In this document: in pieces, positions 1-64,000 of the stretch
Numbering within the stretch: the first letter of the stretch is position 1
Layout: the number at the start of each line of letters is the position of its first letter
DNA from: a bacterium
GTDB lineage: Bacteria > Bacillota > Clostridia > Oscillospirales > Oscillospiraceae
Assembly (NCBI GenBank): GCA_963632705.1
Contig: CAVGVB010000006.1
Span: 13,783-77,782 of the forward strand
Reading direction: 5' to 3'
DNA length: 64,000 nucleotides
Notes under the pieces: generated by a model
What the model was told of the DNA's origin: nothing
Database searches by the model: none
What the model saw: the letters and a program-made list of their open reading frames with translations, nothing else
Position numbers and translations under genes: made by a program

Positions 1-695
1 ATGCCCTCCCGGCCCTGCCAGTGGCCGCAGGAGGTCATGAGGAAGCAGAAGCACAGCAGCGTCAGCACCGCGAAGAGCGCGGTGAGGAAGATGGTCAGGC
101 CGGTGTGCTCCAGCAGCCACGAGCAGAACAGGTAGGAATAGCTGGGGGCTTGACCGCTTTTCTCCAGCAGGGTGGCGGAGATGGCGATGGGGTCATTCAC
201 CGGATATCCCTCGCCGTCCACCAGGTGATAGGTATAGGTGCTCTGTGTGGTGTAAAGGAGCTTTTCGCCGCCTGTCAGATCGAAGTTGGAGAACCACACC
301 TCGCCGCTGTCGGGGGCAAAGACGTTCAGCTGGCAGGCGGAGGACTCCTGGGGGAACTCCTCGGCGAACAGCCGGGGAAGATCGTCCAGCAGCTGCTGGG
401 CGGTCTCCGGGTCGTAGGCGGCGGTGGTGGTATCCGCGTCTGAGTAGTAATACGACCGGTCCATCAGCCCTACGCTGTCCAGCTGGCCGCAGATAAAGCT
501 GTTGGCCGCGTTGATGGCGCTGTAGCACTGCTCCTGATACAATCCCTGGCGGAGAGAGTCACCCTTGTCCAGAAATACATCATTGTAGGCCAGTATGGCG
601 ACGCCCAGACCGCCCAGGATGGTGGCCAGGCCGAAGAGCAGCGTCAGGAAGAAGGCGGCCAGCTTGGCCCAGGTCGTGTTCAGCCATGCTTTCAT
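1..695 (-). CDS. membrane protein, probable sensor histidine kinase (N-terminal part only; gene continues past position 1)
   Basis: Absent from the ORF track because it runs off the window edge. The minus-strand ATG at 695-693 overlaps the TGA of the upstream response regulator (ATGA). My translation MKAWLNTTWAKLAAFFLTLLFGLATILGGLGVAILAYN... shows an N-terminal TM helix, a soluble stretch of about 180 aa and a second TM helix at the edge. Kinase identity rests only on operon context. Confidence 0.55.
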   Translation of the reverse strand, partial: MKAWLNTTWAKLAAFFLTLLFGLATILGGLGVAILAYNDVFLDKGDSLRQGLYQEQCYSAINAANSFICGQLDSVGLMDRSYYYSDADTTTAAYDPETAQQLLDDLPRLFAEEFPQESSACQLNVFAPDSGEVWFSNFDLTGGEKLLYTTQSTYTYHLVDGEGYPVNDPIAISATLLEKSGQAPSYSYLFCSWLLEHTGLTIFLTALFAVLTLLCFCFLMTSCGHWQGREG

Positions 696-1387
696 GTCAG
701 TTTGCCCTCCATTTTATAGCCCTTGCCCCACACGACCTTGATATACCGGGGGTCGGAGGGGTCGATCTCCAGCTTTTCCCGCAGGTGTCGGATATGCACG
801 GCGATAGCGCCGGAGGCGTTGAGGGGCATATCGTCCCACACCCGGCGGTAGATCTCGCTGGGGGAGAACACCGTGCCGGCGTTCTGCATGAGAAAGCGGA
901 GAATGTCGTATTCCTTCGGGGTCAGGGACACCGTGTCGCCGTCCACGGTGACGATCTTGGCATTGTCGTCCAGACAGATGCCGCCGATGACCAGGGTGGA
1001 GGGCTGCACCTGGCCACCGCCCAGCTGCAGATACCGCCGCAACTGGGAGCGCACCCGGGCCAGCATCTCCACCGGGTTGAAGGGCTTGGTGATATAGTCA
1101 TCCGCGCCCACGTTCAGACCCAGCACCTTGTCGGTGTCCTCGCCCTTGGCCGTCAGCAGTATGACGGGGACGTTGCTGGTCTGGCGCAGCTGGGCCATGG
1201 CGGTAAGCCCGTCCATCACGGGCATCATGATGTCCATGAGGATCAGGTGCACGTCCTCCCGGGCGGCCACGGACAGGGCTTCCCGGCCGTTGTAGGCGGT
1301 GAGGACGCGGTAGCCCTCGGCCTTGAGGTAGATCTCCAGCGCGGAAACAATATCTTTTTCGTCATCGACGACAAGAATGGTATACAT
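692..1387 (-). CDS. OmpR-family two-component response regulator
   Basis: 231 aa. Receiver domain MYTILVVDDEKDIV...LILMDIMMPVMDG followed by a winged-helix output (LTPKEYDILRFLMQN...VHIRHLREKLE...IKVVWGKGYK). Confidence 0.95.
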   Translation of the reverse strand: MYTILVVDDEKDIVSALEIYLKAEGYRVLTAYNGREALSVAAREDVHLILMDIMMPVMDGLTAMAQLRQTSNVPVILLTAKGEDTDKVLGLNVGADDYITKPFNPVEMLARVRSQLRRYLQLGGGQVQPSTLVIGGICLDDNAKIVTVDGDTVSLTPKEYDILRFLMQNAGTVFSPSEIYRRVWDDMPLNASGAIAVHIRHLREKLEIDPSDPRYIKVVWGKGYKMEGKLT

Positions 1388-1455
1388 GATGGCCTCCTGT
1401 GTTTGAGGATATATTCAACAATATCATACCCCTTTTGTTCATACAGGGCAAGCCC

Positions 1456-2712
1456 TCAGTTTTTCAGCACGGCCGTGGGAACGGCGCTCAGGCGGACGGA
1501 GTGGTGGATGGGCGTCCACTCCACCTTCATGAACAGCGCCGCCAAAGAGATGGGCAGGTACGTCAGCATGAACAGCGGGAAGGTGAGGGTATAGACCAGC
1601 TTCTGCGCGGTGGTGGCGTGGATGCGGCGCCACTCGGTGGCGGTGGTGATGCCGCCCAGCACCAGCAGCGTGGCCAGAATACTGCCCAGACACTCCAGCA
1701 GGGAGCGGAGGGCGAACCACACGCCTGCGCCCTGCATCAGCCCCAGCACCGTCAGCGTGATGTTGGCCAGCAGGCACAGGGACGTGAGGATAAAGGCCGG
1801 CAGGATGGACATGGACATATCAAAGCAGCTCCAGCTGCCCTTTGCCGCGCCCCGGAGGAGCTGGCCGCCGTAGCGCAGGAACACCTGCACGTAGCCCTTG
1901 GCCCAGCGCAGACGCTGGCGGCAGGACTGGCGGAAGTCGGTGGGCTGCTCGTCGTAGAGCACGGCGCTTTCGCAGATGGCGATCTTCTCACCCCGGAGGA
2001 TGTGGTACACGGAGAACTCGATGTCCTCGGTGAGCAGGTAGAAGCGCCAGCCGTGGCTCTCGTCCAGAATGCGCTGGGAGAACAGGAAGCCCGTCCCGCC
2101 CACGGCGGCGCTGCTGCCCAGCCGGGTGCGTGCGCCGTTGAGATAGCGGCTCTCCCGCAGAAACCACAGGGCGTATCCGGCGCTGATCCAGTTGCCGCCG
2201 AAGTTTTTGCTGTTGCGGTAGCTGGTGACGATCTCGTGGCCGTTGGAGAACATCTCGTTCATCCGCTCTATGTAGTCCGGGGCGAGGACGTTGTCCGCGT
2301 CGAACACAAAGTAGCCGTCAAAGCCCGCCGGGTAGTCCGCGCCGATATGCTGGAGCAGGAAGTCCAGGGCGTAGCCCTTGCCCACGTTCAGCTGGTTGAA
2401 CCGCTCATACACCACCGCGCCGTGACTGCGGGCGATGGCGGCGGTGCTGTCGGTGCAGTTGTCCGCCGCTACGAACACCGTCACCAGGGACATATCGTAG
2501 GTCTGCGCCCGCAGACTGTCCAGCAGGCCGGAGATGACGTTTTCCTCGTTTCGGGCGGCGATGAGCACCGCGTAGCGGTGCGCCCTGGCCGGAACGGCCA
2601 GAGGCTTGGGCTTTTTGGCCAGCACCAGGGGGATGTAGAGGAACTGGTAGGTGTAGCAGATGAAAAACAGCGCCGAGATAACGGCGTTGATGGTACGCAG
2701 CGTGGTCTCCAT
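1456..2712 (-). CDS. membrane-bound family 2 glycosyltransferase (processive, D,D,D,QxxRW type)
   Basis: 418 aa. N-terminal TM helix, then AVLIAARNEENVI...SLRAQTYD, a DxD-like VFDADN motif, QRLRWAKG (QxxRW), and several C-terminal TM helices. Confidence 0.85.
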   Translation of the reverse strand: METTLRTINAVISALFFICYTYQFLYIPLVLAKKPKPLAVPARAHRYAVLIAARNEENVISGLLDSLRAQTYDMSLVTVFVAADNCTDSTAAIARSHGAVVYERFNQLNVGKGYALDFLLQHIGADYPAGFDGYFVFDADNVLAPDYIERMNEMFSNGHEIVTSYRNSKNFGGNWISAGYALWFLRESRYLNGARTRLGSSAAVGGTGFLFSQRILDESHGWRFYLLTEDIEFSVYHILRGEKIAICESAVLYDEQPTDFRQSCRQRLRWAKGYVQVFLRYGGQLLRGAAKGSWSCFDMSMSILPAFILTSLCLLANITLTVLGLMQGAGVWFALRSLLECLGSILATLLVLGGITTATEWRRIHATTAQKLVYTLTFPLFMLTYLPISLAALFMKVEWTPIHHSVRLSAVPTAVLKN

Positions 2713-2748
2713 AGAGGCACATCCTTTCGTTTCTTTCTGCCTCTATGG
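2709..2748 (-). promoter_or_regulatory. hairpin sequestering the GT2 start codon
   Basis: Perfect 11-bp inverted repeat, ccatagaggca (2709-2719) with tgcctctatgg (2738-2748). In the mRNA the AUG (2712-2710) lies in the 3' arm and the purine-rich RBS (gaaaggaug) lies in the loop. Confidence 0.35.
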
Positions 2749-2759
2749 TAGTAAAAGCG

Positions 2760-2793
2760 GGATTAAGAAACAAGCAGGGGGCGGATTAAGAAA
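2760..2793 (-). promoter_or_regulatory. direct-repeat pair, candidate OmpR-type regulator binding site
   Basis: ggattaagaaa occurs at 2760-2770 and again at 2783-2793 (23-bp spacing), upstream of the GT2/regulator/sensor gene string. Confidence 0.35.
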
Positions 2794-2820
2794 TGTTTAA
2801 GACCGTGTGGCGCGGGAAAA

Positions 2821-2900
2821 GAGAAGCGTCCGGGGGATGAGCTCCGAATGCTTCTCTTTTTGATTAGAAGGCGGCGTCGAACGCCGACGCCGCCTTTTAT
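2821..2900. terminator. two GC-rich hairpins with flanking T/A runs (bidirectional terminator region)
   Basis: gagaagc...gcttctc followed by ttttt (2821-2860), and ggcggcgtcgaacgccgacgccgcc followed by ttttat (2870-2900). Both lie directly downstream of the 2914-3213 gene. Confidence 0.6.
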
Positions 2901-2913
2901 GCAGTCAGGGTAT

Positions 2914-3213
2914 TTATTTCAATCTGGGGAGCGGGAAACGGATGGCATTGCTGACGTTTTCGGCCCATTCGATCAGCGTGTTCACGCCGTCACGGGTGAT
3001 CTCCGCGTCCTCCTCCAGCTTATCCAGCCGGGCGTCCATGCTGTTCAGCCGGGCGCGCACACCGACAAGCTGGGCGTCTATGCCGTCAAACCGGGCATCC
3101 ATGCCATCCAGCCGGGCGTCCATGCTGTCCAGCCGGGTATTGATCTTGCGGAACTCCGCCTGCTGGGCTTCCAGTAATTTCAAAATTCTCTCTTCGTTGG
3201 TCATCCTCATCAC
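2914..3213 (-). CDS. small coiled-coil protein with 7-residue MDARLDG-type repeats
   Basis: 99 aa containing RLDSMDARLDGMDARFDGIDAQLVGVRARLNSMDARLDKLEE. The most likely start is the ATG at 3204 or 3210, behind GAGGTG. A TATAAT lies just upstream. Confidence 0.6.
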   Translation of the reverse strand: MMRMTNEERILKLLEAQQAEFRKINTRLDSMDARLDGMDARFDGIDAQLVGVRARLNSMDARLDKLEEDAEITRDGVNTLIEWAENVSNAIRFPLPRLK

Positions 3214-3331
3214 CTCACGTGCCTGTATTATACGATGCCGTTACTCGGTTGTCAAGGCCGCTCCGCGCCGCGGCAGCCGAAAAAGCTGGAGGGGGCGGCG
3301 CGAAGCGCCGCCCCCACTTTGGGGATAAAGC

Positions 3332-6283
3332 TCAGTTGTAGAGATAGCCGTACTTGCCGCGGATGGTGACGATCAGCTTCTCCAGATCGGCGGGCAGGTC
3401 GTTCTTCCCGCCCAGATCGTAGTCCTTCGGCTCGCCGAAGGTGCGGACGCGGACCTTGCCGCCGTCCAGGAGCAGCACGCCGGCGTTGTGGCTGTCCGCC
3501 ATGTCCTCCGCCGTCTGGAACAGCGTGAACTTGTCGTGGCAGGGCTCGGAGGCGTAGGGGCAGAACTGGGTGCAGTTGCCGCACTCGTTGCACATCTTGT
3601 CCACGTGGACGATCTGGTGGCTGCCGTCGGCCATGCGGATGGCCACATTGGCCCGGTTGGGGCAGGAGTCCACGCAGTTCTCGCACACGGTGGCGCACTG
3701 CAGGCAGCGCTCGCCCTCGCAGCAGATGCACTGGCTCATGGCCAGAATACCCTTCTTGGCCTCGGCGTCTGCCTTGGTGACATAGGCCTGCTCCGGGATG
3801 TCGTAGGTGTGGGCTGCGCCGATAACGGCCTCGGCGAAGGCGGCGGCGTCGGCAATGCCCTCCACCACGGTGGCCGGGCCGCGCTTGGCGTCGCCGGCGG
3901 CGTACACGCCCTCCACGTTGGTCTGGAAGGCGGGACGGCCCTTCTTGTCCAGCTCGATGCCGTTGGCGGCCATGAGGGCGTCGTCCACCTGCTCACCCAC
4001 GGCGGAGATCACCAGGTCGCAGGGGATGGTGAAGAACTCACCGCTGCCCACGGGGCTGCGGCGGCCGGAGGCGTCCGCCTCGCCCAGCACCATCTTCTCG
4101 CACTTCAGCACACCGTCAGCCTGGGCCACGGGGGCGGCCAGCTCGGCGAAGGTCACGCCGTCGGCCAGGGCCAGCGCCAGCTCGTGCTCGTCGGCGGGCA
4201 TATACTTGCGGGTGCGGCGGTACACCAGTGTCACGTTCTCCGCGCCGCTGCGCTTGGCCAGACGGGCGGCGTCCATGGCGGTGTTGCCGCCGCCGATGAC
4301 GGCGATGTTGCCGGCCACGGCGATGTTGCCGGCCTTCACGCCCTTCATCCACTGAATCGCACCGGCCACATCACCGGCGATGTCCAGCTTGCCGGGCTTC
4401 CATGCGCCCACGGCCAGCAGAATGTGGGTGTAGCCCTGCTTTTTCAGCTCGTCCACGGAGGGAGCGGGCGCACCGCACTTGACCTCCACACCGTACTTCT
4501 CCATCAGGGCCACGTCCTTTTCAATGGCCTCGTTGGCGATGCGGAAGGAGGGGATCACGTGACGGGGCACGCCGCCCAGACAGTTCTCCCGCTCAAAGAT
4601 GGTGGTCTCGATACCGGCGCGGCCGCAGAAGTAGGCAGCGGCAATGCCGGTAGGACCGCCGCCGATGATGGCGACCTTCTTGCCGGACACCTTGGCGGGG
4701 GTCTTGATGGAGGCCATCAGGGTGTTGTAGCCCTTCTTGGCGGCCAGCAGCTTGGTGTCGCGGATATGGACGGACTCGTCATAGAAGTTGCGGCTGCACT
4801 TGGTCTGACAGCGGTGGGCGCAGATCGTGCCGGTGATGAACGGCAGGGGGTTCTTCTCGGTGATGAGCTTCAGCGCCGGGCCGTACAGACCCTTGTCGCA
4901 CAGCTCCATGTACTCGGGAATGTCCTGGGCGATGGGGCAGCCGCCCTTGCAGGGAGCGGTGAAGCAGTCGATCCAGGGCACGCTCTTCTCGCTCTTGCGG
5001 CTGGGCAGGGGCTTGATGGGCTTGACGTGGTGTACGTCGGTGTGGCTGGCGGTGCTCATGTCGCAGATGGCCTGGGTGTCCGTGCCGTCAAAGGGCTTGT
5101 AGGGCATATCCTCCACCTTCTCCACCATCTGGAGCAGGCGGTTGTAGCCACCGGGCTTGAGGATGGTGGTGGCCACGGTGATGGGCCAGATACCCGCCGC
5201 GAACAGCTTGTCGCAGTTGAAGAACTCCGCGCCGCCGGCGAAGGAGATACGCATCTTGCCCTTGAACTGGCGGGAAATACGGTGGCACATCTCGATGGTC
5301 AGCGGGAACAGGCTGCGGCCGGACATATACATCTCGTTGTTGGGCAGCTCGCCCCGGGTGGTGTCCACGGGGAAGGTGTTGCTCAGCTTCAGGCCGAATT
5401 CCAGGCCCTTGCTGTCCGCCAGCGCCTGGAGACGCTCAAACATGGGCACAGCGTCGGCCCACTGCAGGTCCTCCCGGAAGTGGTGGTCGTCGAACACGAT
5501 GTAGTCGTAGCCCATGCCGTCCAGAATGCGGCGGGCGGTCTCGTAGCCCAGAATGGTGGGGTTGCACTTGACGAAGGTGTGCAGGTGCTTCTCGGAGATC
5601 AGATAGCTGGCGATGCGCTCGATCTCATCCGGGGGACAGCCGTGGAGGGTGGACACGGTGACGCTGCGGCTGACGCGGGGGTCGATGGCGTCGATGTAGC
5701 CGCTCTCCTCCGGGAACAGCTCCTTCAGGACGGCCTTGCACTCGCCGAAGATGGCGGTCTTATTGGCGTCCATCATGCCGTCGATATAGGTGTTGACCTT
5801 CTCGCCCTTGATGCCCTCCAGGTCGTAGCCCACGGACATATTGAACACGAAACCGTCGGGATCGCCGAAGCCGTAGACCTTGCTCAGCACCTTCAGGGCG
5901 CACCACGCCTTGATGTACTCGTCCATGGCCTGGGGCACAGTCAGCTCAGTGGACCACTCCTGGTTGTAGCCCTCGTCGTTGGCCAGGATGCAGGGGCGGG
6001 GCACACAGGCCGCCAGGTCCGCGCCGTCCATCTTCTGCACGGTCTTCACCTCGAAGAACCGGGCGCCGGCCATGTAGGCGGCGATGATGTTCTGGGCCAG
6101 CTGGCTGTTAGGACCGGCGGCAGGGCCGAAGGGGGTCTCGATGCGCTCACCGAAGATGGGCAGGCTCTTGCCGGTGGCGTGGTAGGCCTTGCGGACGCCG
6201 AAGATCTCGCCGGAGGCAGCGTATTCCGCCACCACCCAGTTCATCAGGGACTTAAAGGGAATGGGATACATTTTTTCAGACAT
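3332..6283 (-). CDS. ygfK: YgfK-like Fe-S/FAD oxidoreductase (putative selenate reductase subunit family)
   Basis: 983 aa. DPD/DHODH-like N-terminal barrel, two dinucleotide-binding motifs (VAIIGGGPTGIAAAY, IAVIGGGNTAMDAAR) and C-terminal ferredoxin motifs (CLQCATVCENCVDSCP, CNECGNCTQFCP). It sits next to ssnA, as in E. coli. Confidence 0.8.
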   Translation of the reverse strand: MSEKMYPIPFKSLMNWVVAEYAASGEIFGVRKAYHATGKSLPIFGERIETPFGPAAGPNSQLAQNIIAAYMAGARFFEVKTVQKMDGADLAACVPRPCILANDEGYNQEWSTELTVPQAMDEYIKAWCALKVLSKVYGFGDPDGFVFNMSVGYDLEGIKGEKVNTYIDGMMDANKTAIFGECKAVLKELFPEESGYIDAIDPRVSRSVTVSTLHGCPPDEIERIASYLISEKHLHTFVKCNPTILGYETARRILDGMGYDYIVFDDHHFREDLQWADAVPMFERLQALADSKGLEFGLKLSNTFPVDTTRGELPNNEMYMSGRSLFPLTIEMCHRISRQFKGKMRISFAGGAEFFNCDKLFAAGIWPITVATTILKPGGYNRLLQMVEKVEDMPYKPFDGTDTQAICDMSTASHTDVHHVKPIKPLPSRKSEKSVPWIDCFTAPCKGGCPIAQDIPEYMELCDKGLYGPALKLITEKNPLPFITGTICAHRCQTKCSRNFYDESVHIRDTKLLAAKKGYNTLMASIKTPAKVSGKKVAIIGGGPTGIAAAYFCGRAGIETTIFERENCLGGVPRHVIPSFRIANEAIEKDVALMEKYGVEVKCGAPAPSVDELKKQGYTHILLAVGAWKPGKLDIAGDVAGAIQWMKGVKAGNIAVAGNIAVIGGGNTAMDAARLAKRSGAENVTLVYRRTRKYMPADEHELALALADGVTFAELAAPVAQADGVLKCEKMVLGEADASGRRSPVGSGEFFTIPCDLVISAVGEQVDDALMAANGIELDKKGRPAFQTNVEGVYAAGDAKRGPATVVEGIADAAAFAEAVIGAAHTYDIPEQAYVTKADAEAKKGILAMSQCICCEGERCLQCATVCENCVDSCPNRANVAIRMADGSHQIVHVDKMCNECGNCTQFCPYASEPCHDKFTLFQTAEDMADSHNAGVLLLDGGKVRVRTFGEPKDYDLGGKNDLPADLEKLIVTIRGKYGYLYN

Positions 6284-6310
6284 GGGTATTCCTCCTTGTC
6301 GAATTCTTAA

Positions 6311-7654
6311 TTAGTAGGTGCGGTGGTTCAGGTCGCCCCAGAGCTTCTTGGCGGCTTCGAGGATGTGGGCGTTCTCCGCCTCCTCGTCGATGTTCACCAG
6401 CACGCGGTCCTGCATCAGCACCTTGCCGGCGGCGATGGTGGTCTGGCACTGGCGGCCGGTCATGCCGAAGATCATGTGGCCGTCGATGTTCTCATCGGAG
6501 AACGGGGTGAACGGCTTGTAGTCCATGACGATGATGTCCGCCGCCGCACCGGCCTTCAGCACGCCCAGCTGGTCGGGGAAGTACCGCGCGCCGATCCTGG
6601 CATTGTTCTTGAACAGCATATCCGTGACCTCGCACCAGCCCACATTGGGCAGGCAGTTCTGGCTGCGCTGGGAGCAGAGGGCCACCTTGATGGACTCCAG
6701 CATATCGTTGGTGTAGGCGTCCGTGCCCATGCCCAGCAGGATGCCCCGCTTGTAGAGCTGCAGCACCGGGCAGATGCCGATGGCGTTGCCCATGTTGGAC
6801 TCGGGGTTGTTCACCACCATGGTGTTGGTCTCCTTGATGATCTCCATCTCCGCCGTGTTCACATGGATGCAGTGGCCCAGAATGGTCTTTTCACCCAGAA
6901 TGCCGTGATCCTGCAGCCGCTGCACCGGGCGGCGGCCGTAGTTCTGCAGGGAATCGTACACATCGTTCATGCCCTCGGACACATGGATGTGATAGCCGGT
7001 GCGGCCGTTGTTGGCCTCCACCATGCGGTCGAAGGTCTTGTCGCTGATGGTGAAGAGTGCATGACCCCCAAACATAGCCGCTAACATCGGGTCGCCTTGT
7101 TTCTGGCAGTAGCTGATGAAGTCGGCATTTTCTTTAATGGCCTGGAGGCATTTTTCCTCGCCGTCGCGGTCGGAGACCTCGTAGCACAGACAGGAGCGCA
7201 GACCCAGACGGCGGCTCTCCTCGCTGATGGTGAAAAGCGTGCCGGGGATCTCGCCGTAGCTGGCGTGATGGTCGAAAATTGTTGTAACACCTTGTTTAAT
7301 GCTGTCGATATACAGGGCCGTGGCGCTGGCGCGGGTGCCGTCCATCATCAGGTGGCGGTCGATGGCCCACCACGTTCCATCCAACACTTCATAAAAGTTG
7401 GTGGGGTTGTTGCCGACAATGCTCAGGCCGCGGGCCAGGGCGGAATAAATGTGGGTGTGGGCGTTGATAAAGGCGGGCATGATGACGCCGCCCTTGGCGT
7501 CGATGATGCTGGCATCGGCGTATTTGGCGCGCAGCGCCGCCTCCTCGCCGACCTCGACGATCTTCGTGCCCTCGTAGGCCACAGCGCCGTGTTCGTAGTA
7601 GCCTTTGCCCTCGCTGTCGCGGGTGATGAGCCGTCCGTTGGTGACCAGTGTCAT
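6311..7654 (-). CDS. ssnA: SsnA-like amidohydrolase (putative aminohydrolase)
   Basis: The ORF-track ORF extends to 7840, but the start with an RBS (GAGGAGGAAATACCT-ATG) is at 7654, giving MTLVTNGRLITRD... The protein carries an INAHTHIY metal-binding HxH motif. 447 aa. Confidence 0.8.
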   Translation of the reverse strand: MTLVTNGRLITRDSEGKGYYEHGAVAYEGTKIVEVGEEAALRAKYADASIIDAKGGVIMPAFINAHTHIYSALARGLSIVGNNPTNFYEVLDGTWWAIDRHLMMDGTRASATALYIDSIKQGVTTIFDHHASYGEIPGTLFTISEESRRLGLRSCLCYEVSDRDGEEKCLQAIKENADFISYCQKQGDPMLAAMFGGHALFTISDKTFDRMVEANNGRTGYHIHVSEGMNDVYDSLQNYGRRPVQRLQDHGILGEKTILGHCIHVNTAEMEIIKETNTMVVNNPESNMGNAIGICPVLQLYKRGILLGMGTDAYTNDMLESIKVALCSQRSQNCLPNVGWCEVTDMLFKNNARIGARYFPDQLGVLKAGAAADIIVMDYKPFTPFSDENIDGHMIFGMTGRQCQTTIAAGKVLMQDRVLVNIDEEAENAHILEAAKKLWGDLNHRTY

Positions 7655-7695
7655 AGGTATTTCCTCCTCTTTTTTGCATTTTTTCACGGGGCGGT

Positions 7696-7733
7696 AAACA
7701 AAAAGTGCTTCAAATCTCCCGGATTTGAAACAC
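7696..7733 (-). terminator. intrinsic terminator inside the ssnA-ygfK leader (attenuator)
   Basis: On the minus strand: GUGUUUCAAAUCC-GGGA-GAUUUGAAGCAC followed by UUUUUGUUU, about 40 nt before the RBS. Confidence 0.65.
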
Positions 7734-7811
7734 TCAAGCGCGCGCCGAGTGATAGTTGCAGCCCGTGCGCGAAGCACTTCCTTACAGCTACCAATCTTAG
7801 ATTGTAGGTCT

Positions 7812-7840
7812 ATTTTACAGGAAAGCGCACAAAAAATCAA
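7812..7840 (-). promoter_or_regulatory. sigma-A-type promoter for ssnA-ygfK
   Basis: On the minus strand: TTGATT (7840-7835), a 17-bp spacer, then TAAAAT (7817-7812). Confidence 0.55.
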
Positions 7841-7879
7841 CTATCCAAACGGATTTTTTTGCGCGGTTTGTTCTGACCG

Positions 7880-8000
7880 CTGCGACGAGTGGGGACGGGG
7901 GACGGATTCCCACGTCGCTTCGCTCCTCGGAATGACAGGGGGGGTATTCCTCGGAATGACAGGGGATCATTGTCGGGATGGCGGGGGATTATCGGAACAG
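7880..8000. repeat. cluster of REP/MITE-like modules (GTCATTCCGAGG...GGGAATCCGT family)
   Basis: Positions 7902-7938 are the exact reverse complement of 24933-24969. Degenerate partial copies follow (attcctcggaatgacagg, cattgtcgggatg). Confidence 0.8.
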
Positions 8001-8159
8001 GAAACCGTTTCGTTTGAGTATATCATACTTTGGTATGATTGACAAAAATTGGGATGATGGTAAAATGGAAATACTTAATAATAAACTGGGATGACTTTGT
8101 AAACAGGGTCGATTTTAACAGTAAAAAACTTGAAAGAAAATAGAAGGAGAGGAAGAAAG

Positions 8160-9284
8160 ATGAAGAGACGGATCGTCAGTTTGCTCATGTGCTTTGTGAT
8201 GATGTTCGGCATGCTGCCCACGGCGGCATGGGCCGAGCTGATCCCGGCGCAGGGCGAGACGGAGGAGGCCGCGTCCAACACCGCCTATGAGGTGGGGGAG
8301 GACACGGCGGTGCAGAGCGGCGAAAACGGTATCGCCGTGATGGCCGCCGGCGAGAACGAGGCCGAGTACAACGGCAAGGAGTATGCCACGCTGGCGGAGG
8401 CGTTCGCGGCGGCGGAAAGTGACCCCGGCGGCACGGTTCAGCTGCTGAAGGACGTGACGATGCCAACGGACCTGACGCTGGAGGAACATCCAGGAAAGGG
8501 CATAGAGGTGACTTGCGAGGTCACGCTGGACCTGAACGGCTTCACGGTGACCAAGGCCGAAGGAGAATGGGAGAGCACGTACCAAAATCAGAACTCGTGG
8601 CACTCCATGTTCTGGGTAAAAGGCGGCAACCTGACCATTGAGGACAGCAGCAGCGCGGGCGCGGGCGCGATCGTGCAGCTGAACGGCAACCCGGCTGTGC
8701 TGGTGGAGAAGAGCGGCACACTTACCGTGAACGGCGGTACGATCAGGGCTGAGAGCGATGGCGGCGAGAACAAAACAGACAGCTACAGGCTGGTCTGCGC
8801 GGTGGATGTTGCCAACGGTACGGCATATCTCAACGGCGGTTCGTTCTGGGGCAGCATGGTCGGCGTGAATGTGCTGTCCAAGGTGTATATCACCGGCGGC
8901 ACGTTCCACGGCGAAACGTCCAACGCTCTGTATGTCGACAGCGGCAACGGGGCGGTGCTGTCCGGCGGTAAGTATACCACCGGCGAAAATGTTGAGTGCA
9001 GTATTTACTACGCTAAAGAGACCTGGACTAACGTCAGTGCAAAGGACTTGCTGGCTGGCGACTATCAGTATGTGGATGAGAGCGGCAACGCGGCCACGCT
9101 CAGCACAAACAGCTTGGGCGTAGTAGGTAATGCCGAGGTCGTGCCTGCTGCGGGCACGGTGGAGTATATCGGCGAGGGAGGCACGAAGCAGGTCTGCACG
9201 GACGCCACGGAATTGACCACCAATAGCACTAGTTATTTGAACAAAAAATGGTACGTGGTGACGGGGGGACGTGACCATCGATAG
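8160..9284 (+). CDS. giant surface repeat protein, fragment A (signal peptide and first beta-helix-like module)
   Basis: RBS aaggagagg, then the ATG at 8160. Signal peptide MKRRIVSLLMCFVMMFGMLPTAAWA. The fragment ends at a TAG 16 nt after a G6 run, and the reading frame continues in the +1 frame. Confidence 0.8.
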   Translation: MKRRIVSLLMCFVMMFGMLPTAAWAELIPAQGETEEAASNTAYEVGEDTAVQSGENGIAVMAAGENEAEYNGKEYATLAEAFAAAESDPGGTVQLLKDVTMPTDLTLEEHPGKGIEVTCEVTLDLNGFTVTKAEGEWESTYQNQNSWHSMFWVKGGNLTIEDSSSAGAGAIVQLNGNPAVLVEKSGTLTVNGGTIRAESDGGENKTDSYRLVCAVDVANGTAYLNGGSFWGSMVGVNVLSKVYITGGTFHGETSNALYVDSGNGAVLSGGKYTTGENVECSIYYAKETWTNVSAKDLLAGDYQYVDESGNAATLSTNSLGVVGNAEVVPAAGTVEYIGEGGTKQVCTDATELTTNSTSYLNKKWYVVTGGRDHR

Positions 9285-12200
9285 TATGCTGACTATCGGT
9301 GCTGAAACCGTCAATCTTATTCTCCGCGACGAGGCAACGCTGAGGGTGAATGGCACTATTGGAGCGTCTGGCTTCCCTGACGGAGTGACGCTGAACGTCT
9401 ATATGCAAAAGGACGGCACGGGCAAGCTGGAAGCCCCGTATGGTGTTTCCCCTGTCGGCAGTGAACTGACCATCAGTCCCATTGGCACGCCCATGAAGAA
9501 GGTGGAAACAGACAATGACGGGTTCACCCTCTCCAAGTGCGAGCACGAGGGGATCGTATATAGCACGAGCGACGCCACGAAGCACGAGGGGACGTGCGAT
9601 TACTGCGGCACGACGGTGTCGGGCAAGCACAGCTACGGCGCGTGGGAACAGAATAACGCGGATAGCCACAAGGCCGTCTGCACGGTGTGCAATTTTGAGA
9701 AAACGGCAGAGCATGACTTCAAGCTGATCCCCCTTGCGGATGGCCAGCACCATGTATGGCTGTGCCGCACGTGCCATTATGAAGACCCGGTAGTGCCGAT
9801 TCACTTCTACGATGAGAACGGCATCTGCAGCTGCGGCGCGGTGCTGACGGCGACCTGCGGCGGTGTGGAGTACGCCGCGCTGGACAAGGCCATCGAGACG
9901 GCCCGGACTCTGTCTGAGAGCGGGGGATCGGCGGTCAGTGTGACGCTGGCGCGGAACGTGATGAATGAGGTCCAGGCCACCATATCGTCCGGCAAGGTGG
10001 TCATCGACCTGGGCGGCTACACGTGGAAAAATTCCGCTACGCCTCTGACCGTCAGCGGCGGCGAGGTGACGCTGCAAAACGGCGTGCTCTCGCAGTCCGG
10101 TATGACCGCGATCGGGGAAGGGAACGGCCTTGTGATCACCGGCGGCAGCGTGACGGTGGGGGAGAACACGGTCATTGACGGCGTGGACCGCTCCATCGAG
10201 GTACAAGAGGGCGGCACGCTGACCCTCGAGGCAGGTGCAACGCTGACCAACGCACTGAAAGTACCGAATACCATGAAGCTGGCGGACTGTTTGGCCAGCG
10301 GCACGGCGTTCGTGAAGTGCACCGTCAACGGGACGACCGTGACCCCCAGCAACCCCGCTGAGTATATCACTGAAGCGTATAGTGTCAGCGAGAGCACCAA
10401 GGACGCTGAGGGCGCTGCTGCGCCCATGACCGTGGTGGCGCACCGGCACAGCATCGTCAACGGCAAGCCCTGCGATTGCGGGTATGCCTGCTCCAACGAC
10501 CACAGCGCGGGCTGGGATGCCAGTGCGTGCCCGGTTTGCGGCATGGCAGCATCCGTGGAGGTGACCGGGGCGGACGGCACGGCGAAGTATTTCGCCGCGT
10601 TCGCGGACGCCATCACCTACGCCAACGGGCAGAAGAACTGCACGGTGACGCTGCTGCAGGACGTGGAGGCAGAAGACCCCTATGCAACAGACCTTGCATA
10701 CGTCACCGGGCCGTTCACGCTGGACCTGAACGGGTATGTGATGCATGAGGATGTCACCGTGGGCGAGGAAGTGTATAAGGTCGACGAAAATGGAGAGTAC
10801 ATCAGGGATGAAGATGATCAGCTCATCCTTGAAAAAACGATCCCCGGCTATCTGACTGTTGTGGACAGCAGCACGGCCAAGACCGGCACTGTCGGCAACC
10901 TGACCCTCTACGCGGGTACGCTGGATATTTCCGGCGCTTTCGTGGAGAGGCTCGAATGCGAGAGCGGCGGCACGGTCACTGCCAGCGGCAATATCGATGG
11001 TGATGATGGGATCGACTGGTCGATCTACGGCGCGCTGACCATCAACGACGATGTGACCGTCGGCGACGCGAATCTCAGGAACTACGACGGCAGCATCATC
11101 ATCGAGGGCGGCACGTTCGGTGTGACGGACTTCTTCAACTACGACGGCAGCTTTGCCATCAGCGGCGGCACGTTCGCGGAAGTCGTGAGCATCGGCAAAA
11201 ACAACGACGACAAGACCCCGCTGATGAACCTGCTGGCCAAGGGCTATGCGTTCTGGAGCGTAGGCAAAAATGAAGTGGTGGATGCCAGCGGGACGACCCT
11301 GGAAGAAACCGTGGAGGTCAGGGCGCACAAGCATCACATCGAAAGCAACGGCAAGTGCGCCTGCGGCGTGAAGACCGTGGTCATCGACAGCAAGGGCGAC
11401 ATCTACGGCACGCTGCAGAGCGCGCTGAACACGGCGATCAAGGACAGCACCATCGAATGGGTGCAGCTGGGGCAGGACGTGACCGAGGAGGTGACGTTCA
11501 ACGGCGGCGAGGCGAACGTCACGCTGGATATGAACGGCAAGACGCTGACGACCGATGCCGGCAGCCCGCTGACCGTTACCGGCGGCACGCTGACCATCAA
11601 GGGCGAGGCTACGATCATCCAAGCCACCAGCACCGCCGCCGACCCCCGGCCCGCTGTTCATCTCACCGGCGGCACGCTGGTGTTTGAGGGTGTGCTGACG
11701 GCCGAGGGCGGCACGAAGCAGGCAACGCATACCAGACAGCCCGGCGTGCTGGCCGAGGGCGGCGTGCTGGAGTTCAAGAGCGCGGTGCATCTGCTGGGCG
11801 GCCTGACGATGAAGGGCGACGCGGAGCTGCGGGGCGGATTGAAGCTGGGCAGCACGCTGGCTTATACCGAAGGAAGCCAGGAAATACGGACCAATACCAT
11901 CGACGTGCGCGAGAGCAAGCGCTATAAGAACCTGCGTGAGCTGCTGGAAAGCGACGACACGCTGGCGTACCGCTGCGACAGCGATGCCGCAGGTCCGTCG
12001 CTGATGAGCGTTGCCGATACGTACAAGTGGGGGATGGGTATTTACACCGTCGTGGCGCACACGCACACGTATACGGCTGGCGGAAGCAACGACGCGGACT
12101 GGGCCGACTGCGCCTGCGGCAAAACGTGCTGGCATGAGTACGGCAACAGCTGGAAGAACGGCGTGTGTACCCTCTGCGGCGTGACGTGTTTGCACCGGGA

Positions 12201-15200
12201 CGAGAAGGTGAACACCGAGACGTATACCTGCGGCATCTGCAAGGCCGATTTGGCGGCCAGCGTGTCGGACGACGAGACCTTCACGTACTACGTGGGGCTG
12301 GCCGATGCGCTGAACGCGGCGGGCGCGAAGACCAGCGGCATTGTCAATGTCACGCTGCTGCGGAATGCCTATATGTGGTTGATCACCACCGACAAAAAGG
12401 GCCACGAGGGAGAACCAGTCTTCCCGACTACGACGGGCGTGAACATCACGGGCGGCGCGGAGGTCTGGCTGAACCTGAACGGATATACCGTCACCGGAGG
12501 CAACAGTTCCGACACGCCCACTACGCTTAACGTCAAGGCTGGCACACTGAAGGTCACGGATGAGAAGGGCGCGGGTGCGCTCAACCGGACCGTGATCAAT
12601 GTGTCCGGCGGGACGGTGACGGTGAATTCGACCGTCGGGAAGGTCGAGCGGCTGAATGTGAGCGGCGGGACGGTGACGCTGAGCGGCGGCACGTATGGGC
12701 GGATCGACGCGCCCAACGGGGCGAAGGCCGGCGAACTGCTGTTCAAGGGGTACGCGTTCAAGACCGAGGGCGGCCAGTTTGTGAATTACACGGCTTCGGC
12801 TAACGCGATGACCAACGTGAGCGTGGTGACGTGCGAGCACGGGTCGGCGGTGGATATGACCACGGGCGTGTGCGCGTACTGCGGCAAGAAGTTCGTGGCG
12901 CGGTTCGTGTATAACAGCAGCGGTCTGGTGCAGTATTGGGATGAGCTGTACAGCAGCTTCATGAACGGCAGTCTGACGCTGCTGGATGATTGCCGCGCCG
13001 ACATAACGACAGGCGGTACGTGCGTCATCGATATGAACGGGCACGCGCTGACATCACGTACGACAATCGCGGGCATAGCGACCATCACGGGCAAGGGCTC
13101 GCTGAGCTATGTGTACCTGAACGGTACAATGAGTATCGCAAACGACGATGTGACGGTGGACGGGCTGAATGTCCAGGCGAACGGCGGGACGAAGCTGGAG
13201 CACGGCACGTTCGGGAAGATCTATACCCAGTACAGCAGTACCGAAATGACGGTGGGTGAGCTGCTGGCGGAGGGGTACGCGTTCTACGGCAAGGACGGGA
13301 ACGGCGAGTACACCGTATTGAAGCGGATGGACGAGACCACGCTGGAGAACGTGAAGGTGCTGAAGCACACGCACCAGTATACGGACGGCGTGTGCGCGTG
13401 CGGCGACGAGTGCGACGTGCTGCTGAACGGCACGCAGAAGTTCAGCAGCATTCAGGCGGCGGTGGACGCTATCCTGGCCAGTGAGACGAGGGAAGGCACG
13501 ATCCTGCTGGCGAAGGACCGGGCGGAGAACGTGACTGTCGACGGGCCGAACGCGAAGATCACCATCGACCTGGGCGGCAACACCTGGACGGCGTATCTGG
13601 CGGACGGCGAGGCAAGCCCGGCGCTGTTCGTCACCGGCAAGAGCGGCGGCTATGGCCATTCGTTTAATAATGAGTCGGTGGTGACGGTGCAAAACGGCAC
13701 GATCAAGCAGGGCGGCACGGGTGACACCGCCGCGTCGGCCATCAAGACGGAGTCTTACAGCACGCTGGCGCTGGGCAAGGATATAACGGTGGTGAAGGGC
13801 GACGGTACGCAGTGCTACGCCGTGGATATGAGCAGCAGCAGCAGCGACAAGGCGCTGCTGCTGTGGGCGGGCAGTGCGCTGATCGGCGGCGTCAAAGGTG
13901 ACTATTTTTCCCACTCGGAGACTCCCCTGCCCAACTGGCTGGCGGAGGGAGCGGCGTTCGTGCGGTGCACGTATGACGAGAGCACCGGAACAGTGACGGC
14001 CACCGACCCGGGGCAGTATGCCAGCGACCTGTATAATAGATACCAGAGCGGGGATGACCTGATGGTGGTGGCGCACAGCCATACACTGACGGCTGGCAAG
14101 TGCGAATGCGGGTATACCTGCCCCCACGCGGGTATGAGTGAGGAGACAGGCTACTACTGCGACGAGTGCAAGCAGACGTTCGTGGCCAAGACGGTCACCC
14201 AAGTGACGGCCAGCACCTCTACGACACGTTACGCCACCACGCTGGAGGATGCGCTGACCGCTACGAATGGCGTTCCTGAGGTGACGCTGCTGACGGATGT
14301 GGATCTGGGTGCGAAGACGCTGGTGGTGAAGGACAAGATGAGAGCCAGCGTGCTGGATCTGAACGGGCATACGCTGTTCGGCAGCGGCGACGTGGTGCTC
14401 GAGATCTGGTGCAGCTCTGGCCTTACTATCCGGAACGGCACGATCGAGAACACGGGCAGCGGCGACGTTATCCTGCTGTCGCGCGGTTCGGGCACTTCGG
14501 GGATTGAAGATGGCAACCTGACGCTGGACGGCAAGGTGATGGTCACGGCCAAGGAGGGCTGGGCCGTCCGGGTGGCGTATACGCCGAATGCGGCGACCGG
14601 CACAGATCCTAATCCTGAAAGGGCGCAGCTGACTATCAAGGACGGCACGTTACAGGGCGGCCTGAACATCGGCGGCGCTAACGTGTACCTGGGCAAGGTG
14701 CAGATCAGCGGGGGCACGTTTATTGCCAATCCGGGTACTCACAGCGTCTATTATCCCGGATCGCACTCAAGCGTGACGGGGCTGGTAGGACAGCTGAAGA
14801 AGGTGCTGGCGGAGGGCCTGACCTACGGCGACGCGAAGGGCAACGCCATCAAGTACTTTGATGAGACGAACCGTACTATTGTAGACACGAGCAATCCCAA
14901 ATGGCCCAAGGGCGTCTACCTGAACGATACGACGGTGACCATCGTGGAGCACAAGACCCACGACATTGACCGGACGAGCAAGACGTGCACCATCTGCGGC
15001 GCACCCTGCCCCCATGCGGCATGGAATGACGACGGCATCTGCACGGCCTGCGGCGACCGGGTAATGTACTGCAAGACGGACGACGGTACGCTGTATCCGA
15101 CCGTCCAGGAAGCGCAGAGCGCGGTGCAGGACCGGACAAACAACCCGACCATCACGCTGCTGGAGAACTGTTGGGACATGACCCTTGCGGGAACTGCCAA

Positions 15201-18200
15201 CGGCTGCACACTGGACCTGAACGGTTTCCATGCGGGCGGTTCGCAGACGAGAATTATTAAGGATCACGTTCTGACCATCATCGACAGCTCCGAGGGAAAG
15301 ACCGGCAGCGTGGGCGGCATATGGGCAGACGGCGGTCATGTGACGATACAGGACGGCAGCTACGCGAAGATCATGGCCTCGTATGAGAACAGCATCAAGA
15401 TCACCGGCGAGGGCACGGTGAAGATCAGAAATATCCAGATGCTGGGCCCGACGGACGGCTCGAACAAGAAGGTGGTGGCCGACCTGCTGTATCCGGGCTA
15501 TGCGGTCTATCTGGTGGATGAGAACACCACTCCTGCCACGTACACCGTCGTGAACGGCTACTACAACGCGAACAATACCAACAGCGGCTATCTGCAGCAG
15601 TACCTGCCCGGCGACTACAAGGACAGCCTCACTGAGCTGTCTGAGGGGCAGTACTACACGGTGGCGAAGCACGACCACGGCTTCACCGTCAGCACGGTGA
15701 ACCCCTGCCCCACCGGGTGCGGCTTTACCTGCGACCACAGCAACGTGGGCGCGGACGGCACGTGCGATGGGTGCGGCACGGTGTTTACGGCGAAGGTGAC
15801 GAACGCGGACGAGAGCCAGACGGTGTACTATGTGGATCTGACCACGGCGCTGAACAGCGCTGTGGACGGAGATACGGTGATGCTGCTGGGGGATGGCCCG
15901 CTGACAACGGATGCGTATCTCTACAATGAGAGCGCCGCCACCGCCGAGGATATGAAGGTAACGCTGGACCTGAACGGGCACAATGTTACAAAATCCGGCT
16001 GGGCGTCCGTGACCCTGGGCAAGGGCGCATATGATTGGACAAAGCCCAACGATACACCGGAAGGACCTTACAAGCTGATCATCCGCGGCAGCGGCAATTT
16101 TGAGCCGCAAATAGCTGTAGATGTGAAGGCTGCGCTGGACCTGAACGGCTGGACCGGCGGCACGATGGAGTATGTGTCAACGCGCATGAACGGGAACACC
16201 GGTGAGACGGCCACGCTGACCATCGGCGAAAAGGCAGGCCGGATCAAGCTCCTGGGGTTTGGAAACTGGCAGGCAGAGACGATAGCCAATACCAGTCTGC
16301 GCGGCGGCAGCTATGATCAGATCCTGATGGAAACTTTCATAGAAAAGCCTACCCAGATGGGCGGCGCGCTGGCTGCGGGCTACGCTTTCCAGAATGCGGA
16401 CGGGACGTTTGTGCCTTATGCGACTGCGTTCGAGATTAGCGGGACGCTCAACAACGTCAAGGTGGTCCTCTGCCCCCATGAGGTCATCGAGAACGGGCGC
16501 TGCGTGTACTGCAACGAGGCTTACGCGGCGAAGGTGAACCGCACGGCCTATAAGACCTACGGCGAGGCCGAGACCGCGTGGCTGACCAGCGGCGGCACGC
16601 TGACGCTGTATCAGAACGTGGACAACATGGCCAGCGCCAACTGGACGGGCGTGAGCGGCAAGACGTACACGCTGGACCTGAACGGGTACAAGATCGCGGA
16701 CGGCAATATGTACAACGAGGACAGCGGCCAGTATGCGCCCAGCTGGCGCATCACCGTCAGCGACATGGCGCTGACCATCAAGGACGGCAGCGAGGCCGGG
16801 AACGGACAGGTGGATAATCTGGTCATGTCCGCGAAGGGCAAGCTGACGCTGGAGAGCGGCTGGCTGGGGCATCTCACCGTGCCCAAGGACGAGACGGTGC
16901 AGGTGACGCTGCAGGGCGGCGGGCTGAAGAGCCGCTATGAGACCGCGATACCGGTGGCCTATCTGCTGGCGGACGGCTATGATCTGAAGGAAGTGCCCGA
17001 CCTTTCGGATGACGGCGAGGGCAACCTCTCGACCTACACGGTGGAGAAAGCTCCCGCTGCCTTCGGCGGCGGCAAGAGCGGCACGATGCCCAACGGCAGA
17101 AATAAGCTGCCCTTCGCGCCTACGGTGACGGTGGACGAGGGCGAGGAAGTGCCTGCGAGCATCAGCGTGGCCTGGTATCTGGAGGACGGTACGAGTCTGG
17201 CCAGCGCGAAGCTGGTGAAGTCCGAGACGGGCTGGGTCTATGACAGCAGCAAGGAGTCGGCCGGCTATCAGGCTTACGACAAGCTGGCCATCGGCGGGAC
17301 GTATGACGTGTTCGCGGTGGTGCAGGCTTACGACGAGAGCGGCGCGGCGCTGTGGCGGGCGGCTCTGAACGGGTACGAGCTGACCATCGGCAAGGGCGAC
17401 CTGGCCGACGCGGTGGTGGAGCTGGTCAACAAGGACGCGATGGTGTTCCTGCCGCAAAGCGCCGACAGCAAGAACGGGACAGAGCTGACGCAGCAGGTGT
17501 CCGTGGTGCTGTACGGCAAGACGCTGGACGCGGAGGACTATGTGGTCAGCGGCAACACCGGGACGAACGCGGGCGACTACAAGCTGACGGTGTCGGCGGC
17601 GGAGGGCAGCACCCTCTATACCGGCAGCACCGAGGCGGACTGGTCCATCGCGCCGTTCCCGCTGCGCGACGCGAATGTGTCGCTGGTCAAGCGGTACGAC
17701 GGCACGGCGGCGGTCAACATGGAAACGGCCACGGTGGATGGTTTTGAACCGGTCGACTACTCGTACATTAACTACTTCAAAGGACTGGAGAAGGGCACGG
17801 ACTACGAGCTGTCGGGCATCTCGGAGAACTATCCCGCCGCCGAGCAGGGGAAGTATACCGGCATGAAGGCCACCGTGACGCTGAAGAACACCAACTATGT
17901 GTTCGCCAATGGGACGATGGCATACGAGTGGGTGAAGACGATCGCCGACGACTACTGCAAGATCGACTATGCGGACGCTCCGGCGAACGTGAACACCACG
18001 CTGACGGTGATGAACGACCACGCGGGGACGTATACGCTGGATGTGTCCCAGCTGCTGCCTGAACTGGCGGCGGGATGCAGCTACGGCGAGCCGACGCAGT
18101 ATCTGATCGAAATGAGCGGCAAGTCGTTCGTGAAGCTGGATGAGCAGTACTACGACGAGGGTGCGGCGAGCATCGGCGAGAACGGCCTGCTGACGCTGCC

Positions 18201-18774
18201 CATCAAGGCGGTGCAAAGCAGCACGGAGGAAAGCATCGGTACGGTGACGGTCAAGGTGGTGAGCCAAAACTACTACACCTTCGATGTGGTCGTTGATGTG
18301 GAGACGGTGAACAAGCTCGTTCCCACCGGCGCGCCGACGCTGGATAAGACGACCATCACCTACGGCGAGACCGTGGGCAGCATCGGCCTGAGCGGCAGCA
18401 TGACGGCGGGCGGAGAGACGGTGGAGGGTACGTTCACATGGGACGCTCCCGAGACCAAGCCCCGCGCGCAGAGCGGCTATCAGGCGGCGTGGACGTTCAC
18501 GCCGGAGGATGCGCAGCACTATCAGGCGGTACAAGGAAAGGCGCGCATCACCGTTGAGCAGGCCGAGCTGACGGGTGTGTCCGTGAAGCAGACCGGCACG
18601 CTGACCTATAACGGCAGCGCGCAGGCGGCGCAGGTGGAGACCAAGGCCGCCACGGTGGATGGGTCTTCCGTGAAGTTCCGGTACAGCGCGGTGAAAAATG
18701 GCAGCTATACAGCTAAGATGCCGGAATTCACCAACGCGGGGACGTACACGGTCTATTATGAAGCGTTCGACTAG
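9271..18774 (+). CDS. giant surface repeat protein, fragment B (about 10 LDLNG-type modules with Cys/His knots, then Ig-like repeats)
   Basis: 3167 aa with no signal peptide and no credible RBS of its own. It has repeated xTLDLNGxT modules, HxH...CxCG motifs, and YDG- and MBG-like repeats. It terminates at a TAG that is in frame with fragment C. Confidence 0.8.
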   Translation: MTIDSMLTIGAETVNLILRDEATLRVNGTIGASGFPDGVTLNVYMQKDGTGKLEAPYGVSPVGSELTISPIGTPMKKVETDNDGFTLSKCEHEGIVYSTSDATKHEGTCDYCGTTVSGKHSYGAWEQNNADSHKAVCTVCNFEKTAEHDFKLIPLADGQHHVWLCRTCHYEDPVVPIHFYDENGICSCGAVLTATCGGVEYAALDKAIETARTLSESGGSAVSVTLARNVMNEVQATISSGKVVIDLGGYTWKNSATPLTVSGGEVTLQNGVLSQSGMTAIGEGNGLVITGGSVTVGENTVIDGVDRSIEVQEGGTLTLEAGATLTNALKVPNTMKLADCLASGTAFVKCTVNGTTVTPSNPAEYITEAYSVSESTKDAEGAAAPMTVVAHRHSIVNGKPCDCGYACSNDHSAGWDASACPVCGMAASVEVTGADGTAKYFAAFADAITYANGQKNCTVTLLQDVEAEDPYATDLAYVTGPFTLDLNGYVMHEDVTVGEEVYKVDENGEYIRDEDDQLILEKTIPGYLTVVDSSTAKTGTVGNLTLYAGTLDISGAFVERLECESGGTVTASGNIDGDDGIDWSIYGALTINDDVTVGDANLRNYDGSIIIEGGTFGVTDFFNYDGSFAISGGTFAEVVSIGKNNDDKTPLMNLLAKGYAFWSVGKNEVVDASGTTLEETVEVRAHKHHIESNGKCACGVKTVVIDSKGDIYGTLQSALNTAIKDSTIEWVQLGQDVTEEVTFNGGEANVTLDMNGKTLTTDAGSPLTVTGGTLTIKGEATIIQATSTAADPRPAVHLTGGTLVFEGVLTAEGGTKQATHTRQPGVLAEGGVLEFKSAVHLLGGLTMKGDAELRGGLKLGSTLAYTEGSQEIRTNTIDVRESKRYKNLRELLESDDTLAYRCDSDAAGPSLMSVADTYKWGMGIYTVVAHTHTYTAGGSNDADWADCACGKTCWHEYGNSWKNGVCTLCGVTCLHRDEKVNTETYTCGICKADLAASVSDDETFTYYVGLADALNAAGAKTSGIVNVTLLRNAYMWLITTDKKGHEGEPVFPTTTGVNITGGAEVWLNLNGYTVTGGNSSDTPTTLNVKAGTLKVTDEKGAGALNRTVINVSGGTVTVNSTVGKVERLNVSGGTVTLSGGTYGRIDAPNGAKAGELLFKGYAFKTEGGQFVNYTASANAMTNVSVVTCEHGSAVDMTTGVCAYCGKKFVARFVYNSSGLVQYWDELYSSFMNGSLTLLDDCRADITTGGTCVIDMNGHALTSRTTIAGIATITGKGSLSYVYLNGTMSIANDDVTVDGLNVQANGGTKLEHGTFGKIYTQYSSTEMTVGELLAEGYAFYGKDGNGEYTVLKRMDETTLENVKVLKHTHQYTDGVCACGDECDVLLNGTQKFSSIQAAVDAILASETREGTILLAKDRAENVTVDGPNAKITIDLGGNTWTAYLADGEASPALFVTGKSGGYGHSFNNESVVTVQNGTIKQGGTGDTAASAIKTESYSTLALGKDITVVKGDGTQCYAVDMSSSSSDKALLLWAGSALIGGVKGDYFSHSETPLPNWLAEGAAFVRCTYDESTGTVTATDPGQYASDLYNRYQSGDDLMVVAHSHTLTAGKCECGYTCPHAGMSEETGYYCDECKQTFVAKTVTQVTASTSTTRYATTLEDALTATNGVPEVTLLTDVDLGAKTLVVKDKMRASVLDLNGHTLFGSGDVVLEIWCSSGLTIRNGTIENTGSGDVILLSRGSGTSGIEDGNLTLDGKVMVTAKEGWAVRVAYTPNAATGTDPNPERAQLTIKDGTLQGGLNIGGANVYLGKVQISGGTFIANPGTHSVYYPGSHSSVTGLVGQLKKVLAEGLTYGDAKGNAIKYFDETNRTIVDTSNPKWPKGVYLNDTTVTIVEHKTHDIDRTSKTCTICGAPCPHAAWNDDGICTACGDRVMYCKTDDGTLYPTVQEAQSAVQDRTNNPTITLLENCWDMTLAGTANGCTLDLNGFHAGGSQTRIIKDHVLTIIDSSEGKTGSVGGIWADGGHVTIQDGSYAKIMASYENSIKITGEGTVKIRNIQMLGPTDGSNKKVVADLLYPGYAVYLVDENTTPATYTVVNGYYNANNTNSGYLQQYLPGDYKDSLTELSEGQYYTVAKHDHGFTVSTVNPCPTGCGFTCDHSNVGADGTCDGCGTVFTAKVTNADESQTVYYVDLTTALNSAVDGDTVMLLGDGPLTTDAYLYNESAATAEDMKVTLDLNGHNVTKSGWASVTLGKGAYDWTKPNDTPEGPYKLIIRGSGNFEPQIAVDVKAALDLNGWTGGTMEYVSTRMNGNTGETATLTIGEKAGRIKLLGFGNWQAETIANTSLRGGSYDQILMETFIEKPTQMGGALAAGYAFQNADGTFVPYATAFEISGTLNNVKVVLCPHEVIENGRCVYCNEAYAAKVNRTAYKTYGEAETAWLTSGGTLTLYQNVDNMASANWTGVSGKTYTLDLNGYKIADGNMYNEDSGQYAPSWRITVSDMALTIKDGSEAGNGQVDNLVMSAKGKLTLESGWLGHLTVPKDETVQVTLQGGGLKSRYETAIPVAYLLADGYDLKEVPDLSDDGEGNLSTYTVEKAPAAFGGGKSGTMPNGRNKLPFAPTVTVDEGEEVPASISVAWYLEDGTSLASAKLVKSETGWVYDSSKESAGYQAYDKLAIGGTYDVFAVVQAYDESGAALWRAALNGYELTIGKGDLADAVVELVNKDAMVFLPQSADSKNGTELTQQVSVVLYGKTLDAEDYVVSGNTGTNAGDYKLTVSAAEGSTLYTGSTEADWSIAPFPLRDANVSLVKRYDGTAAVNMETATVDGFEPVDYSYINYFKGLEKGTDYELSGISENYPAAEQGKYTGMKATVTLKNTNYVFANGTMAYEWVKTIADDYCKIDYADAPANVNTTLTVMNDHAGTYTLDVSQLLPELAAGCSYGEPTQYLIEMSGKSFVKLDEQYYDEGAASIGENGLLTLPIKAVQSSTEESIGTVTVKVVSQNYYTFDVVVDVETVNKLVPTGAPTLDKTTITYGETVGSIGLSGSMTAGGETVEGTFTWDAPETKPRAQSGYQAAWTFTPEDAQHYQAVQGKARITVEQAELTGVSVKQTGTLTYNGSAQAAQVETKAATVDGSSVKFRYSAVKNGSYTAKMPEFTNAGTYTVYYEAFD

Positions 18775-18777
18775 GGC

Positions 18778-21700
18778 TTGAACCATAAGCCTGTCGGCGG
18801 CAGCTTCACCGTGACCATCGAAAAGCAGAAGGTGGGCATCCGGACGCCCGATATGCCCGCCAGAGTCTACGACGGCACGACGGATGCCGCGCTGACCGAG
18901 CTGAAGTTCTATGACGCCGCTGTGGGCATGGACGCGCTGGTGGCGCTGGACAAGGCGGACTATACCATCTCCAACGTGCACTTCGAGACCCCGGACGTGG
19001 GTACGCAGAAGCGGCTGATCTTCACGGTGACGATCAACAGCGGCAACTATATTCTGCAGCTTCTCAGCGGCAAACTGGTGACGGAGGAGACTTACGAGGT
19101 CTCCAACAACACGCCGGGACAGTACACCATCACCCCGGCGGCGCTGACGGATGTGCAGGCCAGCGCGGAAACACTGACCTACAACGGCAAGGCGCAGACC
19201 GCCAACGTGACCGTGACGGCAAAGACCGTGGACAATACCGGCGTGACAGTGACGTACAGCGCGGCGCAGAACGGCGAGTACGGCGCAGATGTGCCGGCGT
19301 TCACCGGCGCGGGCGACCACACGGTGTATTACAAGGTTTCCGCCAAGAACCACGAGGACGCCTATGGCAGCGTGACCGTGGTCATCGACCCGCTGTCCAT
19401 CACGAACGCGGAGGTGGAGCTGGGCGAGAGCCTGACCTACAATGGCAAGGAGCAGACCCAGACCATCGCGTCCGTCAAGGTGGGCGATGTGGAGGTGACC
19501 GGCTACACCGTGAAGAACAACACCGGCAGGGCGGCCGGGGACTACACCCTGACCATCACCGCCGGGAACAGCAACTTCACCGGCTCGGTGGAGAAGGAAT
19601 TCACCATTGGGCAGCTGAACATCGGCAATGCGGTGATCACGCTGGGCGAGAGCCTGACGTACACCGGACTGCCCCAGACCCAGACCATCGCCTCCGTGAA
19701 GGTGGGCGAGCTGACGGTGGACACCTATGATGTGGCCGACGCTCAGCAGATCAATGCCGGGACGTACACCCTGACTGTTACCGGTACGGGGAACTTTACC
19801 GGCACGGCGGAGAAGAAATTCACCATTGCGCCCAAGACCATTCTGGACGGCGACGTGCAGGTGGACAGCCGGGTGCTGACGTACACCGGCAAGGCACAGA
19901 CGCCGCAGGTGTCCGTGACCGGACTGGTCCGGGATAAGGACTACACCGTGGCGTATGAGAACAACGTCAACGCCGGAACGGGCAAGCTGACTGTTACGGG
20001 TCAGGGCAACTACGACGGCAAGGTGGAAAAGACCTTCGCCATCGGCAAGGCATCCCTGACGGTGACGGCAGAGGACAAGAGCGTGGTGTACGGCAAGGAC
20101 GCACCGGAGTTCACCGCAGCCTACAGCGGCTTCGTCAACGGCGAGGACGCGGCGGTGCTGGGCGGTGCGCTGGCCTTCGAGTGCAGCTACACCAAGGGCA
20201 GCCCGGTGACGGAGTTCGGCTACGCCATCACGGTCAAGGGCCTGACCTCCGGGAACTATGACATCACCTTCGTGGGCGGCACGCTGCGCGTGGTTCGCGC
20301 AGAGGGTCAGGTGACGGTGGCGGCGCTGGACGCCAAGACCTACGGCGATGCACCGTTTGCACTGGACGTGGACACCCACGGCAGCGACGGCGCGGTGACG
20401 TTCGAGAGCAGCGATACCAATGTGATCACGGTGGACGACGCGGGCGTCGTGACCATCGTGAACGCGGGCAGCGCGGTGATCTCCGCGAAGCTGGCCCGGG
20501 GCAGCAACTATGTGGCGGCCCAGACAGCGGTGACGGTGACGGTGCAGCCCAAGACGCTGACCACCGGCGACGTGACGAGACCCGCCAACGTGACCTTCAA
20601 CGGCCAGCCCCAGCAGTGGCAGCCGGTGGTGACGGACGGCGAGAAGACACTGGCGGAGAACGTGGATTACACGGTGTCCTACGACAAGGACGACTTCACC
20701 AATGTTACCGGCCCGATCACCGTGACGGTGACGGGTATGGGCAACTACACCGGTGCGGTGGCCCGGAGCTACAAGGTGACACCCAAGGCTATTCTGGACG
20801 GCGACGTGCAGGTGGATGGCCGGGTGCTGACGTACACCGGCAAGGCGCAGACGCCGCAGGTGACTGTGACCGGACTGGTCCGGGATAAGGACTACACCGT
20901 GGCGTACGAGAACAACGTCAACGCCGGAACGGGCAAGCTGACTGTTACGGGTCAGGGCAACTACGACGGCAAGGTGGAAAAGACCTTCGCCATCGGCAAG
21001 GCATCCCTGACGGTGACGGCAGAGGACAAGAGCGTGGTGTACGGCAAGGACGCACCGGAGTTCACCGCAGCCTACAGCGGCTTCGTCAACGGCGAGGACG
21101 CGGCGGTGCTGGGCGGTGCGCTGGCCTTCGAGTGCAGCTACACCAAGGGCAGCCCGGTGACGGAGTTCGGCTACGCCATCACGGTCAAGGGCCTGACCTC
21201 CGGGAACTATGACATCACCTTCGTGGGCGGCACGCTGCGCGTGGTTCGCGCAGAGGGTCAGGTGACGGTGGCGGCGCTGGACGCCAAGACCTACGGCGAT
21301 GCACCGTTTGCACTGGACGTGGACACCCACGGCAGCGACGGCGCGGTGACGTTCGAGAGCAGCGATACCAATGTGATCACGGTGGACGACGCGGGCGTCG
21401 TGACCATCGTGAACGCGGGCAGCGCAGTGATCTCCGTGAAGCTGGCCCGGGGCAGCAACTATGTGGCGGCCCAGACCACTGTGGAGATAGCCGTGGCCCG
21501 GAAGGATATCGCAGACGCGGAGATCGAGCTGGGTGAGGGGCTGACGTATAACGGCAGCCAGCAGACCCAGACCGTGACCTCCGTTACGGCGGACGGCCTG
21601 GACGTGACGTACACCGTCAGCGGTGAGAAGCGGACCGACGCCGGGACGTATACCCTGACCGTTACCGGTACGGGGAACTTCACCGGTACGGCCGACAAGG

Positions 21701-23442
21701 AATTTACCATCGCCCGGAAGGACATTGCGGGCGCGGAGATCGAGCTGGGCGAGAGCCTGACGTACAACGGCGGTGAGCAGAGCCAGACCATCAGTTCCGT
21801 TACGGCGGGCGGCCTGGTGCTGGGCAGCGGCGACTACACGGCGGCGATCCGCAGCGCGGTGTCCGTGGGCGTGTATCCGCTGACCGTTACGGGTCAGGGC
21901 AACTTCACCGGCACGGCCAAGGGCACGTTTGCCATCGTCAAGGCGGCAGCGCCCGCGGTGAACGTCCGGCTGGATGTGACCAACGGCTATGCCGCGGCGT
22001 ATACGGTGGATCTGCGGGCGGCGCTGGATCAGGCGCTGCCGGCGGGCAGCAGCTTCGGCACGCTGCGCTATGGCGCTGTCAGCTTCGCGGACGGCATGGG
22101 CTACTGCGACGCGGCTGAGACGGCTGTCTCCGCCAACGGTGTGCTGACGCTGCCGGTCAAGGCGGTGGACACCGGCGCGGAGGGCCAGGCGGCCACGGTG
22201 ACTGTGACGGTCAGCTCCGGCAACTTCGAGGATATGGCGGTGACGGTGACGCTGTATGCGGTGAATAAGACCGTGCCCAGCGGCAAGCCCAATCCCAGCC
22301 ATACCAGACTGAACTACGGCGAGGCGCTGAACAGCGTGACGCTGAGCGGCAATATGTGGGACGACGGAAAGTTCGTTCCCGGCACGTTTGCGTGGAAAGA
22401 GCCGAACCTGCGCCCGGCGGTGGGCAGCTATGCGGCGGAGTGGGTGTTTACCCCCGCCAGCGGCAAGTATGCCGCGGTCACCGGGACGATCGAGCTGACG
22501 GTGATCCGGCCGGTAGAGCCGACGTACACCGTGGGCGGCATCGTGAAGGCGTACAGCATCACCGGCAGCGGCAGTGAGACGCTGATCAGCGGCGCGGTGG
22601 TGACCATCCGCAAGGGCCTGGATATTCTGGGCGGGCAGAAGCTCACCGATGAGAACGGCGTGTTCAGCCTGGAGGGCGTGATCGCCGGCGTCTACAACGT
22701 GGTGGTGGAGTACAACGGCAAGACCGTGACCCAGAAGGTGGAGATCACCGACCACAACGTGGACGGCCTGGTGGTAGCCGTCCCGCAGGAGGACGTGAAC
22801 AGCCAGCTGGACATCAAGAGCAGCGGCGGCGTGACCGACGAGGCCGTCGTGGGCGGCCTGGACAAGGAGGCCGGCGAGCAGTTCAAGGATGAAGGCGGCA
22901 CTGATCCCAGCGGCGGCTCTGTGTCTGTGAAGATGGAGCTGGAGGAGAAGCCGGAGGACAAGAACGACGCGGCGCAGAACGCCATCCGTGAGATCCTCAA
23001 GGACAAGATGACGGACTTCATCGATATGAGCCTGACGCTGGTGCAGAACGGCGTGAAGAAGGACCTGACGGAGACGAAGGGCGTGCTGGAGATCATCATT
23101 CCCTACGACACCAGCCGGAGCGGCATCACGGTGGTGCGGCATCACGGCGATGCGGTGGAGGCGTTTGAGCAGTTGAGCGAGCTCTCCGGCGGTCGGGACA
23201 TGACCTTCTATGTGGACACGGAGAACCGGTGCATCCACATCTTCGCCAGCAAGTTCTCCACCTATGCCATCAGCAGCGAGACGCAGAACGGCGGCTCGGG
23301 CAGCTCCGGCGGCTCGGTGGTGACCGGAGGGAACAGTTCCCCGGCTACCGGCGACGTGGGCCTGCTGCCCTACGCGGCGCTGGCGCTGAGCGGATGCACG
23401 GGTATCGTGCTGACGTTCCGGCGCAAGCGTAAGGATGACTGA
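18778..23442 (+). CDS. giant surface repeat protein, fragment C (Ig-like/MBG-like repeats and cell-wall sorting signal)
   Basis: 1554 aa in the same frame as fragment B. The C-terminus is SPATG (23338-23352), then a hydrophobic helix, then RRKRKDD. This fits an (S/P)PxTG sortase signal. Confidence 0.8.
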   Translation: MNHKPVGGSFTVTIEKQKVGIRTPDMPARVYDGTTDAALTELKFYDAAVGMDALVALDKADYTISNVHFETPDVGTQKRLIFTVTINSGNYILQLLSGKLVTEETYEVSNNTPGQYTITPAALTDVQASAETLTYNGKAQTANVTVTAKTVDNTGVTVTYSAAQNGEYGADVPAFTGAGDHTVYYKVSAKNHEDAYGSVTVVIDPLSITNAEVELGESLTYNGKEQTQTIASVKVGDVEVTGYTVKNNTGRAAGDYTLTITAGNSNFTGSVEKEFTIGQLNIGNAVITLGESLTYTGLPQTQTIASVKVGELTVDTYDVADAQQINAGTYTLTVTGTGNFTGTAEKKFTIAPKTILDGDVQVDSRVLTYTGKAQTPQVSVTGLVRDKDYTVAYENNVNAGTGKLTVTGQGNYDGKVEKTFAIGKASLTVTAEDKSVVYGKDAPEFTAAYSGFVNGEDAAVLGGALAFECSYTKGSPVTEFGYAITVKGLTSGNYDITFVGGTLRVVRAEGQVTVAALDAKTYGDAPFALDVDTHGSDGAVTFESSDTNVITVDDAGVVTIVNAGSAVISAKLARGSNYVAAQTAVTVTVQPKTLTTGDVTRPANVTFNGQPQQWQPVVTDGEKTLAENVDYTVSYDKDDFTNVTGPITVTVTGMGNYTGAVARSYKVTPKAILDGDVQVDGRVLTYTGKAQTPQVTVTGLVRDKDYTVAYENNVNAGTGKLTVTGQGNYDGKVEKTFAIGKASLTVTAEDKSVVYGKDAPEFTAAYSGFVNGEDAAVLGGALAFECSYTKGSPVTEFGYAITVKGLTSGNYDITFVGGTLRVVRAEGQVTVAALDAKTYGDAPFALDVDTHGSDGAVTFESSDTNVITVDDAGVVTIVNAGSAVISVKLARGSNYVAAQTTVEIAVARKDIADAEIELGEGLTYNGSQQTQTVTSVTADGLDVTYTVSGEKRTDAGTYTLTVTGTGNFTGTADKEFTIARKDIAGAEIELGESLTYNGGEQSQTISSVTAGGLVLGSGDYTAAIRSAVSVGVYPLTVTGQGNFTGTAKGTFAIVKAAAPAVNVRLDVTNGYAAAYTVDLRAALDQALPAGSSFGTLRYGAVSFADGMGYCDAAETAVSANGVLTLPVKAVDTGAEGQAATVTVTVSSGNFEDMAVTVTLYAVNKTVPSGKPNPSHTRLNYGEALNSVTLSGNMWDDGKFVPGTFAWKEPNLRPAVGSYAAEWVFTPASGKYAAVTGTIELTVIRPVEPTYTVGGIVKAYSITGSGSETLISGAVVTIRKGLDILGGQKLTDENGVFSLEGVIAGVYNVVVEYNGKTVTQKVEITDHNVDGLVVAVPQEDVNSQLDIKSSGGVTDEAVVGGLDKEAGEQFKDEGGTDPSGGSVSVKMELEEKPEDKNDAAQNAIREILKDKMTDFIDMSLTLVQNGVKKDLTETKGVLEIIIPYDTSRSGITVVRHHGDAVEAFEQLSELSGGRDMTFYVDTENRCIHIFASKFSTYAISSETQNGGSGSSGGSVVTGGNSSPATGDVGLLPYAALALSGCTGIVLTFRRKRKDD
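19831..20525 (+). repeat. 695-bp internal duplication, copy 1
   Basis: About 99% identical at nucleotide level to 20782-21476 (offset 951 bp). It encodes KTILDGDVQVD...SNYVAAQT. Confidence 0.95.
20782..21476 (+). repeat. 695-bp internal duplication, copy 2
   Basis: See copy 1. Only a handful of substitutions separate the two copies. Confidence 0.95.
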
Positions 23443-23464
23443 GCCGACGCGGACAGACAAAAAA

Positions 23465-23492
23465 GGAGCACCCGAAAGCGTGCTTCTTTTTT
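23465..23492 (+). terminator. intrinsic terminator after the giant gene
   Basis: ggagcac-ccgaaagc-gtgcttc followed by tttttt. Confidence 0.6.
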
Positions 23493-23583
23493 GCGTCTTG
23501 TGGGCCTGCGAGGGATGCACCTGCGGCGGGGCTGGGGCATATTATGGAACGATGGCCTGCGATCATGAAAAGGGGAGATATCT

Positions 23584-24876
23584 ATGAATTACAGCGGCGG
23601 AGCTTGCAGGGGAAACAACTATTATCAGACGGATGCCTGCGGGGCATACGTGGCCGTGCAAGGGCCGATGGGCCCGATGGGGCCGGAAGGGCCGAGGGGT
23701 GAACAGGGCGTTCGAGGTGAGCAAGGGCCAGTCGGTCCGCGGGGCGTCAGGGGCGAGCAGGGCTGTCCGGGCCCGGTGGGACCGCGCGGCCCGGTAGGCC
23801 CGATGGGACCGCGAGGGCCGCAGGGTGTGCGGGGCGACGCCGGACCAAAAGGAGATCCCGGCAGTATGGGTATTCAGGGTGTACGGGGCGACCCCGGGCC
23901 TGTTGGGCCAAAAGGCGACCGTGGGCCTGCCGGGCCGAAGGGAGACCCCGGGCCGCAGGGCCCGGCCGGACCAAGGGGCGAGCGCGGTGAGCAGGGAGAG
24001 CGCGGCCCGGTCGGCGAGCAAGGGCCTATCGGTGAGCAGGGACTTCAGGGAGAGATAGGCCCGCAGGGCGTTCAGGGAGACCGGGGATGCCCCGGCCCGC
24101 AGGGGGAGCAGGGCGTACAGGGTCCGCAGGGTGAAAAAGGAGACCCCGGAGAAAAGGGGGAGCAGGGCATCCAAGGACCGAAGGGCGACACAGGCGAGCA
24201 AGGCCCGCAGGGTGAAAAGGGCGAACCCGGGGAGAAGGGGGAGCAGGGTATCCAAGGACTGAAGGGCAACACAGGCGAGCAAGGCCCGCAGGGTGAAAAG
24301 GGCGAACCCGGAGAAAAGGGAGAGCAGGGTATCCAAGGACCGAAGGGCGAGGATGGCGAGACACCGGTCGTCACCGTTGCGGAGGATACGCCCTTAAGCT
24401 ACCGGCTGCGCATTGTGACAGGAGAACAGGAACTGACCACACCGAACCTGATCCCGCCGGTCATCGAATACCACGCCGATCTGTCCGCGGTCAACAGTGC
24501 GCTGAACATACCGCTGAAGGACCTGACGCTGACGTATCAGACCACGTCCGCCAGCGCGCTGCGCATTACCGCCGCGCCGAGGGACACCGCCGTGCCGGTC
24601 CTTGTGGATATGCGCCGGACATCTATCTACAACAGCAGTACGGTGGAGACACAGACGCTGAACAATACCACTATTTCGAGCCGCACGGTATTGGACGAGA
24701 TCGTTTACACCCTGTCACAGGAGACGCACTGCATGGTGATCCGCCAGCAAGATCCCGCCACGAAGCTCTGGTCACTGTGTGAGATACACTCATTCCTGTC
24801 GGCGGGAGGTGCGCGGGTGTCTGTCCGCGTTCAATGGAGCGAGTACAACGTGAGCTACGAAGTGCCGACGGTATAA
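23584..24876 (+). CDS. collagen-like (G-X-Y repeat) protein, BclA-like architecture
   Basis: 430 aa. A short N-terminus without a signal peptide, about 80 uninterrupted GXY triplets ([16 protein letters not shown]...) and a C-terminal globular domain of about 170 aa. RBS aaaggggaga. Confidence 0.9.
24121..24350 (+). repeat. 81-bp tandem repeat inside the collagen region
   Basis: The units at 24160-24240 and 24241-24321 are nearly identical ([27 protein letters not shown]), with partial units on both sides. Confidence 0.85.
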
Positions 24877-24905
24877 AAGCATCCCCCTGCCGCAGGCAGG
24901 GGGAT
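24875..24905. terminator. terminator hairpin, left copy of a perfect 31-bp direct repeat
   Basis: aaaagcatccccctgccgcaggcagggggat, identical to 25081-25111. The stem is catccccctgcc/ggcagggggatg. Confidence 0.8.
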
Positions 24906-25080
24906 ACTTTTCAGCGTGTCGATAAACCCACTCTGTCATTCCGAGGAGCGAAGCGACGTGGGAATCCGTAATCTCTTAGCTGCAGATCTGCGGGAAAACG
25001 CGAGAATTTTGCATTTTGGAAACGGATTGCCACGCCAGTCTGTGGACTGGCTCGCAATGACAGGCTTTTTCGACAGTCTC
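24906..25080. mobile_element. 175-bp palindromic MITE/REP-like element
   Basis: Terminal inverted modules ctgtcattccgaggagcgaagcgacgtgggaatccgt (24933-24969) and acggattgccacgcc...ctcgcaatgacag (25022-25063). The outer arms are also inverted (gtgtcgataaa / tttttcgacag). There is no ORF, and the element is flanked by the 31-bp direct repeat. Confidence 0.65.
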
Positions 25081-25111
25081 AAAAGCATCCCCCTGCCGCA
25101 GGCAGGGGGAT
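25081..25111. terminator. terminator hairpin, right copy of the 31-bp direct repeat
   Basis: Identical to 24875-24905. It lies 12 nt downstream of the stop of the convergent methyltransferase gene. Confidence 0.8.
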
Positions 25112-25123
25112 GTTCCTTTCGGT

Positions 25124-25840
25124 TTACTTCTTTCGGAGCACGATGGCGATGAAGTTCAGGTACTTGCCGCCGCCGGCCTCCATGGCCTTGCGGTCGCCCA
25201 CGGCGTACTCGTTGTCCTGGGCCAGCCAGTCGGCCCAGACCTCCTCGTTGCTCTCCATCTCCCGGACGGAGAGTACCTCCGCGCCTCTGCATTGAGACAC
25301 CATGCGCGTCCAGTAGGCCACATCGTGCATATAGTCCAGCTGCTCCGGCGTCCAGGACAGGAGCAGCTCCGGGGGCAGGTGGTCGTGGCAGTCGTGCTTC
25401 ATGCCGGGGATGGCGATGTAGAGGTATCCGCCGGGCTTGACGAAAGGCAGGAGCTTGTCGTCCAGATACCGTTCGTCACGGCCGAAGTAGTTGTAGGAAT
25501 CGGTGCTGACCACCGCGTCGAAGAAATCCTTCTCAAAGGGCAGGGCGGCGGCATCCGCCTTGACGGGGATGAGCTGATGGGGATCGATGCCCATGGTGTC
25601 AAAGAAGGCGCGGTTCTCCGCCGGGTCGCTCCACAGATCGGCGGCGTAGACGGTGAAGCCGTATTCCTTGGCCAAAAACACGCTGGTCAGGCCTTGCCCG
25701 CTGCCCAGGTCGCAGACCACGGCGTGGTCCGGGATCTGGTGGCCCAGCAGCAGCTCCTCCTCCAGCTTGATGGGGTTGGGGCCCATGATCTTCGACCGCA
25801 GGTCGGGGGTGTCGTATTTTTTGCTTTTCTCGTAGTACAT
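25124..25840 (-). CDS. class I SAM-dependent methyltransferase
   Basis: 238 aa with SAM motif I (VCDLGSGQGLTSVFLAKEYG). The start is coupled to the upstream small ORF. Confidence 0.85.
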   Translation of the reverse strand: MYYEKSKKYDTPDLRSKIMGPNPIKLEEELLLGHQIPDHAVVCDLGSGQGLTSVFLAKEYGFTVYAADLWSDPAENRAFFDTMGIDPHQLIPVKADAAALPFEKDFFDAVVSTDSYNYFGRDERYLDDKLLPFVKPGGYLYIAIPGMKHDCHDHLPPELLLSWTPEQLDYMHDVAYWTRMVSQCRGAEVLSVREMESNEEVWADWLAQDNEYAVGDRKAMEAGGGKYLNFIAIVLRKK

Positions 25841-25841
25841 A

Positions 25842-26060
25842 TTACCATTCCTCTCTTCTATAGGATGATCTGTTGATCTTGGCGATGGCCTTGAATTTCC
25901 GGCGTTTCTCCGCCATATAGGGGCTGTTGTCCTCCGTGCAGCGGTTTTCGGCGTGTAGCTTCTGGAAGGAGGACCAGCGCTCCGGGGACAGTGTGCCGCC
26001 CGCCAGCGCGGCGAATGGGCCGGTAAGGCCGTAGTCGGCCATGTGTATTGCGGTCATCAT
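25842..26060 (-). CDS. small hypothetical protein (72 aa)
   Basis: The ATG directly abuts the TetR stop, and its own stop lies 1 nt before the methyltransferase ATG. This translational coupling supports a real gene. Confidence 0.5.
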   Translation of the reverse strand: MMTAIHMADYGLTGPFAALAGGTLSPERWSSFQKLHAENRCTEDNSPYMAEKRRKFKAIAKINRSSYRREEW

Positions 26061-26681
26061 TCATGCACCTTCTGCGGCGTTGTGCTGCAAAAAGCGGTCC
26101 ATATGGTGCTCCAGCAGGGCCAGCTGCTGCGCGCGGTCGTGCGTCTGGTCGGATATGGTGATCAGCAGAAACAGCGGCGCATAGTATTCCAGCGCCAGCT
26201 GCTGCGGGTCGGCCTGCCGCAGGATGCCCCGGGACATCATCTCCCGGAAAATGTCCGCCATGTAGGCCACCGGGCCGGCGGTGATGCAGCTGCGGTACAG
26301 CTCCGCCATTTCCGCGCTGCGGTACTGCTCCAGCGTCAGCATCCGGCGGAAATCGCGGGCAAAGGCGTCCTCTGTCCAGAAGCGGTACTGGGCCGCGGTG
26401 AAGGATCTGACGGCGGCCCAGGCCACATCGCCGTAAGCGGCGGCGTTGGCCGCGTATGTCTCCGCAGGCATTTCGTGCCGCTGTGAGCGCGCCGCGTCGA
26501 TCTCGTACATACGGGCCACGATGCTGTCAAAAATGGCGCGCTTGCTCTCATAGTGGCGGTACAGTGCGCCCTTGGTCATGCCGAGCTTACCGGCGATCAT
26601 GCTCACGGAAACGGCTTCATAGCCGTCCCGGGCGAACAGGCGGAGGGCTGTCATCAGGATGTTTTCTTTTGTGTCTGTCAT
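26061..26681 (-). CDS. TetR/AcrR-family transcriptional regulator
   Basis: HTH region ILMTALRLFARDGYEAVSVSMIAGKLGMTKGALYRHY. The ATG at 26681 sits behind GAGAGG. Confidence 0.9.
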   Translation of the reverse strand: MTDTKENILMTALRLFARDGYEAVSVSMIAGKLGMTKGALYRHYESKRAIFDSIVARMYEIDAARSQRHEMPAETYAANAAAYGDVAWAAVRSFTAAQYRFWTEDAFARDFRRMLTLEQYRSAEMAELYRSCITAGPVAYMADIFREMMSRGILRQADPQQLALEYYAPLFLLITISDQTHDRAQQLALLEHHMDRFLQHNAAEGA

Positions 26682-26694
26682 ATGCACCTCTCAC

Positions 26695-26752
26695 AGTAAA
26701 CGACCGTTTACGTTCTTGAGCCTATTATAGTAAACGTTCGTTCACTTGTCAA
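26695..26752 (-). promoter_or_regulatory. consensus promoter with two TetR-type palindromic operators
   Basis: On the minus strand: TTGACA (26752-26747), 17 bp, TATAAT (26729-26724). The palindromes are GTAAACGACCGTTTAC (26696-26711) and GTAAACGTTCGTTCAC (26729-26745). Confidence 0.6.
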
Positions 26753-26803
26753 GGGGGTGAGAAAATTTACAGGCGGATATTGCATGAGGGGCGAAAGAGT
26801 GTC

Positions 26804-26832
26804 TTGACAAGCTGCCGATGGACAATTACAAT
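26804..26832 (+). promoter_or_regulatory. divergent sigma-A-type promoter
   Basis: TTGACA (26804-26809), 17 bp, TACAAT (26827-26832). Confidence 0.5.
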
Positions 26833-26933
26833 AGCAGGTGCTGAAAAGGCCAGACGCTATGACGCAGTGCTGATCGCAGAGTCGATCGTGCGCTGCGTTT
26901 TGCTTTTTGGGATGGTATAGGAGGGATCGATCT

Positions 26934-27098
26934 GTGAAACGGACTTTACTGCAAAAACTGGGGTTATCCGGTGTCGTCAGCTTTCTTTCGTATACGGCGG
27001 CGGTGGTGTTCGCGCCGCTGGCGTATCCGGGCTTCAATGCGGCGATGGGACTTCATCTGTTCTGCGGAAAGAACGATGCACAGGGGTGTGCGGAATGA
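26934..27098 (+). pseudogene. truncated N-terminal fragment of a DUF998-like membrane protein
   Basis: AGGAGG, 9 nt, then GTG. VKRTLLQKLGLSGVVSFLSYTAAVVFAPLAYPGF matches the N-terminus of that family as I recall it, and then diverges to a stop after 54 codons. Confidence 0.3.
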
Positions 27099-27149
27099 AG
27101 CCGGTTGTTATTGATCCCAAGGCCACGGCCAATGTGGAGGTGTATACTT

Positions 27150-27821
27150 ATGAAACAGACGATCTTGATCATTGATGATGACGCCGCCATCGGCGATCTG
27201 GAGCAGGAGGTGCTGGCGCAGGCGGGGTATGACGTGCTGCGGGCCTATTCCGGGACGGAGGCGCTGCTGCTTTTGAAGGACTGCCGCCCTGACCTCGTCC
27301 TGCTGGATCTGATGCTGCCCGGCCTCAGCGGCGAGGAGGTCCTGCCGCAGATACAGGGCATCCCTGTGATCGTGGTCAGCGCCAAGGCGGCGGTGCAGGA
27401 CAAGGTCGGCCTTCTGCTGGGCGGTGCGGCGGACTATCTCACCAAGCCCTTCGACACAAAAGAGCTGCTGGCCCGCGTGGCCGTGCGGCTGCGGGAGGCA
27501 TCGCGTTCCCCGCTGGCGGCGGTCTGCACCTGCGGCGACCTGACGTTGGACACGGCCTCCCACGAGGTCCGCGCCGACGGCGTACCGGTGCAGCTGACCC
27601 GGACGGAATACGCCATTCTGAAGCTGCTGATGCAGAACCCCGGTCAGGTGCTGGCGAAGTCGGTGCTGCTGGACCGCATCAGCGCGGATACGCCGGACTG
27701 CACGGAGAATTCGCTGAAGACCCACGTCAGCAACCTTCGCGGCAAGCTGCGGGCCGCGGCAGGCCGCGACTATGTGGAGGCGGTCTGGGGCATCGGCTTC
27801 CGGCTGGCGGCAGGATCTTGA
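27150..27821 (+). CDS. OmpR-family response regulator
   Basis: GGAGG, then the ATG at 27150. MKQTILIIDDD...LVLLDLMLPGLSG, followed by a winged-helix C-terminus. Confidence 0.9.
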   Translation: MKQTILIIDDDAAIGDLEQEVLAQAGYDVLRAYSGTEALLLLKDCRPDLVLLDLMLPGLSGEEVLPQIQGIPVIVVSAKAAVQDKVGLLLGGAADYLTKPFDTKELLARVAVRLREASRSPLAAVCTCGDLTLDTASHEVRADGVPVQLTRTEYAILKLLMQNPGQVLAKSVLLDRISADTPDCTENSLKTHVSNLRGKLRAAAGRDYVEAVWGIGFRLAAGS

Positions 27822-27903
27822 CCATTTCTGGAGGGTTTTCTTGACCGCTTTCTTGACCTTTGCCTGATAGCATACGGTCGATCAAGCAAAGGAGGTAGTT
27901 CAA

Positions 27904-28818
27904 ATGGAATATGTGCTTGAGACCAGCGGCTTGTGCAAGCGCTATCGTGGCTTCGCGGCGCTGAATGGACTGGATATGCATATCCCGAAGGGCGCGATCT
28001 ACGGCTTCGTGGGCAGAAACGGCGCGGGCAAGACCACGCTCATCCGCCTGATCTGCGGCCTGCAGGAGCCGACGGGCGGCAGCTTCACCCTGTACGGCGC
28101 GAGGAACACGGACGCAAAGATCGAACGCAGCCGCCGCAGAATGGGGGCGGTGGTGGAGACGCCGTCCATCTATATGGACATGACGGCGGAGGAAAATATC
28201 CGCCAGCAGTATCTGGTGCTGGGAATACCCTCTGAGGACGGCATCACGGAGCTGCTGCAGCTGGTGGGGCTGGACGGCACGGGGAGAAAGAAAGCGAAGA
28301 ATTTCTCCCTCGGTATGCGGCAGCGGCTGGGTATCGCTGTGGCGCTGGCGGGAAGTCCGGACTTTCTGGTGCTGGACGAGCCGGTCAACGGCCTTGACCC
28401 ACAGGGCATTATCGAAATGCGGGAGCTGATTTTGAAGCTCAACCGGGAGCGGGGCATCACGGTGCTGATCTCCAGCCACATTCTGGACGAGCTTGCAAGA
28501 CTTGCCACCCACTACGGCTTCATCGACGGAGGCCGCATGGTGAAGGAGATGAGCGCGGAGGCGCTGGAGGCGCACTGCCGCAAGTGTATCCGTATAGAGT
28601 CGGCCGGCAGCAGGGCGTTAGCCCGGGTGCTGGACCGCCTCGGCGTGGAATACCGCATCGTGGACGATACCAGGGCGGATGTTTTTGATGATGTGCAGGT
28701 CACCCGGCTGGCGGAGGAGGCGCGGAAGGAAAACTGCGTGATCTACAGCATAAAAGAGCGGGATGAGAGCCTTGAGAGCTTCTATATGAATCTAATCGGG
28801 GGTGCGCACCATGCTTAA
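27904..28818 (+). CDS. ABC transporter ATP-binding protein
   Basis: Walker A motif GRNGAGKTT, ABC signature FSLGMRQRL, Walker B motif FLVLDEP. Confidence 0.9.
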   Translation: MEYVLETSGLCKRYRGFAALNGLDMHIPKGAIYGFVGRNGAGKTTLIRLICGLQEPTGGSFTLYGARNTDAKIERSRRRMGAVVETPSIYMDMTAEENIRQQYLVLGIPSEDGITELLQLVGLDGTGRKKAKNFSLGMRQRLGIAVALAGSPDFLVLDEPVNGLDPQGIIEMRELILKLNRERGITVLISSHILDELARLATHYGFIDGGRMVKEMSAEALEAHCRKCIRIESAGSRALARVLDRLGVEYRIVDDTRADVFDDVQVTRLAEEARKENCVIYSIKERDESLESFYMNLIGGAHHA

Positions 28819-29620
28819 GCTGCTGCGAGCCGACTTCTTCTGCCTGCGCCGCAGCCGCCCGTTTTGGGTGTGCGCCGCGGCGGCGTTCGTTCTGTCCTCT
28901 GTGTATATGCTGCGGGCCAATGGGGACGGTATGCGGACGCTGGAGCAGCATCTGCTGCAGGTGTTCCCGTTTCTGCCTATACTGCACGCCGCGTTCGTCA
29001 GCCTCTTCCTGGGGCTGGAGTATCAGGACGGCACGCTGCGCAACAAGCTGATCGTGGGACATTCCCGGGAGCAGGTGTACCTGTCCCGGCTGCTGGTCAG
29101 CATCACCGGCTGCTTCGGTATCCTGCTGGCCTGGGCGCTGGGCGCTCTGGCGGGCATTGGCAAGCTCGGGTGATTTGCAGCGCCGGCTGGTACGCTGCTG
29201 CTCTCTGCCGCGGTGATCCTGCTGCTGACGGCGGCGGTGGCCGCGATCTTGACCATGCTGTGTATGCTGCTGACGAACCGGGCCGTCTCGGCGGTGACCG
29301 CGATACTCCTGATGTTCGGCCTGCTGGCGCTGGCCAGCGTCTTTTACAACGCGCTGTGCGAGCCGGAGATGGCCTCCGCCGCCATCATGACGGTGAACGG
29401 CTTCGAGGTGGGCGAGCCGACGCCCAACCCGGACTATGTCTCCGGCGCGCTGCGTACCGTGTATCAGTTCGCCGTGGACGCGCTGCCCACCGGGCAGGCC
29501 ATCCTGCTGGCCAATCAGGAACTGGAGCATCCGGCGGTCTCCCTTTCCGCCTCTGCCGGGTTGGTACTGCTGTGTACCGCGGTGGGCATGCTGGTGTTCC
29601 GCCGCAAGGATCTGAAGTGA
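28811..29620 (+). pseudogene. ABC-2-type permease interrupted by an in-frame TGA (29171-29173)
   Basis: The two track ORFs (28802-29173 and 29213-29620) share one frame. The read-through reads ...GIGKLG*FAAPAGTLLLSAAVILLL... inside a hydrophobic segment. The ATG at 28811 overlaps the end of the ATPase gene. Confidence 0.7.
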
Positions 29621-29630
29621 GGAGCTGCTT

Positions 29631-30539
29631 ATGGAGTTTCAGAGTATGGTTTTGATCTGTGTGCTTGCCTTCTGCGTTCTTGCGCTTCTGGTATACCTGC
29701 TTTCGCTGCGTCATTCCATCCGCGAGGCGGCGGAGGAGCTGGAGGAAAAGCTGCGGACGGACACCAATACCCTGATCTCCATATCCACCGGCGACAAAGC
29801 CGTGCGGGCGCTGGCCGCCCAGATCAACCGGCAGCTTCAGGCGCTCCGCAGGGAGCGCCTGCGGCTGCAGACCGGAAGCGACGAGCTGACGACGGCCGTC
29901 ACAAATATTTCCCACGATCTGCGTACGCCGCTGACGGCGATCTGCGGGTATCTGGACCTGTTGGAGCGAGAGCCGCAGTCCGAGAAGGCAGCGCGTTACC
30001 TCGCCATCCTCCGGGAGCGGACGGACGCTATGTGTGCGTTGACGGAGGAGTTGTTTCGTTATTCTGTCATCACCGCCACGGCGGATGTGCTGGACACGGA
30101 GGCCGTCTGCCTGAACGATATTCTGGAGCAGAGCCTTGCCGGAGCATACGGCGCATTGTCCGGCAGGGGCATCACACCGGAGGTGCGGATGACGGATGAG
30201 AAGGTCGTGCGGCAGCTGGACGCCGCCGCGCTGCGGCGCGTTTTCGACAACATTCTGAGCAACGTGGTCAAGTACTCGGACGGAGACCTGGCCGTCAGCC
30301 TGCTGCCGGACGGGTCGGTCACTTTTTCAAACAGCGCGCAGACCCTCAGCCGTGTGCAGGCGGAGCGTCTGTTCGACCGGTTTTATACGGTGGAAGCAGC
30401 CCGAAATTCCACGGGTCTGGGGCTGTCTATCGCCAGGCTGCTGGTCGAAAGGATGAACGGCACGATCACGGCGGACTATAAAGACGGAAAGCTGCGTATC
30501 TGCGTGTGCTTTCCGCAGCAGAACGAAGAAAACACATAA
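29631..30539 (+). CDS. sensor histidine kinase (intramembrane-sensing type)
   Basis: One N-terminal TM helix, the H-box ISHDLRTPLTAICGYLDLL, and an HATPase region (NILSNVVKYS...GLGLSIARLL). Confidence 0.9.
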   Translation: MEFQSMVLICVLAFCVLALLVYLLSLRHSIREAAEELEEKLRTDTNTLISISTGDKAVRALAAQINRQLQALRRERLRLQTGSDELTTAVTNISHDLRTPLTAICGYLDLLEREPQSEKAARYLAILRERTDAMCALTEELFRYSVITATADVLDTEAVCLNDILEQSLAGAYGALSGRGITPEVRMTDEKVVRQLDAAALRRVFDNILSNVVKYSDGDLAVSLLPDGSVTFSNSAQTLSRVQAERLFDRFYTVEAARNSTGLGLSIARLLVERMNGTITADYKDGKLRICVCFPQQNEENT

Positions 30540-30558
30540 GAACAAGGAGGATAAGACT

Positions 30559-30867
30559 ATGAAAAAATGTAAGTTTTTTGCGGTGGCGGCCGTTGCGGCG
30601 GCGCTGCTGATCGCTCTGACTGCCTGTAAAAAGACGCGGGATGTGAACCAGCCCGAACCGGAGGATGTTCCCGCGGGGCAGACGGAGACGTCTGCGGGTG
30701 ACGACTGGAAGGCGGCGTTTGAGAAGAGCCTGCTGGAGAACTACGGCGTCACACCGGACCACTATGAGGACCTGGGCGACGGCATCTATCAGGTCTATGT
30801 GGAGAAGGACGGCAAGATCATCCCCTTTGTGGCCGTAGACTCCGCGACAGGGGATTATCACGGATAA
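30559..30867 (+). CDS. small lipoprotein
   Basis: 102 aa with the lipobox ...LLIALTAC. Confidence 0.7.
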   Translation: MKKCKFFAVAAVAAALLIALTACKKTRDVNQPEPEDVPAGQTETSAGDDWKAAFEKSLLENYGVTPDHYEDLGDGIYQVYVEKDGKIIPFVAVDSATGDYHG

Positions 30868-30879
30868 GAGAATGCCTGT

Positions 30880-30917
30880 AAATCAAAACCTCCGGCTAAG
30901 CCGGAGGTTTTGATTTC
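30880..30917. terminator. bidirectional intrinsic terminator
   Basis: aaatcaaaacctccgg-ctaag-ccggaggttttgattt, lying between convergent genes. Confidence 0.85.
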
Positions 30918-30946
30918 TATGGATCATGCCGATAGAGACCCGCAGG

Positions 30947-31804
30947 TCAGCCCTTGACGCTGCCCAGGGATACGCCCTCTACGATGTAGCGGGACAGGAG
31001 GAAATACATGACGAACATGGGCAGGATGGTGATGGACAGGGCCAGGAAGATCACGCCGTAATCGGCGCGGAAGGATTCGCCCATCAGCATCTGCACGAAC
31101 ATGGTCAGCGTTTTCTTGCCGGTGGAGTTGATGATCAGGCTGGGCAGGAACAGGCTGTTCCAGTTGGCCACGAACTGGAAAATGGCCTGCACCGCCAGGG
31201 CCGGCTTCATGATGGGCAGGACGATGGTGTTGAAGGTGTGGAACTCGCCCGAGCCGTCGATGCGGGCGGCCTCCACCACCTCCAGGGGCAGCGCGCCCAA
31301 CAGGTACTGCCGCAGGAAGAACACCACCACCGGTGTGGTGATGGCCGGGATGATCAGCGGCCAGTAGGTGTCGATCAGCCTCAGCTGGATCATGAATTTA
31401 TAATAGCCGATGGCGAACACCTGGGTGGGTACCATCATCACCGCCAGAATGAAGCCCCATGCGGCCTTTTTCAGCTTGAAGTCGTAGGCGTGGATGCCGT
31501 AGGCCGTCAGCGCGGAGAAATAGACCGACAGCGCTGTGGCCGGTATCGTCACCAGAAGGGAATTGACCATGCTGCCCAGGGCGGTAACGCCCAGGCCGCG
31601 CTGCTTCAGATCGAAGTTGCGAAGGTTTTCCAGCAGGTTGCTGCCGAACCAGAAGCTGATGCCGGACTTGACCTCGTTGGAGGTGCGGGTGCCGTTGACG
31701 AACATCAGATAAAAGGGAAGCAGACTGATGATGCACAGGAGCACCATCACGATGGTGCGGATGATCTTGGCGCGCCGGATGGCGGCGGGGTCGTGGTGCT
31801 TCAC
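30947..31804 (-). CDS. carbohydrate ABC transporter permease
   Basis: 285 aa MalG/BPD_transp_1-type membrane protein. Overlaps the upstream permease by 4 nt. Confidence 0.9.
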   Translation of the reverse strand: MKHHDPAAIRRAKIIRTIVMVLLCIISLLPFYLMFVNGTRTSNEVKSGISFWFGSNLLENLRNFDLKQRGLGVTALGSMVNSLLVTIPATALSVYFSALTAYGIHAYDFKLKKAAWGFILAVMMVPTQVFAIGYYKFMIQLRLIDTYWPLIIPAITTPVVVFFLRQYLLGALPLEVVEAARIDGSGEFHTFNTIVLPIMKPALAVQAIFQFVANWNSLFLPSLIINSTGKKTLTMFVQMLMGESFRADYGVIFLALSITILPMFVMYFLLSRYIVEGVSLGSVKG

Positions 31805-32769
31805 TGTGCGTCACCTCCTGCCTGGATGTGCTTTTTGCGGGGCTGCCGCTCCTTCATGAAGAAGAACAGCAGCATGGAGATGGCCACCGTGACCAGGAAC
31901 AGCAGAATGGACACCGCTGCGGCGCGGCCGGTATCCGTGCTGTGCAGACGCATGATGTACATGGTAACGGTGGTGCTGGTGTCGTCGGGATAGCCGATAG
32001 TGCCGCCGTTGGTGTTGAACAGCGCAGGAATGTCGTACAGCTGCAATCCACCGATGGCGGAGGTGACCAGCGTGTACAGCAGCACCGGCTTCAGCAGCGG
32101 CAGCGTGATGCGGATGAACTTCTGCCACGAGGCAGCGCCGTCGATGTCGGCGGCCTCGTACAGGGACTTGTTGATGCCCATCATGCCGGAGATCAGGATC
32201 AGGGACGTGTTGCCGTACCACATCCAGAACAGGATGAAGGAGATGGTCAGGCTGGTGGCCCACTTGTCGGACATGATGTTGGCCGTCTGCGCCACCCAGC
32301 CCAGCTTACGCAGCGTGGTCATCACCGGGCCGTACTGGCACAGCAGCGCATAGAACACCATGGAAACGGAGGCGGCCGTGATGATGTTGGGCATATAGGT
32401 CAGCACCTTGAACACGCCTTTGCCCTTCAGCTCCACGCGGTTGTCGGTCAGCCATGCGGCCACCAGCAAGCTCATCAGGATCTGCGGCACAAAGTTGCAG
32501 ATCCAGATCCGCACGGTGTTGCCCAGGTAGAGGAGGAAGTTGGCCTTCTCTCCTTCCACCAGTCCCAGTATCTTGCCGTAGCTTTCCAATCCCGCGAACC
32601 GGGAGGTCTCCACAAGATTACGGGTGGTGTATTCAAACAGGCTGTAATAAAACGTGCTCAGCAGCGGCCACAGGGAGAACACCAGGTATACCAGAAAGAA
32701 CGGCAGGATGAACCGATAGCCGTATTTGCTGTAGCTGATGCCCCTGCGCTTTTGTCTCGGTACGCGCAT
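31801..32769 (-). CDS. carbohydrate ABC transporter permease
   Basis: 322 aa, MalF-like, containing the EAA-loop-like EAADIDGAS. Confidence 0.9.
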   Translation of the reverse strand: MRVPRQKRRGISYSKYGYRFILPFFLVYLVFSLWPLLSTFYYSLFEYTTRNLVETSRFAGLESYGKILGLVEGEKANFLLYLGNTVRIWICNFVPQILMSLLVAAWLTDNRVELKGKGVFKVLTYMPNIITAASVSMVFYALLCQYGPVMTTLRKLGWVAQTANIMSDKWATSLTISFILFWMWYGNTSLILISGMMGINKSLYEAADIDGAASWQKFIRITLPLLKPVLLYTLVTSAIGGLQLYDIPALFNTNGGTIGYPDDTSTTVTMYIMRLHSTDTGRAAAVSILLFLVTVAISMLLFFFMKERQPRKKHIQAGGDAQ

Positions 32770-32845
32770 GGCGGGCCTCCTTTCGGGAAATGGCCGCAGG
32801 ACTCCCTCCCCCCACCGGGGGAGGGAGTCCTGTCGGAAAGTTGCC

Positions 32846-34168
32846 TTACTTGACGTTCAGATAGGAATACTTGTCGTGGATGGAGGCGGCGAAATCGGAC
32901 AGGGCGGCGTCCAGATCGCCGTTGGCGATGTACTGATCCACAGCGGCGGGCAGCAGCTGCTCGCAGATGACCTGATCCTCGCCCACGGCCAGCACGTTGA
33001 TGCCGTCGCACTTATCAGCGAAGAAGCCGATGATGTCCTGACCGCCGGCGGTCTTGTAGGTGCTGGTAGTGCCGGAGCCGTTGGCCTTGATGTAGTCGAT
33101 GGCGGCCTTGTTGTTCACATAGTCGCCGTTGGCGGTGTTGATGTCCACCATAGAGTCGGTGTTGCAGGTGGTGTAGTAGATGATCTGGCGGGCCAGCTCC
33201 TTATCAGAGCAGTTGGCGGTGGCAGCCAGGCCAGTGCCGCCCCAGTAGAAGGCCTGGGGGCCCTGGATCAGCACGGAGTTGTCGGACCAGGTGTCGGTCA
33301 GGCACCAATAGGTGTACCAGGGGCAGCCGGTAAAGGCGATGCAGGCTTCCGTCTCCTCACCGTCGCCGTCCTTCAGCGCGGCCCAGTCTGTGCTCCACAT
33401 CTTGGTGTCGAAGGTCAGACCCTCCAGCTTCTTGCTCAGCTCGAAATAGGTCTTGACGGCGTCGTCGATGACGATGTTGTCGTCGGCGTCATACCACGCG
33501 GAGGTGCGGGCGCCGTTGCAGAACACGTACTTCAGGTCGTCCGCGCCGCTGAGCAGCTTCACCTTGCCGCCGCTCTGCTCGTTGACGGACTGAGAGACCT
33601 CAATGACCTTATCCCAGGTGCTCAGCTTTTCCTGCAGCTCGGCGGGATCGGTAGTGCCCAGATACTTCTCGGCCAGGTCGGTGCGGATCTGCCAGCAGCC
33701 GGGGGTGGCCTGCCAGAACAGGGCGTAGGCATCGCCGTTGGCGTCGCTGCCCAGCTTCAGGTTGTAGTCATACATATTGGACATATCATCGGCGGTGATG
33801 CCCAGGTCGGCGGCCTTCATCAGCTGGCCGGACTGAACGTACTTCTGCACATAGCCCACCTCCAGCAGCATGATGTCGGGATACTGCTCGTTGCTGGGAT
33901 CGGCCAGGATGGCGTCGATCTTGTCCTGATAGATATTGGAGTCGCCCACATTGACGATCTGGATGCGGGCGACGTCATCGGCGCTCAGATACTTGGGCAG
34001 CACCTCGTCCAGGATCTTCTGATAGTCGGTGTTCCACGTCCAGATATAGAACGGGTCGGTGCTGACGGGCTCGGCATCCTTGTTGGCATCGGGCTGCTCG
34101 GTCTTGCCGCAGGCCACAAGGCTCAGCGCCATGACCAGCGCCAGCAGCATGGTCAAGAACTTCTTCAT
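32846..34168 (-). CDS. ABC transporter sugar-binding lipoprotein
   Basis: 440 aa with the lipobox MKKFLTMLLALVMALSLVAC. Confidence 0.85.
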   Translation of the reverse strand: MKKFLTMLLALVMALSLVACGKTEQPDANKDAEPVSTDPFYIWTWNTDYQKILDEVLPKYLSADDVARIQIVNVGDSNIYQDKIDAILADPSNEQYPDIMLLEVGYVQKYVQSGQLMKAADLGITADDMSNMYDYNLKLGSDANGDAYALFWQATPGCWQIRTDLAEKYLGTTDPAELQEKLSTWDKVIEVSQSVNEQSGGKVKLLSGADDLKYVFCNGARTSAWYDADDNIVIDDAVKTYFELSKKLEGLTFDTKMWSTDWAALKDGDGEETEACIAFTGCPWYTYWCLTDTWSDNSVLIQGPQAFYWGGTGLAATANCSDKELARQIIYYTTCNTDSMVDINTANGDYVNNKAAIDYIKANGSGTTSTYKTAGGQDIIGFFADKCDGINVLAVGEDQVICEQLLPAAVDQYIANGDLDAALSDFAASIHDKYSYLNVK

Positions 34169-34227
34169 AGTTTCTCCTCCTTAAATTTGTGTGATATACA
34201 TACTGCGCGGCGTGCGCAGGTATCACC

Positions 34228-35244
34228 TTATTCGGTGCGGGGCGGGGCTATCGTTCCGCCGGGCAGCAGCGCGCCGGAGACGATGGTACGATCCATGACA
34301 GTGGTGCGGGGCTTTTCGATCAGCTCAATGAGCCGTGCGGCAGCCGTCCTGCCCAGCGCCGATGTGTCCTGCCGGTAGGTGGTCAGCCGGGGGCTCATGG
34401 TCTGGGAGAGATAGATGCCGTCGTACCCCGCCACGGAGATGTCGTCGGGAACGCGCAGACCGGCGGCGGCGATGGTGTTCAGCCCGCCGATGGCGGAAAA
34501 ATCATCGGGAAACAGGATGCAGGTGGGCGGATGGGGCAGCGCCAGCAGCGCCGCCGTTTCCTGGGCGCAGCGCTCCGGGTCGTGATAGCGCCCGGCCCGT
34601 ATGTAGTCCGGCTCTGCCTCCAGTCCCAGCGATTCCAGCGCCCGGTAATAGGAGGTCAGGCGGTTTTGGGTAACGGCGGTGTCCTCGCCGTGGATGAAGG
34701 CGATACGGCGGTGGCCGGCCTCGTACACGTGGCGCACCAGCGCCTCTGTGCCGCGGAGGTTGTCGGAGGTCACGGCCAGGCGATTGTTGAACACATGGTC
34801 GATGGTCACCAGCGGCAGCCCGCTGTCCACCAGCTCCTGCACCTGGGGATGGGTGAAGTCCACACAGGCGATGACGACGCCGTCCAGCCCGCGGTAGCGG
34901 CAGTGCTGCAGATAGGTAGTGGGCTTGCCGCCCACGTTGTGGTTAAGAAAGGTGATGTCGTAGCCGTGGGCCTCTGCCTCGGCCTTGAAGCTCTCCAGCA
35001 CGGCGGAGAAATACTCGTGGGCCAGTCCGCTGTGCCGCTCGTCCACGAACAGCACGCCCAGATTATAGGTGCGGTTGGTTTTCAGAGCCCGGGCAGCGGA
35101 GTTGGTCATATAGCCCATTTTCTCCGCAACGGTGCAGATACGGCGGCGGGTGTCCTCTCCGATGTCCTGCTGGCCGTTCAGCGCTTTGCTGACGGTGGCC
35201 ACGGACACACCGCAGCGCTGGGCGATGTCCTTCATGGATACCAT
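34228..35244 (-). CDS. LacI-family transcriptional regulator
   Basis: AGGAGG, then the ATG at 35244. The HTH is [24 protein letters not shown]. The longer track ORF (to 35352) has no RBS. Confidence 0.9.
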
Positions 35245-35267
35245 GCGTGCCCTCCTTGTCTGCGTTT

Positions 35268-35537
35268 CACTTAATCGTTTTCGATTTCTACAATATCCTA
35301 TTGCGGGGGGAAATGCAATATCAGATTGGCAAAAATAAGCAATTTTGTACATTCACACGATTGCGGCGGCGAAAATTTGTACACTTTTGCAGCGAAAACG
35401 TACTTAACAAAGGAATACGCATTATAATTTGCTATTTTTATGAAAAAACAACAAAAACATCTTGCTTTTTGCCCGGGAATACGATACTCTTTTTCTGTGA
35501 ACTATGCCCTATCCGTTTCTTAATCGTTTTCGCATTA
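35268..35537. promoter_or_regulatory. three copies of a CTTAATCGTTTTCG-type motif (candidate LacI operators)
   Basis: Copies at 35268-35287 and 35518-35537 (same orientation) and at 35392-35407 (inverted), all in the lacI/GH94 divergent intergenic region. Confidence 0.4.
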
Positions 35538-35579
35538 TTGGCTCCGGTGCTGTACCGAGAGCGAAAGGAGACGCTTTTT

Positions 35580-38015
35580 ATGCGCTTTGGCCACTTCGAC
35601 GACGCAAGACGTGAATACGTGATCGAGACGCCCCGCACCCCGCTGCCGTGGATCAACTATCTGGGCAGCGAGGACTTCTTCACGCTGGTTTCCAACACGG
35701 CGGGAGGCTACGCCTTTTACCGGGACGCCCGTCTCCGCCGCCTGACTCGCTACCGCTACAACAACTGCCCGCTGGACAGCGACGGTTTCCATGTATACAT
35801 CAAGGACGGCGACACTGTGTGGAATCCCGGCTGGCAGCCCACGCAGACAGAGCTGGATGATTACGAATGCCGCCATGGGCTGGGCTATACCGTCATCCGG
35901 GGCGTCAAAAACGGCGTGGCCGTCCGGCAGGAGATGCTGGTGCCCAAGGGTGACAACTGCCTGCTGCTCCGTTTGACCGTCACCAATGAGAGCGATGCGA
36001 AGCGCACCGTCTCCCTTTTCCCCTATGTGGAGTTCTGCCTGTGGGACGCCATGGACGACAGCTCCAATTTCCAGCGGAACTTCTCCATCGGCGAGGTGGA
36101 GTTGGAGTCCAACGCCATCTATCACAAGACCGAGTACCGGGAGAGGCGGGATCACTACGCCGTTCTGTGGGCCGACCGGCCTTATGACGGCTTTGATACC
36201 AGCCGGGACGCTTTTATGGGGGTCTACGGTGGGCCGTCCATGCCGCAGGCAGTGAAGGACGGCGCGTGTACCGGCAGCGTGGCCCACGGCTGGGCACCGG
36301 TAGGTGCTATGCAGTTCACCCTGTCCCTGGCCGCCGGTGCGTCCCAGTCGCTGCTGCTGGGGCTGGGCTATATTGAAAATCCGGAGGAGGCCAAGTGGGC
36401 CGCCCCCGGCGTTATCAACAAGGAAAAGGCCCACGCCATGATGGAGCGTTACCGCTCCGGCGCAGCCTTTGATGAGGCGCTCTCCGTCCTGTGGGATCAC
36501 TGGAGCGGCCTGCTGAGCGGCTATCGTGTCTCCACCGGCGATGAAAAGCTGGATCGCATGGTGAATATCTGGAATCAGTACCAGTGCATGGTCACATTCA
36601 ACATGAGCCGCTCCGCCAGCTATTTTGAAAGCGGCATGGGCCGGGGCATGGGCTTCCGGGATTCCTGCCAGGATCTGCTGGGCTTTGTCCACATGATCCC
36701 CCAACGGGCAAGAGAGCGTATTCTGGACATCGCCGCCACCCAGTTCCCCGACGGCAGCGCCTATCACCAGTACCAGCCCCTGACCAAGAAGGGCAATCTG
36801 GCGGTGGGCAGCGGCTTCAATGACGACCCGCTGTGGCTCATCGCCGGAACGGACGCTTACCTCCGGGAAACGGGGGACTGGAGCATTCTGGACGAACCAG
36901 TGCCCTTTGACACACAGCCCGGCACGGAGCAGCCGCTGCTGGAGCATCTGCGCCGCAGCTTCCGCTATACCGCGGAGCACTTAGGCCCTCACGGTCTGCC
37001 GCTGATCGGCCGCGCCGACTGGAACGACTGCCTGAACCTGAACTGCTTCTCCGCCCATCCCGGCGAGAGCTTCCAAACCACCGGCCCAAGCGAAGGACCT
37101 GTGGCCGAGAGCGTATTCATCGCCGGTATGTTCGTGAAATATGGCCGTGCATGGGCGGATATATGCCGTCATCTGAGCATGACAGACGAAGCGGAGGACG
37201 CGGAGACCTCCATCGCCGCCGTGGAGCGCGCCGTGCTGGATGCCGGATGGGACGGCGAGTGGTTCCGCCGCGCCTACGATGCCTTCGGTCAGCCTGTGGG
37301 CAGCCAAAGCTGCGAGGAGGGTCAAATTTTCATCGAGCCCCAGGGGATGTGCGTCATGGCGGGCATCGGCGCTGCCACCGGCCAGGCGGCCCAGGCACTG
37401 AAGAGCGTGGAGCGGTATCTGGACACCCAATACGGTATCGTTCTGCTGCACCCGGCCTACACCCGGTATCATCTGGAGCTGGGTGAGATCACCAGCTATC
37501 CCCCCGGCTATAAGGAAAATGCCGGTATCTTCTGCCACAATAACCCGTGGATCACCTGCGCCGAGACGGTGCTGGGACACGGCGCGCGGGCGTTTGAGGT
37601 CTATCGCAAGACCTGCCCGGCCTATATCGAGGACATCAGCGAGATCCACCGCACCGAGCCGTATGTGTACAGTCAGATGGTGGCCGGCAAGGACGCGCCT
37701 ACCTTCGGTGAGGGCAAGAACAGTTGGCTCACCGGCACGGCGGCGTGGACGTTCGTCAGCATTTCTCAGGCCATTCTGGGCATACAGCCCACGCTGGAGG
37801 GCCTTGCCATCGACCCCTGTATTCCCGCGGAATGGGCAGGCTTCACCGTGGATCGCCGCTATCGCGGCGCAGTCTATCACATCACCGTGGAGAATGCCCG
37901 CCATGCAGAAAAAGGCATCGTCTCCCTCACCGTGAACGGAACGCCGGTCACCGGAAACGTGCTGCCGCTGGCCGCGCCCGGCACAGAGGTGCGGGTACAC
38001 GCCGTTATGGGCTGA
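35580..38015 (+). CDS. GH94 cellobiose/chitobiose phosphorylase
   Basis: AAGGAG, then the ATG at 35580. [29 protein letters not shown]... 811 aa, the typical family length. The track ORF start at 35247 is an upstream extension. Confidence 0.85.
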
Positions 38016-38026
38016 AAATAAGAGTG

Positions 38027-38058
38027 CGACCCCCGCGCAGAGTACTGCGCGGGGGTCG
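38027..38058. terminator. bidirectional terminator
   Basis: cgacccccgcgcag-agta-ctgcgcgggggtcg, between convergent genes. Confidence 0.8.
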
Positions 38059-38063
38059 TATCG

Positions 38064-39071
38064 TTATTTTGAGAAGGTGTACACCGTGCAGTGGCGGTAT
38101 ACTTCGCCTTTCCGCAGCAGCGGCTGTGGGAAGTCCGGGTGGTGTATCGCGTCCGGCGGAAACTGCGGCTCCAGACACACGGCGCAGCGGGGTTCGTAGA
38201 CCGCGCCGTCCTTTCCGCTCCGTTGGGACAGCCAGTTGGCGGTATACAGCTGCACGCCGGGGGAGGTGGTGTCCACCGCCATGGTGATGCCGCTCCTGTT
38301 ACCCCGCAGCACTGCCGCCCGGCGGAGGCCGCCGCCGTCCACACAGAAATGATGGTCGTAGCCGTTCACCAGCCGCAGCTGCTCCGCCGGGGCGTCGATG
38401 TCCCGCCCGACAGGCTTGGCGGTGCGGAAGTCAAAGGGCGTTCCGGCCACCGGCAGCGCCCGTCCTGTGGGCAGGCAGCCCGGCGAGGTCTCCAGATACG
38501 TCTCCGCCGCCAGCGTCAGGGTGTGCCCCATAGCCGTACCGCCGCCGTTCAGGTTGAAATAACTGTGGTTGGTAAGGCTGCACAAGGTGTCGGCATCACT
38601 CTCAGCCTCGTACTCTATCCGCAGCGACGCGCCGTCCAGCCGGTACGTTACCGACACATTCAGTGCGCCGGGATAGCCTTCCTCACCATCGGGCGACAGG
38701 CGGCGCAGGCGCACGCCGTCTGGCAGTGATTCCGCTGTCCAGATACGCTTGTCAAAGCCCTGTACGCCGCCGTGGAGGTGGTTCTCTCCGTCGTTTTTCG
38801 CCAGCGGGTACGTCTTGCCATTCAGGGTGAAGGATGCCCCGCCGATGCGGTTGCACACGCGGCCCACCGTCGCGCCCAGGCAACCGTCGTTCCTCTCGTA
38901 TTCCGACAATGTGTCGTACCCCAGCACCACGTCCACGCCGCCGAACACCAGCCGCCGCAGCGTTGCGCCGTAGGTAAGCACCTCCGCCGTCAGAAACTCA
39001 TTTTTCAGCGTCCAGATCTCCACGCTCTCACCGAGCGCTGTTATGCCGAAAGTCTGACATATCTCCCTCAT
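38064..39071 (-). CDS. galM: aldose 1-epimerase (galactose mutarotase)
   Basis: 335 aa with family-typical GATVGRVCNRI...NHLHGG motifs. Confidence 0.85.
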   Translation of the reverse strand: MREICQTFGITALGESVEIWTLKNEFLTAEVLTYGATLRRLVFGGVDVVLGYDTLSEYERNDGCLGATVGRVCNRIGGASFTLNGKTYPLAKNDGENHLHGGVQGFDKRIWTAESLPDGVRLRRLSPDGEEGYPGALNVSVTYRLDGASLRIEYEAESDADTLCSLTNHSYFNLNGGGTAMGHTLTLAAETYLETSPGCLPTGRALPVAGTPFDFRTAKPVGRDIDAPAEQLRLVNGYDHHFCVDGGGLRRAAVLRGNRSGITMAVDTTSPGVQLYTANWLSQRSGKDGAVYEPRCAVCLEPQFPPDAIHHPDFPQPLLRKGEVYRHCTVYTFSK

Positions 39072-39255
39072 CCGTGCTGCCTCCTCTCCACAGGTGTGTT
39101 TCAGCTTTTCGCCCTTAGTATAGTCTGCATTTTGCTAAAAAGCAAGGACGATGCGCATAAAGGCAGTTGGTGCTGTCCCTGACATCAACCGGCTCTTTTC
39201 CTTCTCAGAACGATTTAGCCATACGGCTTTCGATCCCCGTGTGATAATGACTGTT

Positions 39256-39516
39256 TCACTGTTCCGGTGACGCCGCAAACTGCCGGCCGGTGTGGTCGAT
39301 GGTGTAGGGCGGGTCGAGGATCAGCTGGGAGATGGGAATCACGGTGTAGCCGTCGTTGATGAGACAGCTGAGGATGGTGGGCAGAGCTTCCGGCGTGTGC
39401 AGCGCGGCGTTGTGGAACAGGACGATGCTGCCCGGCTGGACCTTGGACATCACCCGCCGGCATATCGTCTCCGCGTCGTAGTCCTTCCAGTCAAGGGAGT
39501 CCCTATCGGCAATGAC
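39256..39516 (-). pseudogene. 3' fragment of a polysaccharide deacetylase gene (copy 1)
   Basis: The translation ...VIADRDSLDWKDYDAETICRRVMSKVQPGSIVLFHNAALHTPEALPTILSCLINDGYTVIPISQLI... is the C-terminal third of a NodB-type deacetylase. No N-terminal part or start codon is present. Confidence 0.7.
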
Positions 39517-39654
39517 TTGAAGCCGTTGCCGCGCAAGGGTTTGCGGGTTTGATGGCGACGCGCATCAGGTGGAAATTTGACCTGTAAATGGGGCGTTTGA
39601 GGGGTGCTTCAGGCGCGGGAGAAGTCAAATACGAGGGGGTGTGCGCGGGGGGAG
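39278..39654. repeat. 377-bp direct repeat, left copy (DR-L)
   Basis: Collinear with 46987-47363 (offset 7709 bp) at roughly 85-90% identity. It covers the deacetylase fragment plus about 140 bp of non-coding sequence ending ...gggggtgtgcgcggggggag. Confidence 0.9.
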
Positions 39655-39736
39655 AAAAGTTAAGGCACGCCAAAATGTGCATGATCGGAATTGAGAAATT
39701 CAACTGAATGAATTATAAAAATTCGACTGAATGATG

Positions 39737-39765
39737 TTGCAAAATGGAAGGGAACGGGATATAAT
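39737..39765 (+). promoter_or_regulatory. sigma-A-type promoter for the ATPase gene
   Basis: TTGCAA, 17 bp, TATAAT. Confidence 0.55.
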
Positions 39766-39794
39766 AAGAGCAATCCGTCATCGAGGTGATTGTA

Positions 39795-41072
39795 ATGGAC
39801 CATCCAGATTACAAACCCCGCGTAATCGACGCTAAGGTGGAGGAATACCTGTCCGCCTTTGGCGCTGCCTGCATTGAGGGGCCGAAATGGTGCGGCAAGA
39901 CATGGACTTCTTCTTACCACAGCAAAAGTGAGATCTATATTGGTAATCCCGCCAATAACTTTCAAAACCGTCAGTTGGCTGAATTGTCTCCCTCGCTGGT
40001 ACTAGAGGGTGAGGCACCGCGCTTGATCGATGAATGGCAGGAAGTTCCCGCGCTATGGGATGCTGTGCGATATAAAGTGGATCAGGTCTCAGAGAAAGGA
40101 CAGTTTATCTTGACCGGTTCCGCTACGCCCAATCACAAGGGTATCCTGCACAGCGGTGCCGGGCGCATCGCAAAGCTGAGGATGCGTCCGATGTCGCTGT
40201 ATGAGTCCGGTGATTCCAGCGGCAAGGTCTCTTTGGAAAAGCTGTGTCATGGCGAACTTACTCCTGCCATGACCGGTGATGTAGACCTCAAAAAGCTGAT
40301 CGAACTGATCCTCCGCGGCGGCTGGCCTGGAAGTCTCGGGCTACCGCTGGAACATGCAATGCTGCTTCCTGCGGAATACTTGAATGCCGTCATCGATGAT
40401 GATGTGTACCGCATTGATGGCGTAAAGCGTGATACGCAGAAAATGCGTTTGCTGCTGCGTTCGCTGGCGCGGAACGAGAGCACCACCGTCACGAATAAGA
40501 CCTTGATGAAAGATATTAAAGCTGTGGATGACGAGGACATTGACGGCAACACAGTAGCGGCCTACTTGGATATTTTCAAGCGGCTGTTCATCACGGATAA
40601 TCAACCACCGTTCTCTGCCGGTATTCGCTCATCCGTCCGAGTAAAACAGGCGGAAAAGCGACATTTCTCTGATCCATCGCTGGCCTGTGCGCTACTGAAG
40701 GCAACCCCTGACAGACTGTTGGGTGATCTGGAAACGCTCGGTTTTTTGTTTGAAGCTCTGTGTGAGAGGGATCTTCGTGTTTATGCGGAATCTTTCGGCG
40801 CAAATCTATACCACTATCAGGACTACAAGAATCAAGAGATAGACGCGGTAATTGAATTGCCGGATGGGCAATGGTGTGCCTTTGAGATCAAGTTGGGAGC
40901 TAACCAGATCGACGCTGCGGCAGCAAATCTTTTGGAGATAGAGAAACAGATCGCAGAAGACCCAAAAGGCAAGTCGCCTGCCGTGCTCTGCGTACTGTGC
41001 GGCATGGCGAATGCCGCTTACCAGCGACCGGATGGAGTTTTTGTCGTGCCGATTACGGCCTTGAAAAACTGA
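39795..41072 (+). CDS. AAA-family ATPase (AAA_14/DUF4143-like)
   Basis: Walker A-like GPKWCGKT and Walker B-like LIDEWQ. The C-terminal half resembles DUF4143 (...YHYQDYKNQEIDAVIE...). GAGGTGA precedes the ATG at 39795. Confidence 0.75.
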   Translation: MDHPDYKPRVIDAKVEEYLSAFGAACIEGPKWCGKTWTSSYHSKSEIYIGNPANNFQNRQLAELSPSLVLEGEAPRLIDEWQEVPALWDAVRYKVDQVSEKGQFILTGSATPNHKGILHSGAGRIAKLRMRPMSLYESGDSSGKVSLEKLCHGELTPAMTGDVDLKKLIELILRGGWPGSLGLPLEHAMLLPAEYLNAVIDDDVYRIDGVKRDTQKMRLLLRSLARNESTTVTNKTLMKDIKAVDDEDIDGNTVAAYLDIFKRLFITDNQPPFSAGIRSSVRVKQAEKRHFSDPSLACALLKATPDRLLGDLETLGFLFEALCERDLRVYAESFGANLYHYQDYKNQEIDAVIELPDGQWCAFEIKLGANQIDAAAANLLEIEKQIAEDPKGKSPAVLCVLCGMANAAYQRPDGVFVVPITALKN

Positions 41073-41086
41073 TTCTTCGGTTCTCA

Positions 41087-42247
41087 GCTGTAGTTCCATG
41101 GTAGTTTTCGGTATGGTATAATCGTCAGGAACAATGCGTCATTGTGGATTGCGTTGTAGTTCCCTGGTAGTTCTTGGTATGGTATAATACTTGTGATATA
41201 GTTGAACAAATCACCAAAGTTGTAGTTCCCTGGTAGTTCTTGGTATGGTATAATCTGCCCTGCAGCGACTTTGTCAGCTCGCCGGTTGTAGTTCCCTGGT
41301 AGTTCTTGGTATGGTATAATGCACGCCTCAGCCACATGATCCCGCATTCGGGTTGTAGTTCCCTGGTAGTTCTTGGTATGGTATAATGAGAGCTGACATT
41401 TGAAAAGCATAATTCTGGTTGTAGTTCCCTGGTAGTTCTTGGTATGGTATAATCTCTGGGACGGCAAGGCGTTTTTGTTCAAGGTTGTAGTTCCCTGGTA
41501 GTTCTTGGTATGGTATAATCGGACAGGGCAATGGCCCGGAAAGGAAAACGTTGTAGTTCCCTGGTAGTTCTTGGTATGGTATAATTGCCGCCAAACAGCG
41601 CGGCACATACGTCAAGTTGTAGTTCCCTGGTAGTTCTTGGTATGGTATAATTGGCATAGAATACACAAAGGGGCAAACGCGGTTGTAGTTCCCTGGTAGT
41701 TCTTGGTATGGTATAATTTCATATTTGCACCCCTTTCTATACTTCACAGTTGTAGTTCCCTGGTAGTTCTTGGTATGGTATAATAGACGAAAAAAAATCG
41801 TATGTCAAGTCAATGTTGTAGTTCCCTGGTAGTTCTTGGTATGGTATAATACGGGCGGATGAGCCGCCCACCCCAGAAGAGTTGTAGTTCCCTGGTAGTT
41901 CTTGGTATGGTATAATTTTCCCGTTGAGTTTCAGTGAGATACTGCGGTTGTAGTTCCCTGGTAGTTCTTGGTATGGTATAATGCTACCAAAAAATTCAAA
42001 GGAGCTGTAAACGTTGTAGTTCCCTGGTAGTTCTTGGTATGGTATAATATCTGAGCTCTGCGGAGATCTCTCAGCAAGGTTGTAGTTCCCTGGTAGTTCT
42101 TGGTATGGTATAATGTTCCCGACAGGTCGGTATCCACGTCTTCGGTTGTAGTTCCCTGGTAGTTCTTGGTATGGTATAATCTTAGAAGCCGCGTCACGGT
42201 CGGCGCGGCCCGTTGTAGTTCCCTGGTAGTTCTTGGTATGGTATAAT
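41087..42247 (+). CRISPR. type II-C CRISPR array, 18 repeats and 17 spacers
   Basis: 36-nt repeat GTTGTAGTTCCCTGGTAGTTCTTGGTATGGTATAAT with spacers of 30-31 nt. Repeats start at 41087 (degenerate, 4 mismatches), 41153, 41219, 41285, 41352, 41418, 41484, 41550, 41616, 41682, 41749, 41815, 41881, 41947, 42013, 42079, 42145 and 42212. The strand is given for the canonical GTTGTAG... orientation. Confidence 0.97.
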
Positions 42248-42256
42248 AGACTACCG

Positions 42257-42295
42257 AAAAAGTCGCTCAAGGCAATGCCTTGGGCGACTTTTTTC
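42257..42295. terminator. bidirectional terminator between the array and cas2
   Basis: aaaa-agtcgctcaagg-caat-gccttgggcgact-tttttt. Confidence 0.8.
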
Positions 42296-42616
42296 TCAAA
42301 AAATCGAGAGCTGTTCACACTGAAATGTATCATCGGCTTCTGATAATTTTCCCAAAAGCACGTCAATGGCTTCGTACTGCTTCTCCGTGATGACCATCAG
42401 GCGGATCGCGCCATTGGCCGGCAGATTTTGCTTGACCCGTTGACGATGCTTTTCCACGGCGTCCATGCCGTTGCAGACGCGGGCATAGACGGAATACTGA
42501 AGCATATGGTATCCGTCCATCAGCAAAAAGTTACGGAAGCGGGTAGCTTCCCGCCGCTGCGCCTTCGTCTTGACCGGCAGGTCGAAAAACACCAGGATCC
42601 TCATAAACTTATTCAT
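42296..42616 (-). CDS. cas2: CRISPR-associated endoribonuclease Cas2
   Basis: 106 aa. MRILVFFDLPVKTKAQRREATRFRNFL... Overlaps the end of cas1. Confidence 0.95.
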   Translation of the reverse strand: MNKFMRILVFFDLPVKTKAQRREATRFRNFLLMDGYHMLQYSVYARVCNGMDAVEKHRQRVKQNLPANGAIRLMVITEKQYEAIDVLLGKLSEADDTFQCEQLSIF

Positions 42617-43508
42617 AGCGGTGCTGCTCGGATTCCAGCAGCGTGGGCAGGGTAAGCTTCATTTCAGGCCGCTCCATAGCACGCCCCAGACTTTGTACCA
42701 GTCGCTCCACGGCATAGGCCACGCTGTGGTGCTGTCGTCCCGATAAGATATCCAGATTCAGGCAGTTGAACAGAAGCCGCTTTTGCGGCGGCGTCAATTC
42801 ATCTTCGGATGCAATGCTCCGCGACACCAGAAGATCGACGACCGGGCGAAACGGCTCAATCAGGTCATCCGCAAGGTTAAAGGCATTCAGCGTACTGCGA
42901 TGGTGCAGTCCCAGCGCAGGCAGGAAGCCGTACACTGCCAGATGGCGTGCAATGCAGCCTCGCAGGATCGCGTAGCCATAGTTCAATCCCGCGTTGATGC
43001 CGTTTTCCTCTCCACGGGTAAAGCCCTGCCCGAATAGCGCCGGAAAATAGAGCTGTGCGGCCGTGGCTTCCACATTTTCGCTGTCGCCGGAGCGCACGCG
43101 GTCGATCATCGCGCGAAGCGTATCCGCTTCCGCGGTGTGCTCTGTCAGCTGCAGGCATATGGCCTGATTCTCTATTTTAGCCTTGACGATGCTTTGCCAC
43201 AGGCGTTTTTTCGCCGGCTCGGTCATGCTCATCTGCATCCGCAGAACGGACAGTCCCCGACTGTGCTGCTGATACGGCGTCAGAACTGCGCAGGGCAGAT
43301 GCTTTTCATCGCAGGTAAAAACGGCGCAGCCGCGCTGTCCCAAGCGGGACAGCGCGGCTGTTGTAATGGTGGTCTGACGGCTTTCCAATAAAAGCGCGGA
43401 AATATCCTCAATGGGCACAGAGTGTTCACTGTCCGTGCGGACGATCAACTGCTCTCTCCGCAAGGAGAGAGCGGCGGGACTCTCAACAATAATATTCCGA
43501 AAAGCCAT
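42609..43508 (-). CDS. cas1: CRISPR-associated endonuclease Cas1 (type II)
   Basis: About 299 aa. AGTGAGGT precedes the ATG at 43508; the track start at 43514 is a TTG. Confidence 0.95.
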   Translation of the reverse strand: MAFRNIIVESPAALSLRREQLIVRTDSEHSVPIEDISALLLESRQTTITTAALSRLGQRGCAVFTCDEKHLPCAVLTPYQQHSRGLSVLRMQMSMTEPAKKRLWQSIVKAKIENQAICLQLTEHTAEADTLRAMIDRVRSGDSENVEATAAQLYFPALFGQGFTRGEENGINAGLNYGYAILRGCIARHLAVYGFLPALGLHHRSTLNAFNLADDLIEPFRPVVDLLVSRSIASEDELTPPQKRLLFNCLNLDILSGRQHHSVAYAVERLVQSLGRAMERPEMKLTLPTLLESEQHRYE

Positions 43509-43517
43509 ACTCAAACC

Positions 43518-46500
43518 TCACTTTCTGCAAAACGCCATGCGCGGCTCTTTCTCGACCTTGTGGTATTCGCCCAGTACATCCACGGTAAACTTTTCCAGAT
43601 TTTCCAGGGTTTTGATTCCCATACCGCCAATCTCGTAGGTATTGTCATGGTTACGGCAACCGATTGCGGCAGTATGGATATTCGCGCTGATGTAATACAG
43701 CATTTCCTGCTTTGCTTCGTAGGTGTCGGGAAGTGTGCTTTCCTTCTGCGCCTTTGTCAGCTTCAGCTTTGTCTTATGGGTCACACGGAGCAGATCATTG
43801 GGGTACAAGGAAAAGATAAAGTTCTTGTCGTCCATCTCCTTCCATTGTTCGTAGGGTTTATACGCCACACACGCCTTGTTGGGCAGCTCCTTTTTCAGCG
43901 TGTCAGCAATATAGATGGGTACAAAGTAATAGCCGTCGTTCTCCACATGGAACACATCGATACGCACCATGCTGTCGTTGTCCGCCACGCCTGTTCCCTT
44001 CAGAACGGAGACGTTCAGCGTCGTGGGTTCACACAGCTTGACCTTGTTGACGACAGGGCCGGGCGTACCGTCGCTTTTCGGCTTATGGAAAGGCTCGGCA
44101 AAAGCCTTGGCCCCGTTGCCGCCGTGCTTCTTTAATTGCTCCTTCAATGCCTCATAGAGCAGACGGTCACTCTGCGGCATATAGTAGTTGGCGATCTCGC
44201 CGGTCTTGGGGTCAAGCTTCAGGTCGGTCAACGCGCGCTTCACGACCACAACGCCGTCCTTCAGCGCCTTGGGACTCTTGACCGTCTCCTTGTGTGCCGC
44301 ACCTGTCACCTTGCGGCGGGGCATACGGGATACAAAGAGCTTCCGCACCGGAATATCGCCGTTGGCATACACAGGGAATCGCTGGGAGATCACAGCGCGG
44401 CGGGGATCCTCACCCAGACGGGCCTCCAACTCTCTGCGGAACTCCGGCCAGGGATAGGGGAACTGCCTCAGTACTTCGCCGGTATATTGGGAAACCGCCA
44501 TGCTGCCAGACTCTGTCTGCACATACTCGCATTCCCGCAGCGCGGCATAACGGCTCACCTGCTGGATCATTCCGTCTGTTGTGCAGGCGATCACCAGCGC
44601 GTCTACCGCGTGGTGCAGATCCCCGTTTTCGCGGATCTTGGTAATGCCCCAGCGCTTGCGCATATAGGAGGTGACAGCGCCGTTGACGGCCGTCACATGC
44701 TTCTTTCGCCCGCTGGCAAAATCGGCAAATTCCAGATGGTCGCTGATATAGTTCAGAAGGAAGCGGGACATGGTTTTGGTGTCCTGCAAATTCCGCTCCT
44801 TGAACTTCTTTTCGTCCTCAGTGGTAATGGTCTCCTTCAGCAGCCGCTGTTTTTTTCTGAAATCGCGGATGCTGCTCTCCACCCAGACAATGAAATCCTC
44901 CCGCCGCTTGCCCTGCAAATATTGCAGCGGCAGGCGGTTGCTCTTGTTGCGGTTTTCCTCCGTGAATACCAGCACCTTGTTTTTATAGCCATCGTCAAAG
45001 GAGATGCTGTACGGAATGATATGATCCACCTCCACATACCCCGGCTCAAAGAGCCGCTCAATGGAGATATGCCTTTGGGAATACGCGCACTCGCCGTGCT
45101 GCTCCTCCCACAGCTTGAATTTCACCAGATCCTGTCCCGTGGGGCATTCCTTGCCGTATTCCGTGCGGATGCGCTCCATGAGCCGCTCATTGCGGGCGCG
45201 GTTTTCGTCCATATCTCTTTTCATCTTGCTGCGCTCCGCGAAGTCGCGGGCCATTTCCCGTGCCAGCTCAATGTTGATAAAGGTCGGACTGCTGCCGCGT
45301 TCACGGATAATGGCGTTAAGGACTTTCACCGTTTGCGAGATTGCGCGCCGCACAACAGGGCTTGTCACATCCGCGAAATCCTCCTCCGTAGGGTGGAGAA
45401 GGCGTGTTCGTGTTTCACCGTCATGTCCCTTGAAATCATATCCCGCAGCGGCGCAGGCCTCGTCGTACTTCATTCCTTTTTCCAGAAAAGGGATCAGCTT
45501 ATCGCAGGCCTTTACGGAAAGGTGGCCGAACTTGCTGAAGCTCATCGTCTCGGCAATGTCGATCTCCATCTCTGACAGGCCGACCGCAGCCAAACGAGGA
45601 CGGATATTGACGGAAGTCTTGTACGTGGAGAGAACGCGTCCCAGCTCATTTTTCTGCTGGCGGGTCAGCCCGTCAAAATGGCTTTTGGAAAGCTTGTTGA
45701 AAGCCGCACGCATTTGGTGATAGGCTCTGAGATAGCAGAACTTTGTTTTCTTTTCCGCCTCCTCATAGTCCTCCGCATTCTTATAGGACACCACATTAAA
45801 CGTCGTACCTGCGGGGATTCCCAGCTCCTTGCGAATACGGGAGAAATTCAGGTCCTTCGTCTTATGTGCCAGCGCGATAAGCGCCTCCCGCTGTGCGCCG
45901 GAAAGCGGACTGCTTTCGCCGCTGCACATCAGCCGCAGGTGGTTGACATTCTGAAGCAGCGCAAAATACTCAAAGGAATAGCTGGCCTTTGCCGCACGCG
46001 GCTCTCCCGCCTCCAACGTACACTTGCCGATCATCTTCTCAATCTGACTCCCTCCATAGGGGCTGCCCTGTCCGGGGCCTTCGTCAAAGGAGCGCTGGCT
46101 CAGGAGTATTTCCAGATATTGCTCCTCCAGTTCCGCCGCCGCGAAAGTCTGTCCCTGTTCGCGCTGGGCCTTGAAGATGGCGCGGACTTCTTCCTCTACC
46201 ATGTCCCGTCCCACGGTCGAAAGGTATTTGCCGCCTTTGTTCCGCTTATTGGCGCTGTACTGCGGGTCTTTCAGCAGCATTTCGCCCACTGTGCGGTAGC
46301 CCTTTTCGGACATGAGCGCACGGTTGGCCGTTACGGCGGCAAGCAGCTCGCCATCCTCCTTCAATGTGCCGGACTTGCGGTTGGACTTGAAACCGCGCCG
46401 CTGCGCGATATGCAGAAGAATACGGGAAAATTCGGTGTTGGACACCGGGGTGTCCAGTGCCTTGACGCGCAGCGCGTAAATATCCTCCAGCTTTCCTTCG

Positions 46501-46781
46501 AAAAGGGTATCCAGCTCCGCTTGAGATACTACCTTTTCCACTATAAGAAGGCGGCGGATGCGTTCTAGGCGATGTTGGTGTCGACGCAGACGGCGGCGCG
46601 CACTTCTGGCTTCCCGCCGGGGTGCGGCCAAAGAATCGCCTGTTTTCGGCTGCTCGGCGGCATCAAAAACGCGGGAGCCCATGTTGATGATGCCGAAAGG
46701 CCTGTCCTCTCCATCCAGAGCGACGACCGCCCAGCCTACCGATGCAATACCAATGTCAAAACCGATAGCGTAGGGATACAT
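43518..46781 (-). CDS. cas9: Cas9, type II-C
   Basis: 1087 aa. RuvC-I motif GFDIGIASVGWAV, an arginine-rich bridge helix, and the HNH motif VEVDHIIPYSISFDDGYKNKVLV...NRNKSNR. No csn2 or cas4 is present in the locus. Confidence 0.97.
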   Translation of the reverse strand: MYPYAIGFDIGIASVGWAVVALDGEDRPFGIINMGSRVFDAAEQPKTGDSLAAPRREARSARRRLRRHQHRLERIRRLLIVEKVVSQAELDTLFEGKLEDIYALRVKALDTPVSNTEFSRILLHIAQRRGFKSNRKSGTLKEDGELLAAVTANRALMSEKGYRTVGEMLLKDPQYSANKRNKGGKYLSTVGRDMVEEEVRAIFKAQREQGQTFAAAELEEQYLEILLSQRSFDEGPGQGSPYGGSQIEKMIGKCTLEAGEPRAAKASYSFEYFALLQNVNHLRLMCSGESSPLSGAQREALIALAHKTKDLNFSRIRKELGIPAGTTFNVVSYKNAEDYEEAEKKTKFCYLRAYHQMRAAFNKLSKSHFDGLTRQQKNELGRVLSTYKTSVNIRPRLAAVGLSEMEIDIAETMSFSKFGHLSVKACDKLIPFLEKGMKYDEACAAAGYDFKGHDGETRTRLLHPTEEDFADVTSPVVRRAISQTVKVLNAIIRERGSSPTFINIELAREMARDFAERSKMKRDMDENRARNERLMERIRTEYGKECPTGQDLVKFKLWEEQHGECAYSQRHISIERLFEPGYVEVDHIIPYSISFDDGYKNKVLVFTEENRNKSNRLPLQYLQGKRREDFIVWVESSIRDFRKKQRLLKETITTEDEKKFKERNLQDTKTMSRFLLNYISDHLEFADFASGRKKHVTAVNGAVTSYMRKRWGITKIRENGDLHHAVDALVIACTTDGMIQQVSRYAALRECEYVQTESGSMAVSQYTGEVLRQFPYPWPEFRRELEARLGEDPRRAVISQRFPVYANGDIPVRKLFVSRMPRRKVTGAAHKETVKSPKALKDGVVVVKRALTDLKLDPKTGEIANYYMPQSDRLLYEALKEQLKKHGGNGAKAFAEPFHKPKSDGTPGPVVNKVKLCEPTTLNVSVLKGTGVADNDSMVRIDVFHVENDGYYFVPIYIADTLKKELPNKACVAYKPYEQWKEMDDKNFIFSLYPNDLLRVTHKTKLKLTKAQKESTLPDTYEAKQEMLYYISANIHTAAIGCRNHDNTYEIGGMGIKTLENLEKFTVDVLGEYHKVEKEPRMAFCRK

Positions 46782-46802
46782 AGCATGTCCTCCTCATACT
46801 CC

Positions 46803-46902
46803 CGGATAGAGATAACGCCCCGCTTACGCGAGGCGTTAGAGCTCTGCGGTGTACTACCTTATCATAGTAACCTGCATAGTTCTTGGTATGGTATAAAGAA
46901 CT
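46803..46902 (-). ncRNA. predicted tracrRNA
   Basis: Positions 46877-46896 are identical on the plus strand to repeat positions 16-35, so minus-strand RNA is complementary to the crRNA. Positions 46861-46876 pair with repeat positions 1-15 through G-U wobbles and a 2-nt internal bulge. An AAGG nexus follows, then the hairpin AACGCCUC-GCGUAAGC-GGGGCGUU (46837-46814). The ends are approximate. Confidence 0.7.
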
Positions 46903-46908
46903 ATAACC

Positions 46909-46937
46909 AATATAGCATGAATTTTAACGAATTGCAA
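46909..46937 (-). promoter_or_regulatory. promoter for the tracrRNA
   Basis: On the minus strand: TTGCAA (46937-46932), 17 bp, TATATT (46914-46909). Confidence 0.5.
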
Positions 46938-46958
46938 GGGCTTTGTATATTTTTCTGC

Positions 46959-47225
46959 TTATTCTGCGGATAACATCTCCGTCGGGAACTGCCGCCCGGT
47001 ATGGTCGATGGTGTAGTCTCCCGTCAGGATCAGCTGGCTGATGGGCACCACGGTGTAGCCGTCGTTGATGAGGTATTCCAAAATGCGTGGCAGCGCCTCT
47101 GGCGTGTGCAGCGCCGCGTTGTGGAACAGCACGATGCTGCCCGGCTGCACCCTGGACGTCACCCGCTGATAGATGGTGTCGGCATCGTAGTCCTTCCAGT
47201 CCAGGGAGTCCCTATCGGCAATGGC
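46959..47225 (-). pseudogene. 3' fragment of a polysaccharide deacetylase gene (copy 2)
   Basis: ...DSLDWKDYDADTIYQRVTSRVQPGSIVLFHNAALHTPEALPRILEYLINDGYTVVPISQLI... is a paralogue of copy 1 and is likewise 5'-truncated. Confidence 0.7.
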
Positions 47226-47363
47226 TTGAAGCCATTGCGGCGCAAGGGTTTGCGGGTTTGACTGAAATGCGCATCAGGCAAAAAATTGACCTGTAAATGG
47301 GGCGCTTGAGGAGTGTTTCAGGCGCGGGAGAGGTCAAATACGAGGGGGTGTGCGCGGGGGGAG
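46987..47363. repeat. 377-bp direct repeat, right copy (DR-R)
   Basis: See DR-L. Confidence 0.9.
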
Positions 47364-47391
47364 GTGGTTGAAAGGAATTGCGTCCGAATGA

Positions 47392-47420
47392 GAAAAGTGT
47401 GCAATCATTGCACACTTTTC
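47392..47420. repeat. palindromic hairpin family AAGTGTGCAATCATTGCACACTT, copy 1
   Basis: gaaaagtgtgcaatcattgcacacttttc. The same 23-bp core recurs at 54268-54293 and 63834-63856. Confidence 0.9.
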
Positions 47421-47446
47421 CTTGCAGACAGCTTTTGAGATAAAGC

Positions 47447-47476
47447 AAAGCACGGAGTCAAAAGGCTCCGTGCTTT
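47447..47476 (-). terminator. terminator of the flavin reductase gene
   Basis: aaagcacggag...ctccgtgcttt, with a T-rich tail on the minus strand. Confidence 0.75.
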
Positions 47477-47480
47477 ACGC

Positions 47481-48041
47481 TTATTTCAGTTTTTTGCCGT
47501 CCTCAAAGGCGTTGCCGACTTTCTCGCCAAGGACGAGGTAGTCGTTGTGCACAGGGTCAAAGGTGATCGGCTGCAGCTTCTGCGGGTCGATCTTCCCTTC
47601 CTTGTCCAGAATGCGTTCGTCGGCGGAGACGTTCACGATCGCGCCCAGCAACAGCTCAGACTCCTCGTCAAAGCTGATCAGTTTGCACTCCAGCGTCATG
47701 GGCAGTTCGTCGATAACCGGTGCGTCCACCACCTCGCTCTTGGTCACATGGAATCCGGCGCGCGCCATCTTATCCGGCGTTGTATTGCCGGAGACAATGC
47801 CCACATAGCCGCAGGCGTCCACATGGGCCGCGTCCGCCATGCTGACGGTAAATGCCTTGTGGTTCAGGATGTTTTTCACCGTTTTGTGGCTGCCGCTGAG
47901 GTACATGGCGATGCGGTTCATGTCCGCGATACCGCCCCAAGCGGCATTCATGGCGTCTGGAGTACCATCCTCGCCGTAGGTCGCGATGATCAAAACGGGC
48001 TGAGGGTACAGCCCGGGCTTTGCTCCAAAATTCTTACGCAT
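47481..48041 (-). CDS. flavin reductase-like (FMN-binding split-barrel) protein
   Basis: AGGAGG, then the ATG at 48041. MRKNFGAKPGLYPQPVLIIATYGEDGTPDAMNAAWGG... Confidence 0.8.
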   Translation of the reverse strand: MRKNFGAKPGLYPQPVLIIATYGEDGTPDAMNAAWGGIADMNRIAMYLSGSHKTVKNILNHKAFTVSMADAAHVDACGYVGIVSGNTTPDKMARAGFHVTKSEVVDAPVIDELPMTLECKLISFDEESELLLGAIVNVSADERILDKEGKIDPQKLQPITFDPVHNDYLVLGEKVGNAFEDGKKLK

Positions 48042-48187
48042 AGTTCCGTCCTCCTGCTTCAAGATTATACTACCCTCATGAGGGAAGAAAGAGAAAGACT
48101 TAGTAAAATCCGCATTTAGTTATTCTTTATTTTGCTTTTCTATATTTGGTTGTGGGGGGGCCTGTCCAGGTTTTCCCAAGACAGGTT

Positions 48188-48571
48188 TTACTGTTTTAGA
48201 AAAGCGCGTTTAAGTGCGGCACCGGCATTTTCAGCCTGAATGGGATTTTCCCGTTTAGGTGGTTTCGGCTTCCTGGGGCTGCTCCAAAATGGTATATTCG
48301 ATGCCGGCCAGCGTACCTCTGCGCGGCATTCCCTCTCCCTATCCCGCACCGCTGCGCAGATGCGGGCCAGTCCTTTCGTGGTGGAGTTCCAATCCTCCGG
48401 CAGTGACAACATTAGGGACAGCAGCCCTTTCACCTTCAGTGACCGCGACTTATCCCGCAGATGGTGATTTGACTGACGGTATAGTTCTGCGTTTTTCTCC
48501 ACCTTGAATACAGCTATGGGCGTTCCCCCTTTCTTAAAATACATTTTGTAAGTTAAAAAGCATAACATCAC
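48188..48571 (-). pseudogene. degenerate helix-turn-helix gene typical of Firmicutes mobile elements
   Basis: The N-terminal part ...LRDKSRSLKVKGLLSLMLSLPEDWNSTTKGLARIC resembles a family I recall from conjugative and integrative elements. The remainder is frame-scrambled and Arg/Pro-rich. Confidence 0.4.
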
Positions 48572-48592
48572 TCAAGCCAAAAGAAATTCCAG

Positions 48593-48621
48593 TTGATGAA
48601 ATGAGCAATATTTGATATAAT
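48593..48621 (+). promoter_or_regulatory. strong sigma-A-type promoter about 280 nt upstream of the HEPN-like gene
   Basis: TTGATG (48593-48598), 17 bp, TATAAT (48616-48621). Confidence 0.55.
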
Positions 48622-48902
48622 GAGTATTGATAAGGCTTTACGCGAAGTGATGAAAGATAACGCAAAAATCTTTTTAAAATTACCTGCACAAACCTTGGTT
48701 ATGCCTCTAACATTACCAAGCCGATAGGCAATCTGTTGCCCATCAACAAGTCATTTGCAGACTCAATGCTATGGTGTATAAAGCGCATTTTTACCATTCA
48801 CGACTCACTTGCTATTGAGCAAAATAATTAATAAATATCTCGAAGACTGATATTGGGTATCGAATAAACTGATAACCACGCTTTACAAAAAGGAGGCTGT
48901 TT

Positions 48903-50669
48903 ATGAAGTATAGCATACCAAGACAAAGCAATCATAATCTAGAATCTGATGGAATAGTATTTTTTGCACAGCGATTGGAGGAAATGCTAGCGGATAGTGC
49001 GGTAGACTTATATAAGATGCCCCTTTTGAATACGCAAAGTTTAGCTTCAGAATACTGTAAAGTTTCAGAAGACGTAACTTCTGGATTACTTAAAGAGCAC
49101 TACAGAACCGCTGTATATGAAGAATTTATTTCTTCCTTCAAAAACGATATTGTTCTTAAGGAAAATTGGGGCAAGGATAATATCGAACGTGTAATAAAAT
49201 CCTTTGGATCTAGTAATCAAAAGACTAAGAACAACATTATCGCGTATATCGATGCAACTTTGGATAATGGTAAATACTTAAACTGGACAAAAGATACTAT
49301 TCTTAAGTATACAAATCTCCCTAAGGAAAAATCAAAAATCGAGGCATTATTAAGGTGTTTCTTACCGGAACTTATTATGTGGGGATATGATCCTGAATTT
49401 ATAGCTGTTACTCTCAATACCCACTTTTTTAGAGGCGCTATCATAAGCAATGACACCGTAAAGAGTTTTTTAGATGTCTTTGACTTGAAAGTCCATGAGT
49501 ATAAAGTGTATTTTTCTGTCTCGACAATCGCCCAAAATTTCAAGACAATCCTTGAGAAAAGATTGCATGTTCACTTTGAAGATGATGGGAATTTTAACTC
49601 TTTTAAGCATGACCGCAATAAAATTGTCATATATTTTGATGGGATCAGAGCGCGTTGTCCAAATACCGCGGCAAAAAGAGCATACAGCTATCTAGACATG
49701 TTTTTTAGTTTTTATAAGTATGTAGGCAATAAGAGAAGCCTTCCTTTGCAAAATAGGGCAATGGTAATTGAAAAAAACACTAGGCCTGTTTTTGTCGGCG
49801 CAAAAAAACAATCCTTTGCCATTATTGAAGATATCAATTATACAGAAATTGGCGAGCAGTCCGATTTCCTTATTACAGGGTTGCTAAACAATGCAGAGAA
49901 TGAATACTCTATGCTTAGCAAAGCTATTGAACTACATAATACTGCCCTCGCTGTTTCCGATTTGAAAAGTGGTTTTTTGAACCTATGGTCAGCCATGGAA
50001 ATCCTTTCGCAAGAACAAGGCTCGGATAGTAAACTTGGCCCTGTACTTGCGTTGGTTATTCCGATTTTGAAAAAAGAATATATTTCAACGCAAATCCGTG
50101 AATTAAACAAAGCAATTAAAGATAATCTATCGCCGGAGGATTATCAGCGCATATATGAACAAATTGCCATTGAAGGTTGTGAAACCAAAAAAACATTTTA
50201 TTTGATATACTTGGATAAATATGCAACTATACGTAATGAATTATTCGAGAAATTGAGTGCTGTGCCTCTTTTGAGGAGTCGAATACACTTACTGTCAAGC
50301 GCTTCTACAACGAAAAAACTAAACACCATGATCACTGCATACAGTCAAAGGATTACATGGCATATGTATCGTATGTACCGAACAAGAAATGCTATTGCTC
50401 ATTCTGGCGATGTTCCGAATAATTTGAAATATCTTGGAGAGCATCTTCGCTCCTATCTAGATTCGACAACAAACGAGTTTGCTGTAAAATTGTCCGGAGA
50501 AATCCCTTTTAGCTCAAGAGAAGATATTATCACGGATTTGAAATTTGCATTATCTAGACTTGAGAGCTTCCTCGAAAAAGATATTCCCATAAACGAAGAG
50601 GTAATCAATGTACTACTACATCCTGAAATCAGTTATACTATGAATTGCGAAAAACATACTCAGCTATAG
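48903..50669 (+). CDS. 588-aa protein with a C-terminal HEPN-like Rx4H motif (Abi-like candidate)
   Basis: AAGGAGG RBS. The gene is AT-rich (about 36-40% GC) against a 60% GC background. The C-terminal alpha-helical region contains ...ITWHMYRMYRTRNAIAHSG (R-N-A-I-A-H at 50385-50402). The N-terminal 330 aa or so have no motif I recognise. Confidence 0.7.
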   Translation: MKYSIPRQSNHNLESDGIVFFAQRLEEMLADSAVDLYKMPLLNTQSLASEYCKVSEDVTSGLLKEHYRTAVYEEFISSFKNDIVLKENWGKDNIERVIKSFGSSNQKTKNNIIAYIDATLDNGKYLNWTKDTILKYTNLPKEKSKIEALLRCFLPELIMWGYDPEFIAVTLNTHFFRGAIISNDTVKSFLDVFDLKVHEYKVYFSVSTIAQNFKTILEKRLHVHFEDDGNFNSFKHDRNKIVIYFDGIRARCPNTAAKRAYSYLDMFFSFYKYVGNKRSLPLQNRAMVIEKNTRPVFVGAKKQSFAIIEDINYTEIGEQSDFLITGLLNNAENEYSMLSKAIELHNTALAVSDLKSGFLNLWSAMEILSQEQGSDSKLGPVLALVIPILKKEYISTQIRELNKAIKDNLSPEDYQRIYEQIAIEGCETKKTFYLIYLDKYATIRNELFEKLSAVPLLRSRIHLLSSASTTKKLNTMITAYSQRITWHMYRMYRTRNAIAHSGDVPNNLKYLGEHLRSYLDSTTNEFAVKLSGEIPFSSREDIITDLKFALSRLESFLEKDIPINEEVINVLLHPEISYTMNCEKHTQL

Positions 50670-50722
50670 TATTTTTGAATGGATATTTACTGCCCTGGAG
50701 TTTTTTCATTTAACACTATACT

Positions 50723-50770
50723 CGAAGCCCGGAATGCCAAAATTTTGGTTTTCCGGGCTTCGTTATATTT
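50723..50770 (+). terminator. intrinsic terminator
   Basis: cgaagcccggaa-(16 nt)-ttccgggcttcg followed by a T-rich tail. Confidence 0.75.
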
Positions 50771-50896
50771 CTGCTATGTACTACGCTACTCGTCCCTTAT
50801 GGAAACAGCAGGTATGTTACTGCCTAATGCACAACTGGGTTTCTAGACAGACTGGGTCGGCGCAGGGGATTGAACTGCGCCGGCTTCTTACATTTA

Positions 50897-52366
50897 TTAT
50901 TTATCATTTTTCTTCAGATACCGTACTTTCTTCACTGCTTCCCAATGCATCGCCTCTGCGTTGATCGGTGGCAAAGTGTCACCCCAGGGAACGGGAGCGT
51001 CAGCCATTTTTACCTCAACCGGCAATCCACCGAAGGGGCGCACGGCATTCGGAGTGGAGATACTCACAGAAGCATTTGGACTACCCTCAAAATGCAGATG
51101 TAATTTTTGACCATACACGGCTGACTCCCAGGGAATCCTGATCATACCCTGTCCGCGGCCTTCCTGTGCTACGATACCGTCACCTACGATGAGCTGAGGA
51201 AAATGAAGTTCGTAGAGTTTTTTGCAAAAGGGTGCTTTGTCCAGCTTTTGCGCAATGCGCCATAGGCGATCCATATTACGGCTGTACTCAATGCACTTTT
51301 TCGCACCATCCTTGCCGGAGATCCTGTGGCCGAAAATGTATTCTTTCTCCTCCAGCGACATATCTGTACACGCCTGGAGTACCGTCGCAAAATTCCGACG
51401 CAATATCCGCATGGGCGGGTGCGAATCCGATGGCGTAAAATTATCAGGCTCGTCGAGCAAGAAAAAGCCTAACTGCTCGCTGGAAACGCCAAATTCCTTC
51501 AACAATTTGAAAGCAAAATTTGAATAATCAGGCCCGCGGCATGGCGTTTTAAACTCATTTCCAAAGCAGACGATGGGTAACTCCCCGATATCCTTGTTCG
51601 CGCCCATACTCTGCTGCACAAATTTTTTCCGCTTCTGCAGAGCACCCTCGATTTCAATGTGAACGGGAACGCACCGTAGCGCGTTTTTTGTTTTCACCTG
51701 CTTGCTGTACATCAATTTATCATTCAAAATTTCGTCAATTTTCAGGTAATGCCGGTCTGGATGATCTGGGAACGAGCGAAAATCGTTCCACCGCAGTCCA
51801 CGGCACTCCGCGGGGCGCATGCCAGTGTACAATGAGATCAAAATGCCGCAGAAGCGCCCGTCCTCCAGTGCATGTTCCGCCGCATATAGCGCCAGACGTC
51901 CCTGCTGCCCAATTGTCAAGGCCCGCGGGCAACTATCGTTCAGCTCCGCGTTTGCCTCTGCCGGGGCTAAGATCCTCTGCATCATCAAAGTCGTAAGATT
52001 ATTCGACTTATCTCCTGCACGATTTTTTGAAAGGATGTTGTAAGCATGTCCGCATGTAGCGGCGTAGGAAAAGACGTCCCGCAATGACGAGATGATCGTC
52101 TTAACGGTCGCTTCTTGGTATTTGCATTCCTTAGCGACTTTAGAGACAGCGAGCAGAATATTTGCCGGAGTAATTTCGGAGATTGACATATCTAGATGGC
52201 CTGCAACCTTTTTGATGTAGTCATCGTATTGGCGAAGTGTCGTACAGGTTTCAAAACTGTATTGATCTCCCGCCTGGATCGCCCAGTGGCGATCTTTTGC
52301 GATAGAAATGCAGTGTTTTTTCCGGTAGCTCTTAAGGCTCAAATCTCCATCAGTCTTAGATTTCAT
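50897..52366 (-). CDS. tyrosine recombinase-like protein with a C-terminal extension of about 130 aa
   Basis: 489 aa. Arg-I in LYTGMRPAECRGLRW, a beta-hairpin Lys in KTKNALRCVPV, ILRRNFATVL (the R of HxxR is kept, the H is replaced by R), FGHR, and Tyr in CIEYS. Confidence 0.7.
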   Translation of the reverse strand: MKSKTDGDLSLKSYRKKHCISIAKDRHWAIQAGDQYSFETCTTLRQYDDYIKKVAGHLDMSISEITPANILLAVSKVAKECKYQEATVKTIISSLRDVFSYAATCGHAYNILSKNRAGDKSNNLTTLMMQRILAPAEANAELNDSCPRALTIGQQGRLALYAAEHALEDGRFCGILISLYTGMRPAECRGLRWNDFRSFPDHPDRHYLKIDEILNDKLMYSKQVKTKNALRCVPVHIEIEGALQKRKKFVQQSMGANKDIGELPIVCFGNEFKTPCRGPDYSNFAFKLLKEFGVSSEQLGFFLLDEPDNFTPSDSHPPMRILRRNFATVLQACTDMSLEEKEYIFGHRISGKDGAKKCIEYSRNMDRLWRIAQKLDKAPFCKKLYELHFPQLIVGDGIVAQEGRGQGMIRIPWESAVYGQKLHLHFEGSPNASVSISTPNAVRPFGGLPVEVKMADAPVPWGDTLPPINAEAMHWEAVKKVRYLKKNDK

Positions 52367-52367
52367 A

Positions 52368-53863
52368 TTAAGTCACCTTTGATTTTAGTTTTGCCGTGAA
52401 GAACATATTATCGTTTGATTTGATGCAAAGTAGTAAATCGCTTCCAGCTTCAAAATTGTGTTCTGAAATGCCGTCTATGTCGATTATGACATCACCACTG
52501 AAGCGACAGTTCGGGGTGGAGGTCATCACAGCATCTTCGTCTTTGCGGCTAATCTTGAACTCGGATACATCGTAGGGTGTTTCTGTCAAAGATATGGCGT
52601 ATTTATCCAGTATTGCGGCCAGCTTCGCCAACTCCCGCGGATCGTCAAAAGCGCAATAATTCCGCGCAAATACGCTCTCAGGTGCGTTGCCACACAAATA
52701 GTGAATTTCCTCTTCGTCACATCCGCAAGAATCCAGCGTCGATCTGAAAGTGGCTCTTAAAGTTCGTTCTGGATTCTTTGTCAAACTCTTTAGCTCCGGC
52801 TGTTTTGAGAAATCGAAGCTCTTGAAAAATCCTTTTAACCACCGATCAAACTCATCCGGACGCATTCTACGCGCCGCATTTTTGGGACTACGAATGAATG
52901 GCATATCCTCCTGTATGCATTGTGCGTTATCTTTTACCTTTCGGTAAAACGTTGCCACCGTCGGCGGCAGTGGCAACGTCCGCCGACGCGGCCAATTTAG
53001 CGCTTCAAGTCGATACACCTCACCTGTATGCTTTGCTTCTGCTGCAATTTCAATAATAATGATTCCTGTATAGGTGTTTGAGAAAGAAAATGCCCCCACG
53101 TCAGTGCGCATAGCTCACTGATCGTGATGCCTGTAGTCAACATCAAGATAAGGCCAAAATATAGGTAGCCCCGGCTGCTTTCAAGGTTCTCGGCGCAGGT
53201 TGCGACGATTTCCCGCACCTGAGCGTGAGTCAAGATGTTTTTCTCGAAATGCCTGCTCGCATCCCGCGGCCCAACAACTACGCGGCGGTTTCCCATGGCG
53301 AACGTGTCCACGAAATGGCTTGAGATCAAACATTGGGTCTCCTCGTATATAACCAATGCCCTCATAGCGTAGATCTGACCATTAATCTGATAGTCAGAAT
53401 AGCCTCCCTCGCGCAAATGTAAAGCAAATTTTTCTTGCGTAATTTCACAAAAAGGTATCCGGTCAAATTTGCTTACAAGCAGTTCAAATGAACGCATATA
53501 TGCTTTTTTCGTGGACGTTGACCACTTCATATACTGGGCGACCCAATCAAAGTCCGCTGCGATCAACGCGGCCAACGGCAGACTCTGAGCAAACTTTTTC
53601 CGTAACGAACATCCCGCTTTTGTATCGGGATCAAAGGCGCGCTGGAGGCATTCGGGAACCAGCGTGCGCACATACTCCTCCAGTCCAATTGCATCAGGTG
53701 CGCGGAAAATGTGTGCCTTGTGTTCATAGCAAACGCGCCCTGCACCATCGATGTGCACACCATCGCTAGAACGCAAGGAAAGAAATACTGTAGGACCCGC
53801 TTTACGCGCCTCTACGCGGTAGGTGATAGTTACGCCAAAGAAATCGATGCTGTTAAGCTTCAT
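52368..53863 (-). pseudogene. second tyrosine recombinase-like gene, frameshifted and with degenerate catalytic residues
   Basis: The track ORFs 52997-53863 and 52368-53111 overlap in different frames. Joining them near GGGGG/TTTTC (about 53075-53095) gives ...TTGITISELCALTWG(H/A)FSFSNTYTGIIIIEIAAEAKHTGEVYRL... Arg-I is replaced by Thr and LGH by CGN, while Tyr is kept (ARNY). The stop lies 1 nt before the downstream ATG. Confidence 0.6.
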
Positions 53864-53885
53864 ATATTAACCCTCATGCGGCACA

Positions 53886-54008
53886 GTGGCCGGAGGGGAG
53901 GTATTAAATTATTATCATCATCTTGGTGTCATTCTCCTTTCAAGCGAGTAATCGTACTCTCGCATATATTATTATAGTCTCTTCAGCGGCTCCCTCCCCT
54001 CCGTCCAC
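53886..54008. repeat. 16-bp inverted repeats flanking a 91-bp AT-rich spacer next to the recombinase start
   Basis: GTGGCCGGAGGGGAGG (53886-53901) against CCTCCCCTCCGTCCAC (53993-54008). 15 of 16 positions are complementary. Confidence 0.6.
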
Positions 54009-54260
54009 GCCCGCGCCTGCGGCAATGAAGCAGTAGTAAATAGCCTTTTTTTAGTAAAAAAAGACAAAGTCACCCTAAGGTAACCTTGTCTCAAAAACGT
54101 GTGGTATCTTCAAATCGGAAAGAGGATAAACTTCTTCCCCTAATAAAAAGCTTCGTAATTATACTTCTACGATACCATGTTTTTTGATCATGTCAACCCC
54201 TTTGGCGGGGCAAATTTTCCGTTCTTTATAGAAATGCTTTCGGATGCGTTTTTATGAGGC

Positions 54261-54300
54261 AAAAAATAAAGTGTGCAATCATTGCACACTTTATTTTTAT
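54261..54300. repeat. palindromic hairpin family, copy 2 (terminator-like)
   Basis: aaaaaataaagtgtgcaatcattgcacactttatttttat, about 30 nt downstream of the stop of the 840-aa gene. Confidence 0.9.
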
Positions 54301-54328
54301 AGCGGCATCACGCACATTTTTCGAGTGC

Positions 54329-56851
54329 TTACCATCCTTCCTCCCACTCATCCCACGCTTCATCGAGGTCGTCGTAGCCACCGTCCTCGTAGAGGTCCTC
54401 CGGGTCGCCGTAGTCCTCGCGGAGACTGTAGCCGCTGCCGGGACCGGTGTCGGTGCTGCCGCCACCGTAGTTGAATGTTTGGGGCGGTTTCGGTTTCTGC
54501 TGTTGCTGCTGGGCTTGGTAGGCGGCGATTTGCGCTTCTAATTCTTCGCGTTCTGCGATCATATCCGGCAAATCATCCCGCAAATCTGTGATCTCAGAAG
54601 CAAATTCTCCATCATAATCCGCAGGGATCAACTGGAGCAGCTCCAGCGCCTGCTTATAGGAAGTGGAGTTGAATAGTTGCGTCAGTGAGTAAGCCTCTGC
54701 GTAAACCCGCAGTACCGGTGTGTCTTTGTAGTTGCCCAACTCCTCCAAATAAGGTTGCGCCATGTACGGTTGGTGCTGCCGCAGCCTCATAATAGCTTTA
54801 CGGTAGATGGATGCATGCAATTGGAGAGTCATATCCGTAAGTAAATCGTTGCCTTGCTTTCGGAATGAGCCCAAATCTCCTGAACTCTTTAGAAGGTCAA
54901 TTCCGCCGCGGAGGGAGTCCTCCGTGTTTGTGTTCAATGCAACGCCAGCCTTGGCTACAGTCAGCAATGCAGGCTGCTCGGCTATGTTTTCGGGTACGTC
55001 TTCTGCCAGCTCCACCGCTTTTTTGTAGTTACCTTTCGCAAACAGCTCCGCCGCAGTCTGATACTGTTGTTCCCAAGCGGCAAGCCGCTTTGCCTGCGAA
55101 TGGCGGCTCAATAGAACGCCGCCCACAACCATCACCGCCAATGCCGCAACTACGAGAAAGGGAGCAAAGTTCCTTTTCCTCCGTGGCGGCGTCTCTTGCG
55201 GTGCTTCATCCGGCGTACCGCCTGCAGGTGGAGTCTGTTCCGGTGTCTCTGCAGCAGCTGAAGTTTGGAGCTTGGTGGTGGGTGTGCTCTCCGGTTTCAC
55301 AGGTTTGGGCTGTTCCTGCGGCTGCTGCCCCTTGGGCTGCGGTTTTGGCTCGGCGGGCTCTTTTCCCACAGGCTCTTGTGGTTTGGGGAGTATCTCCAGC
55401 ACACACTTGGTTTTCTCCGGCGGCCACGGAGCAGTGTCACGAGTATAGTTACCTACAGCATGAACAACGCCTTCTTTCAGCTCATTGTTTTTACCGTAGG
55501 GCACACGCACATGGTCACCCTTCTTCACAGGCAGACCATTGGTCAGGTAGGAATAGCGCCGGCCATGGTCCACCCGCACGAAGCAGTAGCGATACATCGG
55601 CGTGCTATCATCCACGTCCGCGTATTCTTCCATGAGGGAATCAAACTCATCCGCGTCTTCATGCCACTCCTCTCGCGGCAGCGGATTTGACTGCAGCAGC
55701 GCGTATAAATGATCGGCCAGCTTTGTTTTTCTCCGTTCAAAGGCAGCTTGGATCAGGTATAAGTGCAGCTTGCATACATAACGACTGCGGAATACCATCT
55801 CCGCAAGGACATCATCCACCTGAATAGCGTCAAGCAGCGGAGCTATGGCATCTTCATCAAATTCCTTGTAGTACCAAAGGAAGTCAAGTATATAAAAGAA
55901 ATCCTCAGAAAGGAAATCGTCTTGCAGCGGCTCCTGCTCTTCCGGCAGAGAGCGCCACATGGCGATAGCACGCTGCGGGTCGGCGGTGTAGATGCCTTTC
56001 AGCAGGTCCGAAGCGTACATATTGAAGAGATCCTCGATTTTGTACTCGTCCTTCAGCTCCGGAAATTGCTCCACGATCCGTGCCACGGCGGAGTCTTCGT
56101 AGTCCATGGGGTCGACCTTTTCGCCGCGAAGCCGTTTCCAATGCGTGGTGAAGTATCCTAAGTAACGATTGTCGCGGGTATCCGCTTTTTCGTCTGTGCA
56201 TCCTGCGAAGAACGCTGCCAAGGGCAGAATGCTGCATAAAGCATCCTCTATGGCACTCTCCGTAAGATTTTCGCCGTCAAAGGCACGGCCCATATAGAGG
56301 TGTCCGTCCTGCATGGAGGGTTCTTCTTTGTCGTAGGGCGGCAGTTGTTCGATCATCAACTCCCAGAACTTGCCGCAGGCCTTATCCGTCAGCTGGCCTT
56401 CCGGCTGGAACAGAGGCTGCCTGGAACGAACAGCCTTTTCTATTGTCGCGCTGTTGCTGATGCCACTGAAATCCGCCAAATCGTTGGCCAGCGCCCGATA
56501 GGGATAGAAAACGCGTCCGATAACGGAGTCATCTACCTCGTCGTCCCACGCTCCATTCCACAGGCCACTTTCGATGAGTCCAGTAGAAACTTGACAGAGT
56601 ACTACCCTCCATGCGAAGGCTTTTGATTCCGGATATGTAGGCAGCAGCCTTGAGACCGCATCCACGAATGTGAGGGCGGCATTGCGCGTAGTCACGGCGG
56701 CATTTTTCCACCACGCATTCTGTTGTTCACGTGCGGCTTTGCGCTGCTCAAGGATGCGGCGCGGGATAGGCCCGCTGTCGCCGCACCAGCCACATTCCCA
56801 TATGCTTTTGTGCAGAATTACATTCGGCGCGCCACAGGATGGACATTTCAT
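54329..56851 (-). CDS. 840-aa zinc-ribbon / single-pass membrane / TPR-like protein, function unknown
   Basis: N-terminal CxxC...CxxC (MKCPSCGAPNVILHKSIWECGWCG) and a cytoplasmic region of about 430 aa. A PriA-N-terminal-like segment follows (YRYCFVRVDHGRRYSYLTNGLPVKKGDHVRVPYGKNNELKEGVV). Then come a Pro/Gln-rich linker, a TM helix (FAPFLVVAALAVMVVGGVLL), a helical-repeat ectodomain and an acidic tail. The RBS is aagggggtg. Confidence 0.75.
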   Translation of the reverse strand: MKCPSCGAPNVILHKSIWECGWCGDSGPIPRRILEQRKAAREQQNAWWKNAAVTTRNAALTFVDAVSRLLPTYPESKAFAWRVVLCQVSTGLIESGLWNGAWDDEVDDSVIGRVFYPYRALANDLADFSGISNSATIEKAVRSRQPLFQPEGQLTDKACGKFWELMIEQLPPYDKEEPSMQDGHLYMGRAFDGENLTESAIEDALCSILPLAAFFAGCTDEKADTRDNRYLGYFTTHWKRLRGEKVDPMDYEDSAVARIVEQFPELKDEYKIEDLFNMYASDLLKGIYTADPQRAIAMWRSLPEEQEPLQDDFLSEDFFYILDFLWYYKEFDEDAIAPLLDAIQVDDVLAEMVFRSRYVCKLHLYLIQAAFERRKTKLADHLYALLQSNPLPREEWHEDADEFDSLMEEYADVDDSTPMYRYCFVRVDHGRRYSYLTNGLPVKKGDHVRVPYGKNNELKEGVVHAVGNYTRDTAPWPPEKTKCVLEILPKPQEPVGKEPAEPKPQPKGQQPQEQPKPVKPESTPTTKLQTSAAAETPEQTPPAGGTPDEAPQETPPRRKRNFAPFLVVAALAVMVVGGVLLSRHSQAKRLAAWEQQYQTAAELFAKGNYKKAVELAEDVPENIAEQPALLTVAKAGVALNTNTEDSLRGGIDLLKSSGDLGSFRKQGNDLLTDMTLQLHASIYRKAIMRLRQHQPYMAQPYLEELGNYKDTPVLRVYAEAYSLTQLFNSTSYKQALELLQLIPADYDGEFASEITDLRDDLPDMIAEREELEAQIAAYQAQQQQQKPKPPQTFNYGGGSTDTGPGSGYSLREDYGDPEDLYEDGGYDDLDEAWDEWEEGW

Positions 56852-56871
56852 GGAGACACCCCCTTGCTTTC

Positions 56872-59268
56872 TTAAGATACAATGTTCATCAATTCGGCAA
56901 AGCTATCAACGACAGAGTATGTTACGCTCTCGCTGCTGATCGCGGCAAAGTGCGCTTTTGCACAGGCGATTTTTGCGTTTTCCACGCCGCGCAGTTCGGC
57001 AGCATCACTGTTGCCCTTCGTTTCGACGATGAAGTAGATATGTTTGACGCTGCCTTCATTGAAAGCGATCGCCCAGTCCGGATTATACTTGCCGACAGGT
57101 GTGGAGATGAAAAATCCGCCTGGCAGCTTCACGTATACCGCGACCTTCGCATTGACATCCAATTCACCGGCAAACTGTTTCTCGTTCTCGGAGTCGTAGA
57201 TAATGTGGCTGTACAGGCTGCGATTTGCCTCCATTGCATTCAAGCCAAGTTTACCACGAAGATTGGCGCTGGTAAAGATGTCTGTGTCGTAAGCCGCATC
57301 CAGCTTGTTATAGGTAATGTGTTCAATGATCTGTGTAGCCATCTGGTCATTGATGATTTTTGCTGTTTTCAGAATGAACTCCTCCGGATTCAGGCGGAAC
57401 ATGGCAAACTTCTGCGAGGCCATGCGCTGCAGGATCGCTGCAATCGTTGCGCGGGTCAACTTTGTCTCCTCCACCAGCTTTCCAATGAGGTCATAGCGGA
57501 CACTGCCCAACGGTGCGGTTTTGGGTGCCTCCTGGTCGGAGAGCGTCCTGCGGAAGCCGTGGCCCTGTTCCAGTTGCTCCTTGGAGTCCAAATGCGCGGC
57601 TTGTTCGCCGTACTCCAATTTGACCGTCACTGTGGTCACATTCAGCTTTTCATCCAGCATTTGCACAGCGTTCTCAATGAGCTTTTCCTTATCAAACCGC
57701 ACAGTATAGAAGGACTTGTGATTGATACGATTCCAGAGCTCCACAAATTCCTTCTTGTGCAGCTTTTCCGGGTCAATACGCGCTTCCACATTGTTGCCGT
57801 GAGCATCTTCCGGACGCATGGAGTGACTGTCGTAGATAGAAGACAGCACTTGCACCACTGCGGCGGTGCAATCCTTGACTTCCTCCGCCACCTGCACTGT
57901 ACCGCTGGCCTTGTCGGCATAATACTTATCCGTCAGTTCGCCGCGCTTGACATAGCCGTTGCTGACAAGGTCTTCGTAGATAGCCGTAGCCAGCTCCGGC
58001 GTGACCTTGACTTCGCTGCCGTTGGCATCGGTAAGGACTTTACCAAGGAACAACTGCGTATCGACCTTCTTAGGCCGGTCAGCCAAGGATTCCGCCAAGC
58101 CGGATTGCAGCGCCTCCGCGAACTTGCCGAACTCCATGTCGGTGATCAACGTCAGCTTATTCAGTTCCTGCACCTCGCTGCCCAGCACGCTTTCGTCCAT
58201 ACGTTCGCCCTGCTGATCAACGCACAGCCGCAGACCGCGCCCGATCTCCTGTCGGCTGCGGATGTCGGAGTCACTCTGCTTTTTCAGCGTACATATCTGG
58301 AAGACATTGGGGTTGTCCCAACCCTCCCGCAGCGCGGAGTGGGAGAAAATGAATCGCACCGGCTCGTCGAGACTCAACAGCCTCTCTTTGTCCTTCATAA
58401 TGAGGTCGTAGGCGTCCGCGTCATCGGAAGTCTGCGTCTTACGGTCAACTTTACTCTCCACAAAGCGGGCTTTCTTGCCCTTCTTCTTGTCGATGGAAAA
58501 GTAGCCCTGGTGGGTCGTCCTGGCGCTGAGCTTGTCCAGATAGCGGAGATAGGACTCGTCGCCGATTTTCCGCTGCAGCTCACTTACAACGCTGTTGTAC
58601 TCCTCCTCAAACATCTGAGCGTACTCGCCGTTGCGGCCTGTGTCGTCATCGCCGTCATAGCTGCGGTATTTGGACACCTCGTCAATGAAAAACAGGCTCA
58701 ATACCTTAATGCCCTTACGGTAGGCGGCGCTTTCCGGGGCATCGATCTCGTTGATCATGCTGAACATGTTGCCGCCGCGCTCACAACCCAAGTCGGCACG
58801 AGTAAATCCGTTGACAGGCGCAAAGGCGCAGGGAGCAGCGTTTTCCACTGTCATAAATCCGGGCATTAGCTCAGAAGTCACGTTGGACTTAAATAACGCT
58901 TTTCTCCGTACCCACTCCGCACACTCGCGGGAGATGGCTTTTTGCGTGAACTCATTGCGAAGCCGTATTTCAAATTCGCTTCCATACAGCGTTTTTTCAC
59001 GGTTCAGGCGAGGAATGTAGAATTCTCTCTGCGCCTTTTCCGGCTGCTCCGCCAAAAAGGTCGGGGATGTGAAAATAAACCGCAGGGCGTCTATACCTTC
59101 CAGCTGAGTTTTTAACTCTTCAAAGGCATAGACAGAAAAACACGCCGCTGCGATCGAGAGCTTGCTGCCGGGCTCCAGCTTTTCTTTTAACTCGTCTGAG
59201 AGCTTGTCCGTAATATTGTTGATGATCTTCATAACCCCACCTGCACTTTGCATTTTATCTTTAGTCAT
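56872..59268 (-). CDS. Res-like helicase C-lobe plus PD-(D/E)xK nuclease, with an unrelated N-terminal domain and no ATPase N-lobe
   Basis: 798 aa. Helicase motifs IV-VI are present (VRFIFSHSALREGWDNPNVFQICTL...RQEIGRGLRL), as is a C-terminal nuclease motif (YNPDWAIAF...IYFIVETKG). There is no Walker A or DExH anywhere. Residues 1-190 or so resemble the N-terminal domain of a different defence-helicase family. An alternative start is at 59232 (MKIINN...). Confidence 0.7.
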   Translation of the reverse strand: MTKDKMQSAGGVMKIINNITDKLSDELKEKLEPGSKLSIAAACFSVYAFEELKTQLEGIDALRFIFTSPTFLAEQPEKAQREFYIPRLNREKTLYGSEFEIRLRNEFTQKAISRECAEWVRRKALFKSNVTSELMPGFMTVENAAPCAFAPVNGFTRADLGCERGGNMFSMINEIDAPESAAYRKGIKVLSLFFIDEVSKYRSYDGDDDTGRNGEYAQMFEEEYNSVVSELQRKIGDESYLRYLDKLSARTTHQGYFSIDKKKGKKARFVESKVDRKTQTSDDADAYDLIMKDKERLLSLDEPVRFIFSHSALREGWDNPNVFQICTLKKQSDSDIRSRQEIGRGLRLCVDQQGERMDESVLGSEVQELNKLTLITDMEFGKFAEALQSGLAESLADRPKKVDTQLFLGKVLTDANGSEVKVTPELATAIYEDLVSNGYVKRGELTDKYYADKASGTVQVAEEVKDCTAAVVQVLSSIYDSHSMRPEDAHGNNVEARIDPEKLHKKEFVELWNRINHKSFYTVRFDKEKLIENAVQMLDEKLNVTTVTVKLEYGEQAAHLDSKEQLEQGHGFRRTLSDQEAPKTAPLGSVRYDLIGKLVEETKLTRATIAAILQRMASQKFAMFRLNPEEFILKTAKIINDQMATQIIEHITYNKLDAAYDTDIFTSANLRGKLGLNAMEANRSLYSHIIYDSENEKQFAGELDVNAKVAVYVKLPGGFFISTPVGKYNPDWAIAFNEGSVKHIYFIVETKGNSDAAELRGVENAKIACAKAHFAAISSESVTYSVVDSFAELMNIVS

Positions 59269-59378
59269 TAGAATTCCTGAAATTATATTTATAGTATATA
59301 TTCAAAGGCAAAAAATATCAATGGTCTGTTTATTTCTCCCAAAAACTATTCATAGTATAGGAAGAGAGGTGAGGACCA

Positions 59379-59723
59379 TTGTCGATTGCAAAAATCATCG
59401 GTGAACGGCTGCGCGCTTACCGTGTCCAAAAAGGATGGAGTCAGGAGATACTGGCAGAAAAAGCGGAGCTTCATCATACCTATATCGGTCAGTTAGAGCG
59501 CGGTGAGAAGAACGCTACGATTGAGAGCATTTACAAGGTGACAACAGCACTGGACATTCCGTTGTCGGCTTTGTTTGAAAATATATCACCATCATCTGAG
59601 GTGAGAGACTATGCCTCTTTGAGTTATGATCTGATACAGAAACAGACTCTGCAGGAGCAGGAGATGCTGTATGAGATATTGGTGCGCATTATAAGATTTA
59701 AGCTAGGTACAAACTCTCATTAA
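59379..59723 (+). CDS. XRE-family HTH regulator (controller-protein-like position)
   Basis: 114 aa with a TTG start behind AGAGGTGAGG. The HTH is RAYRVQKGWSQEILAEKAELHHTYIGQLERGEKN. It is divergent from the Res-like gene. Confidence 0.8.
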   Translation: MSIAKIIGERLRAYRVQKGWSQEILAEKAELHHTYIGQLERGEKNATIESIYKVTTALDIPLSALFENISPSSEVRDYASLSYDLIQKQTLQEQEMLYEILVRIIRFKLGTNSH

Positions 59724-59730
59724 AAGCAAA

Positions 59731-59751
59731 AGCCACCCGAGAAGGGTGGCT
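59731..59751. terminator. bidirectional terminator
   Basis: agccaccc-gagaa-gggtggct, flanked by A and T runs. Confidence 0.75.
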
Positions 59752-59774
59752 TAAAAACAGTCCGATTCGGAGGT

Positions 59775-59975
59775 TCACTCCGTATCGGGCTGTTTTTCGC
59801 GGTCGATGGTTTCATTGATCGCGCGGTAGATGAATGCGTTGGTAGACTCCCCGTTGGCGGCGGCGTGCGCCTGAATGCGAGACTTGTTGCCCTTTGGGAC
59901 GCGGAAAGTGATGCTTTCCAGCTTCTCCTCACGGTATTTTTTATTGGCGCGCAGCTGCGCTTCTGTCTGTGCCAT
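59775..59975 (-). CDS. ribbon-helix-helix (Arc/CopG-like) protein
   Basis: 66 aa. ...ITFRVPKGNKSRIQAHAAANGESTNAFIYRAINETI. Its own promoter is TTGCTT, 17 bp, TATAAT on the minus strand at about 60010-60045. Confidence 0.7.
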   Translation of the reverse strand: MAQTEAQLRANKKYREEKLESITFRVPKGNKSRIQAHAAANGESTNAFIYRAINETIDREKQPDTE

Positions 59976-60046
59976 GTGAGCTCCTCCCCAAAGATGCTTT
60001 TATCATTATAACGAATTATCTTATGTGAAGCAAGAACTATTGCGTT

Positions 60047-60131
60047 GGTGTGACCTCACATATTTTACAAATTATCTTTCTCATTTTTGGTATGTTCGAC
60101 TATTGATGTGAGGTCACATATATGCTATACT
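60047..60131. promoter_or_regulatory. twin palindromic operators and a rightward promoter
   Basis: TGTGACCTCACA (60049-60060) and TGTGAGGTCACA (60107-60118). The plus-strand promoter is TTGATG (60103-60108), 17 bp, TATACT (60126-60131), and it overlaps the second palindrome. Confidence 0.55.
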
Positions 60132-60299
60132 GTCCTTACAAAAGAAAAACAACGGCAGTTGCAGGGAGTTGGCGCTCCCTACAACCTGCGCAGGTGATTA
60201 CCGCACCTACACAACGGACGAATCCGCACCGCATAGGGTCATTATACCCGTTTGACCCTGATTTTGCAAGCGGAATCCGGTCTATTTGTCATACTCATG

Positions 60300-60343
60300 A
60301 CACCGTGTAGTGCCTCGGCCTGCACGGTGTTTCTCTTTTCTCA
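60300..60343 (+). terminator. terminator-like hairpin in the leader upstream of the recombinase operon
   Basis: acaccgtg-(15 nt)-cacggtgt followed by ttctcttttctc. Confidence 0.45.
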
Positions 60344-60366
60344 TTTCACCGAAAGGAGGAAAACGC

Positions 60367-60582
60367 ATGAGTCAAGATCGTATTCCGTTTCCCGCGTCCC
60401 CGTCATGTTCTCCGTCCCCAGCTCATAGGCTGTGGCGAGGGGGAATGAACATGGAAGTCAAGCACACCCATCCGCAGTATGAGGATCCACAGGCGCGGCA
60501 GCAGCAGATGAAGGATGCCTATGCCGCCTGCATGGCGAAGCTGCGGGCACTGCGGACGGCCCAGCGGGAAAAGGCCGCATGA
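60367..60582 (+). CDS. small protein preceding the serine recombinase
   Basis: AGGAGG, 7 nt, then the ATG at 60367. 71 aa. The stop overlaps the recombinase ATG (ATGA). Confidence 0.5.
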   Translation: MSQDRIPFPASPSCSPSPAHRLWRGGMNMEVKHTHPQYEDPQARQQQMKDAYAACMAKLRALRTAQREKAA

Positions 60583-62045
60583 AAACGGACGCGGTATACG
60601 CCCGCCAGTCTGTGGAGAAAAAGGACAGCCTGTCCATCGCGGGACAGATCGATCTGTGCCGCCGCACGGCAGGCGGCGGGGAGCTGCGGGTCTACAAGGA
60701 CGCCGGTTACTCCGGCAAAAACACCGAGCGCCCCGCCTTCCAGCAGCTGATGAAGGACATCCGCGCCGACCGCATCGGCACGCTGTACGTCTACCGGCTG
60801 GACAGGTTTTCCCGCAGCGTGGCGGACTTCGGCCAGCTGTGGGAGGTGCTGCAGGAGCACCATGTGGAGTTCGTGTCGGTCAACGAGAACTTCGACACCA
60901 AGACGCCCATGGGGCGGGCTATGCTGCATATCATCATGGTGTTCGCCCAGCTGGAGCGGGAGACCACCGCCGAGCGCGTGCGGGACAACTACTACCGCCG
61001 CGCGGCGCTGGGCGCATGGCCCGGCGGCCCGGCGCCCTACGGCTTCAACAATGGCAGGGCTCGCGGACGGGATGGCCGTGAGGTGCCGTCCCTCATCCCC
61101 AACGACAGGGCGGCGGTGGTGCAGCGGATCTTTCAGGAGTACGCCGCGGAGGGCATGTCGCTGGGACTGCTGGCCCGCAAGCTGACCGCCGAGGGCATCC
61201 CCGCCCCCAAACGCACTACCTGGGACAACGTGACGCTGTCCCGCCTGCTGCACAATCCGGCCTATGTGATGGCGGACGAGCAGGTGCGGCTCCACTATCT
61301 GGGGCAGGGCGTGGAGGTCACCAGCCCGCCTGAGGCCTTCGACGGCGTACACGGCGTGCTGCTGGTGGGCAAGCGGGAGGCCAACGCGCGGAAGTACACC
61401 AAGACCGAGAACCATCGGGCGTCCGTGCTGAACAGCGTGGGCGTCGTGGCATCGCCGCTGTTTCTGGCGGTACAGGCAAAGCTGGCACACAACCGTCAGG
61501 TGGGCAACAGCGGCAAGGGCAAGCACACCTGGCTCTCCGGCCTGCTGAAATGTGCCAAGTGCGGCTACAGTCTGTCCGTCGTGGCGGACAAGTCCTATCG
61601 CTATCTGGCGTGCAGCGGACGGTACAACATGAACCGCTGCGACGCCGCTATCCACGTCAAGCTGGCGGAGCTGGAAGCGGTAGTGCAGACGGAGATCGAA
61701 AAGCTGCTGGCCCAGTGTCCGCAGGAGCCCGTTGTGCCGAAGCCGGAGGAGGACAGCTATACCCAGCGGCTGCTGGAGCTGGATCGTCGCGCCGAACGCC
61801 TGATGGACGCCTTTGCCGAGAGCGAGGATCTGCCCGCGTCCTATCTGCAGAAGGCGCTGGGGAAGATCGAAAAGGAGCGTGAAGCGCTCCGGCAGGCCCA
61901 GCGGCGTGAAGCAGGCCGCGTTCCGCTGCCGGAAAAGCTGGTGTTCAATGAACTGTCCTTTGAGGAGAAAAAAGCCGTAGCCGCCCAGTTCATCCGCCGC
62001 ATCGAGGTGGCGGAGGACAGCGCGGAGATCATCTGGGCGGTGTAA
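60579..62045 (+). CDS. large serine recombinase
   Basis: 488 aa. Resolvase catalytic domain (AVYARQSVEKKDSLSIAGQ...YRLDRFSRS), a recombinase domain, and a zinc ribbon (CAKCGYSL...CSGRYNMNRC). Confidence 0.95.
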   Translation: MKTDAVYARQSVEKKDSLSIAGQIDLCRRTAGGGELRVYKDAGYSGKNTERPAFQQLMKDIRADRIGTLYVYRLDRFSRSVADFGQLWEVLQEHHVEFVSVNENFDTKTPMGRAMLHIIMVFAQLERETTAERVRDNYYRRAALGAWPGGPAPYGFNNGRARGRDGREVPSLIPNDRAAVVQRIFQEYAAEGMSLGLLARKLTAEGIPAPKRTTWDNVTLSRLLHNPAYVMADEQVRLHYLGQGVEVTSPPEAFDGVHGVLLVGKREANARKYTKTENHRASVLNSVGVVASPLFLAVQAKLAHNRQVGNSGKGKHTWLSGLLKCAKCGYSLSVVADKSYRYLACSGRYNMNRCDAAIHVKLAELEAVVQTEIEKLLAQCPQEPVVPKPEEDSYTQRLLELDRRAERLMDAFAESEDLPASYLQKALGKIEKEREALRQAQRREAGRVPLPEKLVFNELSFEEKKAVAAQFIRRIEVAEDSAEIIWAV

Positions 62046-62077
62046 ATCAAATTTGATACGAATGAGGAGTAACCATT

Positions 62078-62281
62078 ATGAACGACGAACGTAAAACAAC
62101 CGTCGAAGTGAACATGACCGATGACGAGTGGATCGAGCTGCTGTGCTTGTGCGAGGACATCAACCTGACGCCGGAGGATCTAGCTGTGGCATTCTGCCAG
62201 GAGGTCATCCGCCAGCAGGCGCTGCTGCGCATCATCGCTGCCGCCATTCGCTCCGACATGGCCAATCAACTCAACCGATAA
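62078..62281 (+). CDS. small acidic hypothetical protein
   Basis: 67 aa with an AGGAG RBS, lying between the recombinase and the GHKL gene. Confidence 0.5.
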   Translation: MNDERKTTVEVNMTDDEWIELLCLCEDINLTPEDLAVAFCQEVIRQQALLRIIAAAIRSDMANQLNR

Positions 62282-62298
62282 CGGGAGGAATTACACCT

Positions 62299-63819
62299 AT
62301 GAAAATCGAAAACAAAACGCCTATTGCGGAGGAGATCATCCGCAACAATCCCACCGGCCACGGCCTGTTCGCCGGTATCGGGGACAATTTCAACAGCGTG
62401 GCACAGGTCATCTGCGAGCTGATAGACGACGCGGTCTCCAACCTCCACGCCAACAAAGACGATTCCGAACTGTCCATGACGGTAGTGTTGTCGCTGGAAA
62501 ACCTGGGCGATGCGGTGGAGATCACCGTGACGGACGGCGGCACGGGCATTGCCGACCTCGGCAGTGCCCTGACCATCGCTTGCCGGGACGGTGCGCAGAC
62601 GCCGCTGAACGAACACGGCTTCGGATTAAAGCACGCATTGGCCTCCTGCGACAGCAGCCCTGAACAGAAGTGGAGTATTCGCACCCGCACGAAGGCCGAC
62701 GCAGCGGCAAATCAGTACCGCGAGGTCAAGGCGCCGTATTCCATGGGCACGTCTGAGCTGGACAAGCCCATGAAGGTGCGGTTCTATTCAGGTACGGGCG
62801 ACCTGCCCCACCCCACCGGCACGTCGATCTCTGTCCGCTGCCCTATGGCGAAGTTCCGGACGGTGAAGCCTGACCGTAAGGCGGCACCCTCCGACTTCCA
62901 CAATCTGGTGCGGTACATCATTGAGGAGCTGCGGTACGTCTACGCAGGCATTCTAGCAAATACATCCATCACCATGGAGGTGTGGGAGATCAGCGGCGGT
63001 GAGGAAGCGCAGCATACGCTGACGCCGTTGCTGCCGGTGTGGGAGGAGGGCAGCGTGAAGGATTACGGTGATATTCCCTGCAACCTGGGCGGCGGCCCGC
63101 TGACGATTCGTTGTAAGTACGGCAACATCCTGAAGAACCCGTCCAACGCCATCTACTACAAGTGCAACATGGAGTCCAGCGGCGTGGAGCTGCGCATCAA
63201 TGGACGCGCCATCGAGCACGGAATGTTTGACCGCGTCTGGGGCGAGGCCATTCACCCCAGTCAGAACCGCTTTCTGGTACAGGTGGATCTTATCTCGGAC
63301 AACCCCGCCGCGCTGCCTGCCACGAAGAACACGAAGACCTCTTTTTGTGAAGCCGATCCTCGTCTGAAGAACCCCCTCAGTTGGATCGCCTCCTACGTCC
63401 CCGCCCCGGCCAAGGATGTGGACTCGATGGAGCTGCGGTACGTCAAGGAGCTGACTGCCAAGCGGGAGAACGACCCTACTGCCCTGCGGGTGAGCCGTGA
63501 GGAGCCGGTATTCCAGAAGATCGGGCTGAAGGCCAAGGTCGATCTGTTCGTGGGCTACATCGACCGCGTGACCATCTACGAGGCCAAGGTAGGAAAGACC
63601 AAGGCGCTGGACTTGTACCAGCTCCGCATGTATGTGGATGGCTGCGCCCTGGACAACAAGCCTGTGGATGAAGCCGTGCTGATCGCCAAGCGCCACTCGG
63701 CAGAGGTAAAGGAGCTGCGGGACATTCTGAACACCCTGACCGCACCTGACGGACGTCCCTACAACTTTCGGTTGGCCACCTGGGACGAAGAAGGTATCGT
63801 GATCCGCCAGAGCGCGTGA
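62299..63819 (+). CDS. GHKL-type ATPase fused to a PD-(D/E)xK nuclease-like C-terminus
   Basis: GGAGGA, then the ATG at 62299. Bergerat-fold motifs ELIDDAVSN, DGGTGI and GFGLKHA. The C-terminus carries VDLFVGYIDRVTIYEAKVGK (D...E-x-K). 506 aa. Confidence 0.7.
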   Translation: MKIENKTPIAEEIIRNNPTGHGLFAGIGDNFNSVAQVICELIDDAVSNLHANKDDSELSMTVVLSLENLGDAVEITVTDGGTGIADLGSALTIACRDGAQTPLNEHGFGLKHALASCDSSPEQKWSIRTRTKADAAANQYREVKAPYSMGTSELDKPMKVRFYSGTGDLPHPTGTSISVRCPMAKFRTVKPDRKAAPSDFHNLVRYIIEELRYVYAGILANTSITMEVWEISGGEEAQHTLTPLLPVWEEGSVKDYGDIPCNLGGGPLTIRCKYGNILKNPSNAIYYKCNMESSGVELRINGRAIEHGMFDRVWGEAIHPSQNRFLVQVDLISDNPAALPATKNTKTSFCEADPRLKNPLSWIASYVPAPAKDVDSMELRYVKELTAKRENDPTALRVSREEPVFQKIGLKAKVDLFVGYIDRVTIYEAKVGKTKALDLYQLRMYVDGCALDNKPVDEAVLIAKRHSAEVKELRDILNTLTAPDGRPYNFRLATWDEEGIVIRQSA

Positions 63820-63826
63820 GAACAGT

Positions 63827-63863
63827 CGGGGAAAAGTGTGCAATCATTGCACACTTTTCCCCG
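63827..63863. repeat. palindromic hairpin family, copy 3 (terminator-like)
   Basis: cggggaaaagtgtgcaatcattgcacacttttccccg, 8 nt after the stop of the GHKL gene. Confidence 0.9.
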
Positions 63864-63881
63864 ACAGGAAGGAGTGAGAAT

Positions 63882-64000
63882 ATGGCCGATGAAAGCACCA
63901 TCATCCGCTGGACTTACACCGCAAAATCAGGTACAATGGGAGCAGAAATTTACAAAAGAGAAAGGACGACCGACCATGACATATACTTCCGCACAGGCCA
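63882..64000 (+). CDS. hypothetical protein, 5' end only
   Basis: GGAAGGAG, then the ATG at 63882. MADESTIIRWTYTAKSGTMGAEIYKRERTTDHDIYFRTG... runs off the window. Confidence 0.4.
   Translation, partial: MADESTIIRWTYTAKSGTMGAEIYKRERTTDHDIYFRTG

What the first reader, a model, noticed from the sequence alone, without database searches (positions are those of the whole stretch)
39256..47363. Complete Cas9 cassette bracketed exactly by 377-bp direct repeats carrying truncated deacetylase gene ends
Positions 39278-39654 and 46987-47363 are collinear direct repeats of equal length, offset by 7709 bp and about 85-90% identical. Each contains the C-terminal third of a NodB-type polysaccharide deacetylase ORF plus about 140 bp of conserved non-coding sequence, which includes a conserved hairpin (gcaatggct-tga-agccattgc).

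Everything between the repeats forms one functional unit: ATPase promoter and gene, CRISPR array, cas2, cas1, cas9, and the tracrRNA with its promoter. Nothing else lies between them.

This geometry would allow gain or loss of the whole CRISPR-Cas module by homologous recombination. It could also mean the module arrived on an element that targets, or carries, that sequence. The level of divergence argues against a very recent duplication.
Basis: seen in the sequence. Interest (0 to 1): 0.65.

Follow-up and report, generated by a model that had tools for sequence, protein, structure and literature searches.

The report
Nested defence islands bracket a Cas9 locus
The two repeats around the Cas9 locus are not a duplication but the matching scars of two separate mobile islands that each cut into a cell-wall deacetylase gene at the same nucleotide, so the CRISPR-Cas9 system sits as cargo inside one island with a second island nested in it.

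Summary
Window 39278-39654 and 46987-47363 are collinear direct repeats, 318/377 identical, offset 7709. They bracket only a DUF4143 ATPase, a CRISPR array, cas2, cas1, cas9 and tracrRNA.

Each repeat has two parts:
- The last 81-85 codons of a PdaB-like NodB deacetylase.
- A ~150-nt non-coding module, "X".

X is the conserved end of a family of insertions in gut Oscillospiraceae. I found 27 X copies: 23 joined to the deacetylase 3' part and 4, in inverted orientation, joined to the 5' part. All join at one GA dinucleotide in the codons QWDV|DSLDW. Empty sites with intact genes exist at two loci, with flanks 99-99.8% identical to occupied ones.

The two deacetylase parts in the window come from two different genes. 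One is the resident gene beside the aldose epimerase. The other is a gene that travels with cas9.

Best model: an outer island carrying the spare deacetylase, Cas9 locus and ATPase inserted into the resident gene. A second island then inserted into the spare copy. This second island holds a flavin reductase, defence genes and a large serine recombinase. Contigs with only the first step exist.

This is a new member of a known kind, of moderate interest.

The parts
39256..39499 (-). C1: the displaced 3' part (81 codons plus stop) of the resident clade-I PdaB-like deacetylase gene. It is contiguous with the aldose-epimerase flank.
   Evidence: Translation; family matches. In L002 the intact gene continues upstream with a 99.8% identical flank. 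C1 is 96% identical in nucleotides to L002.
39500..39501 (-). Putative crossover dinucleotide (GA on the gene strand) of the left junction, the attR-type site of the outer island.
   Evidence: The same GA is shared by intact genes, the X_R·C junctions and the X_L·N junctions.
39502..39654 (-). X1: the ~150-nt right terminal module (X_R) of the outer island (E-alpha).
   Evidence: nhmmer profile hit, E 1.8e-47. The same X-ATPase junction occurs in L001, L008, L037 and L042-45 beside three different kinds of flank.
39786..41072 (+). DUF4143/AAA_14 ATPase, which matches the candidate defence family PDC-S01. It is the first cargo gene inside X1.
   Evidence: Pfam; PADLOC E 1.6e-61. It is 97% identical in amino acids to the L037 ATPase.
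41087..42247 (+). CRISPR array: 18 repeats of 36 nt, the one at 41087 degenerate. Each repeat ends in TGGTATAAT.
42296..42616 (-). cas2
   Evidence: Pfam CRISPR_Cas2.
42609..43514 (-). cas1
   Evidence: Pfam Cas_Cas1.
43518..46781 (-). cas9 (1087 aa). The locus looks like type II-C.
   Evidence: TIGR01865, 804 bits; Pfam HNH_4 and RuvC_III.
46800..46930 (-). tracrRNA region. The anti-repeat is at 46877-46911 and a terminator hairpin lies near 46815-46838.
   Evidence: Repeat family D3; sequence. The transcript limits are inferred.
46959..47208 (-). C2: the 3' part of the cas9-linked clade-II deacetylase gene (deacetylase-2).
   Evidence: The first 75 codons match L031's intact cas9-linked gene at 75/75 amino acids. 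Nucleotide identity over the C part is 96.4%. Collinearity with L004, L031, L037 and L042 stops exactly at 47211.
47209..47210 (-). Putative crossover dinucleotide (GA) of the right junction, the attR-type site of the inner island.
   Evidence: Same register as 39500-39501.
47211..47363 (-). X2: the right terminal module (X_R) of the inner island (E-beta).
   Evidence: nhmmer E 6e-49. The flavin-reductase-X_R arrangement is shared with L009, L015, L019 and L025.
47364..64000 (.). Interior of the inner island, which runs off the window. It contains a flavin reductase (47481-48062, -), an ApeA-like gene (48903-50669, +), a trio of tyrosine-recombinase-like ORFs (50897-53863, -), an 840-aa ORF, a type III restriction endonuclease (56872-59268, -), and a conserved core (60117-63872) holding a large serine recombinase (60579-62045, +) and a 563-aa HATPase-like gene.
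   Evidence: Pfam, NCBIfam and PADLOC. In L014 and L040 the same core (91-92.5% nt) is followed by a Fic gene, X_L and the 5' part of a deacetylase gene.

Best explanation
The two 377-bp repeats are two independent right-end junctions (attR-type, 'X_R·C') of a family of site-specific integrative islands. These islands insert into PdaB-like polysaccharide deacetylase genes of gut Oscillospiraceae at one GA dinucleotide, in the codons QWDV|DSLDW.

Proposed history:
- Step 1: An outer island (E-alpha) integrated into the resident deacetylase gene next to the aldose epimerase. This left X1·C1 at 39256-39654. The right-terminal cargo of E-alpha is, in order, a complete second deacetylase gene, tracrRNA-cas9-cas1-cas2-array and a DUF4143 ATPase.
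- Step 2: A second island of the same family (E-beta) integrated into the same site of the cargo copy of the deacetylase gene. E-beta carries a flavin reductase, defence genes, a tyrosine-recombinase trio, a type III restriction enzyme and a large serine recombinase core. This left X2·C2 at 46959-47363.

The Cas9 cassette therefore looks bracketed by direct repeats only because the outer island carries a spare copy of the family's own target.

The recombinase is most likely the large serine recombinase at 60579-62045. It would cut at the central GA of dyad-symmetric attB and attP sites.

What is shown: the junction geometry, the empty sites, the step-1-only state, and the linkage of the recombinase core to the left end.

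What is inferred: that this serine recombinase does the job, and that the left end of E-beta, joined to the 5' part of deacetylase-2, lies about 2-3.5 kb beyond the window's end.
For: (1) Spread of X. An nhmmer profile finds X in 27 copies. These are the two in the window plus copies in L001, L008-L021, L023-L030, L037, L040 and L042-45. 23 are joined to the DSLDW... 3' part. Four (L014, L017, L027, L040) are inverted and joined to the ...QWDV 5' part. All join at the same GA.

(2) Empty sites.
- L002 is 99.8% identical to window 33538-39502, then continues as an intact gene.
- L047 and L048 carry an intact gene. L047's downstream flank is 98-99.5% identical to eight occupied contigs. Those contigs hold at least four different interiors, and homology starts exactly at the junction.

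(3) Independent origins. Of the 21 X_R·C copies tested, 14 have a 75/75-aa intact twin and 3 more a 74/75 twin. At least 8 distinct lineages are represented, including the very divergent L024.

(4) Two source genes. C1 is clade I (96% nt to L002). C2 is clade II (96% nt to L031). Differences between them are biased to third codon positions, 8/11/24.

(5) Step-1-only state. L042-45 carry an uninterrupted deacetylase-2, cas9-cas1-cas2-array, the ATPase and X_R·C. In L042, L043 and L045 this is followed by epimerase and GH94 (L044 ends at the C remnant). L046 shows only the left part, up to cas2. L042 is 90% identical to the window, and homology to the window stops at 47211.

(6) Mobility of the outer island.
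- The same ATPase-X_R end lies next to other flanks: L037 (AKR locus) and L008 (ABC-transporter locus).
- L037 and L042 share a block from LysR to X_R but have different right flanks.

(7) Recombinase linkage. The LSR core (window 60117-63872) is followed by Fic, X_L and the 5' deacetylase part in L014 and L040. The cargo upstream of the core differs: a recombinase trio in L014, Druantia in L040.

(8) Dyad symmetry around the GA.
- attB scores 11-12/25. The background along the gene is 6.4±2.3, and 15 of 737 positions reach 12.
- A reconstructed attP scores 18/25.
- This is as expected for serine integrases with ~25-bp half-sites around a central dinucleotide (PMC3783163).
- Site-specific serine-recombinase elements are known to integrate inside genes and disrupt them (PMC5704250).

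(9) X is not an RNA. There is no Rfam family and no covariation.
Against: - No complete element with both ends on one contig was recovered.
- The left end of E-alpha was not found within 9 kb upstream in L037, nor in L042.
- The left end of E-beta lies outside the window. L038 extends 1.4 kb further without reaching it.
- No LSR was identified within 10 kb of X_L in L027 (only some of its ORFs were examined).
- About 150 nt of conserved inverted terminal sequence is far more than the 40-50 bp a serine integrase needs, and this is unexplained.
- The dyad symmetry of attB is only modestly above background.
- Deacetylase-cas9 adjacency is widespread and old (L004 and L011, 78-83% nt identity). 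So the cassette could be ancestrally chromosomal in some lineages rather than always cargo.
- All comparison data are metagenome contigs or MAGs.
Confidence: 0.6

Rival explanations
1. Shuffling by homologous recombination. The cassette, with X at one end and a deacetylase 3' part at the other, moved as a circle or fragment. It entered a pre-existing X·C junction (or an intact deacetylase gene) by Campbell-type homologous recombination through the ~380-bp homology. Equivalently, recombination between X copies at different loci fused the ATPase-X1 end to C1. On this view the cassette can be lost again by recombination between the two repeats.
For: - A single crossover near the X|C boundary would give exactly the observed partners: X1 with the ATPase, C1 resident, C2 with cas9, X2 with flavin reductase.
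- L029 has a flavin-reductase-type interior directly at X·C-epimerase. That is the arrangement expected without the cassette.
- Identical runs of up to 31 nt exist between the repeats.
- In run X1 the cassette has depth 50-100 while the epimerase flank has about 0-3.
Against: - In L031, L037 and L042 the whole clade-II deacetylase gene plus 64 nt upstream travels with cas9, not only its 3' part.
- L037 and L042 share a block that extends far upstream of the cassette.
- C1 is clade-I-like, and C2 96% clade-II, with no sign of mosaicism: C1 matches clade-I variants from the first base after GA.
- 84% identity makes RecA-dependent exchange inefficient.
- No in-register 7709-bp deletion joint was found in four metagenomes.
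Confidence: 0.2
2. Tandem accretion of a cis-mobilizable element. The 7.7-kb interval is an integrase-less element flanked by att sites. [quoted passage not shown] It can be excised in trans by the neighbour's recombinase.
For: - The interval has no recombinase of its own and is bounded by two like sites next to an island with recombinases.
- Accretion is well documented for tyrosine-recombinase elements (PMC5704250).
Against: - Both boundaries are the same junction type (X_R·C). There is no attL-type site, so this is not an attL/attR pair.
- Serine integrases do not recombine attR with attR or with attB (PMC3783163).
- The step-1-only contigs show the second insertion went into an intact gene copy, not into an att site.
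Confidence: 0.08
3. X is the terminal inverted repeat of a cut-and-paste (DDE) or tyrosine-recombinase (RIT/Tn554-like) transposon with a 2-3-bp target duplication. The serine recombinase is only cargo.
For: - The ~150-nt inverted terminal modules are 85% identical between the left and right consensus, which is transposon-like.
- A GGA overlap at the junctions could be a 3-bp duplication.
- A trio of tyrosine-recombinase-like genes lies inside the island, and next to X_R in L030.
- RIT elements have terminal inverted repeats (PMC10214605).
Against: - No DDE transposase was found in any interior examined.
- The trio sits at variable distance and orientation from X. It was not detected by nucleotide similarity in most loci, whereas the LSR core keeps a fixed position relative to X_L in L014, L040 and the window.
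- The termini lack TG...CA.
- Strict single-site targeting with dyad symmetry centred on a 2-bp overlap fits a serine recombinase better.
Confidence: 0.1
4. Plain segmental duplication of a truncated pseudogene plus upstream sequence, followed by neutral divergence.
For: The repeats are of equal length, collinear and 84% identical.
Against: - C1 and C2 each have a near-identical intact counterpart in different genes.
- Differences are biased to third codon positions.
- The non-coding part is more conserved than the coding part.
- The same junction occurs with at least 8 deacetylase lineages.
Confidence: 0.02

Closest known systems
Site-specific integrative islands and IMEs driven by large serine recombinases that insert inside genes. 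Examples are serine-recombinase IMEs in rumA of streptococci, Tn4451/Tn5397 and SCCmec Ccr (PMC5704250).
   Same: - They integrate at one site inside a protein-coding gene and disrupt it.
- Only a very short sequence is shared at both junctions.
- An LSR with Resolvase, Recombinase and Zn_ribbon_recom domains is present.
- Cargo is variable.
- Precise empty sites exist.
   Different: - The target here is a PdaB-like NodB deacetylase. I found no report of this target in the searched literature.
- The ends here are ~150-nt conserved inverted modules rather than ~25-bp half-sites.
- The LSR lies about 3.5-4 kb from the end rather than adjacent to it.
- No transfer or mobilisation genes were seen.
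- One island carries a spare copy of the target gene.
Gene-intervening elements of spore formers: skin in sigK, SPbeta in spsM, and gin in gerE (PMC4191935, PMC5499854, PMC5595907, PMC5025042).
   Same: - A large-serine-recombinase element interrupts the reading frame of a gene whose best family match is a sporulation protein. PdaB TIGR02764 scores 202 bits.
- Precise reconstitution is possible in principle.
- The closest NCBIfam match of the recombinase is XisF, a developmental excisase.
   Different: - The PdaB score is below the equivalog cut-off of 237 bits.
- No sporulation-specific regulation or directionality factor was identified.
- The locus is strongly polymorphic, with many cargo variants.
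- Excision during development is untested.
Tandem accretion of ICE, IME or CIME elements at one att site (ICESt1/CIME; PMC5704250).
   Same: - Two related islands lie side by side.
[quoted passage not shown]
- An integrase-less interval lies between like sites.
   Different: - Here the second insertion went into a second, intact copy of the target gene carried by the first island. This is nesting, not integration into an att site.
- Both repeats are the same junction type.
- The chemistry is probably serine-recombinase, which does not use attR as a substrate.
Type II-C CRISPR-Cas9 loci of the Neisseria meningitidis type.
   Same: - The locus has cas9-cas1-cas2 without csn2 or cas4.
- The repeat is 36 nt and starts GTTGTAG.
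- Each repeat ends in an extended -10 box (TGGTATAAT).
- tracrRNA lies upstream of cas9 on the same strand (comparison from my own knowledge of the Neisseria locus).
   Different: - This locus is embedded, with a deacetylase gene and a DUF4143 ATPase, at the end of a mobile island.
- Repeat-embedded promoter activity was not tested.
Recombinase-in-trio (RIT) elements (PMC10214605, PMC8138268).
   Same: Three adjacent tyrosine-recombinase-like ORFs lie in the island, and the island has terminal inverted repeats.
   Different: - The trio ORFs give only weak Pfam hits (E 6e-4 to 4e-2), and two of them overlap as if frameshifted.
- The trio is not at a fixed distance from X, and it is inverted between loci.
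- RIT membership was not established.

Membership tests
Large-serine-recombinase integrative element | The element encodes an LSR with Resolvase, Recombinase and Zn-ribbon domains. | tested here: met
   Window 60579-62045 hits PF00239, PF07508 and PF13408 (E 8e-38, 8e-15, 3e-11). The best NCBIfam matches are XisF and Ccr.
Large-serine-recombinase integrative element | attB and attP are dyad-symmetric around a 2-bp crossover that is retained in attL and attR. | tested here: met
   GA is common to intact genes, the X_R·C junctions and the X_L·N junctions. attB symmetry is 11-12/25 against a background of 6.4±2.3. Reconstructed attP symmetry is 18/25. The attB signal is modest.
Large-serine-recombinase integrative element | Precise empty sites exist, and no target duplication exceeds the crossover. 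| tested here: met
   L002 and L047 carry intact genes, and homology breaks within a 3-nt ambiguity.
Large-serine-recombinase integrative element | The recombinase gene is consistently linked to the att ends. | tested here: inconclusive
   The LSR core lies about 3.5-4 kb from X_L in L014 and L040, and by homology in the window. No LSR was identified within 10 kb of X_L in L027. The right-end loci are too short to tell.
Large-serine-recombinase integrative element | The LSR catalyses attP x attB recombination. | not testable with these tools
   This needs an in vitro or in vivo recombination assay.
Sporulation gene-intervening element (skin, SPbeta, gin type) | The interrupted gene is a sporulation gene. 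| tested here: inconclusive
   Intact relatives score 202 bits on PdaB TIGR02764. This is the best family but falls below the 237-bit cut-off.
Sporulation gene-intervening element (skin, SPbeta, gin type) | The element is excised in the mother cell under sporulation control, with a directionality factor. | not testable with these tools
   Small ORFs of 71 and 67 aa flank the LSR in L038 and L040. No function could be assigned to them.
CIME / tandem accretion | An integrase-less element is flanked by attL-type and attR-type sites made by integration into a resident att site. | tested here: not met
   Both flanking sites are X_R·C. The step-1-only contigs L042-45 show an intact target copy where the second junction now is.
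Segmental duplication | The two copies descend from one sequence in the same genome. | tested here: not met
   C1 and C2 belong to different deacetylase clades, each with a near-identical intact counterpart.
Type II-C CRISPR-Cas | The locus has cas9, cas1 and cas2 only, with a tracrRNA anti-repeat and an array. | tested here: met
   There is no csn2- or cas4-like ORF between 39655 and 46986.
RIT element | Three tyrosine recombinases (RitA/B/C) lie between terminal inverted repeats. | tested here: inconclusive
   The three ORFs give weak Phage_integrase-family hits. No pair of inverted repeats flanks them in the window.

The most novel reading that the evidence does not exclude
Gut Oscillospiraceae may harbour a previously undescribed family of serine-recombinase defence islands with these properties:
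- They use a universally conserved codon block of NodB deacetylase genes (QWDV|DSLDW) as attB.
- They have unusually long (~150-nt) inverted terminal modules.
- They swap cargo at a conserved palindrome.
- At least one lineage carries a spare target gene together with a complete type II-C CRISPR-Cas9, so islands nest like Russian dolls.

If the target is a true sporulation pdaB, the islands could be excised developmentally, like skin or SPbeta, to rebuild the gene in the mother cell.
Probability: 0.2. Interest if true: 0.7.

Novelty: new member of a known kind. Interest (0 to 1): 0.5.

Why it matters
- It turns an odd-looking repeat geometry into a testable mechanism, with a defined attB, two att arms and a candidate serine integrase. 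That integrase has a natural target inside a widely conserved enzyme motif.
- It shows one way a complete Cas9 system moves between gut Clostridia: as end-cargo of a site-specific island.
- It identifies a highly polymorphic defence hotspot. One chromosomal site holds at least four cargo variants plus an empty site within 99%-identical flanks.
- New serine integrase and att pairs are useful genome-engineering reagents.
- An island that carries a decoy or spare copy of its own target raises the question of how islands compete for, or share, an integration site.

Tried and rejected
- **X as an RNA.** Rfam gave nothing at gathering or E-value thresholds for X. RNAalifold on 18 distinct copies gave a covariation term of -0.33 with one compensatory pair. 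I rejected a riboswitch, sRNA or intron end.
- **X as decayed coding sequence.** I considered that X is degenerate deacetylase sequence (an RPxY-like motif in another frame). This was rejected once intact alleles showed unrelated sequence at that position.
- **A small functional ORF in X·C.** There is no conserved start codon.
- **X in phages or plasmids.** No X-containing matches were found in INPHARED phages or PLSDB plasmids. Only the neighbouring palindrome hit two unannotated faecal phage contigs. There were no matches in IMG/VR.
- **Excision reads.** Only Logan contigs of mixed metagenomes were available. The joints seen (39306>47192, 39307>47028) are out of register and are mosaics of other alleles.
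- **Exact-protein look-ups.** The flavin reductase and cas1 found nothing.
- **A withdrawn inference.** I first read four L-copy/L002 differences next to the junction as a crossover inside the coding part. I withdrew this because other clade-I genes share the L-copy state.
- **A replacement 3' end.** I considered a tyrosine-integrase model in which the element supplies only a new 3' end for the gene. I rejected it because the whole clade-II gene plus 64 nt upstream travels with cas9, and because inverted X_L·N junctions exist.

Full report
**Observation**

Window 39278-39654 and 46987-47363 align without gaps at offset 7709, with 318/377 identical positions (84.4%). The BLAST E-value is 1e-120. 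Sequence just outside the repeat is at random identity, 25-30%.

On the minus strand each copy ends with the last 81-85 codons of a NodB-type deacetylase (DSLDWKDYDA...IVLFHNAALHTPEALP...). It matches positions 124/127-191 of the 191-position PdaB profile and the C-terminus of PgdA structures. Upstream of it, in gene direction, lie 152 nt with no reading frame.

Between the repeats lie only these features:
- a DUF4143/AAA_14 ATPase (39786-41072, +)
- an 18-repeat CRISPR array (41087-42247)
- cas2, cas1 and cas9 (42296-46781, -)
- the tracrRNA anti-repeat (46877-46911)

**What the non-coding part is**

A MAG contig, L002, is 99.8% identical to window 33538-39502. It then diverges exactly at the boundary between the coding and non-coding parts and continues as an intact deacetylase ORF (...RCPYGEYDDHVIAAIRSMGMEPIQWDVDSLDWKD...). 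So the non-coding part, which I call X, belongs to something inserted in the gene.

I scanned the GTDB genome and JGI metagenome collections for a 19-mer of X, then ran an nhmmer profile. Together these gave 27 copies of a ~150-nt module, GCGCACACCCCCTCGATTTTGACC...CATTGCCGATAG.
- 23 copies are joined to GGAYTCCCT.GAYTGGAAGGA (DSLDWKD).
- 4 copies (L014, L017, L027, L040) have a distinct tip (CATTTMCRGTNGC). They are joined to the reverse complement of ...ATYCAGTGGGATGTGGA, the 5' side of the same gene.

So X sits at both ends of insertions in inverted orientation: N·X_L...interior...X_R·C. The left and right consensus sequences are 85% identical over about 150 nt. X has no Rfam match and no covariation, so it is a DNA-level feature.

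**The junction**

Intact genes read ...CCAGTGGGATGTG-GA-CTCCCTGGACTGG.... Left junctions read GATGTG-GA-GCTACCG. Right junctions read CGATAGG-GA-CTCCC.
- The only shared bases are GA, or GGA at most.
- The gene sequence has dyad symmetry (CCAGT/ACTGG) centred on that GA. It scores 11-12 of 25 positions, against 6.4±2.3 along the gene.
- A reconstructed attP scores 18/25.

This is the signature of a serine recombinase site: ~25-bp half-sites around a central dinucleotide (PMC3783163).

The window encodes a large serine recombinase at 60579-62045, with best NCBIfam matches XisF and Ccr. The block 60117-63872 that contains it recurs at 91-92.5% identity in L014 and L040. There it is followed by a Fic gene, X_L and the 5' deacetylase part, while the cargo upstream differs: a tyrosine-recombinase trio in L014, Druantia type I in L040.

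L038, a 97.8% relative, extends 1.4 kb past the window's end without reaching X_L. By homology X_L should lie about 2-3.5 kb beyond position 64000. This is an inference.

**Site-specificity and polymorphism**

Of the 21 X_R·C copies tested, 14 have an intact-gene twin with 75/75 identical residues in the protein database, and 3 more have a 74/75 twin. At least eight lineages are covered, including a very divergent one, L024. The same nucleotide has therefore been used with many different deacetylase alleles.

At a second chromosomal locus (deacetylase-298 aa-sigma factor-MatE), L047 and L048 carry the intact gene. Eight other contigs are 98-99.5% identical to L047 from the junction onward but hold at least four different interiors next to X_R. 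These include flavin reductase plus an unknown 272-aa ORF or a Fic gene, a helicase pair, and the recombinase trio.

Cargo is rich in defence genes (PADLOC):
- a type III restriction endonuclease
- an ApeA-like gene
- the DUF4143 ATPase, which matches candidate family PDC-S01
- Druantia (in L040)

**Why there are two copies in the window**

The two coding parts come from different genes.
- C1 (39256-39499) is clade I. It is 96% identical in nucleotides to L002 and contiguous with the epimerase flank.
- C2 (46959-47208) is clade II. It is 96.4% identical in nucleotides, and 75/75 in amino acids, to the intact deacetylase that lies directly upstream of a 92-95% identical cas9 in L031.

Their differences fall mainly on third codon positions (8/11/24; 18 synonymous versus 12 non-synonymous codon changes). 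This is as expected for two genes that diverged while functional, not for a decaying duplicate.

Three sets of contigs constrain the history.
- L037 carries an intact clade-II deacetylase, cas9, cas1, cas2, the array, the ATPase and X_R·C, followed by a different flank (303 aa, aldo-keto reductase).
- L042-45 carry the same series with an uninterrupted deacetylase across the GA site. In L042, L043 and L045 it is followed by X_R·C-epimerase-GH94-LacI, the window's own locus. L042 is 90% identical to the window, and homology to the window stops at 47211.
- L008 has ATPase-X_R·C next to ABC transporters.

L037 and L042 share a block reaching from LysR to X_R, yet their right flanks differ. The whole clade-II gene plus 64 nt upstream, not only its 3' part, is shared between L031 and L037.

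The simplest history has two steps.
- Step 1: an outer island inserted into the resident gene. Its right end carries ATPase, array, cas2, cas1, cas9, tracrRNA and a complete spare deacetylase gene.
- Step 2: a second island inserted into the spare gene.

The second island's right end (flavin reductase-X_R) is the commonest type elsewhere (L009, L015, L019, L025). L011 shows that a cas9-linked deacetylase has been hit independently in another lineage, with 78% identity to the window.

**Rivals**

A Campbell-type homologous insertion of a cassette circle into a pre-existing X·C would give the same partners. L029 (flavin-reductase-type interior at X·C-epimerase) looks like a cassette-free state. 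However:
- the shared blocks are larger than the cassette
- the coding parts show no sign of mosaicism between clades
- no in-register deletion joint was seen

A CIME-type accretion fails because both sites are the same junction type. A DDE or RIT transposon is not excluded, but no DDE transposase was found in the interiors examined and the trio is not positionally linked to X. Plain duplication is contradicted.

**Comparison with known systems**

The islands work like site-specific serine-recombinase islands that integrate inside genes (PMC5704250). They also resemble gene-intervening elements of spore formers (PMC4191935, PMC5595907).

Membership of the first group is supported on four points:
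- the recombinase domains
- crossover geometry
- precise empty sites
- linkage of the recombinase core to the left end

Catalysis is untested. For the second group, the target is only PdaB-like (202 bits versus a cut-off of 237) and developmental excision is untestable here.

Three features are unusual:
- the ~150-nt inverted terminal modules
- the spare target gene
- the resulting nesting

I found no report of a deacetylase attB in the searched literature.

**Verdict**

The finding is a new member of a known kind and is moderately interesting. Its main interest is as a route for Cas9 mobility, as a polymorphic defence hotspot, and as a source of a new integrase/att pair.

**Limits**

All relatives are metagenome contigs or MAGs. 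No island was seen end to end. The recombinase assignment is inferred.

Noticed in passing
window 47392-47421, 54268-54292, 63830-63859; also L009, L014, L015, L019, L023, L025, L027, L030, L038, L040: A 25-30-nt perfect palindrome, GAAAAGTGTGCAAT(C/G)ATTGCACACTTTTC, recurs inside these islands. It sits at the edges of blocks that are exchanged or inverted between loci; for example, homology with L014 and L040 ends at 63872, and with L030 and L014 at 54298. It could be a shared bidirectional terminator or a module-exchange site. It also hits two unannotated faecal 'Bacteriophage sp.' contigs (MT836507.1, MT838439.1).
   Followed up: partly
window 50897-53863 (-): Three adjacent tyrosine-recombinase-like ORFs of 288, 247 and 489 aa in order of transcription, with weak Pfam hits. 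The first two overlap at 52997-53111 as if frameshifted. The block is inverted relative to the serine-recombinase core in L014 and lies next to X_R in L030. It may be a RIT- or Tn554-like unit inside the island.
   Followed up: partly
window 48100-51000: A low-GC patch (0.35-0.39 against 0.52-0.65 around it) holds a 588-aa ORF with a weak ApeA (PADLOC) match and a 127-aa ORF of unknown function. It is probably a recently acquired defence gene.
   Followed up: partly
window 54329-59268 (-): A type III restriction endonuclease (798 aa, PADLOC REase_III, E 3e-155) lies next to an 840-aa ORF with no family match. The 840-aa ORF might be a divergent Mod subunit or an unrelated partner.
   Followed up: no
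window 41087-42247: Every CRISPR repeat ends in TGGTATAAT, an extended -10 box. This suggests repeat-embedded promoters that transcribe the array towards cas2, as described for Neisseria type II-C loci (comparison from my own knowledge).
   Followed up: no
L042:1270-4151 and L031:15415-16118: A second, different large serine recombinase (516 aa) and a 399-aa DUF4143 ATPase replace the first ~65 codons of the cas9-linked deacetylase in L042-46. A fragment of the same recombinase and a 197-nt remnant of the cassette ATPase lie after the array in L031. So the cassette borders have been remodelled by yet another element.
   Followed up: partly
L004:2468-7130: In this relative a clade-I deacetylase is followed by cas9 and then directly by a CRISPR array, with no cas1 or cas2. 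It is an adaptation-less variant of the locus.
   Followed up: no
window 7750-7797 (-): Rfam ssnA RNA motif (RF03031, 71.7 bits, above the gathering score), upstream of a 509-aa ORF on the same strand.
   Followed up: no
window 1-2803 versus L031:6167-8955: The histidine-kinase, response-regulator and glycosyltransferase genes that directly flank deacetylase-cas9 in L031 are homologous (81%) to the first 2.8 kb of the window, which lies 36 kb from the cassette. This points to large-scale rearrangement of the region between species.
   Followed up: no

Follow-up and report, generated by a model that had tools for sequence, protein, structure and literature searches.

The gene at positions 48903-50669 (forward strand, stop codon included) of the 64,000-nucleotide stretch of DNA analysed here, hereafter the window, is on the evidence of its sequence a divergent representative, from gut Clostridia, of the known single-gene anti-phage defence ApeA. 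Its product is most likely (with a probability of roughly 0.85) an ApeA-family anti-phage protein that functions as a ligand-gated, single-polypeptide HEPN ribonuclease, carried by a self-contained AT-rich cassette that was recently exchanged into a strain-variable hotspot. The open reading frame is real, as an earlier note on this DNA had recorded: it starts with ATG, has a Shine-Dalgarno sequence (AAAGGAGG, 48890-48897) 7 nt upstream of that codon, and encodes 588 amino acids, of which residues 489-502 form the motif YRMYRTRNAIAHSG. ApeA was described as a single-gene HEPN defence system by Gao et al. 2020, the original member being Ec1ApeA. Cryo-EM structures and a mechanism, in which pdNG deoxydinucleotides bound in a pocket activate decamers or dodecamers that cleave tRNA anticodons and bring about abortive infection, were published in 2026 (Juozapaitis et al., bioRxiv 10.64898/2026.01.26.701840).

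The assignment is carried by homology over the full length of the protein. When the single sequence was compared with those of the PDB using phmmer, the best match was to Ec2ApeA (9hxb_A, E=2.9e-36, residues 7-532 against 7-538 of 593), followed by Ec3ApeA (4.7e-32), Ec4ApeA (6.5e-7) and Ec1ApeA (6.6e-6). A profile of 53 homologues aligned end to end (positions 1-574 against residues 1-583) with Ec3ApeA (2.4e-75) and Ec2ApeA (3.6e-75), and also reached the remoter members Ec4ApeA (2.2e-21) and Ec1ApeA (6.1e-17, over positions 20-533). Matches of this strength to a family known since 2020 contradict the description of the gene as an undescribed one. Like Ec2ApeA and Ec3ApeA (PDB 9hxb, 9hxi, 9hxj; Juozapaitis et al.), the protein is a single polypeptide of about 590 residues encoded by a lone gene, and it shares with Ec2ApeA the same order of domains. 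It differs from these two proteins in its level of identity (24% to Ec2ApeA), in substituted pocket positions, and in a regulatory loop and ring interface that are not conserved. The host also differs, being a gut bacterium of about 58% GC, and the closest relatives of the gene are mainly found in Clostridia, as opposed to the Enterobacteria that are the source of Ec2ApeA and Ec3ApeA.

The three domains that can be delimited in the protein (helical N-terminal, alpha/beta Mid and helical C-terminal) occur in an order that agrees, in an AF2 model, with the boundaries published for Ec2ApeA (1-198, 199-309 and 335-583). The N-terminal domain (amino acids 1 to about 195, positions 48903-49487) is all-helical, with modelled helices at 16-191, and aligns with residues 1-198 of Ec2ApeA. 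The Mid domain (about 196-310, 49488-49832) aligns with Ec2ApeA residues 199-309, and is modelled with strands at 198-207, 240-250, 282-290 and 296-299 and helices at 208-221 and 253-275. Hence the N-terminal 330 or so residues, in which nothing had previously been found assignable, have counterparts in the N-terminal and Mid domains of Ec2ApeA, a protein of solved structure. The remainder (about 313-588, 49839-50666) aligns with the HEPN_ApeA domain of Ec2ApeA, residues 335-583, and consists of a helical HEPN core with insertions (modelled helices at 313-572). The pLDDT was 90.3 for the full-length model and 89.7 for a model of the C-terminal HEPN_ApeA domain only. Searching the PDB with both models using Foldseek returned no match with E<0.1. 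As the 9hx* ApeA entries were apparently absent from the library, and the published assignment of ApeA to HEPN required GT-align to reach HepT, this null result is uninformative about the fold, and a HEPN fold is instead proposed through homology to Ec2ApeA.

The interpretation of the C-terminal motif as HEPN Rx4H, made in the earlier note from the sequence alone, is strengthened by these alignments. The putative catalytic R-N-x3-H motif (R495 N496 A I A H500, positions 50385-50402, forward strand) occupies the C-terminal end of the long helix formed by amino acids 470-501, the same helix that bears it in Ec2ApeA, and its R495, N496 and H500 align with the validated R502, N503 and H507 of that protein. 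The R502A substitution abolishes defence by Ec2ApeA (Juozapaitis et al., bioRxiv 10.64898/2026.01.26.701840). Conservation of the arginine and histidine among homologues had been suggested as a check on this interpretation; both, together with the asparagine, proved to be invariant in 53/53 homologues, down to 30% identity. The Rx4-6H motif, the active site formed by a dimer and the tRNA target would, going by the description of the family, be common to minimal HEPN toxins such as HepT (of HepT/MntA) and to the HEPN anticodon nucleases PrrC and RloC (Anantharaman et al. 2013, PMC3710099). Unlike these systems, the gene studied here lacks an antitoxin or ATPase partner, and its HEPN core has large insertions and is fused to N-terminal and Mid domains of approximately 310 residues in total, with a predicted ligand pocket. 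Neither the PDB sequence search nor Foldseek produced a direct match to HepT, PrrC or RloC.

The predicted ligand pocket is assembled from Y37, P40, E74, E147 and R151 of the N-terminal domain and Y393, Y480, R483, H487, H514 and Y518 of the HEPN_ApeA domain. At 7 of the 15 listed positions it is identical to that of Ec2ApeA (Y37, E74, R151, Y393, R483, H514 and Y518, corresponding to Y37, E74, R152, Y401, R490, H521 and Y525). Six of the 15 are replaced at the level of the side chain, and two that make main-chain contacts (I41, M42) also differ. Across the 53 homologues E74, Y393, R483, H514 and Y518 are invariant, as is P40, while R151 and Y37 are conserved without being invariant. The replacements relative to Ec2ApeA comprise R148E (51/53), Q494H (53/53), H487Y (50/53), S40P (53/53), T36L and changes at the Y469 position, which is variable; all others are fixed or nearly so in the clade.

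In Ec2ApeA, E74, R490, Y401, H521 and Y525 contact pdNG at its guanine, phosphate and sugar. The equivalents of these residues, the guanine-reading E74 along with R483, Y393, H514 and Y518, make up a pocket bottom that is kept throughout the clade, and the clade-fixed replacements fall on the residues lining the pocket entrance and those holding the 5' nucleotide. In addition, the oligomer-interface and regulatory-loop residues of Ec2ApeA (R334, R336, K337) are not conserved. This implies that the identity of the ligand, the formation of rings and the allostery cannot simply be transferred from Ec2ApeA. It is a tentative suggestion that the gut-Clostridia clade may respond to an activator other than the 5'-phosphorylated pdNG deoxydinucleotides of Ec2ApeA. 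If true, HEPN defence proteins would have a second small-molecule signal arising from infection, recognised in human-gut anaerobes by the products of mobile-element-borne genes that current annotation pipelines overlook. The clade-specific substitutions make this protein a reasonable candidate in which to find a second ApeA activator.

By analogy with the characterised members of the family, the protein would dimerise through its C-terminal HEPN_ApeA domain, such that two R495-N496-x3-H500 motifs make one composite RNase site, and the dimers would probably form a ring. The enzyme is expected to be off until a small, nucleotide-type ligand made during infection binds the N-terminal/HEPN pocket, gating being proposed to involve Y37, E74, R151, Y393, R483, H487, H514 and Y518. 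Once activated, it would cut tRNA anticodon loops, leading to a halt in translation and an aborted infection. As regards the range of behaviour within the family, Thr1ApeA forms only dimers and failed to protect E. coli when tested, and Ec1ApeA is able to act non-abortively on RNA-phage genomes.

The latter provides the precedent for an alternative, in which the protein behaves like Ec1ApeA: what its pocket senses would be a non-dinucleotide ligand or an RNA structure, and invader RNA would be cleaved directly by the RNase without death of the cell, in a non-abortive form of defence. Ec1ApeA (PDB 9hxn) is likewise a single-gene defence protein of the same family with a HEPN Rx4-6H motif, and a sensing pocket is conserved in it. 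Unlike Ec2ApeA, it does not respond to deoxydinucleotides; it cleaves the genomes of ssRNA phages, being non-abortive in that setting. A different trigger is made plausible by the replacement in the clade of the residues between which Ec2ApeA holds the 5' base, R148 by E and Y469 by a variable residue. However, the profile comparison places the protein much nearer to Ec2ApeA and Ec3ApeA (about 1e-75) than to the far more distant Ec1ApeA (6e-17). Furthermore, the residues named above that contact guanine, phosphate and sugar in the Ec2ApeA ligand are retained, and where Ec1ApeA has D509 there is an arginine both in Ec2ApeA (R490) and here (R483). Action in the manner of Ec1ApeA hence seems unlikely, and activation by a nucleotide-type ligand followed by tRNA cleavage is the preferred mechanism.

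The gene is markedly AT-rich (35.7% GC, against a mean of 57.7% for the window). It had been placed in a 5.7-kb AT-rich block at about 48.57-54.26 kb; the actual low-GC stretch, at 31-41%, is confined to around 48.50-50.80 kb (about 2.3 kb), and the recombinase open reading frames beyond it have a GC content of 46-49%. The AT-rich block is therefore a single-gene cassette. Recent horizontal acquisition had been deduced from this composition. The acquisition and its recency both stand, but low GC alone is no proof of recent arrival, because it is a trait of the whole family: at all 25 of 25 loci, the homologue is more AT-rich than its flanks. It is a comparison with a related metagenome contig (L060) that indicates recency, as the cassette is approximately 99% identical between the two whereas the flanks are only 85-93% identical. 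The exchanged block extends over 47900-50760, within which identity is 97-100%. An identical gene was found in two Logan contigs (L001 and L002), spanning 48015/48037 to 50904/50957.

A degenerate open reading frame on the reverse strand (48188-48571) travels with the cassette: its identity to L060 is 99.5%, a level shared by the ApeA gene but not by the flanks. It has no match in Pfam. By eye, its N-terminus looks like the remnant of a helix-turn-helix gene of a mobile element; a relationship to the DUF6017 of a sister locus was considered and rejected.

The setting of the gene as part of a defence island, also put forward in the earlier note, is borne out. The ApeA cassette sits beside a CRISPR-Cas9 module, in a defence hotspot whose content varies between strains. 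On one side, beyond the adjacent flavin reductase gene, lies an inserted type II module (39655-46986) made up of a CRISPR array (41087-42260), cas1, cas9, an anti-repeat and a DUF4143 ATPase gene, and bracketed by a 379-bp direct repeat. The cas9 gene (43518-46781, reverse strand), which encodes HNH_4, RuvC_III, Cas9_RuvC and Cas9_a domains, is 2.1 kb from the ApeA gene. A sister contig (L061) lacks this module and runs straight across the junction. On the other side is a pair of tyrosine-recombinase-like genes (50897-53863, reverse strand) with weak matches to Phage_int_SAM and Phage_integrase, one of 489 amino acids and the second split here into open reading frames of 288 and 247 amino acids but intact (498 amino acids) in L060. 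The same pair is found at 83-90% identity in three sister loci (L064, L066 and L067), beside different cargo. At the site of the cassette, sister strains instead have a DNA methyltransferase paired with a GHKL ATPase, a WYL-domain regulator gene, or an ATPase-Toprim protein resembling OLD. One of these strains also has a SoFic-type Fic gene beyond the flavin reductase gene. The locus thus represents a clean natural example of a hotspot at which one strain has ApeA and others have the methyltransferase and GHKL ATPase or the OLD-like nuclease.

A 25-nt palindrome in this region was considered as a duplicated attachment site of a 6.9-kb island. This simple form was rejected on finding a third copy at 63833; in addition, the copies lie in sequence surroundings that bear no relation to one another, and all sister loci have a single copy 3' of the flavin reductase gene.

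The window contains no co-oriented neighbour or partner for the ApeA gene, and with full-length homology to a single-gene system this agrees with the suggestion that it is a stand-alone defence or abortive-infection gene. A survey of the neighbourhoods of homologues, which had likewise been proposed, found them to stand alone in the eight contexts examined, with no adjacent gene that recurred across them; their carriers are conjugative elements, prophages and inovirus-like units. The constant association with conjugative elements or prophages, often beside ParA/ParB, raises the question of whether such a protein might instead be an addiction or stabilisation toxin of its carrier element, with the leaky toxicity of a HEPN RNase selecting for retention of the cassette; Ec2ApeA is indeed toxic when over-expressed, through an endogenous ligand. 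This is very improbable, as none of the eight contexts has a recurring antitoxin-like neighbour, the cassette in this window is not within an intact mobile element, other defence genes occupy the same site in sister strains, and anti-phage phenotypes have been demonstrated for related ApeA proteins. A role in phage defence is accordingly retained for the ApeA-family protein.

That the gene seemed unassignable is explained by its poor visibility to domain databases. The 588-amino acid protein has no significant match in Pfam, NCBIfam or PHROGs, the sole line reported by Pfam (MauJ, E=0.031) being judged noise. The Pfam family HEPN_Apea is not matched by the protein, and by only 5 of 53 clade members at E<=1 (best 0.017). 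ApeA is the sole PADLOC family to match, weakly and partially (E=1.6e-7, residues 333-523 against HMM positions 356-549 of 601), and that model matches 21/53 members of the clade. Database homologues are called 'hypothetical protein' wherever they are named, and most are unnamed. Comparisons by tblastn found no match among the genomes of isolated phages and eight weak ones among plasmids, every one annotated 'hypothetical protein'. The names of Clostridial genera do not occur in the supplements of either ApeA preprint, an absence that is uninformative. The nulls in Pfam, NCBIfam and PHROGs, together with homologues that are unnamed or called 'hypothetical protein', could have pointed to a new HEPN abortive-infection family with an N-terminal sensor of unknown kind, the original reading of this gene, which can be practically discarded given end-to-end homology to four ApeA proteins of solved structure (E down to about 1e-75) and catalytic residues, pocket residues and a domain order in common with ApeA.

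The clade is a sizeable one. Among representatives of clusters at 50% identity, the profile matches 2371 at E<=1e-3, of which 721 reach E<=1e-30. Gut and rumen Clostridia have these homologues, as do other anaerobes, and the genes are borne by conjugative elements and prophages. The practical value of the assignment therefore lies in annotation: with these genes unlabelled in Pfam and NCBIfam and weakly seen by PADLOC, censuses of defence systems probably undercount ApeA in these taxa. The basic picture is unchanged, as the type of system and its mechanism were already known.

The site proposed as a consensus promoter (48593-48621, forward strand) does exist, with TTGATG and TATAAT separated by a 17-nt spacer, a TG before the second hexamer and 10/12 matches, and it is the best in the interval 48100-51000. 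However, such sites number nine in this interval against 8.3 expected by chance, so the function of this one can only be surmised, and it is regarded as a candidate promoter of the ApeA gene. The length of the putative 281-nt leader or spacer (48622-48902, forward strand, 35.3% GC), previously described as a 5' UTR of about 280 nt, rests on this predicted promoter. A spacer of approximately 290-390 nt is present 5' of the gene in homologous loci. A regulatory RNA was dropped as an explanation because there is no Rfam match, no excess of folding (z -0.21) and no conservation of the sequence among homologous loci. Downstream, the terminator had been called clean. A rule-based terminator scan called no site here and the U-tract is interrupted (UUAUAUUU), but the hairpin that precedes it, an inverted repeat with 20-nt arms (50723-50762, with a tail to 50770, forward strand), is terminator-like and strong (dG -30.7 kcal/mol, z -7.2).

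The 588-aa ORF at 48903-50669 on the forward strand is present as the earlier note stated, with an ATG start that AAAGGAGG precedes by seven bases; a chance origin is ruled out by its length, 1.77 kb in DNA of 36% GC in which stop codons are frequent. Its product has no significant match in Pfam, NCBIfam or PHROGs, which accounts for its unassigned status in that note and for the label 'hypothetical' in every database record naming a homologue. A PADLOC search returned a single match, to ApeA (E = 1.6e-7, residues 333-523). When the protein alone was compared with the sequences of solved structures, the E. coli protein Ec2ApeA ('Bacterial antiviral defense protein Ec2ApeA'; 9hxb, 9hxi and others) was matched at E = 2.9e-36, residues 7-532 aligning with 7-538 of 593, alongside Ec3ApeA (4.7e-32), Ec4ApeA (6.5e-7) and Ec1ApeA (6.6e-6). 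A profile of 53 homologues with identity down to 30% (alignment A1; the clade) matched Ec3ApeA (2.4e-75) and Ec2ApeA (3.6e-75) over practically their whole length, with profile positions 1-574 aligned to residues 1-583, and Ec4ApeA and Ec1ApeA at 2.2e-21 and 6.1e-17. These matches to four solved proteins are decisive: the protein is a new, divergent ApeA, and the suggestion that the gene was undescribed is not supported, as ApeA itself is already known. It also follows from the end-to-end match that the N-terminal 330 residues, previously considered unassignable, are the counterpart of the N-terminal and Mid domains of ApeA.

The predicted structure agrees with this assignment. In the AF2 model, which is confident (pLDDT 90.3, pTM 0.89), residues 16-191 are helical, 198-299 form an alpha/beta segment and 313-572 are again helical, a layout that fits the domain limits published for Ec2ApeA (1-198, 199-309 and 335-583; Juozapaitis et al., bioRxiv 10.64898/2026.01.26.701840). 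Neither the full-length model nor a C-terminal domain predicted on its own (pLDDT 89.7) had a Foldseek match in the PDB at E < 0.1; because the ApeA entries found by sequence were missing from the matches, the library evidently lacks ApeA coordinates, and the structure authors themselves had to use GT-align to link HEPN_ApeA with HepT (bioRxiv 10.64898/2026.01.26.701840). For both reasons it is homology to Ec2ApeA that argues for a HEPN fold here, and the Foldseek result does not refute it.

The motif YRMYRTRNAIAHSG was confirmed at residues 489-502, and its reading as a HEPN Rx4H signature is borne out by alignment: R495, N496 and H500, invariant in 53/53 homologues, correspond to the catalytic R502, N503 and H507 of Ec2ApeA, with which the protein shares 24% identity over 517 aligned positions in the sequence-search alignment. 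In Ec2ApeA, the substitution R502A abolishes defence, and the pocket binds 5'-phosphorylated deoxydinucleotides (bioRxiv 10.64898/2026.01.26.701840). Seven pocket residues are retained, namely Y37, the guanine-reading E74, R151 (for R152), Y393 (for Y401), R483 (for R490), H514 (for H521) and Y518 (for Y525); among the seven, E74, Y393, R483, H514 and Y518 are invariant in the clade, while R151 and Y37 are conserved without being invariant. By contrast, R148 is replaced by E (51/53), Q494 by H (53/53), H487 by Y (50/53), S40 by P (53/53) and T36 by L or I, the Y469 position is variable, and neither the regulatory loop (R334, R336, K337) nor the inter-dimer interface residues of Ec2ApeA are conserved in the window protein. 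The catalytic machinery and pocket floor appear family-typical; the entrance to the pocket does not, nor do the details of allostery and oligomerisation.

The most likely mechanism is taken by homology from published ApeA work as regards oligomerisation, ligand gating, RNA target and abortive outcome. The protein would form HEPN-mediated dimers, probably arranged as rings of dimers, and would stay inactive until a nucleotide-type ligand arising from the infection filled the pocket formed between its N-terminal and HEPN domains; once activated, it would cleave tRNA anticodon loops and the infection would be aborted. Given the altered pocket entrance, a ligand other than pdNG, the phosphorylated deoxydinucleotides that activate Ec2ApeA, is plausible. 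Ec1ApeA shows that the trigger can differ between family members and that action on RNA-phage genomes can even be non-abortive.

Among 50%-identity cluster representatives, the profile matched 2371 sequences at E <= 1e-3, 1720 at E <= 1e-10 and 721 at E <= 1e-30, mostly full-length at 570-600 aa. In species-representative genomes the closer relatives belong mainly to gut and rumen Clostridia (Anaerobutyricum hallii, Ruminococcus flavefaciens, Oscillospiraceae, Acutalibacteraceae, Christensenellaceae and Desulfosporosinus), while Prevotella, Synergistaceae and Fibrobacter provide outliers and Proteobacteria relatives at a greater distance. The PADLOC ApeA model matched 21 of the 53 clade members at E <= 0.01 (best 8.3e-10), and Pfam HEPN_Apea five at E <= 1, all under its threshold. 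Modest interest attaches to a clade so poorly annotated, with a pocket unlike that of Ec2ApeA, and to a locus that is a tidy example of defence-cassette turnover.

In every homologue context examined, the gene lies in a mobile element and is alone, in agreement with its description as a stand-alone gene. These contexts include a position beside ParA/ParB and a sortase-pilus cluster (P0010); the edge of a conjugative element, beside a tRNA-U5-methyltransferase-type gene followed by DarA_C, ClpP and TraG genes (P0053); two inovirus-like Zot/Rep_trans units flanking the gene in Paludicola (P0077); the interior of a conjugative element, with ParB/DUF6664 on one side and primase, relaxase and TraG on the other (P0062); a prophage end adjoining serine recombinases (P0046); a prophage, between the terminase and replication modules (P0089); and a position adjoining ParB_N and ArdA (P0095). 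In 25/25 homologous loci the GC content of the gene is 4-25 points lower than that of its flanks, even where these flanks are the carrier conjugative element or prophage. Low GC therefore characterises the family and, taken alone, cannot date the arrival of the gene in the window genome.

The AT-rich block is smaller than the 5.7 kb proposed. GC of 31-41% is restricted to approximately 48.50-50.80 kb, the ApeA gene having 35.7% and the upstream spacer 35.3%, against a window mean of 57.7%; as the three recombinase-like ORFs have 46-49%, the AT-rich unit is a single-gene cassette of about 2.3 kb. The promoter-like site at 48593-48621 does match the consensus at 10/12 positions (TTGATG, 17-nt spacer, TG-TATAAT), but the density of such sites in the AT-rich stretch equals the shuffled expectation. 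The 'clean terminator' is a strong hairpin (50723-50762, dG -30.7 kcal/mol, z -7.2) with an interrupted U-tract, and a rule-based terminator scan called no site. The putative leader of approximately 280 nt showed no Rfam match, no excess of structure (fold z -0.21) and no sequence conservation in homologous loci.

Horizontal transfer is supported by comparison with L060, a scaffold from a related metagenome sequence that is colinear with positions 47102-53899 of the window. The two are 85% identical in the left flank and 93.5% in the flavin reductase gene, 98.8-99.5% across the HTH-like remnant, upstream spacer and ApeA gene, then 90% directly past the hairpin and 87-93% in the recombinase genes. 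The block at approximately 47.9-50.75 kb is therefore much younger than its surroundings, and this directly attests a recent exchange. The contigs encoding an identical ApeA protein are short, with ends at 48015/48037 and 50904/50957. A FAA_hydrolase gene (284 aa) directly adjoins the flavin reductase gene in three sister contigs (L061, L064 and L066) and is absent from the window (48063-48187); a housekeeping-type neighbour was therefore lost when the cassette arrived.

Eight human-gut metagenome contigs encode the same flavin reductase (94-97% identical in amino-acid sequence); they have only the block 47391-48066 in common with the window, and their cargo at this site varies. The recombinase pair is also present in three of them, L064, L066 and L067 (83-90% identity), where 7-8.5 kb of other cargo intervenes. 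L066 encodes a C5 DNA methyltransferase (PADLOC MTase_II, 3.9e-85), an ATPase of 819 aa with a double GHKL domain, and a 308-aa protein (2080-6495); L064 encodes an OLD-like ATPase-Toprim protein (1e-37) and a 414-aa protein (2867-6579). L061 has a WYL-domain regulator and, on the far side of its flavin reductase gene, a Fic protein of SoFic type (6.9e-33; 1925-2956, 5385-6449). The 414-aa, 819-aa and 308-aa partners have no clear assignment. An ApeA homologue was found in 0/80 flavin-reductase loci. The recombinases thus kept beside variable defence cargo are, in the window, two divergent tyrosine-recombinase-like genes of approximately 490-500 aa (50897-53863, reverse strand) with weak Phage_integrase and SAM-like matches; the second is split into overlapping ORFs of 288 and 247 aa by a frameshift or assembly error, being a single 498-aa ORF in L060.

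The Cas9 locus mentioned in the earlier note is confirmed at 43518-46781 by HNH_4, RuvC_III, Cas9_RuvC and Cas9_a domains, and is adjoined by Cas1 and an 18-repeat array. A direct repeat of 379 bp, at 39278-39654 and 46987-47363 (85.5% identity), represents the 3' end of a polysaccharide-deacetylase-like ORF, and brackets the whole type II module together with a DUF4143/AAA_14 ATPase gene (approximately 39.65-46.99 kb). As L061 lacks the module and its deacetylase fragment runs straight into the sequence at window 39.5 kb, the module is itself a strain-specific insertion. The locus is a strain-variable defence hotspot, and from the sister cargo and this insertion the defence-island context is both real and stronger than could be seen from the window; together with ApeA homology and mobile carriage, it favours a defence function for the gene.

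The 25-nt palindrome AAAGTGTGCAATCATTGCACACTTT (hairpin dG -17.3 kcal/mol) is present in three exact copies, at 47394-47418, 54268-54292 and 63833-63857, against zero expected by chance, and the flanks of the copies are unrelated. In all sister contigs one copy lies 3' of the flavin reductase gene, exactly at the end of the similarity to the window. One possibility is a terminator co-opted as a site of recombination, another a REP-like element that marks where segments meet. One palindrome-bounded segment, which may be a second acquired island, contains a 798-aa ORF on the reverse strand (56872-59268), whose sole Pfam match, a C-terminal RE_endonuc (8.8e-34), suggests that it may encode a truncated restriction-type enzyme, and near it a large serine recombinase gene on the forward strand (60579-62045). 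Elsewhere in the window, very long forward-strand ORFs of 3167 and 1554 aa (9271-23442), with near-identical 695-bp internal repeats (19831-20525 and 20782-21476, 98.6% identity), probably encode a giant repetitive surface protein.

Follow-up and report, generated by a model that had tools for sequence, protein, structure and literature searches.

A paraMORC3-like ATPase-nuclease and its conserved repressor and leader RNA cassette in gut Oscillospiraceae

Results

Organization of the locus

The window, i.e. the whole stretch of 64,000 nucleotides that was analyzed, carries a gene for an ATPase-nuclease that is preceded by a small ORF (orf67), a large serine recombinase, a second small ORF and a regulatory region with a divergently transcribed repressor gene (Table 1). 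An earlier reading made from the letters without database searches (the sequence-only reading) had pointed to a small acidic ORF ahead of the ATPase-nuclease, and to short gaps between co-oriented genes behind a large serine recombinase. All of these were borne out: orf67 is a real conserved gene with a pI of 4.2, the recombinase has the expected domains, and the gaps are 32 nt between the recombinase stop (62045) and the orf67 start and 17 nt between the orf67 stop and the ATPase start. The conserved repressor and leader/antisense RNA cassette further upstream did not figure in that account.

Table 1. Features of the locus, numbered by position in the window.
Feature	Position	Strand	Remarks
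Ribbon-helix-helix (RHH) regulator, 66 aa	59775..59975	-	Divergent from operon; weak Pfam matches HicB, Arc, RHH
Divergent promoter region	60002..60131	.	Inverted repeat GTGACCTCACAT (about 60050-60065) and ATGTGAGGTCACAT (about 60107-60122)
Structured 5' leader RNA	60124..60338	+	Three-stem junction; ends in intrinsic terminator (attenuator, about 60300-60338)
Antisense promoter and predicted ~85-nt countertranscript	60148..60269	-	-35 TTGCAA 60269-60264; -10 TATAAT 60246-60241
71-aa ORF	60367..60582	+	AAGGAGG ribosome-binding site; ATGA overlap with recombinase (translationally coupled)
Large serine recombinase, 488 aa	60579..62045	+	Resolvase, Recombinase, Zn_ribbon_recom domains
orf67, small acidic helical protein, 67 aa	62078..62281	+	GAGGAG ribosome-binding site; conserved ORF
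ATPase-nuclease, 506 aa	62299..63819	+	Intact ORF; GHKL ATPase, S5-like transducer, C-terminal PD-(D/E)xK nuclease
GHKL (Bergerat-fold) ATPase domain, residues 1-190	62299..62868	+	Motifs, HMM matches, Foldseek
Transducer (S5-like middle) domain, residues 191-365	62869..63393	+	Foldseek; invariant R303, N323, T342, K346
PD-(D/E)xK nuclease domain, residues 366-506	63394..63819	+	Model, Foldseek, profiles; range ends at stop codon
Near-perfect 18-bp hairpin	63826..63866	.	Just 3' of the ATPase-nuclease stop codon; sequence reading

The ATPase-nuclease starts with the ATG at 62299, ahead of which lies a GGGAGGA ribosome-binding site. A listed ORF of 563 aa (62128..63819, GTG start) is an over-extension, as both the ribosome-binding site and the comparison with homologues place the start codon at 62299. 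The protein shares 97% identity with a cluster of 2769 member sequences, and public records label it merely "ATP-binding protein". The hairpin behind the gene coincides with the right-hand end of the shared cassette, with homology to other contexts stopping at 63860-63897; it has no U-tract and may act as a terminator.

The recombinase has a GC content of 0.66 versus 0.48 upstream. The 71-aa ORF, which was called as a gene in locus L001, has no Pfam match and accompanies the recombinase in relatives as well, even at 42-48% identity. The orf67/ATPase cassette (62045..63860) is found without the recombinase in L019, L002-4 and L210-219, of which L019, L002 and L210-219 are otherwise collinear. 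The commonest version occupies one fixed chromosomal site and lacks the recombinase, and in the commonest arrangement the leader runs directly into orf67 with both the 71-aa ORF and the recombinase missing. From these arrangements the 71-aa ORF and the recombinase (about 60358..62077) appear to behave as an inserted block. The earlier proposal of a mobile-element cargo operon behind a recombinase is right about the mobile or defense-like context, but not about the recombinase as a conserved neighbor.

Domains and motifs of the ATPase-nuclease

The Bergerat motifs occur in the order given by the sequence-only reading, with ELIDDAVSN, DGGTGI and GFGLK beginning at residues 40, 79 and 107, and the C-terminal motif VDLFVGYIDRVTIYEAKVGK begins at residue 414. 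Read as GHKL motifs they are E40xxxD44, D79xGxG83, N104-E-H-G-x-G-L-K111 and T175. The asparagine earlier assigned to motif I was counted eight residues after the glutamate, whereas the canonical position is four after it and is occupied by Asp44. In this motif (ExxxN, general base and Mg-binding Asn) E40 is invariant and position 44 is Asn in 38 of 44 family members, but Asp in the query and five others; the family conforms to the motif and the query is a conservative variant. Motifs II (DxGxG), III (lid of the G-x-x-G-x-G type) and IV (Thr) are all present, with D79, G81, G83, G107, G109, K111 and T175 conserved.

In the 44 proteins, which are 22-82% identical to the query, E40, D43, D79, G83, N104, G107, G109, K111 and T175 are invariant, as are R303, N323, T342, K346 and D415 beyond residue 300. 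Conservation across such a range of identity shows that the motifs are more than chance. K346 may be the phosphate-sensing lysine. Matches to HATPase_c or HATPase_c_3 were obtained for 27-29 of 37 members.

The AF2 model of the whole chain has a pLDDT of 88, and its best Foldseek matches are the GHKL and transducer modules of SMCHD1, MORC3, Hsp90, GyrB and MutL (E ~1e-13). The alignments with MORC3, SMCHD1, GyrB and MutL-family modules, ~375-460 columns long with gaps included, span both the ATPase and the transducer domain. A PDB sequence search with the whole protein gave no match at E <= 10.

The C-terminal domain was modeled with a pLDDT of 93. Among the 50 Foldseek matches listed for it, NucS/EndoMS is at the top with an E value of 4e-5, followed by Can2, McrC and BamHI. 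A profile search of the PDB gave NucS at E 0.07, in an alignment that pairs the catalytic motifs, and five of 37 members matched PDDEXK_1 (RecB/Cas4 family; best 1.3e-6). The nuclease motif residues are E401, D415, E428-x-K430 and Q441xxxY445, of which E428, K430, Q441 and Y445 are kept in at least 90% of the 44 family proteins. The C-terminal nuclease resembles NucS and RecB, and no modification-reading domain is visible in the modeled protein. Motifs, conservation and the AF2/Foldseek folds of both domains agree on a GHKL ATPase fused to a PD-(D/E)xK nuclease, as the sequence-only reading had it, and all catalytic residues are conserved.

The orf67 protein

With 13 acidic and 6 basic residues, orf67 is kept as an ORF in three divergent lineages at 51-98% identity and with 22 invariant columns. 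It belongs to a narrow family of 137 proteins, with identities of at least 47% throughout, and it is indexed in 4750 blocks of the collection. The 506-aa ATPase follows directly in 10 of the 10 places shown, all of them one conserved chromosomal site. The gene is confined to the clade of ATPase-nuclease copies at least 78% identical to the query, nearly every one of which is accompanied by it. None of the relatives at 50% identity or below has orf67, and no small upstream ORF is conserved among them. Upstream peptides that these relatives seemed to share are mere translations of the conserved leader DNA. In L001 orf67 is cleanly deleted (62053..62239) and the nuclease ORF intact; this is the one true deletion, as those apparent in L147, L160 and L111 arose when ORF picking chose a long GTG ORF. 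Co-occurrence of the two genes, which the earlier reading had proposed to check, thus holds for close copies and fails for distant relatives and L001. By comparison of the loci, orf67 is a clade-specific accessory and not a family-wide partner.

No Pfam, PDB or RHH similarity was found for orf67. Its strand-helix-helix pattern had raised the idea of an RHH antitoxin, which was rejected with an hhalign probability to the RHH family of 0.4% and no Pfam or PDB support. The sole hint on its fold is a weak match to SinI (E 0.084). Probably orf67 is a further clade-specific regulator or inhibitor.

The control cassette

In Oscillospiraceae the conserved neighbor of the ATPase-nuclease is a divergent small repressor together with a structured leader of ~200 nt that contains an attenuator and an antisense promoter. 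Homologues of the RHH regulator (44-98% identity) lie divergently upstream of the ATPase or a recombinase in ~32 Oscillospiraceae loci, and in relatives the regulator has a weak precomputed match to PF10723 (RepB-RCR_reg). As read from the sequence, the inverted repeat brackets the operon promoter TTGATG-17-TATACT and may serve as its operator. Promoter-like sites were located at 60103..60131 on the plus strand, with a TG extension, and at 60029..60002 on the minus strand.

The leader retains 70-83% nucleotide identity across loci whose ATPases share just 42-50% identity. In an alignment of 27 sequences 96.7% of the cells are paired, and the covariation score is 0.288, a value reached by none of 500 shuffles (0.095) and compared with 0.04-0.06 for slid controls. 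The minimum free energy is -80.2 kcal/mol (z = -5.85), and an Rfam search with the leader gave no match at E <= 1. On the minus strand TTGnnn-17-TATA(A/C)T is kept in 27 of 27 aligned leaders, ~80 nt ahead of a hairpin and T-run, and a promoter and terminator scan places the end of the predicted countertranscript at the P2 hairpin and its U-tract (60186..60157). An antisense RNA of ~85 nt may be made from this promoter. Pairing of CCUACAC with GUGUAGG could provide an antiterminator; the sole variant sequence, that of L014, is not compensatory.

The first gene after the leader is most commonly the ATPase (~28 of 47 loci with enough downstream sequence, in a leader-anchored sample), and the promoter/leader/antisense cassette is also found ahead of serine and tyrosine recombinases as well as of surface proteins and lipoproteins. 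In relatives of the ATPase-nuclease outside Oscillospiraceae the leader cassette is absent, yet the protein is intact. A phage origin was considered and rejected: the leader has two matches among 2.9 million IMG/VR contigs, and one unverified virome contig carries the ATPase.

Family spread and gene neighborhoods

The family is sporadically distributed across bacteria and archaea, with members in Bacillota, Actinomycetota, Acidobacteriota, Chloroflexota, Bacteroidota, Planctomycetota, haloarchaea and Thaumarchaeota, and 922 clusters (50% identity) reach E <= 1e-3 with the ATPase-nuclease. No family-wide partner gene emerged when neighbors were clustered, apart from the RHH regulator within Oscillospiraceae and methyltransferases within part of the distant clade. 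A methyltransferase is within reach in ~11 of 26 distant loci, and in five of these (L058, L059, L061, L063 and L082) an N6_N4 methyltransferase gene directly precedes the ATPase-nuclease on the same strand, in an operon with it. In contrast, loci L001-L041 all lack an N6/N4 or Dam methyltransferase within 10 kb, and neither HMMs nor motifs revealed a methyltransferase signature in the 64-kb window (C5 enzymes by motif only).

Other neighbors of distant and intermediate relatives include DpnI-like, EcoRV, Dam, DndB, PLD-helicase-DUF3427, DUF1016 and DUF2397/2398 genes, a DpnII-like gene occurs near some relatives, and a plasmid homologue has a Sau3AI gene ~1.1 kb upstream, separated from it by one small ORF. 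Integrases, toxin-antitoxin pairs, STAND-like NTPases and restriction-modification genes are also found near relatives; L019 has STAND-like NTPase, AbiE-like and Fic genes beside the cassette, and the window also encodes Cas9/Cas1 and a type III restriction-like gene. The copies in Oscillospiraceae have heterogeneous neighbors that are often housekeeping genes.

Discussion

Function of the ATPase-nuclease

Most likely the protein restricts foreign DNA as an ATP-dependent nuclease under tight repression. In its fuller form, this reading holds that it is a single-chain ATP-dependent DNA nuclease of the paraMORC3/GHKL-Shedu-like class, clamped by ATP and repressed by an RHH or HTH protein and an antisense attenuator, which we consider probable, if not strongly so. 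In gut Oscillospiraceae the compact cassette would be borne on integrative elements and small islands. On binding ATP the GHKL domains would dimerize to form a clamp, as do those of MutL, MORC and GyrB, and the clamp would capture DNA and license two nuclease domains to cut phage, plasmid or rival-element DNA. Both the ATPase and the nuclease activity would be required, by analogy with VcSduA. As there is no cognate methyltransferase near the query clade, the enzyme is potentially self-toxic there, and it would be held down by the divergent RHH or HTH repressor and by the leader attenuator, driven by the ~85-nt antisense RNA. The lack of PADLOC and DUF4263 matches, the heterogeneous, often housekeeping neighbors in Oscillospiraceae, the small number of methyltransferase operons and Asp44 in motif I speak against this explanation.

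That the same promoter/leader/antisense cassette drives recombinases fits a role in the life cycle of the element as well as it fits defense. A nuclease of that kind would not be a standing defense. It would be made in a burst when the element reaches a naive cell in which repressor and antisense RNA have yet to accumulate, and it would attack resident DNA or rival elements, or aid integration or excision together with the recombinase. The plasmid-establishment logic of a repressor with a countertranscript, the weak RepB-RCR_reg match of the RHH regulator and the rank of the ATPase as commonest first gene behind the leader are in line with such a role. We nevertheless regard it as unlikely: relatives outside Oscillospiraceae keep the protein without the cassette, in restriction-type neighborhoods, the commonest version resides at a fixed site without a recombinase, and the presence of the cassette ahead of surface proteins and lipoproteins gives it the look of a generic expression module. 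Those restriction-type neighborhoods, with Dam, DpnI, DpnII-like, EcoRV and Sau3AI genes nearby, the methyltransferase operons of five distant loci and the placement of paraMORCs mainly in restriction-modification systems (PMC2292703) could instead mean that the protein is a restriction subunit or a modification-dependent (type IV-like) enzyme, where methylation status governs cutting and the methyltransferase is encoded elsewhere or not needed. The five operons are the only loci with a cognate methyltransferase, however; none is present here, in the 64-kb window or within 10 kb in L001-L041, and the model has no modification-reading domain, which makes this quite unlikely for the query.

The position of a small acidic ORF of a narrow family 17 nt upstream of the nuclease, in 10 of 10 places at its one conserved site, would suit an addiction pair in which orf67 is the labile antitoxin to a toxic ATPase-nuclease and stabilizes the island. 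This is improbable, considering that orf67 is missing from every relative at 50% identity or below and from L001, where the nuclease ORF is intact, and that it has no similarity to known antitoxin folds; neither the RHH, HTH or AbrB fold nor the obligatory co-occurrence of a type II toxin-antitoxin pair was found. The nearest structural neighbors, i.e. MutL-family and GyrB ATPases and the mismatch endonuclease NucS/EndoMS, might also suggest a non-canonical DNA repair factor composed of a MutL-like ATPase and a NucS/EndoMS-like mismatch nuclease. A repair role is very improbable in view of the patchy distribution, the location in mobile or variable islands, the lack of a MutS-like or clamp-related partner, and expression that is predicted, from the leader and antisense promoter, to be tightly repressed and not housekeeping.

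The control circuit and its significance

The control cassette is a fresher object than the enzyme. Plasmids such as pT181 and pIP501 control their copy number and establishment by this logic, in which a repressor is combined with countertranscript attenuation. It is possible, though doubtful, that a circuit of the plasmid-copy-control type, with no Rfam family, has been repurposed by islands of human-gut Oscillospiraceae to gate a methyltransferase-less ATPase-nuclease and site-specific recombinases. If so, synthesis of the nuclease would be concentrated in a burst that follows arrival in a naive cell or titration of the control RNA, orf67 would be a dedicated protein safety catch, and the outcome would be a three-layer "armed on arrival" nuclease as opposed to a constitutive defense gene.

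The ATPase-nuclease family is very common in human-gut metagenomes, yet overlooked by PADLOC and its Shedu model. Recognition as paraMORC3-type fills an annotation gap and provides a candidate sub-family for catalogues of defense systems. The compact one- or two-gene system also lends itself to asking how a GHKL clamp licenses a nuclease, which bears on the biology of MutL and MORC. The leader/antisense cassette, if confirmed, would constitute a new regulatory RNA family and show how mobile islands silence a dangerous nuclease and their own recombinases.

Comparison with known systems

The architecture is already known, as it matches paraMORC3 and resembles VcSduA, and the protein represents an unannotated branch of a known kind; the earlier statement that the layout matched no named system was mistaken. 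ParaMORC3, a design predicted in 2008, consists of GHKL, S5 and a RecB-like E-D-ExK nuclease and is often standalone (Iyer, Abhiman & Aravind 2008, PMC2292703). The same domains follow in the same order here, with E401, D415, E428 and K430 as conserved nuclease residues, and both groups are sporadic in bacteria and archaea and either linked to restriction-modification or standalone. Compared by published description, paraMORC3 is prevalent in Proteobacteria and Bacteroidetes (PMC2292703), whereas the present branch is centered on gut Oscillospiraceae, and the 67-aa partner and the repressor/antisense-RNA cassette are not part of that description.

The sole precedent with experimental support for this architecture is VcSduA, the GHKL-Shedu nuclease (type I-D) of Vibrio cholerae. 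It was shown in 2025 to defend against phage, and protection was lost upon mutation of the ATPase (E27A) or the nuclease (K557A) (PMC12137116); GHKL-Shedu is listed as type 1D (Gu et al., bioRxiv 10.1101/2023.08.10.552793). In VcSduA, too, GHKL ATPase, middle clamp domain and PD-(D/E)xK nuclease are all part of one polypeptide. The query is shorter (catalytic Lys at 430 versus 557), and its nuclease is NucS/RecB-like with a QxxxY motif, in contrast to the DUF4263 domain that is the Shedu signature. Membership in Shedu was rejected: DUF4263 (PF14082) matched none of 37 members at E <= 1, no PADLOC model, Shedu included, matched the ATPase-nuclease at E <= 1, no Shedu chain is among the 50 Foldseek matches listed for the nuclease domain, and the PDB profile search gave NucS only. 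The link to Shedu is therefore architectural only.

MutL, MORC, SMCHD1, GyrB and Hsp90, the best whole-chain structural matches, have the same Bergerat fold and transducer in their ATPase modules. Unlike these, the query has its nuclease as a fused PD-(D/E)xK domain, and it lacks the C-terminal metal-binding endonuclease/dimerization domain of MutL with its DQHA(X)2E(X)4E motif (there is no MutL_C match, and the C-terminus is PD-(D/E)xK) as well as a CW domain, coiled coil, hinge or Toprim partner. For residues 366-506 the nuclease domain of NucS/EndoMS is the closest solved structure and sequence profile, and the D...ExK...Q motifs align; however, identity is just 15-17%, and the N-terminal DNA-binding domain and PCNA-binding motif of NucS/EndoMS are absent from the query.

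The control cassette has its counterpart in the replication control of pT181, pIP501 and pAMbeta1, which likewise combines a small repressor with a leader that can form alternative hairpins, ends in an intrinsic terminator and contains a conserved antisense promoter, the antisense transcript being predicted here. The repressor in the Oscillospiraceae cassette is divergent, unlike that of Cop-type control, and the RNA of the cassette has no Rfam family. The plasmid circuits act on a Rep gene, whereas the present cassette would act on a nuclease and on recombinases in chromosomal islands.

Domain composition of the ATPase-nuclease

The gene had been listed as an ORF of 563 aa with a GTG start (62128..63819). 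Homologues, together with a GGGAGGA ribosome-binding site, rule out the start at 62128 and place the true one at ATG 62299, giving a protein of 506 aa.

With the query alone Pfam returned HATPase_c matches that were all below threshold, while HATPase_c or HATPase_c_3 was matched in 27-29 of 37 family members and PDDEXK_1 in five of the 37 (best E 1.3e-6). The AlphaFold model of the 506-aa protein (pLDDT 88) resembles the ATPase-plus-transducer modules of SMCHD1, MORC3/4, Hsp90, GyrB and a MutL-family protein at E ~1e-13, in structural alignments spanning ~375-460 columns with gaps counted. Modelled separately (pLDDT 93), residues 365-506 adopt a PD-(D/E)xK fold closest to NucS/EndoMS (E 4e-5), followed by AF1548, Can2, McrC and BamHI, and the sequence profile of this domain matched NucS in the PDB at E 0.07 with the catalytic D, ExK and Q in register. 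Since the sequence, family-alignment and structure-model results agree, the protein is a GHKL ATPase with an S5-like transducer and a NucS/RecB-like nuclease.

Residue conservation was assessed in an alignment of 44 bacterial and archaeal proteins, 22-82% identical to the query. E40, D43, D79, G83, N104, G107, G109, K111, T175, R303, N323, T342, K346 and D415 are invariant, and E428, K430, Q441 and Y445 are at least 90% conserved. The fusion of a GHKL ATPase to a PD-(D/E)xK nuclease, proposed in the sequence-only reading, is thus confirmed by structure models, family alignment and catalytic residues, and the motifs quoted there do lie at residues 40, 79, 107 and 414. The claimed ExxxN motif holds for its glutamate (E40) but not for its asparagine, as the canonical Asn at E+4, present in 38 of the 44 relatives, is Asp44 here. 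The catalytic residues are intact, with N44D as the sole deviation.

Features of the window around the ATPase-nuclease gene.
Feature	Position	Strand	Remarks
AAA_14/DUF4143 ATPase	39786..41072
Cas9 gene and Cas1 gene	42609..46781	-	Cas9 1087 aa; HNH, RuvC and Cas9 lobe domains
840-aa protein	54329..56851	-	N-terminal zinc-ribbon-like CxxC...CxxC, Pro/Gln-rich linker, transmembrane segment, acidic tail
Type III restriction endonuclease-like protein, 798 aa	56872..59268	-	model match residues 182-797
Ribbon-helix-helix (RHH) regulator gene	59775..59975		divergent
Sense promoter	60103..60131
Leader, ~200 nt	60124..60338	+	between RHH gene and first plus-strand gene
Antisense promoter (candidate)	60269..60241	-	inside leader
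71-aa ORF	60367..60582	+	ATGA overlap with recombinase start; no family match
Large serine recombinase, 488 aa	60579..62045	+	Resolvase, Recombinase and Zn_ribbon_recom domains
orf67 (67 aa)	62078..62281	+	own GAGGAG ribosome-binding site
ATPase-nuclease gene	62299..63819	+
Near-perfect 18-bp hairpin	63826..63866		no U-tract; right-hand end of cassette

A repressor and RNA control cassette

The conserved neighbour of the ATPase gene is not the recombinase; it is a repressor and RNA control cassette. A divergent RHH gene of 63-68 aa lies upstream in ~32 Oscillospiraceae loci, and the leader retains 70-83% nucleotide identity, also among loci whose ATPases share no more than 42-50% identity. In the folded leader a three-stem junction precedes an intrinsic terminator (attenuator). 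In 27 sequences 96.7% of cells were paired, with double changes at 15 pairs, and the covariation score was 0.288 as against 0.095 for shuffles (none of 500 reached it) and 0.04-0.06 with the pairing slid. The window copy has a folding z of -5.85, and Rfam 15 contained no match. An antiterminator pairing of CCUACAC with GUGUAGG can be inferred.

The strongest "unpaired" conservation of the leader appears to be an antisense promoter. Because a minus-strand TTGnnn-17-TATA(A/C)T is found in all 27 leaders, ~80 nt ahead of the P2 hairpin and a T-run, a countertranscript of ~85 nt complementary to the leader is predicted. The sense promoter is flanked on both sides by the inverted repeat GTGACCTCACAT / ATGTGAGGTCACAT. 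This repeat lies within 60050..60122, in the stretch that separates the leader from the divergent RHH gene, and the RHH repressor probably uses it as its operator. Plasmids of the pT181 and pIP501 types are controlled by a repressor plus countertranscript attenuation, and by analogy the present cassette would have the same working arrangement of repressor, leader attenuator and predicted antisense RNA.

A scan anchored on the leader recovered 120 or more loci in metagenomes, often on contigs with a human-gut label, but only two in IMG/VR. The ATPase-nuclease is the first or second gene in ~28 of the ~47 leader loci with enough downstream sequence; others precede serine or tyrosine recombinases, an SLH surface protein, a lipoprotein, HTH-nuclease-like genes, or PemK with a RecD-like helicase. 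In one metagenome locus (L137) a 402-aa protein with GHKL motifs, 27% identical to the query, begins 58 nt after the leader motif, and represents a separate and divergent lineage of ATPases governed by this cassette.

The recombinase block

Only 32 nt separate the recombinase stop from orf67, and 17 nt orf67 from the ATPase start, in agreement with the short gaps previously described. The serine recombinase, behind which the pair had been read as cargo, is not its conserved neighbour. Megablast located the orf67/ATPase cassette (62045..63860) without recombinase in locus L019, behind a 1002-aa metallophosphatase/NACHT-like gene, with AbiE-like and Fic genes in the vicinity. The most prevalent version, which the collection's index places in 4750 blocks, also lacks it: at one and the same chromosomal site on contigs of 200-280 kb, the order is small HTH gene (minus strand), leader (83% identical to that of the window), orf67, ATPase and a DUF6557 gene. 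Because this version proceeds from leader to orf67 directly, block 60358..62077 (71-aa ORF and recombinase) behaves as an insertion between them. The block has a GC content of 0.66; the ATPase gene has 0.58-0.61, and upstream DNA ~0.48.

At identities as low as 42% the 71-aa ORF still accompanies serine recombinases (L011-14, L029, L127), and it may serve as a recombination directionality factor or in regulation. A block of 4.1 kb (59753..63897) is common to the window and loci L001 and L017, with rearranged surroundings. In L001 and L017 the RHH cassette directly follows segment 52032..54215 (3972..6162 of L001); in the window this segment is inverted, with ~5.5 kb of other genes in between, which suggests rearrangement around the recombinase-bearing block. 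Just past the terminal hairpin (about 63890), L001, L017 and L018 have ~195 extra nt.

The small acidic partner

The acidic character noted earlier for orf67 was borne out (13 D/E against 6 K/R, pI 4.2). Its reading frame is kept in three divergent lineages with 22 invariant columns, and it is therefore a real gene. Co-occurrence with the ATPase holds in part: among copies at least 78% identical, almost all (L002-4, L015-L027, L037) have a homologue (51-98% identity) directly 5' of the ATPase, but orf67 is absent from every relative at most 50% identical to the query, and in L001 positions 62053..62239 are missing, so that most of orf67 is gone while the ATPase is intact and 95% identical. A search seeded with orf67 gave a narrow family of 137 proteins, every one at least 47% identical, and the 506-aa gene was directly 3' in 10 of the 10 places shown, which are long contigs that all share a single conserved chromosomal site. 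Pfam, PDB and RHH comparisons detected no fold relatives, the sole hint being a weak SinI-like match. orf67 is thus a clade-specific accessory, whose role we infer to be most plausibly that of a regulator or inhibitor.

Family distribution and genomic surroundings

With 922 clusters at 50% identity (E <= 1e-3) the family is modest in size, and nearly all members have 480-530 aa. It occurs in Oscillospiraceae, Lachnospiraceae, Coriobacteriia, Saccharibacteria, Acidobacteriota, Chloroflexota, Flavobacterium, Planctomycetota, Leptospira, Actinomycetota, haloarchaea, Thaumarchaeota and methanogens, under no public names other than "ATP-binding protein" or "hypothetical". In a distant clade, 25-29% identical to the query, an N6_N4 methyltransferase lies immediately 5' on the same strand in five loci; other loci of the clade contain Dam-type methyltransferases, DpnI-like enzymes, or EcoRV endonuclease with its methyltransferase. 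Intermediate relatives adjoin a PLD-helicase-DUF3427 enzyme, DUF1016, DUF2397/2398, AAA_14/DUF4143 or plain housekeeping genes. Two Lactiplantibacillus plasmids have homologues (31-32% identity), one with a Sau3AI-family endonuclease gene ~1.1 kb 5' and one small ORF between. With its scattered taxa and restriction-type neighbours, the gene has the pattern of lateral mobility and of association with restriction or defence.

GATC-type restriction-modification families, with specificity inferred from family names, repeatedly adjoin distant relatives (L059, L082, L061-L063, L066, L080 and plasmid NZ_CP127092.1, L207): DpnI-like enzymes, a possible DpnII fusion, Dam-type methyltransferases and Sau3AI. 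They recall the MutL/MutH/Dam connection, but may just reflect how common such systems are. A 78%-identical ATPase-nuclease is located at 5530..7050 of a 12.6-kb human faecal virome record (L209, MT836507.1, 'UNVERIFIED: Bacteriophage sp.'); the island may be packaged at times, or the record misclassified.

Within the window, the end with Cas9/Cas1 and the AAA_14/DUF4143 ATPase looks like a defence island. The models match the 798-aa type III-like protein only beyond profile position ~390, its first 180 residues differ, and no mod methyltransferase was found near it; it is probably a fusion or remnant. The 840-aa protein had no Pfam or PADLOC match.

Possible mechanism and relation to described systems

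We somewhat favor an ATP-gated dimeric clamp whose nuclease would cut incoming DNA. In this clade without methyltransferase, the nuclease would be kept silent by the repressor and the antisense attenuator, and perhaps also by orf67. A role in establishment or inter-element warfare, tied to the recombinase circuit, is unlikely; the control cassette also stands before recombinases, and the most prevalent version has no recombinase. Slightly less probable is a restriction subunit governed by methylation, as methyltransferases stand beside the distant clade and not in the clade of the query. An addiction pair of ATPase-nuclease and orf67 is less probable again, the two being adjacent in nearly every close copy and the ATPase persisting in L001, and a repair factor is the most improbable reading.

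The earlier observation is confirmed and its interpretation partly supported. No PADLOC model matches the ATPase-nuclease, and a Shedu assignment was dropped because DUF4263, the defining match, was found in none of 37 family members; PADLOC on the query likewise gave none. The layout had not been matched to a named defence system, and yet a published description fits it. Iyer, Abhiman and Aravind (2008) described paraMORC3 as GHKL and S5 domains plus a C-terminal RecB-like E-D-ExK nuclease, widely but sporadically spread, with some members in restriction-modification operons and others standalone (PMC2292703). Compared by description rather than by seed sequences, the present family fits every described feature. 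The enzyme is thus of a kind already known, this member having been unannotated until now, and what is fresh for the specialist is orf67, as a clade-specific partner, together with the leader/antisense cassette. Proteins formerly called paraMORC3 and now Shedu type I-D (PMC12137116; Gu et al.) include VcSduA of V. cholerae, which guards against phages, combines GHKL and middle domains with a DUF4263 nuclease, and loses activity in the E27A and K557A mutants (Adams et al. 2025, PMC12137116). By analogy, the present family most likely works like VcSduA.
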